Below are positions 1-64,000 of a DNA stretch of 64,000 nt, in pieces; position 1 is the stretch's first letter, and each line of letters starts with the position of its first letter. Source of the DNA: Takakia lepidozioides. Taxonomy: Eukaryota; Plantae; Bryophyta. Below the pieces are notes generated by a model that ran no database searches, was not told the origin of the DNA, and saw only the letters and a program-made list of their open reading frames with translations. The position numbers and the translations under genes are program-made. The stretch is taken from positions 53,196,001 through 53,260,000 of the forward strand of contig CM060734.1 in assembly GCA_030704615.1 (NCBI GenBank). Reading direction: 5' to 3'.

Positions 1-8
1 AGACATAC

Positions 9-2689
9 CTTCCAGTTGTCGGGGTGTCACATCAAACTCTTGCCACCACACCTTGTCCCCATCGGAAGGCAGCTTGACCTTAAGGAACTTGGCTGCAAGA
101 AATATTGCCCCCGCAGCAATGTGGTGTGGCTTAAACTGCAGGCACAGCGAAGTGCGCAGCCTGCACATTCCCTCCACTGTCTCACTCCAGTGTTCACAGA
201 GAGGAGACATTTGGACAAGGAAGGGGGGTGGAGAGAGACCACAGACACAAGCTTCCTCAAACACGGGCTACTTTGATCTCCCTACACCCAATACATGTTA
301 ACCAATGGATAACAAAGAAGCCTGTTTCCCTTCAAAGGGCACTCAGTATTCCTGGCACAGGAACACCAAAAATCCTCCCTAGGAGAGCACTGCTGGAGCA
401 AACACTGCCTGGGAAACCGCATTGAGCTCCGAAGAGCAAGTGTTCCTCTGAAAGGTGAGCTTACCCATCATTCACAAAGTTCCAGGCCACTTGGGCAAGC
501 GTGTTTGCAGCCACATTGAAATTTTTAATGGCTGCAACAAGCGGCTTGTAGGGGTGATGGATATTTAGATCAAATCCCAGTGTAGTAAGCACCAGCCGCT
601 CACCCAACAGCACTCGCTCCTTCTCCATCTCATATACCTCCTGCACCACCCGTAACTCATCATCATCAGTCCACATAGCCTTGGCCATCATGAATCCTAA
701 GGCACTTCCACAGACATTACTATTACCATCATCTCCATCTGATTTTGCAAATGCTTGTCACGGTGGTGATTGCTGAACTATAGTAGGAGTCTAGACTGAG
801 AGACCACTGGAGAAAAAGTCATCAAAAGGGTGGTATAAAGACCCCCAAGTCCTTGCTGATCAACACAGATTACCTGCCACTGTGAAAGATGGGCAGGGAG
901 TGGGAAATTGCTGAAGGGGCAAAGATCCAAAATATCGGTCCCTGAATAATACCAAGCTCACATGCCAACAACACCCTGATGGAGTCTTAAGGGGGTATCT
1001 AAACTACATATAGTACTTTTAAGCTGACAAAATTATCTAGAAAAGCTACACTGACAGGTTATACACAAGCAAAACCACTAACAGCAAGGACAAGGGAAGT
1101 TACCTTCTGCTTGATTCGCTGCACAGCGGCTGGGTCCTTCTTAAAACGAATCTCATATGACACCAAGATAACATCACGTAGAGGCCTGGGTGTCTCCTCA
1201 ACTTTCCCCGCTATGAACATGCATATGGTTGCAACCATCTGCCACCTCAAATATTTGCAGATACCAACTATTAGAAGTCTGTCCATCTGTCTGTTGCCCA
1301 TGCCCTCACACCCACCTCCTTTTCTCAAATCTTCAGAGACGGGTGGTCAGTGTCGGGAAAGTGCATAGAAAATTCATTTCCACTCTGTGTGAAACCAAAG
1401 GGTAATCACTTTACAGCTTCATGTTGACAGAAAGGACGCGGAAGACAATATACCAGAAAAAAACTGGCTTCTCTGCACTTACCAAAGGTGTGGAGAAACA
1501 TATTTCATGACAGTATGATAACACACAGCAATAAGTGAGGGCTGCACTAAATGCTGACAGGCATATTCATCTACCATGGAGGCTCAAAGAGCCAGACCTC
1601 CTCCACATCAGGGAAGTATCAAGGAACACAAAAGAATTCTCTGCTAGGAGCAGGTTACAGGCCTATGCAATTGACATAAGTCACATTAAGGCTTGCCCTT
1701 ACAAATACTCACATGTCTGTCATTCTTGTGATGGGACTGGCGCAGGAAGAAGCGGTGACAGAAAACAATGGCAGTAGCAATAGTCACTTGAGGCCTGCCA
1801 GCATTCCATGATTCACCCACGTCAACCCTCTGCAATCCTTTCTCATTCAATAGACTTTCATAACTTGCTGGTACATGGTGAACTGAGGTTCTCCTTCCAC
1901 ACAAATGATACTGCCAACAAAAGGAGAAAGCCTACCCATCCAAATGCTCAAGAGATGGTCGTCAGATGATAGGAGCGAGAGACTCCAAACCAGGTGGGTT
2001 TTCAAAACACCAATATGACATAAGATAGCTAGGGTTTGTTGACTGGATTGTTATGAGCTTGCTCCACTGACACAATCAGTGTTTAAAGTCGTGCTTCACC
2101 CAATGGCAGAACTAGTGCCATCACTATGAGGCTGATGTTAACACATCTGGTTTACATATTAAATATTTGTTGGAACTTGAGATAGGCAACGTGTGAGGGA
2201 ATACTGCGAGGAAACTGTCTATAAAACTGCAGGAAACACCACAACAACCTAGGACTGAAGAAGCTTTTCCTAGCCTCCCGATAATTACACCAAAACGGGC
2301 ACTCCCGATACTGACTGACTTGCATACCCTTACCTGGAACTAGGAGAACCCTCCTTGTCAAGGGCAATATGAAACAAAAAGTCTCCAAAAACTGAGGCGG
2401 CACATAGGGTATGGAGAAGTATCCAGGCGTCATAGTAGTATAGAAGAGAATTGGCTTACACTTTGAGGCGCATGCCAAGATCCTGTAAGAAAGTACAATA
2501 CGATTTGCGGAAATACGTCTCCTTCTTCAAATCAATCCCATCCTTTCTTGAAGGCGAGTGCTTCTCTATCTCCTCCCTTGCAAAGTACCAGTTAGAACTG
2601 GAAAGGTCAGGCTCCTCTAGATTGCCAGTCATAGTGTTCGACCCGGTCGCCACCAGTGCCAACTGTGCCCCTTGCAGTAAGTCCACCAT
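9..2689 (-). CDS. CYCT1: Cyclin T1 (P-TEFb cyclin), 5' five coding exons; gene continues beyond the left window edge
   Basis: Exons ~2689-2460 ([44 protein letters not shown]), 1794-1713 ([21 protein letters not shown]), 1238-1104 ([24 protein letters not shown]), 640-465 ([21 protein letters not shown]...AWNFVNDG) and 160-9 ([31 protein letters not shown]...WWQEFDV). All are bounded by GT-AG and give the typical plant cyclin T cyclin box. Confidence 0.93.
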
Positions 2690-3307
2690 ATCTTTCTTCT
2701 CCTTCAACAAGAAAAAGACAGCGGGGGATAAAGAGAATGTAACAAGTAAACGAAGAGAAAAGGGTTTCAAGCCCTAAGTGGCGGTGTGGGAACCGATAAG
2801 CTCAGAGAAACCTATCAAAAACCTGAGCATCCCACCAACAGATGTACCGTATGCACATCAAGATACGGGAAGACTCAAGGCGGCGGCGGAGCCAGGAAAG
2901 CGAGAAAGAAGATGGAGGCACGCAAACCCAAGAAGGGCAAAGACTAGCAGAACACTAGAAAGAAGAAAGAGAGACGCGAACCGGAAGAGACCAAGGCTAT
3001 GAGAAAAATAAGGCTCTTAGGTACCCAGAAACCATATCCTTACTCCCTAGGTCTGAAGAATGTTCAGATGCATTACAAACCAGAAGAGAAAGAAAAAAAA
3101 TCCAAACGGGACGCAGAAGGAGGCGCGATCCATGAGAAAACCTAATGTGCATCTAAACAATCCTAGCATCATCACATCCTACATACCTGTATCTCAAACA
3201 CACAAACAAGAGGGTCGACAGGCGGTGGCAGACTGCAAGCGAAGACAGAGAAGGGACCGCGCACTCACAAGACTCGAGGGCTTTCGTGGCACACACTGCC
3301 CGCAAAC

Positions 3308-3558
3308 GTTGCCCGCCCCACCGCGCGGTCCACTGCGCGGTTCTATATCCAACCGGGGGCTCACCCATGCGGTGTCTTTCTACCCGGGCGGTTGCCCGCC
3401 CCACCGCGAGGTCCACTTCGCGGTTCGATATCCAACCGGGGGCTCACCCATGCGGTGTCTTTCTGCCCGCGCGGTTGCCCACCTCACCGCGAGGTCCACT
3501 GCGCGGTTCTATATCGAACCGGGGGCTCACCCATGCGGTGTATTCCTACCCGCGCGGT
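3308..3558. repeat. GC-rich minisatellite, 3 x ~83 bp
   Basis: Unit gttgcccgccccaccgcg.ggtccact.cgcggttc.atatc.aaccgggggctcacccatgcggtgt starts at 3308, 3391 and 3474. Confidence 0.9.
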
Positions 3559-3599
3559 CAACCGGATGGGGGAAGGTAAAGTTAGGTCTAGGCGCCTAG

Positions 3600-5860
3600 A
3601 CTCTAGATGAACTCCTGTTTTTGTTTTCTTTTTCCAGTAAACAGGGGGATTGAAGCCCTGGTTAATTTATTAAGAAAGATCTGGGGAAAAAATAACCCCA
3701 GGGAAATAAGCATGGAGGATGAAAAGGGAGTCACTGCCCCCTCACCATAAACACGAGAGGCTATCGGAAAGCTACCACCAAGGGTCAAGCTCTACTCACA
3801 ACCATGGCATACTGGGAGACCAGCGAGCTACAGCCAGGCTGTTTCAAGGAAATAAATCTAAGGGGGGCTAACATGGCAGCCATACTAACGAAAGACACCA
3901 GAGACCAGGGGAGTCCTATAGTCCTCAAGACAAGAGCCCTGGAATCAACATATGTAGCCCCTAAAGGGCACCTGAAACATCTAAGAGGAGATTGCAAGAT
4001 CCCAGCCAAGAGAGACCTGCATAAAACAAGCCAGGGAGACTCTACCATAAAGGAACTAGTGATCTGAACTGCCCAGACCAGAAACTCGCATGCAAATTAA
4101 ACTGAGCCACTTCATCTGGAACCTGCCAGAAAACTGAAGCCACAAAAATCCGCAGAGTCAAAGCTTATAAAGAGGAAGGCGTTCAGAGAGAAAAAAACAA
4201 CATGTTGACCCCAACTGGAGCAGGTAGCAGGCCCCGAGATGGTCTCTCCACCTTCAATGCTTCTATCTAAGAGCCTCAAAATTCAGATGAGCTCGAACTT
4301 TAGAATCCCGATTTTTGCGATGCCTCCAATTAATGTCACGATCATCAGGAAACCCGGGGAAGTCCCTGAAGCTAGGTGAATCTCCAGTCGAGAGGAGGTC
4401 TAGATGACCATTCAACTCTGTCTCCCTTGCGTTCGCACAGTATTCCAAAATAAGCCCAATCTTCGTCAAATTTGGCGAGCAAGGCTGCCCCCCTTTCTTC
4501 GAAACACCTGCATACTATATCCAACAAAACCCCCCACATCTTACTACCTTCAACCAAAAGATAGTAGTAAATGTGTTGCAGGGTAGCCAAGGTATTGACT
4601 GTTTTTTATCAAAAACCAAGGAACACCTTGCTTTCCAGATATGCCAAAGTGTAAGGGCCCGGAGGCAATTCCAGACAGTTCACCTTGAACCCAGAGGCTA
4701 GACAGAAGTTATCCAGAAGTTGGAACCCCAAGTCGATATTCATTGATTGACGTTTTTAAGGTAAAGTACCGAGTCATCAACATACATAGACGTTTTAAGG
4801 TTATAGGGAGAAGATCCTGGAACTGGAATGAGGAGCCCTGTCAGTTCAGGATGAGCATCCATCAGGTACCCGAGGCAGTCAGCAGCTATAAGAAATAAAA
4901 AAGGTGAAATGGGGCAACCTTGCCTTACCGATCGTTGAAGGGGGAAGGCAGAAGAAAGCAAGCCATTGGTCAGCACTCTACTTGAACCAGAGAAAAGAAG
5001 AATCTTGATCCAATCTAAGAAATTACCCTTGATCCCGGCTTGGAGAATGGCATTAAGGAGGAAAACCCAATTAATTCTATCGAAGGCTTTTTCGAAGTCC
5101 AGCATAATCTAACCAGACTTTTGCTGGTTAGAGTTTGAAGCAAAATGAAGCGCCTCATTTGCTAAAAGGATGTTGTCTAAAATCAAACGGTTTTTCACAA
5201 AACCCCTCTGCGCAAGATGAATCATAGAAGGTAATAACTTCTGGAGTCTAATGGCTAAGGCCTTAGCTATTATCTTATAGGCCGTGTTTAATAGAGTAAT
5301 AGGGCGGTAGTTAGCTATGTTTTCCCTATCACCTTTCTTGAATATGAGAGCGATGACACCTATTGACATCTGAGAGGGCATTATTTTTTTCTTCAGGATA
5401 TCGTTGGCTATAGACAGAAAATCATCAGAAAGAGCCGACCAAAGGGACTTATAGAACTCCACCGGAATTCCATCTATCCCCGGAGACTTAAATTCTTTAA
5501 GATTAGATGAAACATTTTGCAGTATCCGATTGTTGAGCTGAAAGCAACGGAGGAATCTTATTGCAGACCAAATCCCTAGCTAATAATGAGGCTGGAGAGT
5601 CTTCTTCCGAAGAGAAAAGAGAAGAGAAAAAAGACTGAGCTATAGAAGACAACTTCTTAGGGTGAGTTTGTGGGACATCCAAACTATCCTTCAAACAACG
5701 GATATCCTGACCAGAGAGCCGTTGGCGAGCTTTAAGAAAGAAGTAACGGTTCATTTTTTTCCCCTTTTAGAGACCAATTGACACCAGCTTTCATGCGCAT
5801 AAAGCGGTCTTTGGATAAGTGAAGAGAAGCCAGCCTAGATTTTGCTTCCAAAAGAGAATT
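3600..5860 (-). mobile_element. Degenerate L1/Tx1-like LINE ORF2 fragment (reverse transcriptase)
   Basis: Broken ORFs with SPGIDGIPVEFYK, KKGDRENIANYRPITLLNTAYKIIAK, LDFEKAFDRINW, SVRQGCPISPFLF and YVDD, interrupted by frameshifts and stops. The left boundary is approximate. Confidence 0.88.
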
Positions 5861-6871
5861 AAGAGTTGGAGGATGCTTCCGCGTGAGCGCACGCAGGCTT
5901 ACGCCACGTCAGCCGACCTCGCCAGCGTGCTCGACGCCACGTCACGTCATGCCACGTCATTTTCATAGGCATGGGCCTATAACCGCGGACCGAACAGGCA
6001 AAAGGGGGCCTATAGCCGCGGATTGCGCATTCTGCAGATAGGGAACCATGTGTGGGCGACGAGGCGAGGTGCAAAAGAGAGCTGAATATTGGTGAATGTT
6101 GCTAAATGATAGTGTTTGCAGAGACTTAAATGGTTGTGGATAAATTAATGTCCATGTCATCAGTCTACCATGGTCATCAGATGATTTAATGTCATGCTAA
6201 TGTGGTATTCTATGTTGATGTCATCAGTCTACAATGGTTGTGGATGAATTAATGAGGATGAAGCAGAGCCAATGTGGATGGGACGCTGCGAGTATGGATG
6301 AATGGGATGAGAGAGTGGATGAATGTTGAGCGAGGATGTCATTTTACCATTTATGAAAACCAAGCACAACGATCAATGTCGTTTGCACAAACATCGGAAA
6401 TTGTGCCTAAAATCCCTCATAAAGCACATGATTAGATTTAATGAATATCTGTCATTTGGAGAAAGGTAGACAGATGACAGCAACGTAGAATAAGACAACA
6501 CAACAGATGTGAGACTGATCTTTCATTCAGCGACTTTGTCCCACTGCTTACTGCAACATTCTAATGTGCAGCACGCTCCTCTTTAGCTTTCTTTTTTAGT
6601 GTCTACACATTGTGAGCCATTTCAGCACTATACTTCCTACAACGCACCACCTGACCACGCTAAACATGGTTTGGACTCTAATGCGTCCTGCTGCCCCTGC
6701 CAGTGAGGTAGAAATGTGTTCATCTGTCTTACGAGAGCATTGCAACTTTCATGGTTTTTCATCCGAACCATTACACAACAACATAAAAAATGAATTTGGC
6801 TCTCGTTTGTACACGAGGAGGAGTTCCGGGTCTTTCCACATTGTGTAACAGAAATTGACGAAATGACTGCC

Positions 6872-7132
6872 TTGTCTTCTTGTTTGACCCATAACCAATG
6901 TTAGGCATCAGGATGTTGCCCTTGAACTTGCCCTGAAACCGAAAGTCCATACATCATCCACTAGGTGCATTGTCTTCTTGTTTGAACCATAACCAATGTT
7001 ATGCATCAGGATGAACTTGCACTGAACCCGAAAGTCCACAAATCATCCCCTAGGTGCATTGTCTTCTTGTTTGACCCATAACCAATGTTAGGCATCAGGA
7101 GGCTGCCCTTGAACTTGCGCTGAACCCGAAAG
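6872..7132. repeat. Tandem repeat, ~3 x 90-98 bp
   Basis: ttgtcttcttgtttga.ccataaccaatgtta.gcatcagga...gaacttgc.ctgaa.ccgaaag at ~6872, ~6970 and ~7059; the third copy ends at the hAT-like terminus at 7133. Confidence 0.88.
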
Positions 7133-8715
7133 CAGGGTTGCACACGTCAGTGACGTCACGTCGGACCTGATGTTGACGCGACCAACGTCACGTCAGTTTT
7201 GCCGAAAAATCAGTAAAACATGAGTTAGGTGAAAAATATGTCATGTAGGTGGACACGTTGTATTCCAAGCGATACCTTGGCAAGTGAATGAATTGTTTTA
7301 TAAATTACTCCATCCGCCAATAGTTGAGGTCATTTTTAAATCATTATTGTTAAATTGGTGCGACCTCCAAATGGTGGTGGTCGCAGAATTTATCTTATTT
7401 TTTAATAGTTGCGACCACCAGCAGAGGGGTTGTCGCAGCATTTTTTGTTTTTTTAAAATAGATGCGACCACCAGCAGGGGCGGTCGCATTTTTTTCTTTT
7501 CTTAAACAGTTGCGACCACCGCTACTGGTGGTCGCACAATTTTTATTTTATTTGTAATAGGTGCGACCACCATCAAGGGGGTGGTCGGAACATTTTTCTA
7601 TTTTTTAATATCTGCGACCACCAGCATGGGGGTGGTCGCAGCATTTTTCTGTTTTTTTAATAGGTGCGACCACCAGCAGGGGGTGGTTGCAGCAATTTTT
7701 TTTTTTAAAAAAAAATAATCTCTGTGACCACGAGCATGGGGGTGGTCGCAACATTTTTCTTTTTTTTAATAGGTGCGACCACCAGCATGAGGGTGGTCGC
7801 AGCAGTTTTTTTTTAAAAATAACATGCGACTTCCTCGTGCGACCTGGAGCGGTCGCAGCATTGGATCTGATTCGTCGAGCGTGTGAGGCTTGGAGGCTGG
7901 AAGATATATAAGGTGGTCCCAATGCCCCTCACTTCTTTTGTGGCAAACACTTTTGTGGCGAGTGAATGTTCTCTATTCCTTGAGCAAGAGTATAAGCCCA
8001 AAAGGAGGGTGCGGACCGTTTGCTGTTGTGGCTTCCACTAGAGCCACTGCAGCAAATTGTCAAAAAGCACAATATTACATGGTGCATTGATCCACTTGGA
8101 TTGATGCCGTAATGTTGGGCCATCGCATTCTGTTCTAACTTATATTGCTCTTGACAAATCTACCAAGTACACTAGTGTTCTTCGTTCAACCTTAAGTCTG
8201 TGGTTAGGGTTTTGGGTGTGAAATTGAGGGAGGAGTGGATCATTTGGTTCACCATAGACCCGCACAAAAAGGACGGTGTTCAATGCAATCTTTGTGCATT
8301 GAAGCTGGCGGGTCGCAAAGATCGCATGTTATATCACTTTGGCTACCGAGATGGGAAGAATGCAGAGGTTAGTTTGTGCCCAAAAGCCTTCATGCGAGTG
8401 AAAGCCCATTTTGCCCAATGTGGAGGCAATATCCCACCGTCTCTTGATGTGGCCGCGGCTTCTGAGCCAAACACTCCAGGTTCGCATCAAATTGTCTCTC
8501 AGAGTTGTACCCAGGGGGATTCTTGCGAGGCGTCTGTTGTTCGTGGAGAAGCCGGTGGGTCAGGAGCAACACCCGATTGTATGCCAGCACTTGTACGGAC
8601 CAGACCATTGAGGCAACAATCAATGCAAGAAGGCTTAAATTTGTCGCACATGAGGACTCTGGATAAGAAGTGGGCCCAATTTTTCTACGAGGCCAATATT
8701 TCGTTCAATGTTAGT
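7133..8715 (+). mobile_element. 5' part of a hAT-like DNA transposon (subterminal palindromic repeats plus truncated BED-finger transposase N-terminus)
   Basis: Starts CAGGGTTGCACACG. About 8-9 palindromic tgcgaccacc...ggtggtcgca units lie at 7360-7860. ORF 8200-8733 has VQCNLC...RMLYHFG...SLCP (BED-like) and LDKKWAQFFYEANISFNV, a motif typical of plant hAT/DUF659 transposases. No right terminus was found. Confidence 0.7.
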
Positions 8716-8911
8716 CGAGAGATAAGAATTTAGAATCGCGAGAAACCAGAGCACTACGGAAGCTAAGCCCAAAGCCCGATACTTCGAGGGAGAGAAAGAT
8801 AATCGAGAGAAGACGAGGGTGAGTGGAGACTAGACACAACTTCCGAAAAACGCTAAGTCCCCAGGGCTAACACACACTGCAAAGTGCGGAGCCGTCACAT
8901 CGCCTCCCCTC
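8715..8911 (-). mobile_element. Possible LTR remnant with polypurine tract
   Basis: On the minus strand gaggggaggcga is immediately followed by TGTGACGG..., a PPT-then-TG layout. It coincides with where the hAT ORF similarity stops. Confidence 0.35.
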
Positions 8912-9559
8912 GATATCTCCTCGGCATAAGTACCTCATGCCTGTTATAAATGACTAAATTATTTTTTAAGGATTCTTTTTCTTTTTTTCTTTTTTATTGG
9001 AACAGCCTGGAATTGTATTTTTTATTTTACTTTAAATTAAAAAGGGAGGACGGTAGCCTTTAGAGCTTTATTAAAATTATTGAAGGGAAAATTCCTTACA
9101 TGCCCGAAGGCATGATCACATAGGGGCTGTGTAGGAGATACCAGAAGAGCAGAAACCATGAGACCAAGGTCTCGCTGAAATACGCTACAGCGAAAGGTAG
9201 TCATAAAAGGAATAATTTGAAAGCCTTCAGAAGGGCGGGCGTGAGAGGAACGCTAGAGCAGAAGGGCAAAGTTAGAGCCCATAGCATAACAACAACTTTT
9301 GAACCAATGGAATGAACATGAACCTATATGGGAAAATGAAGTCTAGATTTGGCAACTGTTCTAATGTGCTTTCAATTTATTTATGACTTGAAAAGCTTAT
9401 AGTAAGAGTCTTGAATCCGGCAGGATTGTAGGGTTGCAATTGTTGGAATCAAGCAGCATCAAGCCTGTTTTGATCAGAAATTTGTCTTGAGGCCCTGAGG
9501 AGGTTTGAGATATATTTTGGGAGTCTGGTTGGAAAACTCTATACTAAGGTTTTTGAAAG

Positions 9560-10550
9560 GATGGCAAGATTGATCCGATGCAATTGTTGGAGTCAAGAAC
9601 TTCCGTCAGATCACTCCTTTTGAAAGAGGAGCAAGGGAGCAAATTGTCAACAACTTTTATGACACTTTTGAGGATGTGAGGACACTATGTAAGGCAGGAG
9701 AGCTGAAAGAGGCGCTGAACATTCTGAATAAACAAGACGTTTGGCCAGACTCGAATACTTATGTTTGTGTCTTGTGGGAGTGTATCCAAACTAGAGACAA
9801 CAGGTGCACACCCACATTATTCAAAGTAAATACACGCCCAACTTATTTGTACTCAACACCCTTGTCAACATGTATGTGACGTGTGGAAGCGTGGTGGATG
9901 CATGCCATCTGTTTGACACGATCCCTAAACGTGATGTGTTTACATGGACTACGATGATGGCAGGATATGTGAAATATGGATGTGTTAGGGAGGTCTTTGA
10001 GGTCTATCAGCAAATGATGCAGGAAGGGATGACACCCAACAAAGTTATGTTCATTTCCATTGTCAAGGCGTGTGCCAGTTTAGGAGACCTGGATAAGGGC
10101 AAGGAGATCCAGACTCCATGCTAACATCGTCACGACTGGAATCGTGTCAGATGTCATTCTTGGCACTGCCCATGCTGCCATGTATGTTAAATGTGGGAGC
10201 ATAAGAAATGCACGTAGTGTGTTTGACACTATGGATGAACGAGATGTGGTCTCATGGAATGTGATAATATCAGGATATGCTCAGCATGGATGGGGTAAGG
10301 AGGCTCTCCAATTGTATGAGCAAATGATACGGGAAGCAGTGATGCCCAACAAGGTCACATTCATTTCGGTTGTCAATGCGTGTGCCAGCCTACGAGACCT
10401 GGAAAAGGGCAAAGAGGTCCATGCTGACTCATGAAAGCTGGAATTGAGTCTTTCATAACTCTAGAAACTACCCTTGTTAACATGTATGCCAAATGTGGGC
10501 ACATGAAAGGGGCACCGTCAAGTGTTTGATGATATGGCTGAACGAAGCGT
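9560..10550 (+). pseudogene. PLS-class PPR pseudogene (copy 1)
   Basis: Repeated motifs NTLVNMYVTCGSVVDACHLFD, DVFTWTTMMAGY, PNKVTFISVVNACASL and MYAKCG, split by several frameshifts and stops (e.g. ~9800, ~10120, 10432). Confidence 0.88.
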
Positions 10551-11057
10551 AGTCTTGTGTTTGGGGATGTGGAAAGTGCTGCAGAACACTGGTTTCAGAG
10601 AGCAAAGAGTGAGGGCACACCCCCTAATGTTGTCATTTACAACAACATTATCAATGCCCACTGGTATGCCATTTCATGTAATCCTAATGTTTTGTTCTTT
10701 TGTATGCAGGAGCAAGTGTGCATCTTCATGTCTTAGATTCTATCTTTTCTTTCTCTTGGGTTGGTTAGCGTTGTGCTTCAGCTGGCAATGACATCCCATG
10801 GTTGTTATGTCAATGCACACCATGGCGTTCCCGTCCAAGAATACATTGGGTATTGTTTAGATGACGTACGATTCAGGTTTAACGTGAGTAGATGTGCTTG
10901 GTACAGATTATGCTCAATGACCATGTCTGGCTAGTTTTATAACTGTAATTATGCGCAAAGGCCCTCATTAGTACATATTTCTTGAAAGCATCTAGGTGTA
11001 TAATACAAGTTGCATTTGAGGTTGAAGGTTTGATTTAGAGTTTTTAAGTCATGCAGA

Positions 11058-11774
11058 ATGGCAGGGTTGAATGAGGCGGAGATGTTTCTGAGACAAGAGA
11101 CTGGCGGCAGGGGTAGTTCCCTCTCTGGCACTTGTCAGTATGTTAGGATTCTATGTAAGGCAAGACGACTGAAAGATGTGTTGCACATTTTAAGCCAACA
11201 AGCATTCGAGCATACTGGAATACATATGTCGTTCTCTTGCAGGAATGTATGAACATGAAAAACCTAGCACAAGGGAAGTAGGTGCATTTCTACATTATCC
11301 AAAGTGGATGCAAGCCAATAGTATATCTGCTCAATACCCTGTCAACATGTGTGTCAACTGCGGTAGCTTGGTGGATGCACGTCAAGTGTTTGACAACGAG
11401 ATTTGCTTACATGGATTGGATGATGGCAGGCTATGCCAAGCATGAGCATGCTCAGGATGCCTTCAAAATCTATGAGCAAATGCAATGAGAAAGGGTGACC
11501 CTTGACAAGATCACCTTCATCTGCGGTCTCAAAGCATGTGCCAGCCTAGGAGACCTGGAATAAAGTCATATTTAAACCTGGAGAATAGCCTTGTGGACAT
11601 GTATGCCAAATGCAGAGTCATGAAGGATGTGCAACAAGTGTTTGATAATATGGCTATAAGCGAGATATGGTTTCATGGAGTGCCGTGATTGCAGGATATG
11701 CTCAGCATGGGTGTGATAGGGAAGCTTTGAAGATCTATGAGCAAATGCAACAGGAAAGGATGATGCCAAACAGG
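11058..11774 (+). pseudogene. PLS-class PPR pseudogene (copy 2), 5' half
   Basis: VRILCKARRLKDVLHIL (paralogous to copy 1 VRTLCKAGELKEALNIL), NCGSLVDARQVFD, WMMAGYAKH and ...YEQMQQERMMPNR. It is frameshifted and interrupted at 11775. Confidence 0.85.
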
Positions 11775-12075
11775 GGGTGTGTACTTTGCATGAGCGGTGA
11801 GCATGAGCATGAGCACATATAAGCATGAGTAGAGAATTTTTTAGGGAATATTCCTGAAATTTAGCCCTTCCTGACCTAATTTTGACTGTTTTTCATGTCA
11901 AAAAGTGCGAGGTGCTGCATCATAATGTGGCCTAGAAGTTTGCCCTCGGTTCGGAAAAAGCAGGTTCGGCAACTGCCGAACCTGCATAGTCGGCAACGAT
12001 TACAGGCGTAAGAGGAGAATAAGGCCGCGGGAATAGGGCCGCGGGAATTGTGTTGCCAGGCAGGAATATGAGGCT

Positions 12076-12420
12076 TTGTTGCTTATGCAGTCGCAAAATG
12101 AGAACACTCCAGCTGAAGAGGAATGCAGCACTGATTTAGAGGAGTCAGACGTTGATGAAAACATGGGGATGGAGGATGAGGAAGGAGGTGAAGAGGAGGA
12201 TTTGCACTGGATTGATGTTTCCATTGACATCGTTGAAGAGTCGGCTCCGGAGTCTGTTGTGCCGGCGGAAACAAGGGCATTAGAACCATGCACAATTTGC
12301 CTGGAGATACCAGTAGCTGGAGAGTCCGTATGCATACTGAGTGAGTGCTCCATTCATTCCACACTCCATACTTTGACACATGGGTGCAGCTCAATGGGTC
12401 ATGCCATCTCTACCGGCGTC
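12076..12420 (+). pseudogene. Captured acidic region plus degenerate RING-H2 (E3 ligase) fragment inside the MULE-like element
   Basis: CTICLE...ECS, then after a frameshift HSFHTPYFDTWVQLNGSCHLYR, matches a decayed C3H2C3 RING pattern. Confidence 0.65.
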
Positions 12421-12679
12421 GGATCTGAGACCATATAGATAGGCCAGACAGAGAAGCTCAGTGTCCAGGATGGCGTAGATCAGTGGCATATGGAGGCAAT
12501 GTATTTGACTTTTAAAAAAAAAAAAACATACCTAGTTCTATTACGAGTTGTGGACTAGCGGACTGATTAAGGATACTACCAGAAATGTAAGTTTGTCGCT
12601 GCAATTCTAGACTCAGAACCAACTAGATAGCTGATAGTGGACACAATATTAATCTTACACTTATTGAAATAAGCAAATT

Positions 12680-12968
12680 ATAAGTCGGTGCCTACCAATG
12701 TTGGTGTGGTATGGGTATCAAATTTATCTCCGATTATGAACACAAAAAATGAATTTGGGTTAAAGTTTATCAGAAGCAAAAAAACAAAATATTAAACTAA
12801 ATAAATTAGAAGTATGTGCCGACTTATCCTCAACTAAGAATATACAAATCAGTTTGGGTTAAGAAAAACCTATAAGTCGGCGCCGACTTATCTTCGATAA
12901 GGAACAGAAAAAATCAGTGTGGGTTTAAAGTCGGCACCGACTTTAACGAAGGGAGAAAAACACAAAAA

Positions 12969-13063
<95 letters not shown>

Positions 13064-14530
13064 TCGGCACCGACTTATCTTCGACTATGAACATAAAAAA
13101 CCAGTGTGTGTTTAAAGTCGGCACTGACTTTAACGATGGGAGAAAAAAAAAAAAAAAAAAAAAAAAACTATAAGTCGGCGCCGACTTATTTTCGACTATG
13201 AACACAAAAAATCAGTGTGGGTTTAAAGTCGGCACCGACTTTAACGATGGGAGAAAGACACAAAAATAAAAATAAAAATAAAAATAAGTCGGCACTGACT
13301 TATCTTGGACTACGAACATTAAAAATCAGTGTTGTTTAAAGTCGGCACCGACTTTAACGATGGGAGGGAAATAATAATAATAATAATAAAAAATAAAAAT
13401 AAAAATAAAATAAAATCGGCGCCGACTTATCTTCGACTATGAACACAAAAAATCAGTGTGGGTTTAAAGTCGGCACCGACTTTAACGATGGGAGCAAAAA
13501 AACCGAAAAAAAAAGACAAGCAAACTATAAATCGACGTCGACTCATTCAAGTTTGAACACAAAAAATCAGTTTTTTCTTTTTTTTAAAGAAAAACCTATA
13601 AGTCGGCGCCAAGTAAATCAAGATTCTAGAGCAAATACTATATTTCATCCAAATAATGTTGTTTTTATCTTTACTCATGAATATTTTTGCTCAGTATAAA
13701 GTTCCCATCGTTACAGTCGGTGTCGACTTTAAACCCAAGCTGGTTTTTTGTGTTCATAATCGAAGATAAGTTGGCGCCGACTAATAGTTTTTTACTTTTT
13801 ACTTTTTTCTTTGCTCATTTGGTTAAAAGTCGGTGCCGATTTTAGACCCAAGCTGATTTTTCCAGTTCATAATCGAGGATAAGTCGGCGCCAACTAATAG
13901 TTTTTATTAATTTATTAATTTATTAATTCTTTTTTTGGCTCTTTTGGTTAAAGTCGGTGCCAACTTTAAACCTAAGCTGATTTTTGGGGTTCATAATCCA
14001 GGATAAGTTGGCGCTGACTAATAGTTTTTTTTTTTTTTAATTCTTCCTTTGGTTACAGTCGGTGCCGACTTTAAACCCAAGCTAATTTTTTGTGTTCATA
14101 ATCGCGGATAAGTCGGTGCCGTTTTTATTTATTTATTTATTTAATTTCTTCTTTTGGTTATAGTCGGTGCCGACTTTAAACCCAAGCTGATTTTTTGTGT
14201 TCATAATCGCGGATAAGTCGGCGCCGTTTTTTTTTTAATTTTTTTTTTCTCCCTCCCTTCGTTAAAGTCGGTGCCAACCTTAAACCCAAACTGATTTTTT
14301 GTGTTCATAGTCGAAGATAAGTCGGCGCCGACTAATTGTTTTTTTTGGTTTTTTTTCCCTCCCATCGTTAAAGTCGGTGCCGACTTTAAATCCAAACTGT
14401 TATTTTGTGTTCATAGTTGAAGATAAGTCGGCGCCGACTAATAGTTTTTTTTTTTTTCCATTATCTGATGAACTTAAACCCAAACTGATTTTTTGTGTTT
14501 ATAGTCGAAGATAAGTTGACGCCGACTAAT
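12680..14530. repeat. Foldback-like element: inverted arms of ~110-130-bp tandem units, with a (TA)n tract at 12971-13059
   Basis: The unit aagtcggcgccgacttatcttcgactatgaacacaaaaaatcagtgtgggtttaaagtcggcaccgactttaacgatgggag repeats forward in 12680-13610 and reverse-complemented in 13700-14530, around an ~90-bp AT-rich spacer. Confidence 0.88.
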
Positions 14531-16058
14531 AGATTCATTTTTATTATTACTATTGTCTTAAAACTATTTACCTCTTTGATGAACATGTATGAGTTCACAG
14601 AACCAATACGTTTGCATGAAATAATTTCTTTTCTCTTGGGCACTTGTAGTTTTTAAGTTTGTCCTCGCGACAGAAATTATTGTTAAATATGGAGGTGCTT
14701 CAGCCCAGTGTGGAAGCCTCTAGTTGCGCATCATCATCACCACGAATGCTGGTTTCAGAAAAAAGGTGTACAAGGCAGTTTAGTGAAAGCAAGATTCTGA
14801 TTTGGAATGTGCTTCCAAACATGTTTCTATAGATGATTGGAGTACAAAAGTTAGCAACCATTGAGAAGCCTTCGAACGCGCATCATTGTCTTCATTTCCA
14901 TGCCTTTCATATATGTTAGATGAACCATCTGAGGGTAAACTCGGGATAATCAGTCTTCATGGGACGTCCGCAATGAGGTCTGTAGATGCAACTACCCAGA
15001 TTACAAGCAGAAAGGGAGGGCTAAGAACAAGTTTGGTGAGACCTAGATAGTCCCAAGATGGTGCTTGCTTGACCTACGAGGGATTGCTTAGGTTTATCCT
15101 ACATTTGTGATCTCCAGCTTTTGTAAGCATTGGCACATAACAAACTCGTAGATACTGAGCTATGGGAGGAGTCAGAACGGCAATCAAGTGTTGAAGCAAA
15201 GTTTGGAATTCTTGGAGTGCTGAGCCTTGGTCTGTTGAAGCCATAAAGTACCTCCGACAAATATCCAAATGAGTCAATCATTGGGCTGCTCATGTTGTGA
15301 AGACCGTTGTCATGACATGACAGCAGCTATGCCACAGAATTTTACACTTCATGTGCACACTCTTTCCCTCATAGACAACCACACTTCATCTGTGTTCATT
15401 TCAAGTATAAATAGCTTTTTACTTTGTACTACTATGCACACAAACTACTCATATGTTGAACAAACATGGTCAAGACCTTACAACACACATACGAAGTTAT
15501 AAGCACAATAGTAATCATCCCTCCCAACCTAACCTTATAATATGTTCTGCTCCATTCAACTAAATCTATCAGTAAACCTCACACACCATGAGTAAATAAT
15601 AGATTCTTGCCTAACTTATCTAGCCTTAGTTCAATAGACTATTGTGTCTTTCACAAATTAAGGTACTAGAGAAGTATGGTCCAGAAAGAGGCAATGCATA
15701 CACTGTTTCCTTCAACCTCCCCCATTTACCTGGGTTAGTTGTCATTTTTATACAGGTCCAGCTTTGAGTGGGAATGATATAGTTGGTGGCAACCATAACA
15801 CCTAACATTGCCCTACGGACCCCCCAATAACGAATGTGGTGCTATAGTCTGTGGCGATTATAACACCTCACCTGCAAGCCACGGTCATAGGCGTTCCACC
15901 TCCTATTTCCGTGGACTGTTACCAAGATGCATGAAGTCGGCAGTATTGGTTGCCCGACCTCCACCTTCGAGGTGGTTTGGTGTAGGTTCGAGCGAGGATC
16001 GGGAACCTCCGCTCATGCTCATGCGCTCACCGCTCATGCTCATGGATTTGTAACCCCC

Positions 16059-16790
16059 CCAAACAGGGGCACATTCATTTGTGTTCTCAATGCATGTGGT
16101 AGCTTAGGAGATTTGTAGAAGGGCAAGCAGGTCCATGCTGACATCATCAAAGCTGAAATTATGTCATATATAAATTTGAAGAATACTCTTGACATTTGTT
16201 GACATGTATGCAAAATGCGCAAGCATGAAAGATGCCCAGCAAATGTTTGATAATATGGCTACACGAGATGTGGTCTCCTGGAGTGCATTGATAGCAGGAT
16301 ATGCTCGTCATGGGTTTGGGAGGGAGGCTTTCCAGATGTACAGGCAAATGCAACAAGCAGGGGTGAGAGCCAACACAGTTACGTTTGTTTGTGTTCTCAA
16401 TGCGTGTTCCAGCCTAGGAGCCCTGGAAAAGGGCAAAGATGTGCATGCTGACACCATGAAAGCTGGAATTGCGTCCTATATCAATTTGAAGAATAGCCTT
16501 ATCGACATCTATGCAAAATGCGGCAGCATGAAGAAGGCGCGTCAAGTGAAGTGTTCGCCAGTATGGCTAAACGAGATGTGGTCTCGTGGAGTTCGTTGAT
16601 AGCAGGATATGCTCAGCATGGGGATGCTATGGAAGCTTTCAAGATCTATGAGAAAATGCAACAGGATGGGGTGACGCCCGACAGGGTCACATTCACTTGT
16701 ATTCTTAATGCATGCGCCAGAGCTCTGGAAAAAGGGAAACAGGTCCATGATGACATCCGGAAATCTAGAATTGCAGTAGAGAACAGGTCA
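16059..16790 (+). pseudogene. PLS-class PPR pseudogene (copy 2), 3' half
   Basis: TFICVLNACGSLGDL*, DMYAKCASMKDAQQMFD, DVVSWSALIAGYARHG and PDRVTFTCILNAC, with stops and frameshifts. Confidence 0.88.
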
Positions 16791-17704
16791 AGTCTGTTTG
16801 CACAATGATTTAGGTTGGTCATTTTGGTTTCACCAGGTTTGCATTCTTCAGCCTCTATTGTCCAGGTTATCTATGCATTAGGCGTTTCTTGTGTCAGGTT
16901 GCTGACCCTGTTTGAGTGACTATTTAGGCCTCATTTGCTTTCCTGACCACACTAAAGGAGAGAGGGAGTGGGAGAGACTTTACATCTGACACAGATATCT
17001 TTGGACTGGAAATCAGTCTGGCTTGGCATAAGTGTTGGCAATGCAAAATTGGATTTGCATAGGAAGCATAGAAGATTGACAAATCATCTTCAAAATTTTC
17101 GTGGAACAAACCACATCGGAAAGAACCCATTTTGCCATTGTACAATGTCCAAGAACAAATGTGACTGCAGTAGCTATTATGGGAAAATGTATTTGAGGTT
17201 TGCTCCCCTAGTCATTAAATGGCTGCCTTCCCATCACTTATCCCAAAGACAAAAATCCCCCCTTCTCAACCACATTCCCGGTCCGTATTCCCCCCTAGTA
17301 CAAAGCAGTGTAGGGATGGCAGACAAATGCCAACTGAACACCCCACCCCCTAAGGCTAGCCCCTGTGCCTATTTTATTCCCCTCAGGAGGCCTTGTGATA
17401 TATGTATTATTCTAGTGACGACTAAAGGTCGGATACTAGTTTTAGTGTAGGGCTGGAATAGGATGCCATAGTGACACATCATGGTCACCATGTCATCATC
17501 GCCACATCATTGTCGCCACTTTTTTTGCTAGAAAAAAACAAAGAAAACAAAAAGGATTTTGAAAATCTATTTTACAAATATGCTCTAATATCGCTTGCTT
17601 TTTGGTGATCCAAACCAATGACCATTGTCAACAATCATACAACAATGACTGTAGGGAAAGAAAACTCAGTCCATGACAATTTTTGATTCATTCAAATGAA
17701 ATGG

Positions 17705-20700
17705 CTGACATACATCCCCAATTACGAAGTCCGACGCATCTGTATGAATCTGAAATGGACTCGTACTCCGGGATTTTCAAGATTGGAGCTTCCGCCACCG
17801 CTGCTTCAACTCGGCAAAAGCTTGGCCACAAAAGGTGTTCCACACCCATACCTTGGACTTACACAGAAGGTCTGATAGCGGCCCCACGATCTTGGCGAAA
17901 TTTCTCACATACTTTCGGTAATAGGAGGCGAGTCCTAGGAATGATCGCACTCCCGGGACCGAAGCCGGAGGCTCCCAGTCCAAGATCGCACTCACCTTTC
18001 TGTCATCCATTTTGATCCCATCCTGTATAATCACATGCCCTAGGAACTCCACTTTTGTGACCCCGAATTCGCACTTTGAAGCTTTGGCATACAGCTTCCC
18101 TTCCCGCAATTTCTGGAACACCTTTTTGAGGTGCTCCAGGTGCTCTTCCTTTGTTTTCGAGTACACCAAGATGTTATCGATGTACACGATCACAAAGTCA
18201 TCCAACCACTCCTGAAAGAGGCTATTTATTGGTGTGCTAAAGGTCGCGGGTGCGTTGGTGAGCCCAAAAGGCATCACCAAGAACTCATATGAACCATATC
18301 TTGTCTTGCACGTGGTCTTCTCCTCATCTCCTTCCGCCACTCGGATTTGATGATAGCCTGAGCGCAAATCGATCCGGCTGAAATACTTCACTCTTGCCAA
18401 CCGATCGAAGAGGTCGTCGATCCTTGGCAAAGGGTACCGGTTTTTTATAGTCACCTTATTCAGAGCCCTATAATCGACACACATCCGCAACGTCCCATCC
18501 TTCTTGTCTGCGAATAGCACCAGGGCTCCGTAGGGTGACTTACTCGGCTGAATGACATTAGATCCTTGAGCTGAGCCTTCAGCTCGACCAACTCTGTATG
18601 GCTCAACCGGTAGGGCGCCTTGGCAAGGCAGCTCCGATCCCGGTATCACCTCAATCTTGTGGTCAACTCCTCCTCGCGGTGACAAGCCGCTTGGTAAATC
18701 CTCCGGCATCACATCCTGGTATTTCTCCAAGATCCCCTTGATCCAATCTGGGCTCGGCTTCCTATCGCCTTCTCCCTCCACTTGTCTTACATAAAGCAAA
18801 AACTGGGGCTCATGTGGCTCCTCCACGGCCCACTCTTTTGCTGACAGCAAGTTTATTCGCCCTCCCACTGGGTTGGGCGTTTTCGACACCCGTAACACTT
18901 CGCCACCATTCCCACACGGTAGCGTGACTATTCTCTTGCGGCCATCTATGACCGCTCCGGATTTGCTCAAAAAGGTCATCCCCAAAATAAGATCCACTCC
19001 ATCGATCTCGCAAATGGTGAAGTTCTCACGTCTCTCCCAATTCCCGAGCTGAAGAGGAACATCGAACGCCAACCTCGTCGCCAATTGTGGTTCTCCTTTG
19101 GCAGAACGCACTTCAATAGAGGCCCCCACATCACTTGTCGGGAGCCCCAGTTTTCGTGCCGTTGTCGGTGTCATGAAGGAGTGCGACGCTCCTGTGTCCA
19201 CCAACAACGACACGTTAGTACCGGAAATTATCCCACTCACGAACATTAACTGACTCCCTTTACACAAGGGGCCAGTCTCTTGATACAACTCACAAGAGTA
19301 GTTACCTACCTTGCAAGTCTTGGCAACCACGGCTTCCACCAAGCGGCTGATGGAATCTTCGGACAGCTCCGTAGTCGCCCGAGTCATGTTCAATTGTCGG
19401 GGTTTCGCGCACTTCTTGGCCATGTGCCCGGGCTCCCCCCAATTAAAGCACACTCCATCAAAGGTCACTTTCTGTCCGCCATAATCCGCCGCACCTGATT
19501 TTCCTTTCGGAGCACCGGGTGCCGCCTTGACGTATGAAGGCCCTCCCTTCGATTTCGATGTGTCATTGTCGCCGCGAGGCCTTTCCCACTTCTTTTCCGG
19601 TCGGAAAGAGTCACCCTCTTATGGTTCAGCTCCGTACGACCTTGTTTTTCGTCCCTAGGGACATCCGAGAAACATTCCGCCCTATCAATTGCCTCGTTCT
19701 CCTCCAACTTCCGCCTGACCCATGGGGCCAGTCCCACCACAAAGTTGAAGACCATTCCTGGTTCTGTCATATCCATGACTTCGAGCAACAGCACATTTAA
19801 AGCCTGAATATATCCCAGAATATCGTCCGTTTGCTTCAAATTCCTCATCTTGTCCCGGGCGAGCCAGGACGCGTTGAGGGGCACAAACTGTCTCTTCATC
19901 AGTTCCTTGAACCCACTCCAGTTCAAGGTTTCTGGGTTTGGATCTTGGTCATGAAGGCGTTTCTGCCACCATTGTTGAGTATAGCCCCTCAAATAGGTGG
20001 GAGCCACTTCCACCCGATCCTCGTCACTCAACTTGGCCACCCGGAAGTACTGCTCTAGCTCCAAGAGCCAGGTGTTGAGTGCCTTTCGATTTCGGACGCC
20101 CTCGAAGGTGTCGGGTTCCTTAGGCTTCAGCTTAAACTTTGCCTTAGTGGAAGTGGCATTAGCCGCCTTCAACATGTCTTTCAACGTCCCGCCAAACTGC
20201 GCCAACAACCCTTCCCAAAAGGCTGATGACATAGGAGACATCTGTTGGTCTGCCGGAGCCTCCGGGAAATCCTCGGGCTCCGACTCCCCAGATTCCTCCC
20301 GTTCTTGAGCGGCCTCGCTTTCAAAAGCATGAATCGTCTCCTCAAATTGCCGCTTCGGTGACACGTCGCCCCCACCGGGCTCACCAGGATCATCATCTTT
20401 CGGGCCGTTCCGCTTTCGCTTCGTCTTGCCTGACCCCATGATGAGGCCGATCTCAAGGTCGATCGCGTACTGAACTCTAAGCTCTGATACCAAGTGTCGC
20501 GCACCTCACTTCGGTAAGCTCCCCTTCAAGTCATAGTTACTCGCTTTGATGCGCGCGCCTAACTCCCAAACTGGCCACCGGGCCAACTCGGAGCTTCGGC
20601 TGCTCACCGGGACATAACGGTCCCCCTTTGCTCCTCCAAAAGACCCTCCACCAATTTGGGCCTAGTGGAAATTCCCTTTGGTAGATGGCAGTCCGGAATA

Positions 20701-21214
20701 GCTCCCAACTCCTTGGTCGCTTTCCGGCTCGCTCGCTTACTCACTAGTTTTTTATCACCAACGGGCTTGCACCGTTCTCGGGGTTACTACTTCCTATATA
20801 TACTTCTGTGACTGTCCGCGGGGGTTTCACAAACAACACCGTCCTTTTATGGCGAACCACACGAAGACCCTCGATTCCCGGTGGTGAGTCGCGGTGAGGC
20901 CCACCCACCACGGCCCCATTGGACCGTGATGAGTCCCAAGACTCGCCACGACTCCCACCACAAGGTCTTCGCCCCATGGTGAGTCCTTATGCCATCCCCA
21001 CTAAGTCCCACTAAGCTACCACCACCCCTCGTGGAACCACCCCCACCGCAACCCGGTGTGTGGGGCTCCACCTAGTGAGCGCCTCCGCCTCCTTGAGTGC
21101 TTTGTGCACTCAAAGGTGCTTCAGCCCCCGTACCTATTGTTGCCACTGCCCCCACCACAAGGGCAACCCCTCTTGTGTCCCGACCCCCTGCCCTCAAGGA
21201 AAAGGGCCGCGACA
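17705..21214 (-). mobile_element. Conventional Ty3/gypsy LTR retrotransposon, 3'-truncated within RNase H
   Basis: LTR 20495-21214 (TGTCGCG...CGCGACA) and PBS tggtatcagagc at 20492-20481. It encodes gag (~20439-19465), protease ([11 protein letters not shown]), RT ([39 protein letters not shown]) and the RNase H start (HTDASDF, ~17740). No integrase or second LTR. Confidence 0.93.
20481..20492 (-). other. tRNA-iMet primer binding site
   Basis: TGGTATCAGAGC lies 2 nt from the LTR end. Confidence 0.9.
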
Positions 21215-21720
21215 TTGGGATGCACCAAGAATACGTGCCATTGGAGAAGGGATGTGGCCAGCAGCGATGAAGGAATAGACTTGAATAATTGGGAGAAGTC
21301 ACTAGCAGAGTCTTGTGAATAAAAGCAGTCGCGCAAATGTTCGTATAACATACCATATGCTCTTGGTGCAGAAAGATGCGGACTACGGACAAAGGCCTTT
21401 GTGAACCGAGAAAAATCTAGCTGAAGATCCTGATCCGGCTCGAAGTCATCGACAAAAGCTAGAAGGATGTTGTCTGCCTCAGGATGGGGAACCTGCAGAA
21501 CGGCAATAGTATCTGTAGAAGGTGAGGCGGGGGCAAATGGTGAGAAAGCGCGAGCTGCACGAGAATACTGGCCTACCCGTCCCAACATGAGGCTGTGTCG
21601 AAGCTGTCTATGAGTAGAAGAGCCTGATTGTGATGAAATGTCAACAGGAGCTCGTGCTGCCAGGGCTTGTGCTCGGAAATAATGCTCTTTTTAAAGATTC
21701 TCCCAGTCTCCCACGGCCGT
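21215..21720 (-). mobile_element. Fragment of a CRE-like/RLE-type non-LTR retrotransposon (pre-RT region), cut by the gypsy LTR
   Basis: GQYSRAARAF...TIAVLQVPHP...SAPRAYGMLYEHLRDCF...ILGAS resembles the conserved region upstream of RT in CRE/R2-like elements. This is motif recognition only. Confidence 0.5.
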
Positions 21721-22440
21721 AAAGATCCATCAATCACAACTCACACAGCCTTTTCATTCACCCACATGAACACCTAAAAATCATCACCGAGCTCCAAAGC
21801 CCAAGTGATAAGCTTAAATATGAATGCCAAGTGCTAATTGGGAATGCCATGTGGCACCAAATGGTTGGCTGTCCAAATTACAAGCCATGTCCTTGACACA
21901 CTGAAGCCACACAAGATTACCTACACTAGTTGTTATAATAAGACAAAATTCCTAATTCTAAAATAACCTCATCCCAGCTTGTCATCATCATGAGGAACAG
22001 TATCTTCCCTTTTCATTTCCTTAAAAAAAAGGAAAAAATAAAAATTCTTGGAATGGAATCTTTGAACCTTTACAGATTCGGGCAACGGGCAGGAAGAAGA
22101 GAAGTAGTCATTGTGGGTTTTTCTTTGACAGAAAGAAGGACACGATGGAAAAGGCGGGGGCCTGAATTCGGTGGTGTTGGTACAAGTTGTTGATCGGAGG
22201 TGTTGATGGGAAGCACGCTCTGCTTGTGGGTTTGCAGGAATCTTGTCTAGCTGAAGCGTGTTCTGTTTGTGGCTAGTTTCATGAGGTTTACGATGGAAGT
22301 GGAAGAATCTGTTCTGAACTTTGGTCTATATTCCGGTGTGGAGCACACGGTGCATGTTGCTGTCGATGTATAGTATGGCGAAAGTCGGAAAGACTTGTTG
22401 AAGAAGGATTGGAAGGTGGAGGCCAGGGGGTTGGTGCAAT

Positions 22441-25400
22441 ATGGCTTCTCACAGGCTGGCAAAGTTTTCCCAGTCTGTGGAAGCTGTGGAGGTTCAAGCT
22501 CCCTCTCAAGCTATTCTTAGATTTCCCCTGTGCGCATTTTTTGAAGGCCGAGTTCATCTGCGCCTCCTCTCTCTTATATCCCTTCTTTTCCTGGGAATTC
22601 TGTTCATGACATTTGCATTCTGGGTTCTTGGCATAAACCCTGGAGAATCTCAGACCCTGCGTTTCTTGACAGAGTCAACTGCCGGTCCAAAGGACAGAGA
22701 GGCAGCACTTTTGAGACGATATTTGTATTGGGGCACTGGAATTGACTGTCCAGGAAAACATTGTGTACAATGTGGAGGCCTGGGCCATCAAGAGTCTAGC
22801 TTGCGGTGTGCCCTTGAAGAAGCTCTCTTTCTGAACAGGTGAACCCTGGAACTTGTCTTTGAAGTTCCTAGTGGGAAAGGTATTAGAAAAATGGGCTGGC
22901 GACTGATGAGAGGATAAGTCGAGTTTCAAAGGGAGGTGGTGGGTTTCGGCTTGCCCAGCTGAAGCCATCGGCTGGCTCGATGGCACAAAGAGCACTGTGT
23001 CTTGGTTTAGAACTTCCAAGCGATACAATTGTAGCCGTTGCTAATTTGAACTTGCACGCTTTGAATCATCCCGCATGTCAGCGTCGCATCCTGTTGCATT
23101 GCATCGCATTATGTACGTGCCAATATGTAGTGCCATGCGCAGCATTTCTGTGTCGCGACTCTGAAGCAAGCCACACCCGATATTGTTTTGGTCTGATTAG
23201 GAGAGAAAAACGACAAGGTGTAGGATCCGTCAATGCAATCTCGATTTGAAAGAGAATAAAGTCTGCATGGAGGTGCATGGAGGATCAGGCAATTGGTCGC
23301 TACGAGATTTGGTAGAGGACACGCTGACGTCCAGGAGCCTCCAGTAGCAGCACTACGATAGCGTGCAAGCGGTGACGGGCATTGTGATGCAGCGGAACGT
23401 CGGAGTCTGTACGGGGCATAGCGGAGTGACTTGTGAAGCCCCGCACGACTCCGCCCCATTTTTCACTCCTGGAGAACTTCAGCCCAATAACTTCTTGAAA
23501 ATCTGTAGGCAGAAAGGAGTTGTAAAATCTCTTCGAGAAATTGGACACAAGCCTCTAATCGTTACTGCACTTTCGCCATGGTTGCTTCGCAGGTAGAAAG
23601 CTCCTTTCCCAGGGCGCTGCCTGATCCTCCATGCACCTCCATGCAGACTTTACTCTCTTTCAAATCGAGATTGCATTGACGGATCCTACACCTTGTCACA
23701 AGCCTCTAATCGTTACTGCACTTTCGCCATGGAGATGCCAACTTGCCTCAGAAGAATAGTATAATTGATGTTGAGGCTCCATGTTCCTTATATGAATGCA
23801 GGTTACTATCATTTGTATGGGCGGAGGCATTGGTTAAACCCCCTTGGCTGACTGCTCTTCTTGGTGACCACATACTTAAGGCACCCTGACTGTTGGATGG
23901 AGTACCTGACCCTGCGGCTGTGGATGATCAATTAATTTTGGGCCATTCTTGGTCTATGTATACACTACATCTTCTGAAATTTGTTCTCGTGGCCTGTGGC
24001 AAAGCAGGACATTTGTGTTGCCCTCCAGAATGTGCATTGGCACAAAGCACAATGACCTGGGCATATTGCGTCATGCTTCACATGCTAAGCAGGAACCAAG
24101 GTATACTTGTTGGTCCTTGTAATGTGTAATTAGGTGATACCAACTTGGAGTGAAATGGTTCAGTGAGGAGCAGTTTCCTCTTGTAACAAAAATGAAAACA
24201 TGACGGACTGATTGTACGGAGTGATTCATTAGAGAACATTGTGGGTGTGAGGGCCGATGTAGCAGGGTGGAGGCACATGACTGTGCAATGGATGATATTT
24301 ATGACTTGGACTTGATCTCACACACAGTGTCTGTCATCCTTGAAATCTCCACGGAGTGGCATACTGCACTGGCACTGGCGGCCTTGCAAGGTGACACCGG
24401 CCTTGTGCATGTGCAGGGTGTTGGTCGTGGAGATCTCAGACACAGTTCTTCCTATCACAATGCCCTCATCATCAACCGTACTGCAAGCAACCTAGCATGG
24501 TAAGTGAGAGAGCTCAGAAAGTAGGGGAAGGGGAGGTGCAGATCTTGTTGAAGGGTGTGTTATGTTTTCTGCAGGGTATGAGCCTTTGCTTGAATGCATT
24601 TGGAGTAAATGTAATTCCACTGTATTGCATTAGTTTCCTGTCATCATAATCAGTCTCTGGCTCCAACCTTTGATGGGGGGACAGTTACCTTACACCTATG
24701 CAAATGTCGATTTTGGTGAACACACAGAGTGTAATTGCCATATGTTAATGGGGGCGGGGGGCAAGTTACCGGCAGCAACTAGTGAGTAGTTTTTAGCTCT
24801 CACTTTTTTTGATAGCTGCCTGTTGTATGCTTGTAGCTTGCTTTATCAACTCTTGTGTCATTCAATTTCTGGTCTTTCTTAGTTTCATGCACTTTTGCTC
24901 TCTCGCTTCACCCCCTTGCTCTCCTCTCAAAATTTTCTGGTTAGTTTGGCAGGTTCGTGGAGTGCAAGAACCGACAGAATCGCAGTGCACTAATGTTGCC
25001 CTACTCCTTCCTGCCTGCAATGGCTGCCCAACCTCTTCGCACTGCTGCTGAGCAGGTATGTCCCGTGCCATTTTAGTCAGTACTCTCTCCTATCTGGCTA
25101 TCATGTCTTTAGCAGGGGTGTCCATTACACCAGCACACTTGACTCCACTGGATAGAGAATGGGTGAATGGTTTCCATTGACAAAACAGCGCCAGCTTGCC
25201 ATTTATTATCTTGCTGGGACCAGCTATTGCGCTGGGTGCTGCCTGCCTACCAGCATGGATGTTGTTATCCATCGTTTGAACACCAGCAGTGTGTCAGAGC
25301 CTCACCAGGGGCGCAATCCAAAGGAAATCCCCAGCCCCACCTTTCAGAAACAGTTCTTTGCTTCTACTCTTCGTTGGTACCTGTGTTATAAACAATGGGC

Positions 25401-26980
25401 ACACTTAAACAGTGTCAATGAAAACCTGTGCCAGTAACTTCACAGCGGGTGGACCAATTATTTACAAGAATTGGCTTGAGGGTGAGTTCACAGAACTGGC
25501 TTGAGGATGTGTTATGTGAACTCGCCCTCAGGGTTCATGCCGTTCATCTGGCCATCTCTCTTTCTGGAGATACAGATATGACCATCAAAGACCCTTTTAG
25601 GAGGACTGCCCCTCACAGCAACTGAGAAAATTTCTCAGGCTTAGGTGTGTAGATCCTCATTTTATAAAATCATCACAATGGTGTGTGCGGTTGAGCAACA
25701 CACTCATACTGCACTGCTGCAGGACATTGACCAAGTTCAGCTCATAAGCAAATGACCCCTCCATTTAATACTCCACTGTTTCCATGCCACTTGAAAATGT
25801 CTTAGTCTTGGTACAGGCACATATCGTTCTCCTGCATGAACCTCCCTGAGCATCTCTGTGGTGTTGGTGGGATGACAGATAATATTGCAGCTCGGAGATT
25901 ATGATGCAATCCATGTGCGGAGGGGTGATAAGCTGAAGGTTCGAAAGGACAGGTTTGGAGTGGATCGTACAGCATATGCTCATCTCGACCAAGACACACA
26001 GCCAGTAGCCATACTGAGGCGCATTGCCCCATGGATCCAAGAGGGCCGCACTGTCTTCATAGCCTCAAATGAAAGGAAACCTAGTTTTTTTCATCCAATC
26101 TCTTCAAAGTATGCAATGGAACCCTTTTAGAGTATGCGTCATGTTCTCCTTAGGTCATTGCAAAAGAGGCACATGCTGACTAGCTTAAATGTGTTGCAGC
26201 ATTGCCTGTTGGCAGAAAGAGCCCCTGCCCGCAGGCAGAGCTGCATGTGGCTTCGTCACCTAAAGAGCTGCCTAACCAGTGGTTACTTCAGTTGAAACTA
26301 GTTTGCCCCGCCAGCTGTAGAGGGTTATTCCCAGTGCTGCAACAGTTAGTACCAGGAGGATTAGTTGATGTTTATTATGTAGCTGTATGGAAATTGTAGA
26401 CTGAACGCATGCATGGACATGCTGACTGCTGGATAGTCAGTCGATGGGTGCATGACCCCTGCTTACGACATGGTTTGCAGGTATAAATCACCTTCTTTGT
26501 ACCTGGTTGGTGTGGTACTTAAGCTTGGTGGAAGGGTTCTGAATCTGGAGGGCTTTGTTCAAGGTCTGTCTTGTGGTAACTGACTTGGAATGCTCCACTG
26601 CCAGGCAGACCTTGATGAAGTTTGAAGAATTCAAGATAGATTCGCAGTTCAGCAGATGGAGGGTCTGAAGTCTGCTGTGGAGACCTACATCTGGGAAGCT
26701 CGATTTCATTTCTGAAACCTGCATTGTACAGTATGGTTTTTCTTATTGGATTATGTTTTCATGCAGGTACACTGTCCTGCAGGCTGTCAATTTTTCTGGC
26801 ATTTTGGTGCCTGTGGTACACAATAACTACCAGCTCTTTGTGGTGGAGCGTCTAGTGCTACAGGGTGCCCAAATTTTGGTGAAGACTTGGAAGGATGATC
26901 CAACTGACCTCAGCCTCAGTGATGAGTCCAAAAAGGGAATCCACAGGTGGGAGCCAGTGGTTCATACTGCCACCATCTAA
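22441..26980 (+). CDS. Type II membrane O-fucosyltransferase-like protein (At2g41150/At3g56750-like), 6 exons
   Basis: Exons 22441-22838, 24008-24100, 24266-24499, 24953-25055, 25879-26108 and 26767-26980 are GT-AG bounded and splice in frame. The protein has an N-terminal TM helix and the motifs YLYWG..IDCPGKHC..CGGLGHQESSLRCALEEALFLNRTFVLPSRMC, WFVECKNR, YDAIHVRRGDK and NNYQLFVVERL. Confidence 0.87.
23212..23732. repeat. Intronic ~79-bp inverted repeat plus 35-bp direct duplication
   Basis: 23212-23290 is reverse-complementary to ~23618-23697 (one small difference). acaagcctctaatcgttactgcactttcgccatgg occurs at ~23548 and again at 23698. Confidence 0.9.
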
Positions 26981-28302
26981 AGTGTTGTTGTTGGGCAGTT
27001 TCTTTCCCGCCTAAGACAGCCATCGACAAAATCAAAACAATGAGGAAATTTGTCAACAGCATCCAGTTTACCACAAGTTCAGGGAATTATCTGACAGAAG
27101 AAAGAATAGTACGAGTACATCTTTTTTGTGATGCCCCAGGTTCCCACTTCTAAATGTGTCTATGGCAACAGTACTAGGAGAATTCTAGTCAGCAACTCTG
27201 TGTGATGGGTGCTGATCAACGAACACAGTCATTGCAAATCGGACTCAACAAAGAGACTAGCTTTAACTTTCATCAGTAGATGTAGTTGCGAAAGGACTCG
27301 TTTATGTGATGGTAGGACTGCCATGAGCTGTGGCCCAGGGTCTCTGTGAGAGAGTTACAAGTAACAACTCAAAGATATTAGAAGGTAACTCTAACAGTTG
27401 TTGCCAATCCAAGACAGCCTCTGACCATCACCTCCATCATGTGTGGCAGTGACAACCTACCATATCTTAGCACTGATAGTGGGTTTAGGGTGCATACCAC
27501 CACAAGGCTTTTGCCCTTATGGTGATGTTAAGTAAACTAAATGGAAAATGTGCTGTTAAGACCATTAGTGCAGTGCTCATATATGCTCCAGTTCGACTCC
27601 ATGCTCCATGCTGTAGATGATACAACACAGTACACTCTATATACAAGTAGTTGACTGCAACACAAAGTCCAATTCAAATATCAATTGAAATTGTAGTAAA
27701 GGCAGACATAACCAGACAGGGCTCTTGTACGTAAAGGTCTAAAACCCCATGTTTGCTTTGCAAATTGGAGGCAGCAAGAGTGGGTGAGCCTAACCAGAAC
27801 CATGATGTGTAGCCTGGGAAAAGCCAATATACAACGTGATCTGTTTCACAAGATGCACAGGCAAACTCCACCTACATGGGCGTTGGCCAGACAGTTTCTT
27901 GCCAAAAAGTCTAACCAATTCTACAGCTATTTTTTTGAAGTATAACCAGTATCCACAATGTGAATTGCTTTGCGCTAGTGACCTCTTGGTTCAGTTCCAT
28001 GTCAACACAGCTGGGGGATATACGTCACACCTAACTAGGATCTGTATGCAGACTTCCTTCTGCAAGTTTAATGTACCCTAGTAATGATGCCACCAGAAGA
28101 AACACCTTGTTAACTTAAAAATCTAGGGCAGGCGCTGTGTTGGTTGCAATCAGTCGGAACCATCCAGGACTTTTCTAACAGCAGACTGCTGAAACCCACA
28201 AGGGTGTGTAGTGATTCTCTCTGCATGCACTAGTGGTACACGTTGTCCCAGAACAAAACAAGTTACCTTGGGTCAATAGATTGAGCACTTTCGTTCTAAC
28301 AA

Positions 28303-31300
28303 CTATTTCCAAAGCTTAACACACCTATCATGGCTAGCAGAAGCAACCATGCCAGTTGCAGACGACTGGGCAAGTGCGGCAATTAGCCCATCATGTGCAG
28401 GCACTGTCATGCTCTTGTTCTCCACCATATTCCACAGTTCCAGAGACTGCACAACATCCAACCCAAAAACAGACTCATTGTACATAATGCTTGGATCTAC
28501 TGTAGTCCTTACTAGAGACCCAGCAAACCTTACCCGGTGAATGTATAAGGTGTGGAAAGGCAACAGAGGCTGATGCATGGGACATCACAAGAGCGGCAAA
28601 CAAGGGCAGAGGCACAGGTTATACCTGATAACAGCCAATGACCAAAAGGGAGGGATAATTAGGATGGAAAACGCAGGAGTGGAACTTGTTGCCATTGCAG
28701 CTGAGCTCATGAACACACTCTCCCTCACTCCCTGTGCCCAAGGCCCACACCCTGACAGAGTCTTCGCTGACAGATGCAACAAAGTCCCCAGAAGCATCCC
28801 AGCACACAGAGTGGACAGGCTTAGTGTGTCTCTGCAGGCATACAACCACAACAAAGAGTCAATGCCTGAGATCCTACAACCTCCAGTTTAAATTCACAAA
28901 ATACTCTTCAGGACATGTTGGTGACCCCAACTGCACACCACACCCCACTATTTTGTACTGCCAAAGAACAGAAGAACAGAATGGGCAAACCTCCTATGCC
29001 AATAAACTTCACAGCACTGCTAGGTCTGGCATGGTCTTCAGATTCCCAAGCAATTCCCTGTGTGAACTAACATAACAACCCTAGTGGGATTTAACACCGG
29101 ACATTCTGCAGATGGATGATAGACACAGACCAAGCAATAAAGAAAACATCACATTTCAGTTGAGGAGTTGGCCAAAATTGAGCAACAATCAGGATGATTA
29201 TCAACACACTTATTCCAAAAGTGAAAGGTTGAACGTATACCTGCAACGAATGAACACAAGTTTCAGACTCCACGTCAAATATAGACACCACGTTTTCAGC
29301 AGCAGCAGCAAGTAACCTTCCTTGTCGAGGCTGAAATCGCATTTGTGTCATACCACCCTGCACCCAAAACCCAGTGAGTGATCATGTAGAGTAAACGATA
29401 ACAGTGCGAGTTGGTACTTCTTGCATTTGAAAAGTCTATGCTACAAACCTTGAAAACTCGTGTGCAGATGCCCTGATTTACACTCCAATAGCGAATCTCA
29501 CTGTCCCCATCACAGGAACACAAAATATCCTCGTTGATTGGGTGAAAGTCCAACGACATCACTGATGTCTGATGGCCTGTGAAAGTCCGCAAAGAATAGC
29601 TTGGCTGCACCCATGTAATATCAACCCCTTCAAAAACATCAGCACATCATTACCTGTGAAAGTCCGCAAAGAATAGATTGGCTGCACCCATGTAATATCA
29701 ACCATCAGAGGTGGGGGGGAACTGAACAGCTCCTTCAAAAACATCAGCACATCATTACCCAATGTATGACACTTAGATCTATGTAATATACCACCTCTAA
29801 TGAAGAGCGGAATAATATGCAAATGGGTTGGTGATGTACTAACGTTGTCAGCATCCCACACCCTCACAGTCTTGTCGAAGGACGACGTAGCCAACCGTGT
29901 TGAATTAGGACTGAACCTCACGTCCGTAATGAGGAGAGAGTGCTCCTCCAGCGAATTCTTGAGCTTCAATGTATCCATGTTCCACAGGACAGCCTATCAC
30001 CACCACAGATGAAGGAGGGCCCAATGAGTATTACTGGAAGCTCTAGACAAAAAATCGCACCTTCATCTTATTCGAGAGAGATGCCTGATTTGAGGAAGAT
30101 TAACAAGTAACAAGAAAACAAGAGCTTCCCACAAAAGCATACCAATGCACAATTTGAGCCACCGCAAAGGTAAACTTACCTTTTTATCGTGGCCAGCACT
30201 AGCCAACAACTTGCCATCTGAAGAGAAGTGACAGCACACCACTTTGCTGGTACTAGCACGCAAGCAGCCCACCTCATTGAAAGAGAACCCTGGCCATGCA
30301 TTCCATATGCCACACTTTGTCAAATCACAAGCTACAAGACACAAAGACAACAGTAAGCCCCAAACACACTCCTGCATTTATTAAGCTACAGCTCGCTAGG
30401 TCAGCATTGACTCAGTTAAGTTGTGACCACCTTTAGAGACATCCATACTGTGCCCAGCTGGGCTGCGCTTGCTGCTGCCAAAAAGGGATTCCCGAGGATC
30501 CGCTTCTTCATGAGACAAAAATGACTCCACATTATCATCCAATGAACCATCTTCACCAAATCTGTCCATATCGGCCTGGCATTCCCAAAGTCAAGAAAAT
30601 TAGGCTCTTCCTCCCTCCTGAACCCTTACCCCATATTTCATGACATCTTACGAGTCAATATGAAGTGAGCGTATCCAAAGAAGCAATAGAAAAGCAGTAC
30701 AATCAGTGGAAGATTGGTCATAGAAACCCTTGGATCTACAGCACACAAATATGCCAATGGTTACCAGCTGGTTTGATGGTGATGCCAATGTGCCAGTTCC
30801 ATCTGCACCATACATAAGCAGCGGTTTTGAAATGCTGCCACTAGGTTGCAAAGCTCCAGCAATGGACATAACATCCCCCGGCGTATGAGTAGAAGGGGTA
30901 GAAGGGGCTGAATTTGGAGAAGGACCAGCTGTGTTAGCAGTTCCAGTGCTGTTTGCAGGGCCTGATGAGGATGCCGGCTGTTTTCTCTTTCTTGCACCCG
31001 GGCCCTTGTTTGCAGCAGCCTTTTGCCCAACACAAAAACATCCATTGCATGAGGTTCTATGCCCTGTCTGCTTGAGGTTCTACCTTGTCCTCTAAAACAA
31101 CTAAAAACAACCACTTCAAGCGAATGGTTATCAGTGCTGTAGCTTATGAGTCGAGCAAGACAAAGCATGCAAACCCTTAGGGTGCAACCCTTAGGATGTA
31201 GGTATGCATACCTTGCCAGTGCCTGTACTATTAGTACTAGGACTAGGCTCCAAGGTACTATAGACAAGGTCATTGGTGCGGAACGAATTGGAAACATCCA

Positions 31301-34267
31301 CAGTCACTCCTCCCAGTCGATCTTGTTGTTGCTGCTGCTGTGGTGTGGCAGGTTGCTGTTGATGCTGTTGCTGGGGATTGCCTGCCTGCTGCTGCTGCTG
31401 TTGCTGCTGCATTTGTTGAAGCTGCTTCATCTGTTTCAAACACAAGACAGAAGGTAGAACCACATTGGAAACAAAAGCATTAAACACTAGGTAGAAACAC
31501 TTGCGATGGCATCCAAGACCACCAACTCATGCTCCACAAAAGGAAAAATACTAGAAAGGAGGATGCTTCACAAAGTAAACCTGATTTACAGCGTCTCTTC
31601 ATTCTGTGGCACTACTAGCTTACCTTATCCATTGCACAATCCTGGTACCCACAACCTTAGGTGACTGGTGACCCATCCTTTCACATACACTGATTTGAAC
31701 CCATGACCGCTTGCAACGCAGGCTTGTAACTAACCCTGGGCCAAGGTTATCAGGCTGTCCTTGTTCCCCGTCTCACTTTGGTTTATAATATCTCCATTGG
31801 GCCAAGGTAGTCCCTTGGGTTTCCCTTGACAGACTTCAACAACTCTTACTTGAATTTCCCCCGATGACAGAAGAATAAGAACATCCACTAAATGCAACTC
31901 CATTCCCTCTTTTCTAACTCAAAGTTGAGAAGCAAGAGGTGAGCCAAAAGATCCCTGCTATGAGAGATGTACAGCTTCTTTGAGCAGACCCTACTCCGGA
32001 GATAGACTCCAATGGGCTTAGACTAAAAAGTTGGTGGTCAGACCGAGTGCTTGCAAGGTCTCACATCTGTTGCCCCAAAACCACTGGGGAAAAAACAGCT
32101 TGTGGGGAAAAAAATGGACTGAACTTCAAAAGTCAGAGCCTTTAATTGCATTGCCAAAAACAGGCCTAGATTACCTTCATCATCAGCTCCGTCTGGTTCT
32201 GGTCTTGAGAGGTGCCACGAGGAAGTGGAGAAGCAGCCTGCATAGGAGAGCCCACACCCTGTGACACATCGCTGCTGCCATTTGATTGGCCATCCTTGCC
32301 TGTCAATCCACTCCTCCCCAACAGCACTCGAAATCGCCGTGGATCCATATCAGAGAGAAGAGGAGATCCCGAAGAAGACATACTGCCCTGTGCCTGAGCC
32401 TGGATTAAGAGCTGCTGCTGCTGTTGAGGGCTCAGCAACTGAAAATTGTGGTACTGCGGCGGCGCCTGAATGAAAGATTTTTGAGTGGACGCCAACCCCG
32501 GTCGTAATTGATCAATACCCTGTACCCATTCAATTACCACAAAGCATCCCTATAGTACCCAACTCTGTACCCATGATGCTGACAAATGCTGCACATTTAA
32601 TAGCACACACGATGCTCTAAGCCATGTTCCCATTCCACAACCTCCTTCTCAAATCTCCAAGAGAAGATCCATTAGCCACAACAGTGCGCAGAAACAGTTT
32701 GTATCTGGATTGCCACCCCTTCAACACTCATGAGCACCAGAAAGCTGGCTGTTTACTCTTTAGCATCCATGTGGAAAGCCATGACGCAGAAGATTCCATA
32801 ACCCCCTTCAACTTTCATGAGCACCAGAAAGCTGGCAATTACTCTTTAGCGTCCATGTAGAAAGCACTGAAGCAGAAGATTCCATTAAGTATTACATCTG
32901 GATAGAAACTTACAGTAAGTGGCCATCCCTTCAAAGGCAAGGAATTTGCTCCTTGATTGACTCCTGCCACAAGTAGTTGCTGTCTTAGCTCCAAACACGA
33001 GCTGAAGAGTAAGAAAAGACTTCAGCCAACAACATTTTTGCACCAGATGTTGATGAGATGACACTGACACTCCTACAGATCCCGTTGGAAAGCTTTTTGC
33101 AGGAGGGAACCTATCTAATAAAGAAAGAGCAAACCTGGGCTTAGGAGGCCAGGTTTGGAATGCCCAACCCCCGGTACACCAAACATCGCAGAATCAGGAG
33201 CTGGAGATCTTTGATTTAGAACATCATTCTTGTTATCCTGCATCACCAAATATGAAGGTTATCAAATGCTCGTACAGCAACCAATCATCAGGAAGACCAC
33301 GACCTGAGATGCCCCTCAACCACATGTACAGAGGAAAGGCCACCTGCGAAGATGCAGACATTTGTTGAGAACGAGCCTGGACCTGTTGCAAAGCAGTTGT
33401 TGCATTGCCAGCAGTGTTGTGCAGCAAGGGCCTGCCACTCCAAAAGACTTATCATCAGCTAGTATGTCCCCAACTCAAAGCTCATCTGCGATCTGACCTC
33501 TGCTACCACCTAACCCACAAAACAACAAAGGTGGACACTTCCATAGACCCATTAAGTCATCACAACCATTGAGGCTGAAGAAACATTTATACAACATTGC
33601 AGAATTTTTAAAAAATCAATTACACCAAGACCCTAAATTTTTGCGAAGCAAGAGTGCTGATTTGAAGTGCCTAATCCCTGCGGCTATATCCTGAAGATGC
33701 TGTCAATTGCTCCCAGAGAGTGTCTAGGAGTAACAGCTGCCTTGAGTGGGTTGGTAGTCAGGATCTCCATACCTCTGCAAAACCACAAAACCCAATCTTC
33801 CACCTTCAGTCACCCAGGTTGAGAGAAGAATAGTAGGCAACTCACTGAAATTCAGCATACAATAGTTCAAAGGCACATAGAACAGGGCAGTTGCAGTGTA
33901 AGAAATGACGCCAGCCAATTGCCATGCCAGTGGTTCCCCACCAGTGGAGATTATTGAGCAACTAGACCAACACAATCTAAGCACAATGATGTGTAAACTA
34001 GACTTAAGCAAACTCTGGCCTAGCTGCCCCATCACTGCGGTGCACCCAATACCTTCATTGACGCTTCATCAAGAGCATCTCTTTGATGGGGATGCTTCAG
34101 CCGCTCTTCGTAAATCTTGGTTGCCATAGCATTTGCTGTGTGTGGTTGCCTAAGCATAGCCTCAGCACCTAAGCCATTGGTGGAGCCGTTCAACAGATGG
34201 GAGGCTTCCCGTCGCTGTTGCTGCTGTGCATGACGTTGCTGAAGAATTTGAATCTGCATCTGCTGCA

Positions 34268-34325
<58 letters not shown>

Positions 34326-35034
34326 CTGTTGCTGCTGTTGTTGTTGTTGTTGTTGCTGTTGCTGCTGTTGTTGCTGCTGTTGTTGTTGCTGTTGCTGCTG
34401 TTGCTGTTGTTGTTGTTGCTGTTGTTGCTGTTGTTGTTCCCGAGCTTTCAATTGTTGCGTCTACAGAAACATCACGTCAAACGTTTCAAACATGGCACCA
34501 CTACGGTCCAGACGGTTCCTTCCAGCCCAACAAATAACAAAGATTCTCAGCAACACCAAGGGTCGTGCCCAAGAACTTACCTCAATGTAGGAAGCTGCCA
34601 CCTCCGAATGCTTCTCGTTGGTGCGGGCTATGAATATATCCCAGAACACCGACCACCACTCGAACAAGAAACCGCCCGGTGCATCGATAGCTGAAACACA
34701 ACCCACACAACCCTCAGCTCCACTTCCCCCTAACAATTTCCTCCAAATACCATTTTTAAACTGTACACACACACTCACACACGTACCAACAGGATCAGAC
34801 GACACCTTCCCTTCACTCAGGAAAGCCTTGGCTGACGCCTGCAGATTCCTCTTCACCAGGTAATCGTATATATACACATCCAGCCTGCACCCGCACACCC
34901 CACCACAACTTAAAACCACACCACTCTCACTTTCCAACCTACCAACGTCCCTCCCTCCCTCCCTCCTACTCCAAAACATCTCCCACTTCCGCCGTTCCTT
35001 ACATTTTGTCCGCCTCCCAATTGTTCTGCGCCAT
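28303..35034 (-). CDS. LUG: LEUNIG/LEUNIG_HOMOLOG-like Groucho-family transcriptional corepressor (LUFS, polyQ, WD40)
   Basis: ATG at 35034: [11 protein letters not shown]|[14 protein letters not shown]...[29 protein letters not shown] (LUFS). It continues through poly[16 protein letters not shown]|[19 protein letters not shown] and WD40 exons to ...[12 protein letters not shown] (stop at 28303). Some central exon boundaries are unresolved, and LUG versus LUH orthology was not tested. Confidence 0.93.
34270..34437 (-). repeat. CAG/CAA polyglutamine tract (~55 Gln) in the LUG-like gene
   Basis: Uninterrupted mixed CAA/CAG codons between KARE and LQQMQ. Confidence 0.95.
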
Positions 35035-35528
35035 GCTGCTGGGATGCTCGCAGCTGGAGCTCCGCTCCTCGTCCCAATCGATCAGCTGGCGCGTGATGAA
35101 ACCCGAAGCTTTTCAGGTCAGGTCAGGTCGGGCCTCGCAGCGAGCAAGACGACGATGCTCTGCTCGCTCCTGCACGCAGGCAGGGTTTTGCTTTGCGCCC
35201 CAATCGCCACCTATCGCCATTGCAGATAAAGCTCATCACTTTACCCTCGCCATCCTCCCCCTTCCTTCCAATAATGCAAGGCACTCGTTTCCATATATTC
35301 TCTACCATAATGCCCATACGTGTGCGTATCAGAATGTGCGCATGCGGATTCGATCCCGGGACCAGCCCACAGGTATCGCGTGAATGGCGATTCCCATGGA
35401 AGGTACTAGGCAGGCCCGTTTCGACATCCCGGTCGTTCCGTTCCCGCGTTCTCAATGACGTTCGCATTCGCTCGGAAACTATCTGCATGACTGCCAGGTG
35501 GCAGTCGTGCACAAACCCTACACGGGCC

Positions 35529-35552
35529 GAGAGAGAGAGAGAGAGAGAGAGA
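35529..35552. promoter_or_regulatory. (GA)n tract upstream of the LUG-like ATG; possible GAGA/BPC element
   Basis: About 12 GA units lie ~500 bp upstream of the ATG. The function is inferred only. Confidence 0.35.
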
Positions 35553-35623
35553 GGCACCGAGTTTGAATGTCTCTGCGGATTTGACAAGACTTGCCAAACT
35601 ATTGCTACGGTGATGGTGCACAC

Positions 35624-36720
35624 CAGTGTTGTGCGGGTATATTGATTTCAATATACCCTTGGGGTATAAGTAAGTTATTTTTGTCAAATCATTTACCCTC
35701 TGGGTATGTATAAATTGAAATCTCAAAAACTTATTTACCATCCGGGTATGGGTAAATTAACTTTTCAGATTTCTATATAACCCCCCCGGGTATGGATATA
35801 TATGCCAAAATATACCCTGAGGGTATGAATAGTTTCCGGGTATGGATAGTTATTTCCATTAATATATAATTTAATGGTTTTAAGGAATATATGATGTTCT
35901 TCAATATGTACAAAACACAAAAAAAAAAACAATCTATGGTAAAAGAGAAAATTGATAAGATATTGCATAATATTTTGGTGTTAATTTCCAATGCAAGATG
36001 GAGGAGGTTTGAGATTTTTTTTTAAACACATCGGCTCATAGCTCAACTGGTAAGTGCACAGTGTGTGTCACTCAGGTGGTTCGGGGTTCGAACCCGCTGC
36101 CCTTCCCGTGTGTGGGATTGTACGTGTCACGGTATGTCTAGGCGTTGATCGTCCTGTAGGTCTCATGGTCCATAAATGAAAGGGGGTTAATCTTTCCCGC
36201 TCCTCAAGGGCCTGAATTGTGGGCTGTCGCTCCCATATTTCCTTAAATAAATAAAAACCCCTCAAGGACCTAAATTGTGGGCTGTCAGGTTTTCTTTTAT
36301 GTATACATATATGCGAGATCTAAAGAGGTATTGTTTGGGTTATATGACATTTAAGGAATGATATATATGTAACATTTGTTTTAGCTGTGATTGGTGCTTT
36401 CTTATAGCTCAAGGTTCCCTAACAACACAACAAAAAGTGAAAAGACCTAGCACATAAAGGCTATAAAGGCACATAAAGGCCCTTATATACCCTGATTAGA
36501 TATACCCTTCATTTTAACATACCTTTCAGGAAAGTAGGGTATATTGAAGGTCTTGATGCAGGGTAAATATAAGGATAAGGGTATATCATAAAAAATATAC
36601 CCTGATATAAGGGTATACATCCGGGTACCTAAACTTGCCACACCAGGGTATATATATATCAATATACCCTGATATACTCGGCGGGTATATCAGGGTACTT
36701 CATATACCCGACCAACACTG
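35624..36720. mobile_element. Non-autonomous hAT element (1097 bp) with an 8-bp TSD
   Basis: Termini CAGTGTTG...CAACACTG; TSD gtgcacac at 35616-35623 and 36721-36728; many gggtat/ataccc subterminal motifs. Confidence 0.95.
36033..36105 (+). other. tRNA-derived (SINE-head-like) Pol III A/B box segment inside the hAT element
   Basis: A box tagctcaactgg and B box ggttcgaaccc; it does not fold into a convincing cloverleaf. A homologous copy lies at ~44997-45066. Confidence 0.65.
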
Positions 36721-37314
36721 GTGCACACCCTCATGGAGCTCTTGAGTTGCGGAGAAGCGGTGAGCAACAGTAGCAAGACCCAACATCATCTGTTTCCCAG
36801 GCAGAGGGGAAGAGAATTTTCCACTGCCAGAAACCAAAACCCAAAAAATGGCAGCAGATGAATCACACAATTATTGCATGGCTGCAGCAACAACGGGTGA
36901 AAATGAGGGTTTAGACCAGTGTTGGACGGGTATATATATGGACATATATACCCGGCCGGGTAATAGTCAGGGTATCATACTATTGAGACCCGCCACCCAA
37001 GTTTTGGTGGACCCGGCTTGAGTTAGAACTGGCGAGGGCCATCTCGCCACTTACCCGGCCCAAGCTGGAACCGGTGGGGGGCAACCTGGCTAACTACATG
37101 GAACCCGACTGGAACCTTGAAAATCAGCCGGGTATCAACTTTTGAAGAAGACCTTGAGATGTGATTACAACCGAGCTGCATTCATGAGTAGTGATTATGC
37201 AGCCGCCTTCTGAAGATCTCTATCGTGTTAATTCTCTGAGCGCCCAAATGCGATGGCAAACCAACATTGTTGCGAGCTTAGAGTCTACAGCCTCTGGGCT
37301 CCCTCCGGGAAAGC

Positions 37315-39698
37315 ATGGATGAGCAAGCTAGTTGTGCTTTGCAAGCATATGAAATCCCTGCATCTTCCAACATTTTACCACGTGATGACACTGAGGTTGA
37401 GCAAATTGGGCATGATCTTGCTATCGTGGATGAGGTTCTCGAAGATCCGCAAATCGAACTTGCACAACAGCAGCTCCTTGTTTTACAAGCACGGGGCAAA
37501 TTCTGGAAACCACACAATAGAGGCTCTATCTGTTGGTCATTCTTTGCGTTGAATGATGCAGATGAGGTGGACCATGTCAATCCTCAGATATTGCGTTGTA
37601 TTGTCTGTCGATCCCAGCCTATGACTTCCAATCAGCTTGTTGGTAAGCGTAGTGTGCTCCGGAAAGGTCTTGTGAAATACAACAAGTTGCATGGTATCAC
37701 TGCCATGCGCAAGCATGTTGACATTGCTCATCCGGAATTGTTTGCTACGAGGAAAGCGCATTTGGCTGCGAAGGCATCTGCGAAGCTCGAGCACAGCCGT
37801 CAAGCAAGTAAGAAACGAACTTTGCCTACAGGTTGTGCCATTACATCATACTTTGGGTCCACAAATCCTTACAAGCAAACAGATGAGCAGCAAGTGCAAT
37901 TTTGGAAGACCTTACATTTTACATTGCTAAAGGTTACAGGGCCCTCTCATCTGTTGAAAATTTGTGGCTTAGAAGATTGGTTTTGAGGCGATGTCCTCGT
38001 GTCATATTTCCTTCTCGGAGACAATTTGTGGACGAGGTTTTGCCATCAATGGTTGCTAAGATGATGGATCGTCATGTGTTGCCTTCCCTTGGAAGTTGTG
38101 TCTCTCCATCTGTCAGCTTCGATTTATGGATGAGCGGGGGTGGAGTCGACACTTTTGCCTTGGTAATCAATTTCATTAGTTCTGAGTGGGTTCATGTTCA
38201 TGTTACCGTGGGTCTATTTGAAGTGTCTAACACATCAGGGGTAGCGATGGCAGTTCAGTTGAAAACCTTACTCGACAGTTTTGATTTGACCATACGTATT
38301 ATTGCCTTTGTCAAGGATAAAGGAGGTAATTTGAGCACAATGGCTGCCACTCTCAGATCTATCGTATCATGCGATGTTTTGGAATCCCTTACAGTTTTTG
38401 AGGACATATGTGGGGCATATGCTTTGCACATGTGATGTCTAAAGCATGCCAATATGCAACAAATGAGGCCAAAGTTTGTGTAGATTTCAAGGAGGTTTCA
38501 GTTTCCGATGCTCAAGCGTCACTACAAAAAACAATCACATGGACTAAGAAAAGTGGAAAGGGCAAAATTGAGTGGAACAAGGCCCGTGTGGATTCAGGGT
38601 TACGGCCTCGGAAACTGAAAACTCCTGTCAAAACCAGATTTGCATCAAAGGTGATAATGTTTGAAGAAACCATGGAGTTCAAAGAGGCCATTGTCACTTG
38701 TTATGGTCGTCAAAGTCTGGCGCTCCAGGAAAGAGTTCCTAAGCCCCAAATCTGGGCTATTGCAGAGGTTATTACAAGTTCTTTGAAATCTGTCGTGACA
38801 GCTTGTGTGGCAAACCAATCTCGAGGTCATTGGTTACTTTCTAATGCACTCAATGCGTCCATATCCATCTCAGTAGTCATGCAAAGGGAGATGTTGGAGT
38901 TTGATGAGGAGACGCAACTGCCAAATGTTCGAATTGGAGCTTCTCCTACTGAAAAGCAGGATACGGCAAGAGGTGTTATATGTTCTCAAACCTTTCCTTG
39001 CATTTCTACAGCATTTTGATGCACGCAAGGCGCATAACATGTTTGCGCTTATGTTGGATCCTCGTTTCAAGGGGCTGAAACTTGTGTCAAATTATGTGGG
39101 CCATGACGCTGCTGTACAACTTGTTCAGGACTATAACCAGAAATGTCTATTGCCTTTGCTGATGGTTTGTTTTAAGCGGCTGAACCCAGCTACATGCGAG
39201 TCTGAAGTTGTTTCATCTCCTGAAACATATGAGGACAACAATATGTTTGGTGTGGGAGCATCAAACAAAGAAGCAAGTGCTACAGTAGTGAAGGCTGAAC
39301 TTTCATTATTTTGGCGATTCATTGTTCCTGTAACTGCAACAACCGATCCCTTGTTATGGTGGCGTGATCACGAGCAACAATTTCCCAACGTTGCATATCT
39401 TGCCAAACAAATCTTTTGCATCCCGGGGTCCCAAATTGAGACCGAACGAGTTTTTAGTCTTGCAAATGTCCTCACAGCACTCCGTCGTTGTTGTTTGCAG
39501 GTTGAGAATCTTGACAGGCTGGTTATGGTGATCGAAAATTGGCCAGATGACCCTCGATACGACTGTAAACCTAGAGGAGATCTGAAAGATTTCATGGTTG
39601 GAGAGGCAACCCTAGCCGAGGATAACTATGATGTCATAGAAGAAGCAGGTTTTTGCGAGGATTTGAGCATTTCATATCATGGCCACATGATTAGCTAG
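37315..39698 (+). pseudogene. hAT transposase, frameshifted (~37900, ~38410, ~38900)
   Basis: BED finger (CWSFF...RCIVC...MRKHVDIAH), SFDLW, VKDKGGN, CFAH, TRF, LDPRFK and the hATC dimerisation domain (PLLWWRDHEQQFPNVAYLAKQIFCIPGSQIETERVFS). Confidence 0.92.
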
Positions 39699-41089
39699 TT
39701 AGACTAGCCAATTGTACTTGGAACACCCCACATCTGCTTTTCTGGTGCGGATATGATAGAAGGAGGTATGTAGAAAGAGTTGGATTGGGCAGTTTGAAGG
39801 TGCCTAAACCAGGCTTTATGATATCATAAAGTCCACATGAACACTACATGTTGTTGGAATGGCATAAGTACTCTCTCTTTCTCTCTTCCCTTTCTTTCTT
39901 TCTCTCTCTCTCTCTCTTTGTTTCTTCTCCCTACCCTCAAGGTCTGTGACATCAATTGAGGTTTGAAAACTAGATGCTTTTGATGTCTCTACTTGTTCGT
40001 TTCATAAATTGTTTCTATGGCTACATTTCTACCCTAGCTATTGAGCAGGACTTTCTCATTAACATGCCAGATTATACTATTGTGCTGAGGGCACGTGGGT
40101 TTCTTCTAGTTATCTTAAACAAATGCAATTCCTGCACGACAGTTGCACTGTTCCAAGTTTGAATCTCTTGATGAATGGTTGTTTGTCGAGAGCTTGTTAG
40201 GGGAACCACATTTCTTCTTATTAATCTGCTTTCTTTTGTCCCATAAGCTCTTTGAGCTTCCTTGATGTTGTAGGTTTATTTCTTTTTCTGCTTTCTCATT
40301 TCCCGAGTCTATGGTCTCAAAGTTGCAACTTGCAGCAAATAGTCTCACAAGTACATTTTTATTTTCTATGTGGTTGGTGGAGCTTTGGCACTTGCATTGC
40401 TGTTTATTTCAACCAAGAGCTTATAGCACTGTCACAAAGTCCACATGACCAGGCCATGCTCTAATACTGAAGCTAAAGTCTTTACATGCCTATTGCCCAA
40501 ATTGTGGAGTTGCTCTGTTGTTGCAGGCTATACGTGGAGATGAGTGCAGCGTGGATCGGTTTTTGGCACAACATATTGCTGTTGGTTATAACTTCATGAT
40601 GGTGGTCATTGGCCACAAGGCTATGGCAAACACCGTCTTACGAGTACATTCTCTCTCCCTCTCCCCCTCTCTCTCTCTTTCTCTCTAGCAGTTGTGACAA
40701 ACATGTTATGAGTAAATTCTCTTCAGCAATTGTGGGCAAATGGCAACATCGGCAGTCTGAAATCAGCATTGTGTTTTGATGATGATGTTAGTTCACCTTG
40801 TATCCACAAGCCCTTCACCAGATTGTCATTGGAGCTATGGCAATTTTGGGGTGAGTCTCATGTACTAGGGTGGGCTGAAACAATGCTGCTTTTAGGTGGT
40901 AGGGAGTCCAACTGCCACCCAAAGGATTTTGAGGTCCAAAGGCAAGACCAAGCCAAGTCCCTGAACCTCGTATTTTGAAGGTGAAGCCCACCTCTCTCAT
41001 ATGCAAGAAAGACTAAATACAGGTTTTCACATGAGGTAGGATTGTCCCTGAAGGTAGGGCTATTTCTGATGGATATGATTGCAGATCAC

Positions 41090-41585
41090 TTCTCAGAATA
41101 TGTGGACATTCTCAATGCATGTGCCAGCCCAGCAGCACTCGAACAGGGCAAGCGGCTACACGCCGGCATAATCAGAGTTGGTTTTGAATCAGATGTCCAA
41201 GTGGGGACTGCACTTGTCTGTATGTATTGCAAATGCGGGTGTGTGGGGGATGTGCGTGTTGTATTTGACACGATGCCTAAATGAGATGTGGTCTCATGGA
41301 CTGGGATGATGGCATGATATTCTCACCAAGGGCACAGTGAAGAGGCTTTGGACCTCTTTCAACAAATGCAACTAGTAGAAGGCATGAAGCCAAACAACAT
41401 CACCTTCATCAGCGCCCTCAATACGTGTGCCAGCCCGACCATCCTAGAAATGGGCAAGCAGATTCATGCAAGCATCATCAAAGCTGGATTTGTGTCAGAT
41501 GTCCAAGTGGGGACTGCTCTTGTCAGCATGGATTGCAGATGGGAGTGTGGTGGATGCGCACCAAGTGGTCTTCAAAATGTCTGAA
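41090..41585 (+). pseudogene. PPR gene fragment carried inside the hAT element
   Basis: ILNACASPAALEQGKRLH...VGTALVCMYCKCG...DVVSWTGM...PNNITFISALNTCAS, with in-frame stops. Confidence 0.87.
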
Positions 41586-42363
41586 TGCCTTCCATACTTA
41601 TGTCGAATTTACCAAGCGGCCATGACCAGCCATGACCGTAGCAAGCCCTGGCTTTCATGACTACATTGCTATGTGCTATTTAACCCTTTTCCTTACAACT
41701 ATGGGGAAGATTAGAATCTTATAGCACTGATGTTGTATGGAAGGCAAAAAAGCCTAATGGATGTGGTTATGGTGTAAGTTGTTTGCTGAAAACTCAAGCT
41801 GTTTTCAGAAAAGTAAGATGCCATGACCAGCGACAATAATCCACAGTGTTTGAATCGTGCATTTACGTGAACATGATTGCTGTGATGGCACATAGAAGCA
41901 AGCACGGCAAATTTATTTCCATTTCTAGAGATATGAAATACAATGATTCTAGTAGGGTACTTCATTTGTGTAACTGACTGCGACTCTTCCTATCTCTTTC
42001 CTTTTTGTTTTTTTTTTTTTTCCTTTTTTTCCCCTGTCTTTTTGGTCCTCTTAAAATCTTAATATATAATAACTGAAAATCAGGTTATATTGATAACCGA
42101 TGTATGGGACCCAGTGCTATTCCACTTGGATAATGGCATATTGATAACCGGGAGATTTTTTTTTGGGGACCCTTCTATTGATAACCTCTAACCGCCACAA
42201 TTTCCGAACCCCTACATTATATATAACCGCCTCCATTCCGCTTTAAGCAAAGATGCCTTACCCGGACCCTTCAATATGCCCAAATTGTCATACCCGCCCA
42301 ACACTGGTTTAGACCAGTGTTGTGCGGGTATATTGATTTCAATATACCCTTAGGGTATAAGTA

Positions 42364-44558
42364 TTTTTTTATTTTTTCATTTTTTGGAAAATATGTTTAT
42401 TTTATAGCAGGAGTGGGGATACATTCGAGGAAAAAATAACCTCTCGAACGGGTGCCATAGAGGCTGACCCAGGAAGACTCTGCTTCGTCACCAATAACAA
42501 AAAAAAAAAAAGGGCCAACTGAAATTGGCCAAGGAGAGACCAAGCTAAACAACTTGGAATTAATTATCCTAGTAGCTATCACGCTTCCTTTTGTATGTCT
42601 GAAAGGAGAGCTGCGTCCTAGATCGAGTTTTTCTAAGAGAGCGGCGGTGGTGTCTCCAGTTCACTTCAGATTCCTCGCCATCTGCCGGAGAAGGAGGAGC
42701 ACTAAACGAGCTCCCAGCTGGAAGGGATGGAGTCGTTCCAACAAATTCCCGAGGGTGAGTCTCTAGAGCAGAGGGAGCCAGAGGGCTTAACCTGGAACTT
42801 CCATCCATTCAGCAAGGCGTCAGATCTAGCCATGGCAAAGAAGGCAATTTTGCCTTCAGCTATGTCAAAGCCAACCCAGGCAGGCAACATTCTAAGATTT
42901 GCAGGATAGGAGGCAAGGGAAATCCAAAGAGATGGAAAATTGCTAGTGTCCAGGTCCCAGCCTGCATACGCTCTTCTGCTAGATAAGTTGGTTGTAGCTT
43001 CAATCATGGGTAACAAGGCACCATTTTCCCAAACGTGGGAGAAATGGCTGATGTTGACAGCCTCCCAAGGAGCCCAACGATTAGAGCATCTTACTAGAGC
43101 AGCAGCCTCTCTATTTGTGTTGCCGAAAAGAACTTGTCTGGACATCTCTTCGGGGGTGGAAGGGCCCAATTGGCGGAGGTGGGGGCGCAGCCTGATCCAG
43201 GCTGCCCAAATAGTTCTCCACGCCAACGATCCCACCCCTGGCTTAGCGTTTAAAGAACCGCCATGAATCACCCACTTTAGAGATTGAGGGACAAGTTCGA
43301 GGAGGAGGGGGTGGCACGTAGAATATGTTGCCTGACCAGGATGCTGGCCACTGTTTTTCTTTTTCTGCGAGATCTGGTCCCAGCTAACTAAAGCCCTACG
43401 GTTTGGCCTTGAAGGTGTGGCTCCCCAAATGAAATTGCGGATTAAAGCTTTAACCTTCTTGATAAAGACAACTCCAGGGGACCATACGGAGGATATGAAC
43501 CAACAAGAACCCAGCAAAATCTGATTGGCAATTAAGGCTCGACCAATGATGGTGAGATGCAAGGAGCTCCAGTAGGCCAGATGCTTCTTAAGGCGCGCCA
43601 AGATGGAGTCACATTTGTGGGAGTCATCTAGGCCATGTCCAATGAGGTGACCCAAAAGAACGTGGCACTCCCCATCATCCAGCCAACGGAGGTTGATATC
43701 CTGACCCCACTGTTGACAGTGAGAAGAGGAGCTGCCAGTCCTAAGCTTCGAGAGCAGACCAACCGATTTCCTCCAATTCACACCAAGACTTGATGCTTCG
43801 CAGAAAATGGATAAGCAATCCAAGGCACGGGAAACATTAGCCCTGGAGCTGTTGTTGACCAGGAGAACAGTATCATCGGCGTACATGGAGGATTTTATGC
43901 TGTAGGAGGGAGATGGGGGGCAGGGCACCTTGAGGCCTATGACGTCCTCACGACTATGCAGTAGATGTCCAAGCCCGTCTGCTGCTATGAGGAAAATAAA
44001 AGGCGATAAGAGACATCCCTGCCTGACGGAGCGGAAGAGCCGAAAAGGCTCAGATAAGACTCCATTGAGCATCACCTTACTACTGGCAGATAACAGGAGG
44101 ATCTTGATCCAGTTAAGAAAATCCCCTGAAATTCTGCATTTTTCAATAGCAGAGAAAAGGAAGTCCCAGGCTATATTGTCGAATGCCTTCTCAAAGTCGA
44201 GCATCAATAAGGCCAAGGGTTGATCCGAGTCATGCGCATGATGGAGGGCTTCGTTAAGCAAGAGAACATTGTTAAGGATCATCTTTTTCATAAATCCAGT
44301 TTGTTCCGGCCTAATCATCTTTTGAAGCAGGGGCTGAAGGCGAATCGCCAAGGCCTTGGTGATTATCTTGTAAACAGAATTCAATAGAGTTATAGGCCTG
44401 TAGTTCCTAATATCGTCTCTGCTACCCTTCTTGAAGATGAGGGTGATGACACCCAGTGAAAACTGGGATGGCATAATGCCCTTCGAGAGGACGTCTTGAG
44501 CCATGGCCAGAAAATCCCCGCCCATCTCAGGCCACATAGCCTTGAAGAATTCCACCGG
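42364..44558 (-). mobile_element. 5'-truncated L1/Tx1-like LINE nested in the hAT copy
   Basis: 617-aa ORF 44555-42702 with NYRPITLLNSVYK, LDFEKAFD, RQGC.LSP and YADD; A-rich tail at ~42364-42385 (T-run on the + strand). Confidence 0.92.
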
Positions 44559-44763
44559 GTTTTTGTCAAATCATTTACCCTCCGGGTATGGATAAATTGA
44601 AATATCATAAAATTATTTACCCTCCGGGTATGGGTAAATTAACTTTTCAGATTTCTATATAACCCCGGTCATGGATATATATGCCAAAATATACCCTGAG
44701 GGTATGAATAGTTATTTCCATTAATATATAATTGAATGGTTTCAAAGAATATATGATGTTCTT

Positions 44764-44768
44764 TTTTT

Positions 44769-44802
<34 letters not shown>

Positions 44803-44834
44803 CAAAAAGGAAACCTGGGAGCGACTGCTCGCAA
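44764..44834 (-). mobile_element. Very short poly(A)-tailed retroposed insertion with a 9-bp TSD
   Basis: gatgttctt is duplicated at 44755-44763 and 44835-44843 around a T-run plus ~32 unique nt. The insert is absent from the 35624-36720 copy. Confidence 0.85.
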
Positions 44835-46947
44835 GATGTTCTTCAATATGTACAAAACACCCGGGAAAAAAATAAATAAATAAATAATAAATAAAATCTA
44901 TGGTAAAAGAGAAAATTGATAAGATATTGCATAATATTTTGGTGTTAATTTCCAATGCAAGATGGAGGAGGTTTGAGATTAAAAAAAAAACACATCGGGT
45001 GGTAGCTCAGCTGGTAAGTGCACAGTATGTGTCACTCAGGTGGTTCGGGGTTCGAACCCGCTGCCGTGTCCCGTGTGTGGGATTGTTCATGTGACGGTAT
45101 GTTTGGGCATTGATCGTCCTGTATGTCAAGTTATTTCACCACTAGTGTGAAACTAGCCAGGAAATAGCTAGCTTTTACATATTGACATTTGGGATTGGCC
45201 CAATTGTCAATCCAGGGGTCAAGGCATATTTAGGCCTTGGAATGGTTATCTTCACGGCAAGTGCGGGAGGCTCATCTTTCTCGAGTTGAGCCTCACCGCG
45301 CCTAGCTATGGTACCGTAGTGTGGATTCCCCATGGCGTGGGGTGCACTTGGCTTGACTTGTATTTGAGTGATGAGGTTATATATGCATGAGTTTATGCTT
45401 CAGCTTTGTGAGCTCGTGCTTGTATTCTTCACACTCGAGAAAGATGAGCTCGTATCTGTGAGTGCCAGATACGAGTTAGTTGTAGCATTTGTGGTTTTTG
45501 CTTGAGAATGAAAGAAACCAGGTTGTTATGCAAGGAGCACCGTGGAGCTCTTGGTTGTTAGAAGCGGAGGCGATGTGGGTTACGAGGTAGTAGACCTTGG
45601 CATTCAATCTTCAGCTTCAGAGATGAGAGCACCATGCTGCAGGTAATTCCAGAGCACCTTGATGGTTTCAGATTGTGTACATGCATGAGCAAGCACGATT
45701 GGGAAGAGGACCAGTCAAGAGCAGGTTAGAGTGGCTTTGGTGGCAAAGCTGAGAACTGGACTTGGGAATGCGAGCTTTCATTGTGTGAAGGATTGCAAGA
45801 CCAAGCAAAAGGGCTGATTTGGCTTGGGGCAAATCAATGCACTTTGTGGAGTATGTTGAGATTGGGTTTCAATCTCGAGCTTCAGCATTGAGAGGGCTCT
45901 TGTCATGGCAAGAGCAGGGCTGAAACAGGAACTAAGAGGTGCGGCAAGGCCTTGGAATCTGCACCTAGGGTTTCAGAGCTTGGAAGAAGAGCTCTTGCAC
46001 AACAAGAGGAGTGTCTTGTGGCTGTAAATACAAGCCTTAGGGTTTCAGGAGCTTGGCAAGGGCTGTGGAGTGCTTAGTCTTGTCTTAGAGAGCATCAGGG
46101 AGCCAAAGAGCCAAGATAGGGGGCTGATATTACCTCTTGTGTGAAGAAGATGCATGCAGCCTATTGAAGCTTCCATCTTCAAGCTTGGAGGGCAAGCAAG
46201 GAAGAGGGAATGGCTGACTTCTCTTATGTGAGGCCAACGGATGTGTGGAGCATGCTTTCAGCCCGTTGAAGGCTTGTACTTTCAGGTTTGGGAGTGCAAG
46301 AAAGGAAGGAAGGGGCTGTTTTCCCTGTAGGGCATGTGTGGAGCATGCTTCCAGCCCGCTGAAGCTTGTATTTCCAGGTTGGTGGGTGCAAGAAAGGAAG
46401 CAAAGGGGCTGATTCTCTTGTGGTGAGAGTGGGGCATGTGTGGAGCATGCCTTCAGTCCATTGGGCTTTTGTTTTCAAGCTTTAGAGAGCTAGAATGGAA
46501 GGGCTAGGGCTGGTTCCCACTTGGGTGAAAGAAAAGCACTTGTAGGGCATATGTGAGGTGGGGTTTCAACCTCAAGCCTAGATAGAGCATGGCTCTTGAA
46601 GTGGCAGGTGTAGGGGGCTGGAATAGGTTCTAAGACATATGCTATTGCCAAGGAAAACGCTTGAATGAGTGAAACCAGCAAGGCTTGGTTGTTTGCCATT
46701 GAGTTTAGTGACGTGTTTGGGGAGTCTAAGTGAGAAAGAAGGCTTGGTTTGTGGCAACCATCTTCCTCATGGCTTAGGGCTACTATTAGTGGTGTGTAAG
46801 AGCCGAAAGAGCAAGAATACCTTGTTGATTTCTTCACAGCCGCCATAGCTCGGTGCAAAGAAGCCTAGAGTCCAAGAGACACAAACCCTAGCTTGGCGTG
46901 GCTAAACCCTTGGAGAAATGGCTAAACTGCCATGAGCGGCCATGGAT

Positions 46948-47290
46948 GGGGCTGTGACGGGCTGTGGCCTTTGAGGCTGTGACCCCTGTGACCTGTGTAG
47001 GGTTGTGACAGGCTGTGATCTGTGGCCTGTGGGGCTATGAGGGGCTGTGACAGGCTGTGGCCTTCGGGGCTGTGACCCCTGTGACCTTTGTAGGGCTGTG
47101 ACAAGCTGTGCTTGTGGCCTTCGGGGTTGTGATGGGCTGTGACAGGCTGTGACCTGTGGCCTTGGGGGCTGTGACATGTAGCCTCTGGGGCTGTGACGGG
47201 CTGTGACAGGCTGTGGCCTGTGTGGGCCTGTGCTGGTCTGTGGTGGCCCGTGTTGACCTGTGGACGGCCTGTGCTGACTCGTGGAGGCAC
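46948..47290. repeat. Degenerate gggctgtgac/ctgtggcc short tandem array in the element's 5' leader
   Basis: Many gggctgtgac(a/c/g) units. A separate ~3x catgtgtggagcatgc repeat lies at 46240-46460. Confidence 0.8.
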
Positions 47291-47849
47291 TGGTGGAGTG
47301 CCTAAGGACTGGTATGTGGTCTTGAAGGCCGAATTTTGAAGCTCGTGGAGAGCGGTTTGAGGAGTATCTTCATGATATTCCCATGGTCATGCAAGTGAGG
47401 GAAGAGATGAGGAAAAGAGTGTTGGGATGAGGGCATGTTGGGGTTAGGCATTGCTTTAGCTTCTTTTCCTCGTAGTTTTCCACCCTCTCATTAGGCCAAG
47501 ACCTTTCCGTAGGTGGAGGCAAGAATCAGTCCGGGTTTGGGCTGGGGTGTCCTTGCAGAAGCAACACCATGGAGTTGTTTTTGGTGTGGGGGAGTTGTCG
47601 TTCTGATTTCTTGTGTTTGGATCCCCTCCATACCTTCATGCTTGACTTTGCACCATGTTAGTTTTGTGTGGGCGCTTGTTTTTATAGGTGATTGGTCCGG
47701 ATTTGATCACCGGCCAGTCCTAGAGCATGCTGTCGATGGTGAGGCTGGGGTGATGACCAGTCAGACCATCATTGTTTCTCCTGTGAGGTTGGAGGTGATG
47801 ACTAGCCAACCATAGGAGTGCTTGCGGTGGATGCAGGTACAGGTGTAGG

Positions 47850-49950
47850 CTATGTTAGGAACCTAGTATTCCAAACCATAAGCCGCAACAAGTTCTCTAC
47901 CCGGTTACCTTGTGGAGAGGGGGTTAGGGACATGTTCATGACCGGTTGAGTGACAGTTTGTCAACACGGAGGTGCCACTAGTTGCTGGGGACATTGCTGG
48001 TTTAAGCACTAACGATACTAGTGGGTACACGAGACAAGGTGTGCGGTTTAGGCCACCTTCATCTCCTGTGTCTTCTACGGAAGGTTCTGATTCGGATTGT
48101 GAATCAGGAGGACTCACACTGGCGGTGCAAGTTGTTTCATTGCCATTGTTGTGGGACACAATGGAGGAGATGTATGGAGCTACCAAGGGGCCACGAAGGT
48201 ACTCTGGGGCGGTGGGCACCATCGAGTTGGATGATTTTATCCAAGAGTTTGATAGTTGGTGTGATTTGCAGCAAATGCACAATCCATAATTATTTACGCC
48301 TTTCATGGCATGGAAGGGGCTGTTTCAGCACCTTGAGGGGCCGCCTATAGATGATTACCATGAGTTCAAGCGGGGGCATGAGGTTGAGATTGAGGAGTGG
48401 AGGATGTACTGGTCACCCGACTATGTCTCCATCACTAGGGGCACTAGAGTCACGAGGGCAGTGGCTACACCTGCCGCTGCACCGGCAGCTTCAACAAGCA
48501 GCAGTGGGACTAGTAGGACAGGTGGTACCGTAGCTACGACGTCCACCCAAGCCACTACCGCACCAGCACCAGTACTCGTGCCTGCCTTCAACCCTGTTGT
48601 GGAGTTCTTCAAAGAGTTGAGAGGGAACTACCAAGGGGTGATGACAGAGAAGTTGCGGACCTTGCAAGAGTTCCAACGGAAGCCGACTGAGAGCTTGAGG
48701 GAGGCTTTCACTCGCATGAGGCGCTTGATAAATGTAACTCAAGGGGTTACGGAAGCTTAGGCAAACCAATTTTGGTATGGGATATTGGACAAGGAGCTGA
48801 GGAGAAGGGTGCGGGATGCAACTCTCTTAGAAACGGCCCAACCCACCTTAGCAAATGTGTTTTTGCTGGCAGAGTGGATAGAGTTCAACATGGTGGAGGA
48901 ACAAGTGGTCATGGTGGGATTTGCTAAGGAGACACCACGGGGTAGTGGTGCTCCTAGCCAACCACTACCACAACGTGCTCAAGGCAACAAGGGGGCTCAG
49001 GTGAAGCCTAGGGAAGGGCATAGAGGACCTCAGATACAGGGGTCTCTCCCTTCATTTGCTGGCCAACAACGGGCGGATGTGGTGTGCTGGACATGTGGAG
49101 GACCCCATGTCAAGAAGGATTGCCCAGAGGGAGGCAATGGTTTGGCACCAGCACAGCCTGCACAGTTGCAGTGTGGGTATTGTGGCAAGTACGGGCATGG
49201 AGAAGCCTAGTGCTATGGTTTGCATCCTGAGTTGCGTCCAGGCCAGTTCCAAGGGAACAATGGTGGCCGGGGGCGAGGTGGAGCAGCCTAGAGAAGACGA
49301 GGTGGCCAGGCACGAGGTGCAGGCCAAAGGCAAGCTCAACATGGAGGACACGGAGGTCAGGGTGTTGACCAAGGCATGGCCAACCGGCTTCAGCAGCTAG
49401 AGCAGAGGCTCGCTGCCATGGCTACAGCTCATGTGGTACCGGCTCCAAGGTCGGATGGTCCACCTCCTGCTCCTGAGGGAGTAGATATGGGAGGCATGGG
49501 ATTCATGTGCGGAGCAGCACTACCACTAGTGCAGGTGGAGTCTGCTGCAGCCATGACCCGAGGAGCAGCACGAGTTCCTGAGCCACGAGGTGCAGAGGTG
49601 GAGTTGGATTCACGGCGTGGGGAGGCAAGCCGTCAGGCTAGGCTTCCTCAGTCATTCACGTTGGCGGAGACAGTGTCGACGCCATCCATGGCACCTAGTT
49701 CTTGCCCGACTGTTACCGAGGCGGAGGTTACTATGCCATTGGGGAGAGCTACACGGGCAACATCACTACCTAGTGTTGTCAAGACTACGACAGCTAATGT
49801 GATGTTGGGAGCGGCCACATCTATGTGCCAGGCTCCATTATTCTCGGCTACCATGATTGCGACGTCGGGGGTAAGACCAGCTGAGGTGTTCAGGCTGGCA
49901 GCTACACTCTGTGAGAGTGGGGAGGTTACTTCATCTTTCTGCGGAGATAA
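47850..49950 (+). pseudogene. Gag-like region with two CCHC-type zinc knuckles
   Basis: YSGAVGTIELDDFIQEFDSW, FQRKPTESLREAFTRM, CWTCGGPHVKKDC and CGYCGKYGHGEA*C, interrupted by stop codons. The start is uncertain. Confidence 0.8.
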
Positions 49951-50099
49951 TAGGAGGTGTAGTGCCGGAGGGATCCGCGGATTTGAGGGTCAAGACTGCC
50001 ATGGCGGCGCCATGGCAAGCTGCATCTGCCAGGTTGATGGAGCTGCCAGCTAGGCCAGCCATTGAGCGCGCCATTGTGACACCTGGAGTTGTCTTGTTA

Positions 50100-50520
50100 G
50101 ACAACCAGGATGACATTTTCTATTTGAGTGGACCGGCAAGCAAGAGGTACCGGCCACTGCGGGTCTTGTTGGACTCGGGAGCTCAGCCATTGATGCTGGG
50201 CAGAGCTGCTATTGCATGCTTGGGCCTCACGGAGGCGGATATGGAGCCTTGTCCTTTCCAGATACAGACGTCTCTAGGAGGATTGGAGCAGGCTCGAGGC
50301 ATGACATGGCGTGAGTTGGCTATCAGACTACGACTGGATCACCCTACAGATGGCTCAGTGATGCGAGCCAAGGCCATTGTGATAGACGTGGTCTCATACG
50401 ATGTCCTGGTTGGTGGGGCAGTGTTGTACCCCATGGGCTTCACCCTGGATTTTTGGGAGGAGTCAGCTTCCTATAGGCCTGGATGGCAATCAGGGGAGGG
50501 CCGACGTGTGCAACTCCGTG
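50100..50520 (+). pseudogene. Retropepsin-like aspartic protease
   Basis: RVLLDSGAQPLM...YDVLVGGAVL. Confidence 0.85.
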
Positions 50521-50859
50521 TGACATTCATACGAGGAGTTGCGGTTGCCCAACGAGACAAGATGCTGACACTAGCAGCATTCACAACTGCACTGAGTTGG
50601 CCTGGAGAGTTGCTTGAGGGCAACACTTATTCAGAGGATGTGTCACCTCCGGGAGAGCAGGATGACATGCATGGTATGGCGGAGTTGCCTGCCATGATTG
50701 CTCAGACTCCATTGTGGGGCACGAGCAAGGATTTGTAGCAGGTTGCTGATTGATGGGTGCAACAAGCCTGGGTAGAGGCTTTTGTACCATCAGGAGAGGA
50801 GGAGAGTACGGGGATTACACCAAGACCACCTCAGTTGTCTCCATTGGACACCACACCTA

Positions 50860-51860
50860 TTGTGTGGCAGTATCCAGATGAAGGCATTTGTCTTCTGGAC
50901 TTGTTTGGCGGGATCAGCACTGGATTGGCTGCTGTATTACAGACAGGTGTACGAGTTCGGCGTTACCTGTATGTGGAGAGGGATGAGATTGCACGACATG
51001 TTTCACTTCGCCATGTTGCTCAGTTGGTGCAGCAGTACCCTGAGTTGTTGTCGGCGTCTGCAGTTCAGTTCAGTTCAGTTCAGTTCGTGGATATCAGCAA
51101 GTCTTACCAGCAGACATTTCGTTGCTGGGAGCGCAGGATTTGGAGCGGGTTGGTTCTATTGATCTAGTAGTGGCAGGTTGGCCCTGCTAAGGGCATTCAT
51201 CAGCCGGGCATGGCAATGGATTGCGAGACTCGAGGTCGGGTCTGTTTTGGGAGATGGTGCGGGTTTTGCGCCATTTGCAGTTTCATCAAGCTGTATCTCC
51301 AGCATACATCTTGGAGAATATGCCACTGATGGGCGATTCTCGGGCCAGGGTGATGGCCAGTGTGCATAAAGTCCGGTCGTGGCTTGGGTCAGCAGTGTTG
51401 CTGGATGCAGCTGCAGTGGGGTCACGGGCTCATCGTCCACGGCTATGGTGGACTAACTTGATGCCACCCGCACTGCTCAAGCGTGCATTTGGAGGGGATG
51501 CAGCGGCCAACACACCTCACAGTGGATAGCATTTTGGACACAGGGAGGTAGTCTCAGCGTGTGAGACACGATGACCGTTCGCCTTTGGCAGTGGTCAACA
51601 TGGTGGGTCAACCACGAGCAACATTACCTACACTGCTCAGCTTCCCATGATCGCATGCTTTCTGGGATAGTGGACCTGGCCTCCTGTGGGATGCTTAGTT
51701 GCAGCAGTTAGTGGAGCCTAATGCTGACGAGCGTGAGTGGGCAAAGGGTTTTACCATTGTACCACGGCAGTGCCGTCTCTTTCTGAGGCATCACGTCGTC
51801 AGGTGTTGGGGCAAGCAATGGATCTCAATTGCTTGACCTGGATTATCAGCTTGGTTATGG
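50860..51860 (+). pseudogene. C5 DNA cytosine methyltransferase domain, DNMT3-like, inside pol
   Basis: Motifs occur in order: I LLDLFGGISTG, II YVERD, IV IDLVVAGWPC*GHS (PCQ with CAA>TAA), GLRDSRSGLFWE, VI ILENMP, VIII DAAAVGSRAHRPRLWWTNL, IX ERE(W)AKGF and X RRQVLGQAMD. Stops and a frameshift are present. Confidence 0.9.
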
Positions 51861-52279
51861 ATGAGCAACGCAGAGTGCAGAGTGCAGAGTACACTTCCCT
51901 CGATGGTCTTTCCCCCTACCGAGACGGTACAATCAGTGAGTGGGGGCGAGCATGAGAGGACCACGGGGTGCAGACATCCATGGCACACGTGGGAGGTGCT
52001 TGAGGTTCAGAGGGAGTTGGCAGCCAGGGCGGCGGTGTTGGATGAGGTTGGGGATTTGTCTCGGGTTGAGGAAGTCCTCGAGGATGAGATGATGGGGCAG
52101 GATGAGGCCTTGTTACTGACTGAGCAGGTAGGGAGTACTGCTCAAGAGGTTGCAACATAGCAACCACTAGACGCGTCCTCTACCTCTAAGCCCACTGGAC
52201 TTAAGGTTGCAGTTACGGAGGACAATTGGGAGCCTGACATTGGACCCATTGTCACCGGAGGAGAGAGACGACGTATACG

Positions 52280-53670
52280 GCGATTCCTGAGGGCTTACAT
52301 GAATTGTTTTGCCTTCAGTTTGAAGGACTTGGGAGCACTGAAGGGTCAAGAGATCCGTATTGAGTTGGCCACTGACACGCCAATCTTTCGGAGACCTTAT
52401 AGATAAAGTGACATAGAGAGGTCTTTGATTCAGATGAGGACTCAAGATCTCTGGGAGGCGGGTTTGGTGGAGCTCTCTTGTGGAGAGTATGCTTCGGCCA
52501 CAGTGATGCCAGCCAAGAAGGATGTCTATGGCAATTGGACGGAGAGACGTATGTGCGGTGATTACCGGCCTGTAAATCGTCAGACCAAGTCTGATAAGTA
52601 TGCCATGCCAACACCAGAGGAGATCTTTGATGCCATCGGGCATGTTAAGGTCTTTAGCACTTTGGATTTACGATTCGGATATCACCAGTTGCCGATCAAG
52701 GAGGCGGACAAGCAGAAGACGACATTCTGGGGGATCAATGAGCACGGCAAGGATTGCCTATATCAGTGGTGGTTCTTACCATTTGGGCTTAAGAACGCTC
52801 CTGCAGAGTTTCAGAGAGTCATGGATAGGATTCTAGCAGGGGTGGACTTTGCTCGGTGCTATATAGATGACATCATCATCTTTAGTGCTACGGTGGAGGA
52901 GCATGAGAGACACCTTCAGGTGGTATCGGAGCGCTTGAGAGCGCACGGATTGAGGTTGCATCCGGGGAAGTGCAAGTTTTTCCACAACCAGATTGAGTAT
53001 TTGGGTCACATGATATATCCTGGAGGATTGGGGGTACAACAGACTAAGGTAGAGGCCATTGCACAAATTCCACGCCCCACGGATGTGAGCCGAGTTCGAG
53101 CTTTCATGGGGTTGACAAACTATTAGAGACGGTTTGTCAAGGGATTTAGTGCCATTGCAAAGGCTCTAACCAAGCAGACCAAGGTGGACTAGGAGTGACA
53201 GTGGGAAGACGAGCAGGAACAAGCTTTTCAAGAGCTCAAGGCGAGGTTGACTTCGGCGCCTATCCAGAGACGACCTATCAGGGGGCGTCCCTTTCAGCGC
53301 ATATGGATTGGAGCATGCTGGGGCTTGGAGCGGTGCTCACACAGGTGGATGATGAGGGAAGAGAGTTTGTAGTGGCTTATGCTAGCCGCACGAACAATGC
53401 TGCAGAGGCTAAGTATAGCTCATATGAGGGAGAGTGTCTAGCTGCAATGTGGGCCGTAGCACACTTCAGGTGTTATCTATACGGCAATCTCTTCACCCTT
53501 GTCACGGATCACCAGCCACTCAAGTGGTTGATGGAGTCAGACAAGCTTACGGGGAAGCTTGCACGATGGGCACTCATATTCCAGGAGTATGACTTTCAGG
53601 TTGTGCATCGACCGGGTTTGGTCAATCGGGATGCAGATGGATTGAGTCGCAATCTATGCACGAGCTAGCA
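52280..53670 (+). pseudogene. Gypsy-type reverse transcriptase and RNase H
   Basis: RMCGDYRPVN, YAMP, STLDLRFGYHQL, PFGLKNAPAEFQ, YIDD and YLGH; RNase H DWS...LGAVL, YSSYEGECLA, TDHQPL and NRDADGLSR. Confidence 0.93.
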
Positions 53671-53991
53671 GGATGACACTGGAGCTTGGTGGCATGGTGA
53701 GACGGACGAGGAGATGGTGCCGGAATGGCATGCATCTGTCTTTTTGTGTATCTTGGCATCGGGAGTTTGGACCTACAATAGGGATGTCTGTAGACGGAGT
53801 GTCTGAGGACCCTCAGGCTAGTGATGAGCCAGGTGGTGCCAGAGATATACATGAGGATTCGGCTGTGTTGGACTACCTCCGCACGGGAGACACGGCAGCC
53901 ACTGTGACTGCCAAGGAGAGGGATCGGATCCTACAACGAGCCAAGAGGTTCAAGTGGGATACACCTGCTTCGAGTATGGGAGGATGGTCGG

Positions 53992-55284
53992 GTGAGGATT
54001 GTGTCTCACCCAACACAGCGTGCACTGTTAGTGCGGCATGCCCATGAGGAGTTGGGGCATTTTGGAGTGCGACGCACTCACAGTTTACTGCAGGGGCAGT
54101 ATTGGTGGCGTGGTATGCATACAGAGGTGCAACAGTTCGTGGCTAGGTGCATGGTGTGTGACAGGGTGCGTGCTTTATTCAACGCCCCTACACCACAGTT
54201 GCATCATTTACCAATCACGGGATTGGACTACAGGTGGAGTCTTGACTTCGTAGGATCGTTGCCATTGACTATGCGCCACCACATATATGTGTTGGTGATG
54301 GTGGAGCACTTCTTCAAGTGGATTGAGTTGGTTCCGTTGCCTGACAAGGCTAGTGAGGGGGCTGCGTATGCATTCTTGGATCGTGTGCTTAGCCGATTCG
54401 GTGCTCCAGCTGAGGTACTCACGGACCAAGGGAGAGAGTTCTTGGGGGAGTTTCAAGCTTTGTGTGATAAAGCCTTGATAGATCACGACACCACTTCTCG
54501 GGATTATCCTGAGGCCGATGGCTTGGCAGAGAGAGTTGTTCAGACGGTGAAGAGGGGTTTACGCAAGTATAGCTTGCAGAAGGGACACCTAGGAGATTGG
54601 GATCTTCAGGTACCTTGGTTAGCCAAGGGCTACCGGTTTAACAAGCAAGCATTACTTGCCTCCTTCTCACCATATTTTCTTCTCTTTGGCCGAGAGCCAG
54701 ATTTGCCTGCAGCCATTTGTAGGGACACTGCTCAAGTCCTCAACCTTGACGATCCGGATGTGTGGGTATGTGCATGTGATCAACGTGCAGAGTTGTTCAA
54801 GAAAGTCATGCCCATGGCTTTTGAGAATCTTGCCATTGCACAGCATCGTGATACGTTGAGGTATGTCACTATACGTGGTGGAGGATATCGTCCTGGGGTT
54901 CGGAGATTTAGCCCTGGTGATTATGTTTATTTGCAGCAGACTGCTCCTACGACCCTGGATGTGACTGCAGGGCGTGTTATTCTGAGGGTTCGAGAGGTGT
55001 TGCCCTCAGGAGTCCTGATCTTGGAGGGTCGGGATGACATGACTTGGAAGGATCATGTGCGTAATTGTGCGCCATGTCACCTTCCCAATGTTGATGGCAG
55101 AGTTGACCCAAACTTGGCAGTGGTACCTGCAGGTTTGAGGTGCATGCTCTGTGGGTCTGCCAAAGGGGCAGCCACCATGCTTGTGTGTGATCGATGCTCA
55201 AGAGGTTGGCATATGGGATGCTTGACACCACCTCTTGAGAAGGTTCCTGATGGAGATTGGTTGTGTCCACACTGCTTGGGATAG
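53992..55284 (+). CDS. DDE integrase with a C-terminal PHD finger (open 430-codon segment)
   Basis: HHCC (HEELGH...CMVC), WSLDF, LTDQG and LAER; C-terminal CMLC...LVCDRC.RGWHMGC...WLCPHC is a C4HC3 PHD (55141-55275). Confidence 0.92.
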   Translation: MRIVSHPTQRALLVRHAHEELGHFGVRRTHSLLQGQYWWRGMHTEVQQFVARCMVCDRVRALFNAPTPQLHHLPITGLDYRWSLDFVGSLPLTMRHHIYVLVMVEHFFKWIELVPLPDKASEGAAYAFLDRVLSRFGAPAEVLTDQGREFLGEFQALCDKALIDHDTTSRDYPEADGLAERVVQTVKRGLRKYSLQKGHLGDWDLQVPWLAKGYRFNKQALLASFSPYFLLFGREPDLPAAICRDTAQVLNLDDPDVWVCACDQRAELFKKVMPMAFENLAIAQHRDTLRYVTIRGGGYRPGVRRFSPGDYVYLQQTAPTTLDVTAGRVILRVREVLPSGVLILEGRDDMTWKDHVRNCAPCHLPNVDGRVDPNLAVVPAGLRCMLCGSAKGAATMLVCDRCSRGWHMGCLTPPLEKVPDGDWLCPHCLG

Positions 55285-57699
55285 TGGCAGTGGACATGAC
55301 TGGAAGCAGCTAACAAGACATAGGAGGCCAAGCTCATAGGAGTCAATACACGAGATCCCAGGTTCAAGTTCACAGATTGCAAGACGGCGACTAACGATGG
55401 GGAAACTCTTGCACCCGGCCTCTTGATCTATCGAGTTTGAGTGTAGTAGGGACAATGGTGGAGGACTTAGTGAGGCTACGGTCACTATCACATCTTGTGG
55501 CTACCTGGATAGGCGATTGTGGTGGACTAGTGATTGCCATAGAGGGCAGCCTAGCGACTGACTAGTGGCAGCCTAGTGGTTGGACTAGTGGCTGGACTAG
55601 TGGTGGACTAGTGGTATACTAGTGTGTGGTGTGCACATGTGTTGTGTGGTTTTGGACAGTGATGTAGTTGTGTAGCGATATGTATGCGCACGACAGCTGT
55701 CTAGTTATTTCACCACTAGTGTGAAACTAGCTAGGAAATAGCTAGCTTTTATATATTGATATTTGGGATTGGCCCAAGTGTCAATCCAAGGGTCAAGGCA
55801 GATTTAGGCCCTGGAGTGGTTATCTTCACGGCAAGTGCGGGAGGCTCATCTTTCTCGAGTTGAGCCTCACCGCGCCTAGCTATGGCGCCGTAGTGTGGAT
55901 TCCCCATGGCGTGGGGTGCACTTGGCTTGACTTGTATTTGAGTGATGAGGTTATATATACACGAGTTTATGCTTCAGCTTTGTGAGCTCGTGCTTGTATT
56001 CTTCATCTTTATCATTGTGGTGGACTAGTGATTGCCATAGTGGGCAGCCTAGCGACTGACTAGTGGCAGCCTAGTGGTTGGACTAGTGGCTGAACTAGTG
56101 GTGGACTAGTGATATACTAGTGTGTGGTGTGCACATGTGTTGTGTGGTTTTGGATAGCGATGCAGTTGTGTAGCAAAATTTATACGCACGACATGTAGGT
56201 CTCATGGCCCATAAATGAAAGGGGGTTAATCTTTCTCCCTCCTCAGGGGCCTGAATTGTAGGTTGTCGCTCCCAAATTTCTTTAAATAAATAAATAAATA
56301 AAAACCCCTCAATGACCTAAATTGTGGGTTGTCAGGTTTCCGTTTATATATACATATATGCAAATCTGAAGAGGTATTGTTTGGGTTATATGACATTTAA
56401 GAAATGATATATATGTAACATTTGTTTTAGCTGTGATTGGAGCTTTCTTATAGCTCAAGGCTCCCTAACAACACAACAAAGAGAGAAAAGACCTAGCACA
56501 TAAAGGCTATGAAGGCACGTAAAGGCCCTTATATACCCTGATTAGATATACCCTTCATTTTAACATATACCCTTCAGGAAAGTAGGGTATATTGAGTGTC
56601 TTGATGTAGGGTAAATATAAGGATAAGGGTATATCATAAAAATATACCTTGATATAAGGGTATACATCCGGGTACCTAAACTCGCCACACCAGGGTATAT
56701 ATATATCAATATACCATGATATACCTGGCGGGTATATCAAGGTAATTCATATACCCGCCCAACACTGGTTTAGACAAGGACAAGGAGGTGGTAATAGCCG
56801 TGGTTCGTGCTGCAGTTTAGCAACTTGGAGGATGGAGCAGACAACTAGTGTTGTAGTATTTTAGACAAGGTACATTAGCCAACACTAGCCAAGATGTCTG
56901 GCATGCAGTTGTCAAGAAGTATGGTATTTGCAGATTGGTACTTCTGCGCAAGAATCTACCATTCTACCTTTAATCTAAGTTCATGTATGCATTGTATGTT
57001 GTGACAGAGAGGGTTGGGTTGTAATTGCCTCTCATATTACAATGTTTGCGACCTTAACCGGTGGACCCCACGCACAGACGCCCGGCTCGCCCCACCCTGC
57101 CCGCCGCTGCGCGCGGTCGCCCAACCGCGCCCCCAGTCCGCTGCCCTCCAGTCTGCCATTCCAGTGCTATCCAGTCCGCTGCCCCGCGTCCCTTAGCCAG
57201 TCCGCCGAAGGCGCCGGATCTGGACTGTCCATTTCAAAACCCATCCAAGCCCTCCTTTTTTAGGGCTGGGAAAATCTAAACCCTACCACCAAAACCGCCC
57301 TCTCTCTTGTGAGGGCTCTTTGTTGTCCGATGTCGCGGTGGGCACTTCCACGCATGCCGTGTTTTTCTTGTGCACGAGCGACGTTCATGATGATGAAGGG
57401 TGTGCCTGAACATGACAGGACTGGCGGGGCGGGCTCTACAGCCACCATCGTGCATATGCTTCCACTATTTTGCCTTCTTGTTGTGCTTTAGGGAAGGTTA
57501 GGCTTTGTGGTATGGTTGTATCTCATAAAATCGCTATTGTCTTATCTGTCCTCCATCTACTTCTGGTCCCTCATGATACCCCTTCGTACTACAACGGACC
57601 CCATGAGGGCGGAAATCGCAGAAGCATGATATGCACATGGGGGTGTGTATACATTGCAGATTTCATATCGGACGATGGGACTGTTTAGGGGACGAAGTA

Positions 57700-58420
57700 A
57701 AACGGGCTTGCAAGGAGCGTGCAGAAGTTTAGCAGAATGGAAATACCGAAGAAACAATGCTTTGTGAAGGATCCAGATCATATGATAGAGGGGTTGGCAG
57801 CAGACTCCAGCATTACTGCTCATCGTGTTAGCGGACAAGATCCTGTCATATGGTCCTCAAACATCCAAATACACTTGGGGAATGCACAAGTCTCAGCCAC
57901 AACCGTCTCTTTGCGGAGCAAGAGCAAAATCGGTACATTGCCCAATTTGCAAGGAGACGGACCAGGCTGAGACATATGCATTCCGCAAGTGCGCATGGAT
58001 GTTTGAGGCCCTTAAGACTGGATCATGCCCATTGACAATTGAGGGCTGGACAAAACATCACATCAGCAGATTGAACATTATAATCGTCCACTCAAAGACG
58101 GAGTGAGGTCTGTTGAGGATTGGGAAACTGGCACATGCCAGCGACAGTAACATATACGGTCGGTGGCTCTGTACAACCGGTCTGCTCGGTCTGTTGGATT
58201 CCGGTCTTTTGCGCCGGGTCTGTTGGATCTGGTATTGAAATTTTGTGCACGTGCTTATGCAGACTACTATCATTCGAGAGTCTATTCGGAGAGCCATATC
58301 AGCTTGGTGGATACGCAGCATGGACCCTCCTTTACAACTCACAACCATGCAGCTTGAAGTGGAGCGGGTTCGCGTTACATTCTGTTCAAATATCCCGGGT
58401 CTTCACCCACCATACATGAA
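57700..58420 (+). mobile_element. Possible degenerate LINE ORF2 3' remnant
   Basis: SVHCPICKETDQAETYAFRKC resembles the C-terminal zinc knuckle of L1-like ORF2, but it is heavily decayed. Confidence 0.35.
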
Positions 58421-59457
58421 CTTGAGACGGAGCCTACCCCAGCCCCCCAACAGACCCCTGACCTCGACAGTCCTCAGCAGACCACATCATACTACAGCAC
58501 ACCACTTCTGGACTCCCTCCACCAGCATGGCGTGACCTTCGAGTCCCCCTCCACACTTTCACCGGAGTTTGAGCGAGATGTCAACTGGAAACACCTCAAA
58601 ACTTCATCCAAGGCCTCCAAACTCAATTACTCTTAGATCCTTCTACTTTAGGAAAGGTCAATGAGGTTGTAGGCTTGCCTACATTTAAGTGGTCTTCTCT
58701 CTCAGGATCCGTCCCAACATTTAGTTCCTTCAACCAAATAGCATATATATCTTTTAAACATCAATTTTTTTTTTTTTTAATATCGTCAAATATGAATAGG
58801 TTGCATATCATATGTAATAACATTCTAGAACTAACATGGGCCATAAGGCAAAACAATCGGGGGGGGACTTCTTCAAGCGACCACAACGGGTAGCTGAAGA
58901 TAACAAAAGGTTCATTGTGAATATAGTTAGCTAAAAAACCTTGCAAGTAAAAAAGTAAGACTGTAGCAAATCTTGGATACCAACGATGCACCATAATCTA
59001 CTGCATTGAGAATTGCAGAATCGCAGAGGAATATAAACGAAAGTACGAGAAGAAGAATTAAGCCCAAGGAAGACGACGACGGAAAGAATACACTTCTTGT
59101 TTCAATCCACTTATCTTTATCTCACTCAGCCATGATGTAAGCTCATGCACTCTCTCACGTGACTTGCACCATCCCTTCAGCCACTTACTCTACAGAAAGA
59201 GAGCATTTGCTTTGAACATCCGGCTGATAACTAGTCACAACCACCACTTACATCGTTCGGCGCACGATATTACCAACTATAGCTAAATCTTGCATTATCA
59301 GAAGGTCAGAATCCTATAAATTAGTAGAGGCAAAACTTGCAGGGGGGTGCACTCTTCCTAAAATTTACATATTAGTATAAGTTCATTGACATCCAATTAA
59401 CAATACCCATGTATATAGATTCTTTCATGATTTTATCATATGTATACATATATTATA

Positions 59458-62400
59458 TGTAAAGTTATTTTACCATTAGTGTGAAGTTAGCTAGGAAATA
59501 GCTAGCTTTTATATATTGACATTTGGGATTGACCCAAGTATCAATCCAGGGGCCAATACATGTTTGGGCACCTGACGTTGTTATCTTCACGGCAGATCGC
59601 GGTGGGCTCATCTTTCTCGAGTTTAGCCTCACCGCGTCTAGCTATGGCACCGTAGTGTGGATTCCCCATGGCGTGGGGTGCACTTGGCTCGACTTAATAT
59701 ATGAGTGATGTTTTCATGTGCAAGTATGTGAGTTTGAGAGAGCTTGTGTGCTTGTATCATTTCTTTTTTTATCACTCGAGAAAGATCAGCTCAAGTCTGT
59801 GAGTGCCAGGTTCGAGTTAGTTGTAGCACTTATCTTTTCAAATCATGAGAAGCGGTTCAGCCTAGAGTGCTGTAAGGGCTCTTGGAGTGGCAAGAGTGGG
59901 GCTGGAAGGGCAGCACCTAGGCGTCCTAGAGCCAGGGAATGTGCAATAGAACTGCAGGTACACCAAGGTTGTAAAGGTGTGTATTTTTTGATTTGTTTTT
60001 GTGAGCTTCATGAAGAAAATGGAGCTTGTTGGGCAGCATATTGCTTGCTTGTTGAGTTTAGGGTGCTTCCAGTGGGCCATGAGAGCGCAGGAGTGCAGGG
60101 CGGTGGGGCTGATGGCTCTGCAAAAGCCATAGCTCAGCGGCAGCAGGTGTTGGAGCAAACCCCAACTCGGGGAGAGCTCGGGAACGCGTGGGAACATCCC
60201 GAGAGCGATCGAGAAAGCATGGGAACTCGTGTGGAGTTCCTGGGAACGCAGGGAACTGTTGACCATGACCGTTAACCGTGACTGTGGGAAGCCGTGATGC
60301 GGACACCACGGGTGGGCACGGTGACCAGATCGTGGGGATGGCGGGCCGTGAAAGCTCGTGGGCGTGGTACCACGGGGTATCACGGGGCAACCCGTGGCCA
60401 ACAAGCGCCTAGGGCGGGCCGTGAGGAGTCGTGGTGGTTGGAGCCACGGAAGGCCGCGAACAGGCAGATTGAAAAAATAAATAAATAAATAAATATTTTT
60501 TCACTCATTTCATGGGACCTTGATGGGGAGGCTGGGCTCTGAAGAATAACGGTTTTGAGCTAGCTGATCCAGCAGAAGAGTCAGAATTCCCTCCCTGTTG
60601 CGTTTTAACAAAGGGGATTACTTCCCTGCAGGTAATCTTTTCGGGTTTTCAGCCCAAATCTTAACTATGGGGGAGACCAGCCTGCAGGTAATTCTTTTGG
60701 ACAGAATGTTGTTGGGGCCTATATGTACCTCTATTTGCTCCATTTTTGAACCTTCAGTGAATGGTGTGGTTTCCTGAGGTGGTTCCATTGTGAGGAATGG
60801 CTGGTGGACGTAAGGAGGCACTGGCAGACCCTGTGGAGGCTTGCATGGGGCCTTGGAGGCCAAGTTTCATGAGCTCGTGGAGGGCGGTTTGAGGAGTGTC
60901 TACAGGATGCTCTCATGGTCATACAAATGAGAGAAGAGAGGAAAAAGAGGGTGTTGGGATGAGAGCTTGCTGGGGATAGGCATTGCTTTAGCTTCCCTTC
61001 CTCATAGCTTCCCACATTCTCTGTAGGCCGAGACCTTTCCGTAGGTGGAGACAAGAGTCAGTCCAGGTTTGGGTTGGGTTGCAGGAGCGACACTGTGGAG
61101 AGATTTTTGGTGTGAGGGAGTTGTTGTTTTCATTCTTGTGTTTGGATCCCCTCCACACCTACATGCTTGATTGTGCGTCATCTTAGCTTTGTGTGGGCGC
61201 TTGATTTTATAGGTGGTTGACTCGGGCTTGATCGCCGATTCAACCAGAGCATGTTGTCGATGGTGAGGCTGGGTTGATGACCAGTCAGACCATCTTTGTT
61301 TCTCCTGTGGTGAGGTTGGAGGTGATGACCAGCCAACCATAGGAGTTCCTGCGGTGGATACATGTGCAGGTACAGGCTATGTTAGGAACCTAATATTCCA
61401 AACCATAAGCCGCATCAGGTTCTCTACCCGGATACCTTGTGGAAAGGGGTTTAGAGACACGTTCATGACCGGTTGAGTGACAGTTTGTCAACACGGAGGT
61501 GCCACTAGATGCTGGGAAAAGTGCCGATACGAGCACTAGCAATACTAGCAGGTATACGAGACAAGGTATGCGGTTTCGGCCACCTTCACCTCTTGTGTCT
61601 TCTACGGAAGGTTCTGATTCGGATTGTGAATTAGGAGAACGCACACCGGCGGTGCAAGTTGTTTCATTGCCATTATTGTGGGACACAATGGAGGAGATCT
61701 ATGGAGCCACCAAAGGGCCACAAAGGTACTCTGGGGCGGTGGGCACCATTGAGTTGGATGATTTCATTCAAGAGTCTGATAGTTGGTGTGACTTGCAGCA
61801 AATGCGCAATCCACAATTGTTTACGCCTTTCATGGCATGGAAGGGGTTGTTTCAGCACCTTGAGGGGCCGCCCATGGATGATTACCATGAGTTTAGGCGG
61901 GGGCACGATGTTGAGATCGAGGAGTGGAGGATGTATTGGTCACCCGACTATGTCTCCATCACTAGAGGCACAAGGGCAACAGCCACACCGGCAGCTGCAA
62001 CAGCAGCTTCCACGAGCAGTAGTAGGACTAGTGGTACAGCAACTACGACATCCACCCAAGCTACTGCTGCACCTGCACCAGTGGCCGTGCCTGCCTTCAA
62101 CCATGTTGTGGAGTTTTTCGAAGAGTTGAGAAGGAACTACCGAGGGGTGAGGACAGAGAAGTTGAGGAGCTTGCAAGAGTTCCAACGGAAGCCTACTGAG
62201 AGCTTGAGGGAGGCTTTCACTTGCATGAGGCGCTTGATAAATGTAACCCAAGGGTTACGGAGGCTCAGGCAGTCCAGTTCTGGTATGGATTATTGGACAA
62301 GGAGTTGAGGAAAAGGGTGCGGGATGCAACTCTCCTACAAGCAGCCCAACCCACCTTAGCAAATGTGTTTTTGCTGGCAAAGCGGATAGAGCTCAACATG

Positions 62401-62624
62401 GTGGAGGAACGAGTGGTCATGGTGGGATTTGCTAAGGAGACACCACGGGGTAGTGGTGCTCCTAGCCAGCCACTACCTCAACATGCTCAAGGCAACAATA
62501 GGGCTCAGGTGAAGCCTAGGGAAGGGCAGAGAGGACCTCAGATGCAGGGGTCTCTCCCTTCATTTGCTAGCCAACAATGGGCGGATGTGGTGTGCTCGAC
62601 ATGTGGAGGACCCCATGTCAAGAA
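59458..62624 (+). mobile_element. Second, 3'-truncated member of the split-direct-repeat retroelement family (A repeat, leader, gag)
   Basis: Starts tgtaaagttatttt, homologous to A1. 60800-62624 aligns with ~47280-49116 (shared gag peptide); it breaks off inside the first zinc knuckle (CSTCGGPHVKK). Confidence 0.9.
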
Positions 62625-63445
62625 AGAGGGACAAAGAAGCCACTTTGGTGCAGAGTCTGTCCAGGGAAATCCCTGCTGAGCATGTGGCGGAGGTTCCAGG
62701 AATGGAGTGTAGGAGCACTGCAACACCTGTGGAGAAAGAGGTCGTTCAGGAAGAGGATCTGGTGGGAACATGGCCTGAATGGTTGGTGAAACATCACATT
62801 GTGGAGGATCAGGGAGAACAACAACAAGTTCACCATGACGACCCACAGCAGGCCATGCTTATGAATTCCATAAGCAAGACACTCAATTTGTTGGGCCCTA
62901 TGACCAAGAAGGAGCAAGCTAATGCTTTGAGGCGGGTGAACAGGCGAGCCAGGGCATAGGCAATACGAAACCATGATGCGCGAGAGGAAGATGGACTCCC
63001 CCCTCAAGTGCTTCCGGTTGACAAAGTTGGAGAGCCCATTGGACCAGCACGCAATACCTGGCATGCAGCCCTCAAAGGCCAGATGTGGCGTTTGTGTGAC
63101 ATGTCAATGCATATTGCAGAGCAGGATGAATCTGTCATTGAAGAAATATACAGGATTCTAAACTCTACATTTGCATACACGCCACGTGGTCTTGACTATG
63201 AGCACATGAGGAAGACACTTGGCATTGCCTTGAAAACCCAAAGACACGAGATCCATGCACTGTACAAGGCAGGCGAGGGGAGGCCTGCACATCTAAAGGA
63301 AGCTCATTGGGATAGGCTGGTATCGTATTGGTAGACAGCAGGATTCAGCACAAAAAGTGCCCTCATGAAGGTTGCAAACTCATCAATCAAGAAGCCTTCA
63401 AAAACAGGACGTGGTGGGAAGGCATCTGTTGAGGCTCGGCTTGTA
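62625..63445 (+). mobile_element. CACTA/En-Spm TnpA-like (Transposase_24-type) coding remnant
   Basis: GEPIGP...W...LK...RHEIHALY...RPAHLKEAHWDRLVSYW resembles plant En/Spm ORF2 proteins; stops are present. Confidence 0.5.
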
Positions 63446-63489
63446 AGTTCACACACCGGTCTTTTTGCCCTCTTTGCCTTGGCTGATTG

Positions 63490-64000
63490 TTGTTTATAAT
63501 GTCAAACAGGCTAAGTCTTGGCAGAAGAGAGTAGAAAAGATTCTCAAGGACCTGGACCTGGATCCGCAAGTCTTGACCCTGCTGGATAAATCTGACTTAG
63601 AGGCTGTAGTGTCTGAAGCCATGTCTGTTGCCATGAGATTGTCTGATGAAAATGAAGTTAGGCAGAGAACTTCCCTGAACTTGTTTCCAGTCAGTGACAT
63701 GGGGGTGGACATCTTGGATGACCTCAAGGGTCTACCCACTCTCGGCACTAGACTGAAATTTAAACTCAGGGCAGGAAGCCTACCTTTGAACAACAAACAG
63801 AAGCAGAGAGGAAAGGGAGAGTGCAATTGTCCGTTGTGTGGGCAATCTGAAGACAGTATTCATTTTCTGATACACTGTCCGGGGTTCTCTCACCAAAGAG
63901 ACGCTCTCTTCAATTCAATCAAGGGAATTGTGCCTGTACCCCTGTTTACCAACTTTGAAAGTCTCGAGGCTGAGCCAAAAGCCGCGGCCCTCCTGAGGCC
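63490..64000 (+). mobile_element. LINE ORF2 C-terminal fragment with a zinc knuckle; runs off the window
   Basis: RLKFKLRAGSLPLN...CNCPLCGQSEDSIHFLIHCP. Confidence 0.65.

Follow-up and report, generated by a model that had tools for sequence, protein, structure and literature searches.

How a retrotransposon primes its reverse transcription without a tRNA primer binding site (PBS), and how it is integrated if its repeats do not form a pair of terminal LTRs, are the questions raised by a locus of the bryophyte Takakia lepidozioides. The stretch analysed here comprises 64,000 nucleotides of contig CM060734.1 (assembly GCA_030704615.1, positions 53,196,001 to 53,260,000 of the forward strand) and is referred to as the window, in whose numbering all coordinates are given. 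It contains an element at 45124-56193, all parts of which lie on the forward strand, with the ends TGTC..GACA and a 4-bp target site duplication (TSD), TGTA, at 45120-45123 and 56194-56197. A paralogous empty site (35893-36722) with a single copy of TGTA near 36155 fixes the insertion at these limits, and contigs from public runs have heterogeneous sequence upstream of 45124 (loose ends with an agreement of 0.39-0.44). The element adjoins the 3' end of a short repeat that by eye looks tRNA-derived and SINE-like (44988-45123, also 36024-36158) and is part of a duplicated segment, the other copy of which (35678-36722) is the empty site; neither ARAGORN nor Rfam makes a call on this repeat.

With respect to its layout, self-comparison reveals not the ordinary pair of full terminal LTRs bounded by PBS and polypurine tract (PPT) but the order A1..ORFs..B1-A2-B2, in which A is one part of a split repeat. 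Repeat A1 (45124-45432) constitutes the left end, starts with TGTC and is 96% identical to A2 (55698-56013), and repeat B1 (55516-55695) is 94% identical to B2 (56014-56193), which follows A2 in the place of a PBS and constitutes the right end; both B repeats end in GACA. The right-hand limits are 45432 for A1 and 56013 for A2, since 7 nt present in A2 and in other public-run copies are missing from A1. Repeats B1 and A2 meet in a palindromic junction, GACA-GC-TGTC (55692-55701), which is predicted to be an internal att site. At the PPT position directly before B1 (55505-55515) the G-run of relatives and of other family copies is lost, so that the tract is mostly missing from the window copy and present in other copies of its family (loose end at 55509). 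A second copy, whose repeat A (59458-59773) is 81% identical to the A1 region, runs off the window. Nested or tandem insertion was rejected as an explanation of B-A-B, since the unit as a whole has a single TSD around it and the same layout is found repeatedly.

The coding part starts with a gag gene (48161-49400, end approximate) that is broken by stops, has a weak Retrotrans_gag match (E = 0.0055) and shares its first methionine with copy 2, where gag runs from 61688. It is followed by a probable aspartic protease region (49875-50738) with an LLDSGA motif in its translation, which we take to be protease-like, and for which a Pfam search gave no protease match. Between this region and the reverse transcriptase (RT) sits a C5 cytosine methyltransferase domain (50880-51550, limits approximate; PF00145, E = 4e-11, obtained by reading stops as X in a domain broken by a frameshift and stops), and a methyltransferase lies upstream of RT in most related loci, too. 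RT (52440-53126; PF00078, E = 3.5e-31), RNase H (53150-53668; PF17917, E = 5e-33) and a DDE integrase (H2C2 and rve, by Pfam) with a C-terminal PHD finger (53977-55284) complete the series, the best matches among solved structures being 4ol8 for RT/RNase H and the Ty3 Gag-Pol structure 7q5b. A six-frame Pfam scan of 45124-56193 found neither a chromodomain nor a tyrosine recombinase. With the order gag-PR-RT-RH-INT (the protease by motif only), a DDE integrase, TG..CA ends and a target duplication within the 4-6 bp of Ty3/gypsy, the element is a Ty3/gypsy retrotransposon carrying a methyltransferase and a PHD finger, the latter reportedly also present in the Gypsy element REM1 of Chlamydomonas. 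The window copy is inactive because its reading frames are broken. DIRS membership was rejected on account of the DDE integrase, the 4-bp TSD and the absence of a tyrosine recombinase in the six-frame scan.

Named integrase homologs among the 120 of 291 matches listed come from Calypogeia, Marchantia, Riccia, Sphagnum, Klebsormidium and Haematococcus; among these matches the closest named ones belong to liverworts and a moss, in keeping with a land plant, probably a bryophyte, as the host, and the Klebsormidium proteins have 53-54% identity. By tblastn with the PHD finger one related locus was matched at the cut-off. The distance from the second D to the E of the integrase (54424-54531) is 34 residues, as it is in 79 of the 80 parsable homologs (120 read). 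The usual spacing is 35 residues, and the shorter one may mark a clade.

Directly after A1 lies a PBS (45433-45449) that, in agreement with the original prediction, is the reverse complement at 17/17 positions of a site within A1 (45270-45286), the predicted self-primer site. The spacer is 0, A1 stopping at 45432 and the PBS starting at 45433. Copy 2 retains the arrangement, its predicted self-primer site (59606-59622) pairing with its PBS (59774-59790) at 16/17 positions and without mismatch in the inner 13-nt core, and no comparable pair was found after A2, as had likewise been claimed. In accordance with the reported lack of a tRNA PBS, none of 16 PBS examined starts with TGG. ARAGORN finds no tRNA genes in the window or in 18 related loci, and an Rfam scan of 44700-46000 gave no match.

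The reach of chance was gauged by the longest perfect pairing, with any site in A1, that starts at the base directly following A1. It never exceeded 10 (mode 4) in 2000 dinucleotide shuffles of A1, and at 9,900 control positions in the interior the same statistic stayed at 10 or below. An (AT)n run aside, the pair is the sole perfect 17-nt inverted pair at a spacing of up to about 200 nt in the 64 kb. The segments concerned fold at z = -6.3 and -3.3, and just 3' of the PBS there is a 10-bp hairpin (45449-45475), most pairs of which are retained in copy 2 with altered letters (alignment compared by eye). A small local hairpin covers part of the primer site or encloses it in several families (45267-45294 in the window, 1836-1856 and 1933-1943 in locus L011), and in the L018 family repeat A contains, about 70 nt from its end, another primer-like copy that can pair across the A|PBS boundary; together they possibly form a switch between RNA folds.

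In order to follow the pairing beyond the window, related loci were collected by an RT search of metagenome contigs, in which 80 loci (L-numbered) were kept from 214 matches; they stem from few samples, and one insertion is often present repeatedly. A search of viral contigs yielded no relative. Since repeats A and B of the window have no blastn match in any of the 80 loci, the latter test the pairing independently of its letters. Complementarity across copies, on which the original prediction depended, is kept: in 20 of 27 A1 copies (2 from the window, 25 from the loci) the best pairing after A is found at the homologous internal site. One of the remaining rows is shifted (L027) and six are missed (L013, L024, L042 and L064-L066), the first three of these having a damaged primer site. 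A de novo primer/PBS scan of 18 loci without a mapped A1 gave nothing in 14 and AT-rich, chance-like matches in 4, so that these loci do not add to the evidence.

After duplicates of one insertion had been dropped from the 20 rows, and with 13 bases anchored at the A end, the pairs of each copy with its own site reach a mean of 11.2/13 Watson-Crick matches (16 copies, four families), compared to a mean of 6.9/13 and a maximum of 10 for 158 cross-family pairs; as the sites were first found by best pairing there is a bias to high scores, which is limited by the fixed position within each family. At 8 of the 13 positions the four family representatives have two or three different Watson-Crick pairs. 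The covariation check that had been proposed thus comes out positively, compensatory changes keeping the pairing in four sequence families.

Self-priming, as originally proposed, is therefore retained as the best explanation of the site, and the primer of 17 nt starting at 45270 had to be given up: positions 14-17 are poorly conserved beyond the window and L018 families, for which reason the working primer is probably about 13 nt long (45274-45286). In line with this, both the common public-run variant 45446 G>C and copy 2 break pair 14 only, the core begins at the A of a CA step, and in the L046 and L072 families the pairing extends across some 13 bases, mostly from an A after C. The RNA would then start near 45274. 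A TATA-like box is located 41-44 nt before the primer 3' end in 7 of 9 rows of the L018 family and in all three of the L046 family (looser motifs of this kind having been picked after inspection of the sequences), which places the start about 12-14 nt from the primer 3' end and suggests that in relatives the spacing fits a start at the primer. The window copies lack a canonical TATA box at the expected place and have a non-canonical motif only, and the L072 family has no such motif at all. When the RNA is folded from the proposed start, the minimum-energy structure has all 13 primer bases paired in four of the seven copies examined, 9/13 in window copy 1, 11 in another copy and 0/13 in L072. 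The side duplexes of a three-duplex "pretzel" around the PBS can be drawn, but they are placed differently between copies.

The relatives also disclose the boundaries that are eroded in the window. Their G-rich PPT ends where B1 begins and is found before B1 only, and their PBS begins at the point where A2 yields to B2 and is found after A1 only. Because the PPT precedes B and the PBS follows A, the reverse-transcribed LTR is likely to be B+A, with A1 as its downstream part and the putative att site in its interior; the B-A-B layout, from which this position of the att sites follows, was left out of the original prediction. The 2-nt spacer between CA and TG at the B|A junction recurs in relatives, and of the 14 distinct insertions in which both ends can be read 11 have a perfect 4-bp TSD, two of the other three matching at 3/4 positions and one being mismatched. 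The junctions between A2 and B2 are clean in 14 of 16 cases (by eye), which is neater than ordinary end joining predicts. In none of 19 cases is the start of A1 preceded by B, and the form A-B-A..B was not seen among these relatives.

An A..B form with a TSD is common in the relatives. In the L018 family B is followed by flanking sequence in 10 of 16 distinct insertions and by A in 5, one being truncated; in the older group flanking sequence comes after B in one of 10. Copies with the order A..ORFs..B, thus lacking repeated ends, and with 4-bp TSDs are L023, L025, L037, L042, L076/L080 and L015/L024. Such a form could arise if both junctions are cut, by way of a one-LTR circle, or through subsequent recombination of B1 with B2. 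In the older group B1 and B2 cluster by element and not by position (transversion distance 0.017 within, 0.042-0.051 between elements), and in the young L018 family they are uninformative (0.061 within, 0.064-0.070 between). Duplicate insertions were spotted with a quick RT tree of the fetched loci and one outgroup, which was used for this purpose only. L072, L078 and L061/L062 have clearly diverged RT sequences and yet the same flanking sequence, and they appear to be one old insertion that was inherited or duplicated together with the host region.

A course of events connecting the pairing and its conservation with the layout, the boundaries and the target duplications can be proposed from these sequence features: the element is probably a self-primed Ty3/gypsy retrotransposon whose RNA would start near 45274 and whose integrase would cut the internal B/A palindrome. 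As the first step, the 5' end of the RNA would anneal to 45433-45445, and a cut at 45286|45287 would provide the 3'-OH, as in Tf1. Judged by the boundaries seen in relatives, the minus-strand strong stop would next jump to A2, and the plus strand would start at the PPT before B1. Because the usual rules of LTR reverse transcription are here applied to the positions of PPT and PBS, the predicted cDNA is B-A-PBS..PPT-B-A, with ends devoid of TG..CA. In a third step the A end would be joined to the B start, whether the cDNA circularises or RT jumps from end to end, giving rise to the A2|B2 junction. Finally, a staggered integrase cut after CA on both strands of GACA-nn-TGTC would generate two processed ends, and A..B-A-B would be inserted with a 4-bp duplication, an outcome to be expected when, after the A end has been joined to the B start, the opening takes place at the first B|A junction.

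Use of GACA-nn-TGTC as an internal att site is likely. A plain two-LTR circle would have two equal B|A sites, yet no A1 is preceded by B, so that the joining would need an asymmetry; taken together with the clean joins, this calls for an end-to-end jump of RT or a bias of the integrase. Extending the scheme beyond this locus, we incline to the view that a bryophyte, and probably also streptophyte-algal, clade has moved its att sites to an LTR-internal palindrome, and that every normal insertion would need an end-to-end-joined, self-primed cDNA opened there by the DDE integrase, as the only route to integration. If this is true, cleavage of the junction, a side reaction in retroviruses, would be the sole route of integration in this clade, and a DIRS-like order without a tyrosine recombinase would be explained.

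Two aberrant insertions are informative in this regard, although each fossil junction represents a single event. In the first (L007 and L010, representing one insertion) at least 10 PBS bases are retained between A2 and B2, and A2 starts at the primer 3' boundary, the predicted end of the strong-stop DNA. In the second (L045 and L048, also one insertion, with 99.5% overlap and the TSD CATT) the terminal A runs into an inverted copy of A (positions 180 to 1, reverse-complemented), the joint falling on the primer 3' base; an inverted B and PPT form the start, and each end coincides with a GACA site in an inverted copy of a repeat. Most simply, this can be read as a plus strand, ending in a copy of the PBS, that folded back on its own primer site, with the minus strand folding back, too, and both ends being cut at GACA; cutting would therefore not need a circle. 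Being joined at the primer boundary, these insertions support self-priming and internal cutting as the putative mechanisms.

A different origin of the repeat order has to be considered in view of its identity with the A-coding-B-A-B layout of DIRS-type elements, to which we take PAT, TOC1 and Ngaro, with their split direct repeats, to belong. A full RNA from A1 to B2 might be copied and its ends rebuilt on B1|A2, B2 then being inherited from the parent element; both the clean state of 14 of the 16 A2|B2 junctions and the absence of an A-B-A..B form are what one would expect on this account. However, a PPT before B1 only and a PBS after A1 only speak against it, B1 and B2 of the older group cluster by element, a PBS remnant is found within one A2|B2 junction (L007/L010), and the element has a DDE integrase and 4-bp TSDs and not a tyrosine recombinase. 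This origin is thus doubtful.

It is also unlikely that the pairing represents a structural stem of the 5' leader, involved in packaging, dimerisation or translation control, and that the primer is a tRNA fragment or some other host RNA. Half-tRNA priming does exist in plant copia lineages (PMC6317226), and strong structure in the region extends past the 13-17 bp; against this, the pairing begins immediately behind A in all families, its letters covary with the partner site between families, which a conserved tRNA would not follow, and the fossil joins fall at the primer 3' base. Least probable is the assumption that the inverted pair is neutral, left behind by an earlier inversion or template switch, and that the order of the repeats is due to rearrangement after insertion. 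The decay of all copies and the loss of pairing in some relatives would agree with it, but the unit as a whole is bounded by TSDs, families whose repeat sequences are unrelated have the layout and the position of the pairing in common, and the same layout has been published for Klebsormidium (PMC5890265), so that this assumption can be considered as largely refuted already.

Compared with known systems, the element most resembles KnitGypsy-Dnmt3 of Klebsormidium nitens, a Gypsy element with a Dnmt3 and DIRS-like repeats (PMC5890265), with which it shares the Gypsy domains, a C5-methyltransferase in Pol and the order A-coding-B-A-B; the likeness rests on domains, layout and the homology of the integrase to Klebsormidium proteins. 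The text and three supplements of that publication contain no PBS, PPT, att site or replication model that could be found (PMC5890265), and in the available part of a 2026 preprint streptophyte Gypsy-DNMT3 elements are mentioned once. Self-priming, in turn, is established for Tf1/sushi elements and predicted for plant Tcn1 and TAR (PMC6317226, PMC4600332, bioRxiv 2022.12.06.519325), and according to the accessible text of the REXdb survey it is the dominant PBS type only in Tcn1 among gypsy and in TAR among copia elements (PMC6317226). As in Tf1/sushi and Tcn1, a site just after the 5' repeat pairs within that repeat and a tRNA PBS is absent. In contrast, those are chromoviruses with ordinary LTRs, and for Tcn1 a chromodomain and, in 100% of the elements, 5-bp TSDs are reported (PMC6317226), whereas the repeats of the element described here are split, its TSD measures 4 bp, a PHD finger is present and a CA spacer in front of the PBS is absent. 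Of the original proposal of Tf1-type priming the mode of priming stands, as the site very probably works like that of Tf1, in an element outside Tf1/sushi and Tcn1; membership of either group was rejected in view of the PHD finger, the missing chromodomain and the 4-bp instead of 5-bp TSD. In Tf1 about half of the cDNA molecules retain a copy of the PBS at the 3' end (PMC11042837).

DIRS-order elements such as SymbioDIRS-Dnmt3 (PMC5890265) have the same A-coding-B-A-B order and a B|A junction resembling joined ends, but they use a tyrosine recombinase, in contrast to the DDE integrase, TG..CA ends, TSD, PPT and PBS found here. A precedent for the proposed cleavage is the integrase of foamy virus, which cuts the palindromic LTR-LTR junction after CA on both strands (PMC1180852), i.e., by the same staggered cut within a palindrome resulting in two processed ends; the palindrome of foamy virus, however, arises by the joining of cDNA ends, whereas here it is LTR-internal and would be the only att site. 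Gypsy-7a_cRei of Chlamydomonas is an active Gypsy element that also has a PHD finger, and the available description does not mention split repeats or self-priming (PMC9940879). No literature linking self-priming, split repeats and internal att sites was found in a search outside which subscription journals and Repbase lay. Self-priming and the split layout are hence each already known, and what would be new is the mechanism proposed to link them.

For Gypsy elements with DIRS-like repeats, which have been reported without a mechanism, a testable model of replication is thereby offered, and tRNA-independent self-priming would be extended to a Gypsy group without chromodomains. If the integrase normally opens the internal junction, these elements would offer a naturally occurring system with joined cDNA as the productive intermediate, a role that has long been argued for it in retroviruses. 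In practical terms, programs that need two terminal LTRs for detection would end such elements at A2 or miss the A..B copies.

Besides the two copies of this element, the window harbours further repetitive sequences. A second, distant Ty3/gypsy fragment (17777-20505, reverse strand) encodes gag, a zinc knuckle, protease and RT, and no LTR pair was found near it. A 622-aa frame with an RT domain at 42702-44570 (reverse strand) is probably LINE-like, and broken hAT transposase-like frames are located at 37282-39698 (forward strand), the last of which has a dimerisation domain (E = 1e-13). At 9860-11810, 16060-16740 and 41110-41550 there are dispersed repeats with a period of 300 nt that by eye look like fragments of PPR genes. 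Two opposed arrays of repeats of about 105-125 nt at 12846-14546 form a large imperfect inverted repeat, which is foldback- or MITE-like, and 23212-23697 is a probable MITE, with 80-nt inverted repeats that are 99% matched and lie 326 nt apart.

Follow-up and report, generated by a model that had tools for sequence, protein, structure and literature searches.

Introduction

A DNMT3 domain borne by a Gypsy retrotransposon is already known. KnitGypsy-Dnmt3 of Klebsormidium nitens has repeats of the DIRS type alongside Gypsy domains (de Mendoza et al. 2018, PMC5890265), and the review file of that paper gives the DIRS layout as A1/A2 with two B repeats flanking A2. According to the accessible text of this work, the capture of the domain is regarded as confined to the K. 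nitens lineage. In yeast, the KnitGypsy-Dnmt3 domain showed no activity, as was also the case for human DNMT3B, and the authors considered the result inconclusive. SymbioDIRS-Dnmt3 of Symbiodinium methylates CG de novo in yeast. Methylation of cDNA was proposed by the KnitGypsy-Dnmt3 authors, and in the text available activity is reported only for the DIRS enzymes (PMC5890265).

SymbioDIRS-Dnmt3, SymbioLINE-Dnmt and the EpiLTRs are, as described, also retrotransposon-encoded C5 methyltransferases, but they belong to other retroelement classes or other DNMT clades. In the EpiLTRs a DNMT4-related domain lies at the 3' end of Pol, together with DAM and a chromodomain, and the portion of the same preprint available places Gypsy-DNMT3 under streptophytes only (bioRxiv 10.64898/2026.05.21.726589).

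Stop codon readthrough has been described separately. UAG-CAR-YYA is the readthrough motif of TMV (PMC3159437, as excerpted), and in-frame readthrough stops are known in the LTR elements Tj1, Tosmo and Tcry1 (bioRxiv 2022.12.06.519325, as excerpted). Among the lineages of REXdb, Phygy, Selgy and Ogre are Ty3/Gypsy elements of non-seed plants, like the element studied here, a comparison made by description; Ogre also separates GAG-PROT from RT-RH-INT (PMC6317226, as excerpted).

Herein, a DNMT3-like domain is described in a Ty3/Gypsy element of Takakia lepidozioides. The window is the whole stretch of 64,000 nucleotides that was analysed. A first-pass annotation, made from the letters of the window, had named Klebsormidium as the precedent, and KnitGypsy-Dnmt3, as published, is the right comparison. 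That annotation had overlooked the in-frame stop, the integrase's PHD finger and the split direct repeats.

Results

Domain order of the window element

A complete but broken Ty3/Gypsy element with TG…CA ends occupies 45124-56193 of the window. The order Gag-PR-RT-RH-IN with a DDE integrase was found, as in Ty3/Gypsy elements, and the following coding features were located.

48150..49950, + strand: gag region of ORF1, broken, limits approximate; weak Retrotrans_gag match (PF03732, E 0.018) and Cys/His knuckle-like motifs
50070..50540, + strand: aspartic protease (PR), LDSGA at 50169; weak match to PF13650 (E 0.036)
50841..51870, + strand: DNMT3-like C5 cytosine methyltransferase (MTase), motifs I-X, with four stops and three frame changes; PF00145
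52158..52166, + strand: in-frame stop TAG CAA CCA, end of ORF1 (Gag-PR-MTase), conserved among relatives
52161..53290, + strand: reverse transcriptase (RT), start of ORF2, YIDD at 52860; PF00078, E 1.8e-30
53288..53660, + strand: RNase H (RH); PF17917, E 5.9e-33
53956..55100, + strand: integrase (IN), H2C2 zinc-binding domain and rve core; PF17921, E 2e-16, and PF00665, E 2.3e-12
55120..55284, + strand: PHD finger, C-terminal on the integrase, then a stop; PF00628, E 1.5e-10

The gag of the window shares 50-67% identity with closer relatives and 22-26% with the relatives L045, L057 and L098. Stops and frame changes lie in gag, MTase, RT and RNase H. The window copy is dead and makes none of the proteins proposed below.

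Classification of the methyltransferase

The motifs of the domain were mapped as follows.

50889-50912, + strand: motif I
50973-50987, + strand: motif II
51176-51187, + strand: motif IV, GWPC, followed by TAA at 51188
51218-51253, + strand: GLRDSRSGLFWE, between motifs IV and VI
51314-51322, + strand: motif VI, ENM
51428-51460, + strand: motif VIII, AHRPRLWWTNL
51729-51752, + strand: motif IX
51809-51823, + strand: motif X, GQAMD

The motifs named in the first-pass annotation are indeed present on the + strand, in canonical order, between LDSGA (50169) and YIDD (52860). The check proposed there with the Pfam DNA_methylase model also came out positive, and PF00145 matches 51083-51520 with E 2.9e-11 and 43.8 bits (cut-off 22). 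The other three frame pieces of the MTase gave no Pfam match when searched alone and share about 45-75% identity with relatives. The inactivation that had been read from the stops was borne out: besides the TAA at 51188, stops are present at 51549, 51648 and 51696, and of the three frame changes the first is at a CAGTT pentanucleotide run near 51060-51090. The codons of the catalytic residues are kept even though the reading frame is broken.

When a profile of the relatives was compared with the PDB, the matches were DNMT3A (E 6e-23), DRM (5e-13) and HaeIII (5e-8). The predicted fold of the relative P0004 (pLDDT 78) also had DNMT3A/B as its best matches. By profile and by predicted fold, the MTase of the window family is a DNMT3-type enzyme of non-permuted order, closer to DNMT3 than to DRM, DNMT2 or the bacterial enzymes, in agreement with the type first assigned to it.

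Distribution and selection

The MTase core of the window retrieved 67 homologues at E<=1e-8 among 1298 candidates, and a query with a relative retrieved 269 protein clusters at E<=1e-30. The named homologues come from Marchantia polymorpha, Calypogeia fissa, Sphagnum troendelagicum and Closterium, with the architectures Gag-PR-MTase or PR-MTase-RT; no protein named Klebsormidium was among the matches listed. A metagenome scan retained 80 of 115 matching loci, most of which were drawn from a small number of related data sets and lack independence. In loci of at least 6 kb the MTase is flanked either by PR and RT or by RNase H and integrase. Viral contigs gave 17 weak partial matches at 22-53% identity, which were set aside.

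The element is also covered deeply in one sequencing run, possibly the source of the window itself, from which 103,533 contig records map onto it. In this run the MTase bins have depths of 0.72-1.10 million and the RT bins 0.84-0.99 million, values that give depth and not copy number. Joints that skip the MTase were rejected as repeat artefacts, with sides of about 21 letters and a depth near 400 against hundreds of thousands.

dN/dS was computed on the stop-free copies L045, L057, L058 and L098, in three pairs, a fourth pair being saturated. The MTase gave 0.135, 0.128 and 0.086, similar to PR (0.085-0.126), and the values of RT (about 0.05) and integrase (0.014-0.031) were both below it. Within-family pairs of decayed copies gave 0.45-0.78. 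Among 260 near-full-length domains, the Cys of motif IV is kept in 257 and the Glu of motif VI in 258, and the two Arg of motif VIII in 255 and 257. Motif IV reads EC, not PC, in 148/260 domains, and motif VI reads ENT in 119/260.

The comparison of dN/dS across copies had been suggested in the first-pass annotation, which took the MTase for a stable polyprotein domain. The homologues at the same position in relatives and the values above uphold this, and on these comparisons the DNMT3-like domain is a stable family domain under purifying selection. An intronless DNMT3-like domain under purifying selection was found within a Gypsy coding region, a feature by which a KnitGypsy-Dnmt3-like element is recognised.

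One stop-free family member, L098 (CADCWO010000201.1), is deposited in a cyanobacterial MAG and is the sole match in a prokaryote genome. It was rejected as evidence for a bacterial source, being a eukaryote-type retrotransposon and probably a binning contaminant.

A conserved stop ahead of the reverse transcriptase

The TAG at 52158-52160 is in frame with RT and is followed by CAA CCA. The MTase had been placed inside pol at first. This placement has to be corrected, since the MTase and RT are not in one open frame: the TAG splits Gag-PR-MTase from RT-RH-IN, and in the window clade the Gag-PR ORF has the MTase as its last domain, before the conserved stop. Many homologous proteins terminate about 90-120 residues past motif X. 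In KnitGypsy-Dnmt3, by its published description, the DNMT shares one ORF with RT and RNase H, whereas in the window clade a stop lies between them.

The stop was screened in 82 sequences, namely the 80 metagenome loci, L098 and the window. After 17 that do not span both domains and 8 with RT upstream were set aside, 57 were left. In 48/57 loci, or 39/46 clusters at 97% identity, a stop in frame and with CAR directly after it lies no more than 30 codons from the N-terminus of RT. The nine remaining loci comprise three with TAA-CAATCA out of frame, two with tandem stops at this place and four with nothing. The contexts in the 48 loci are TAG CAACCC (24), TAA CAACCC (12), TAA CAATCA (3), TAG CAACCA, TAG CAATCA and TAG CAGTTA (2 each) and three singles, with TAA as the stop in 16/48. 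The stop is not universal, as P0082, P0295, P0298, P0299 and P0318 hold MTase and RT in one protein.

The full motif UAG-CAR-YYA, in frame with the downstream ORF, occurs in the window, L011, L045, L057, L058 and L098 (6/48, plus three with TAA). Among 471 distinct decay stops used as control, CAR follows in 18 and CARYYA in none. YYA is kept across CAGTTA, CAATCA and CAACCA despite the change of residue (Leu, Ser, Pro). L057 has a 1369-codon Gag-PR-MTase frame, then TAG CAGTTA, then a 1047-codon RT-RH-IN-PHD frame in the same frame. In L098, TAG CAATCA is the sole stop between ORF1 and a same-frame ORF2 of 1047 codons, and in L045 a single TAG (CAATCA) separates the ORFs, apart from a gag frameshift. 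The commonest context, CAACCC (36/48 loci), misses the last base of CAR-YYA.

From these sequences, RT, RNase H, integrase and PHD finger are very likely expressed by readthrough of the conserved stop, and the MTase and the protease would therefore be made at Gag level. The one in-frame stop would set a high ORF1:ORF2 ratio, as described for TMV, MuLV gag-pol and Tj1/Tosmo/Tcry1, and the stop context in the window and in the stop-free relatives matches the tobamovirus motif as published. In the LTR readthrough cases, as described, the stop lies between Gag and PR, whereas in the window clade it follows PR and the added enzyme.

ORF2 could also be reached by splicing across the stop, in the manner of Ogre, or by reinitiation, with the MTase still at Gag level. 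MTase is joined to RT in Marchantia and Closterium gene models, as splicing would have it, although the junctions differ among the Marchantia models, and in the stop-free relatives a single in-frame stop separates the ORFs, with no spacer, the Ogre spacer being roughly 274 bp. Reinitiation could be permitted by the ATG that follows the CAACCC context, two codons past the stop in the large L001-like group. In L057 and L098, however, the first ATG past the stop is codon 117, inside RT, so that AUG reinitiation could not yield a whole RT. The 3' context, moreover, fits a known readthrough motif. Both routes are considered quite improbable, and readthrough is retained as the preferred reading.

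Split direct repeats and the target site

The ends of the element were determined by repeat comparison within the window.

45120..45123, + strand: left target-site duplication (TSD) TGTA, from alignment to the uninterrupted copy of the target repeat
45124..45431, + strand: repeat A1, 5' end of the element, 308 nt, starts TG, ends CA
55516..55695, + strand: repeat B1
55692..55701, + strand: palindromic B1/A2 junction GACA-GC-TGTC
55698..56005, + strand: repeat A2
56014..56193, + strand: repeat B2, 3' end of the element, ends CA
56194..56197, + strand: right TSD TGTA

The element is flanked by the 4-bp duplication TGTA, which can be read exactly because an uninterrupted copy of the target repeat is present at about 35.7-36.7 kb, aligned at about 36150-36165. 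A1 and A2 have 13 differences in 308 nt, and B1 and B2 have 10 in 180 nt. The termini are DIRS-like split direct repeats in the layout A…B-A-B, the 3' end reading B1-GC-A2-B2 instead of forming two LTRs. This layout resembles that of KnitGypsy-Dnmt3, a likeness drawn from the published description and not from its sequence.

Split direct repeats were found in the window, L060, L064, L050 and L040, and in part in L003, L021 and L059. All four elements with both ends visible have TG…CA ends and a 4-bp TSD (window TGTA, L060 CATA, L064 AATC, L040 AAGG). The B1/A2 junction GACA-GC-TGTC is common to the window, L003, L021, L040, L045 and L098, with the variant GACA-NN-TGTC in L057 and L059, and its palindrome contains CAG/CTG. 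A G-run lies directly before B1 in L060 and L064. Integrases usually remove two bases, and the conserved junction, to judge by its letters, looks like joined ends that still carry these two bases.

Two identical LTRs with a tRNA primer site were not found in the window element, and no TGG-type primer site was seen by eye after A1. Hairpins folded in the 100-120 nt around the A1 end had no shared structure by eye. DIRS/PAT elements are defined by a tyrosine recombinase and the lack of a target duplication, and this identity was excluded by the rve integrase and the 4-bp TSD of the window element.

Chlorophyte-type elements and phylogenetic analysis

A second architecture, RT-RH-MTase-IN-PHD in one frame, was found in 33/214 proteins of one set and 85/182 of another. 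The named carriers are Haematococcus lacustris, Monoraphidium neglectum, a Chrzof1 model and Pleodorina starrii, and Volvox reticuliferus has an MTase-IN-PHD fragment. In these chlorophyte-type elements the homologous MTase sits between RNase H and integrase, and because they carry a homologous domain, the lineage spans green plants. The first-pass annotation had Klebsormidium right as a carrier and understated the range, which takes in bryophytes, Closterium and chlorophytes. The capture in KnitGypsy-Dnmt3 was described as K. nitens-lineage-specific, whereas the relatives found here are from liverworts, mosses, Closterium and chlorophytes. The term PHD is absent from the main text of PMC5890265, whereas the window integrase has a PHD finger. 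The junction GACA-GC-TGTC was found in 1/10 chlorophyte-type contigs (L076), most such contigs being short or collapsed.

Trees of RT and MTase were built by a quick search with no bootstrap, with one RT outgroup and without rows for host DNMT3, DRM or K. nitens. Both trees separate the RT-RH-MTase-IN type from the PR-MTase-RT type (SH-aLRT 97 and 99). The patristic distances of RT and MTase were correlated by Mantel comparison (rho 0.52 over 47 elements, 0.73 over 18 and 0.34 over 29), values that relatedness inflates. The window MTase clusters with Marchantia, Calypogeia and Sphagnum in a group of 12 rows (support 100), and the nine clade-A RT rows alone have a support of 68. P0382 and P0376 lie within the chlorophyte-type RT clade without an MTase match, and a Coleochaete scutata transcriptome protein with RT-RH-IN-PHD only belongs to the same RT clade as the window element. 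The simplest reading of these trees would be one old capture with a later relocation, the alternatives being two captures or horizontal spread.

Some chlorophyte-type Pol proteins have further features. P0284 (Monoraphidium) has a weak Tudor-like match after the PHD finger, and PF01585 was found in P0240, P0245, P0347 and P0367. Long same-strand ORFs without a clear Pfam family follow Pol at L067 5577-8697, L078 4790-7462 and L080 7272-8738.

Neighbouring sequences and CpG content

A second, truncated copy of the family lies at 59457..62626 (+). It comprises an A repeat and a portion of gag, and up to the end of the window nothing in it matched PR or MTase. Another Ty3 element, at 17777-20505 (-), whose gag and PR-RT frames are open and whose PR is followed by RT with no intervening MTase, served as the RT outgroup. 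The repeat at 35678-36722 is the second copy of the repeat into which the MTase element is inserted, and hAT transposase pieces (Dimer_Tnp_hAT match) lie beside it at 37282-39698 (+). Just upstream of the repeat entered by the element is a LINE-like open RT frame of 622 codons at 42702-44570 (-). Several broken PPR genes, which we take to be PLS-type, lie at 9850-11800, 16180-16760 and 41100-41560; like the nearest named MTases, those of liverworts and mosses, they indicate a land-plant host. At 12846-14546 an array of units of about 105-125 nt switches orientation to form a large inverted repeat.

CpG is at 0.25-0.76 of expected in 13/14 ORFs of the MTase-bearing elements and at 0.46 in the LINE of the window. 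The depletion is no pointer to self-methylation, because this LINE is equally depleted. The Ty3 element at 17777-20505 (0.80-0.85) is less depleted than the MTase element. TpA avoidance could be an alternative cause of the CpA excess.

Discussion

Our working model, on which our confidence is evenly divided, is a KnitGypsy-Dnmt3-like element with a Gag-PR-DNMT3 ORF1, a conserved stop and RT-RH-IN-PHD made by occasional readthrough, in which the MTase would be packaged at capsid level and, before integration, would probably methylate the cDNA of the element itself. The full-length RNA would give abundant Gag-PR-DNMT and little readthrough product. The protease would presumably free the MTase and the other domains inside the particle, where the MTase would methylate new element cDNA. 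The integrase, with a target choice that may be guided by the PHD finger, would then insert this cDNA with a 4-bp duplication. The MTase of the family is likely to be catalytically active on DNA, judging by its sequence. We lean slightly towards the element's own cDNA as the substrate, so that insertions would arrive pre-methylated, probably at CG, blending with host heterochromatin and limiting the element's own expression. Supply at capsid level is not required for the role of the MTase, because all chlorophyte-type elements carry it at Pol level.

With the same anatomy and the same readthrough, the MTase might instead act in trans on chromosomal DNA, such as the promoter of the element, sibling copies, the site of insertion or host genes. 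The output at Gag level would presumably far exceed the need of one cDNA, and host-genome effects and self-limiting roles are discussed in the available text of PMC5890265. However, the chlorophyte-type domain lies between RNase H and integrase, beside the enzymes that handle cDNA, and no targeting domain is joined to the MTase in ORF1; action in trans is regarded as unlikely. It could also be proposed that the protein serves chiefly to bind or shield nucleic acid (such as the ends of the cDNA, or the GACA-GC-TGTC junction against integrase) or methylates RNA, with DNA methylation secondary. Capsid-level stoichiometry would suit a coating role, the CAG/CTG-bearing junction palindrome is conserved, the Pro preceding the catalytic Cys is Glu in 148/260 domains, and the Klebsormidium domain was inactive on yeast DNA in the account available (PMC5890265). 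Against these points stand the near-invariant Cys, Glu and both Arg in the 260 domains, and a nearest fold and sequence that are those of DNMT3 and not DNMT2, and we hold this role to be improbable. That a host DNMT3 retrocopy was inserted once, into the window copy, can practically be set aside: the domain recurs at one position across dozens of loci and in named proteins from liverworts, mosses and Closterium, it is under purifying selection, and its tree broadly agrees with that of RT (rho 0.52 over 47, 0.73 over 18).

A wider scenario may be drawn from cDNA methylation, although as a whole it is speculative and on the unlikely side. DNMT3 would have been captured once, by a single Ty3 lineage that had split ends and a PHD-bearing integrase, before the split of chlorophytes and streptophytes, and would have been kept active since. 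The streptophyte branch would have moved DNMT3 before a TMV-type leaky stop, loading each particle with the enzyme. The enzyme would methylate new cDNA, and with it the internal copy of the joined ends (GACA-GC-TGTC), guarding this junction from integrase and delivering pre-silenced insertions. Genomes with very many copies of the family would contain a de novo methylation source that has gone unrecognised.

No report of a land-plant or chlorophyte Gypsy-DNMT3, or of the stop, was found in a literature search made largely without subscription papers, and the available portions of PMC12344493, PMC11982613, PMC6453930 and bioRxiv 363937 do not mention the subject. Within the literature so covered, the readthrough-type stop and the land-plant and chlorophyte range appear to be new.

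A relative of the known element is now placed in chlorophytes and, as an abundant family, in land plants, among them the model species Marchantia polymorpha. Why a transposon should encode a silencing enzyme can therefore be tested in hosts amenable to genetics. From the conserved stop, an MTase in large excess over RT and integrase is predicted, which narrows its possible roles. The combination of split ends and an integrase suggests that the termini of LTR elements can be rebuilt by a route not yet described. Finally, gene models of Marchantia and Sphagnum labelled as DNA methyltransferase can be the ORF1s of transposons.
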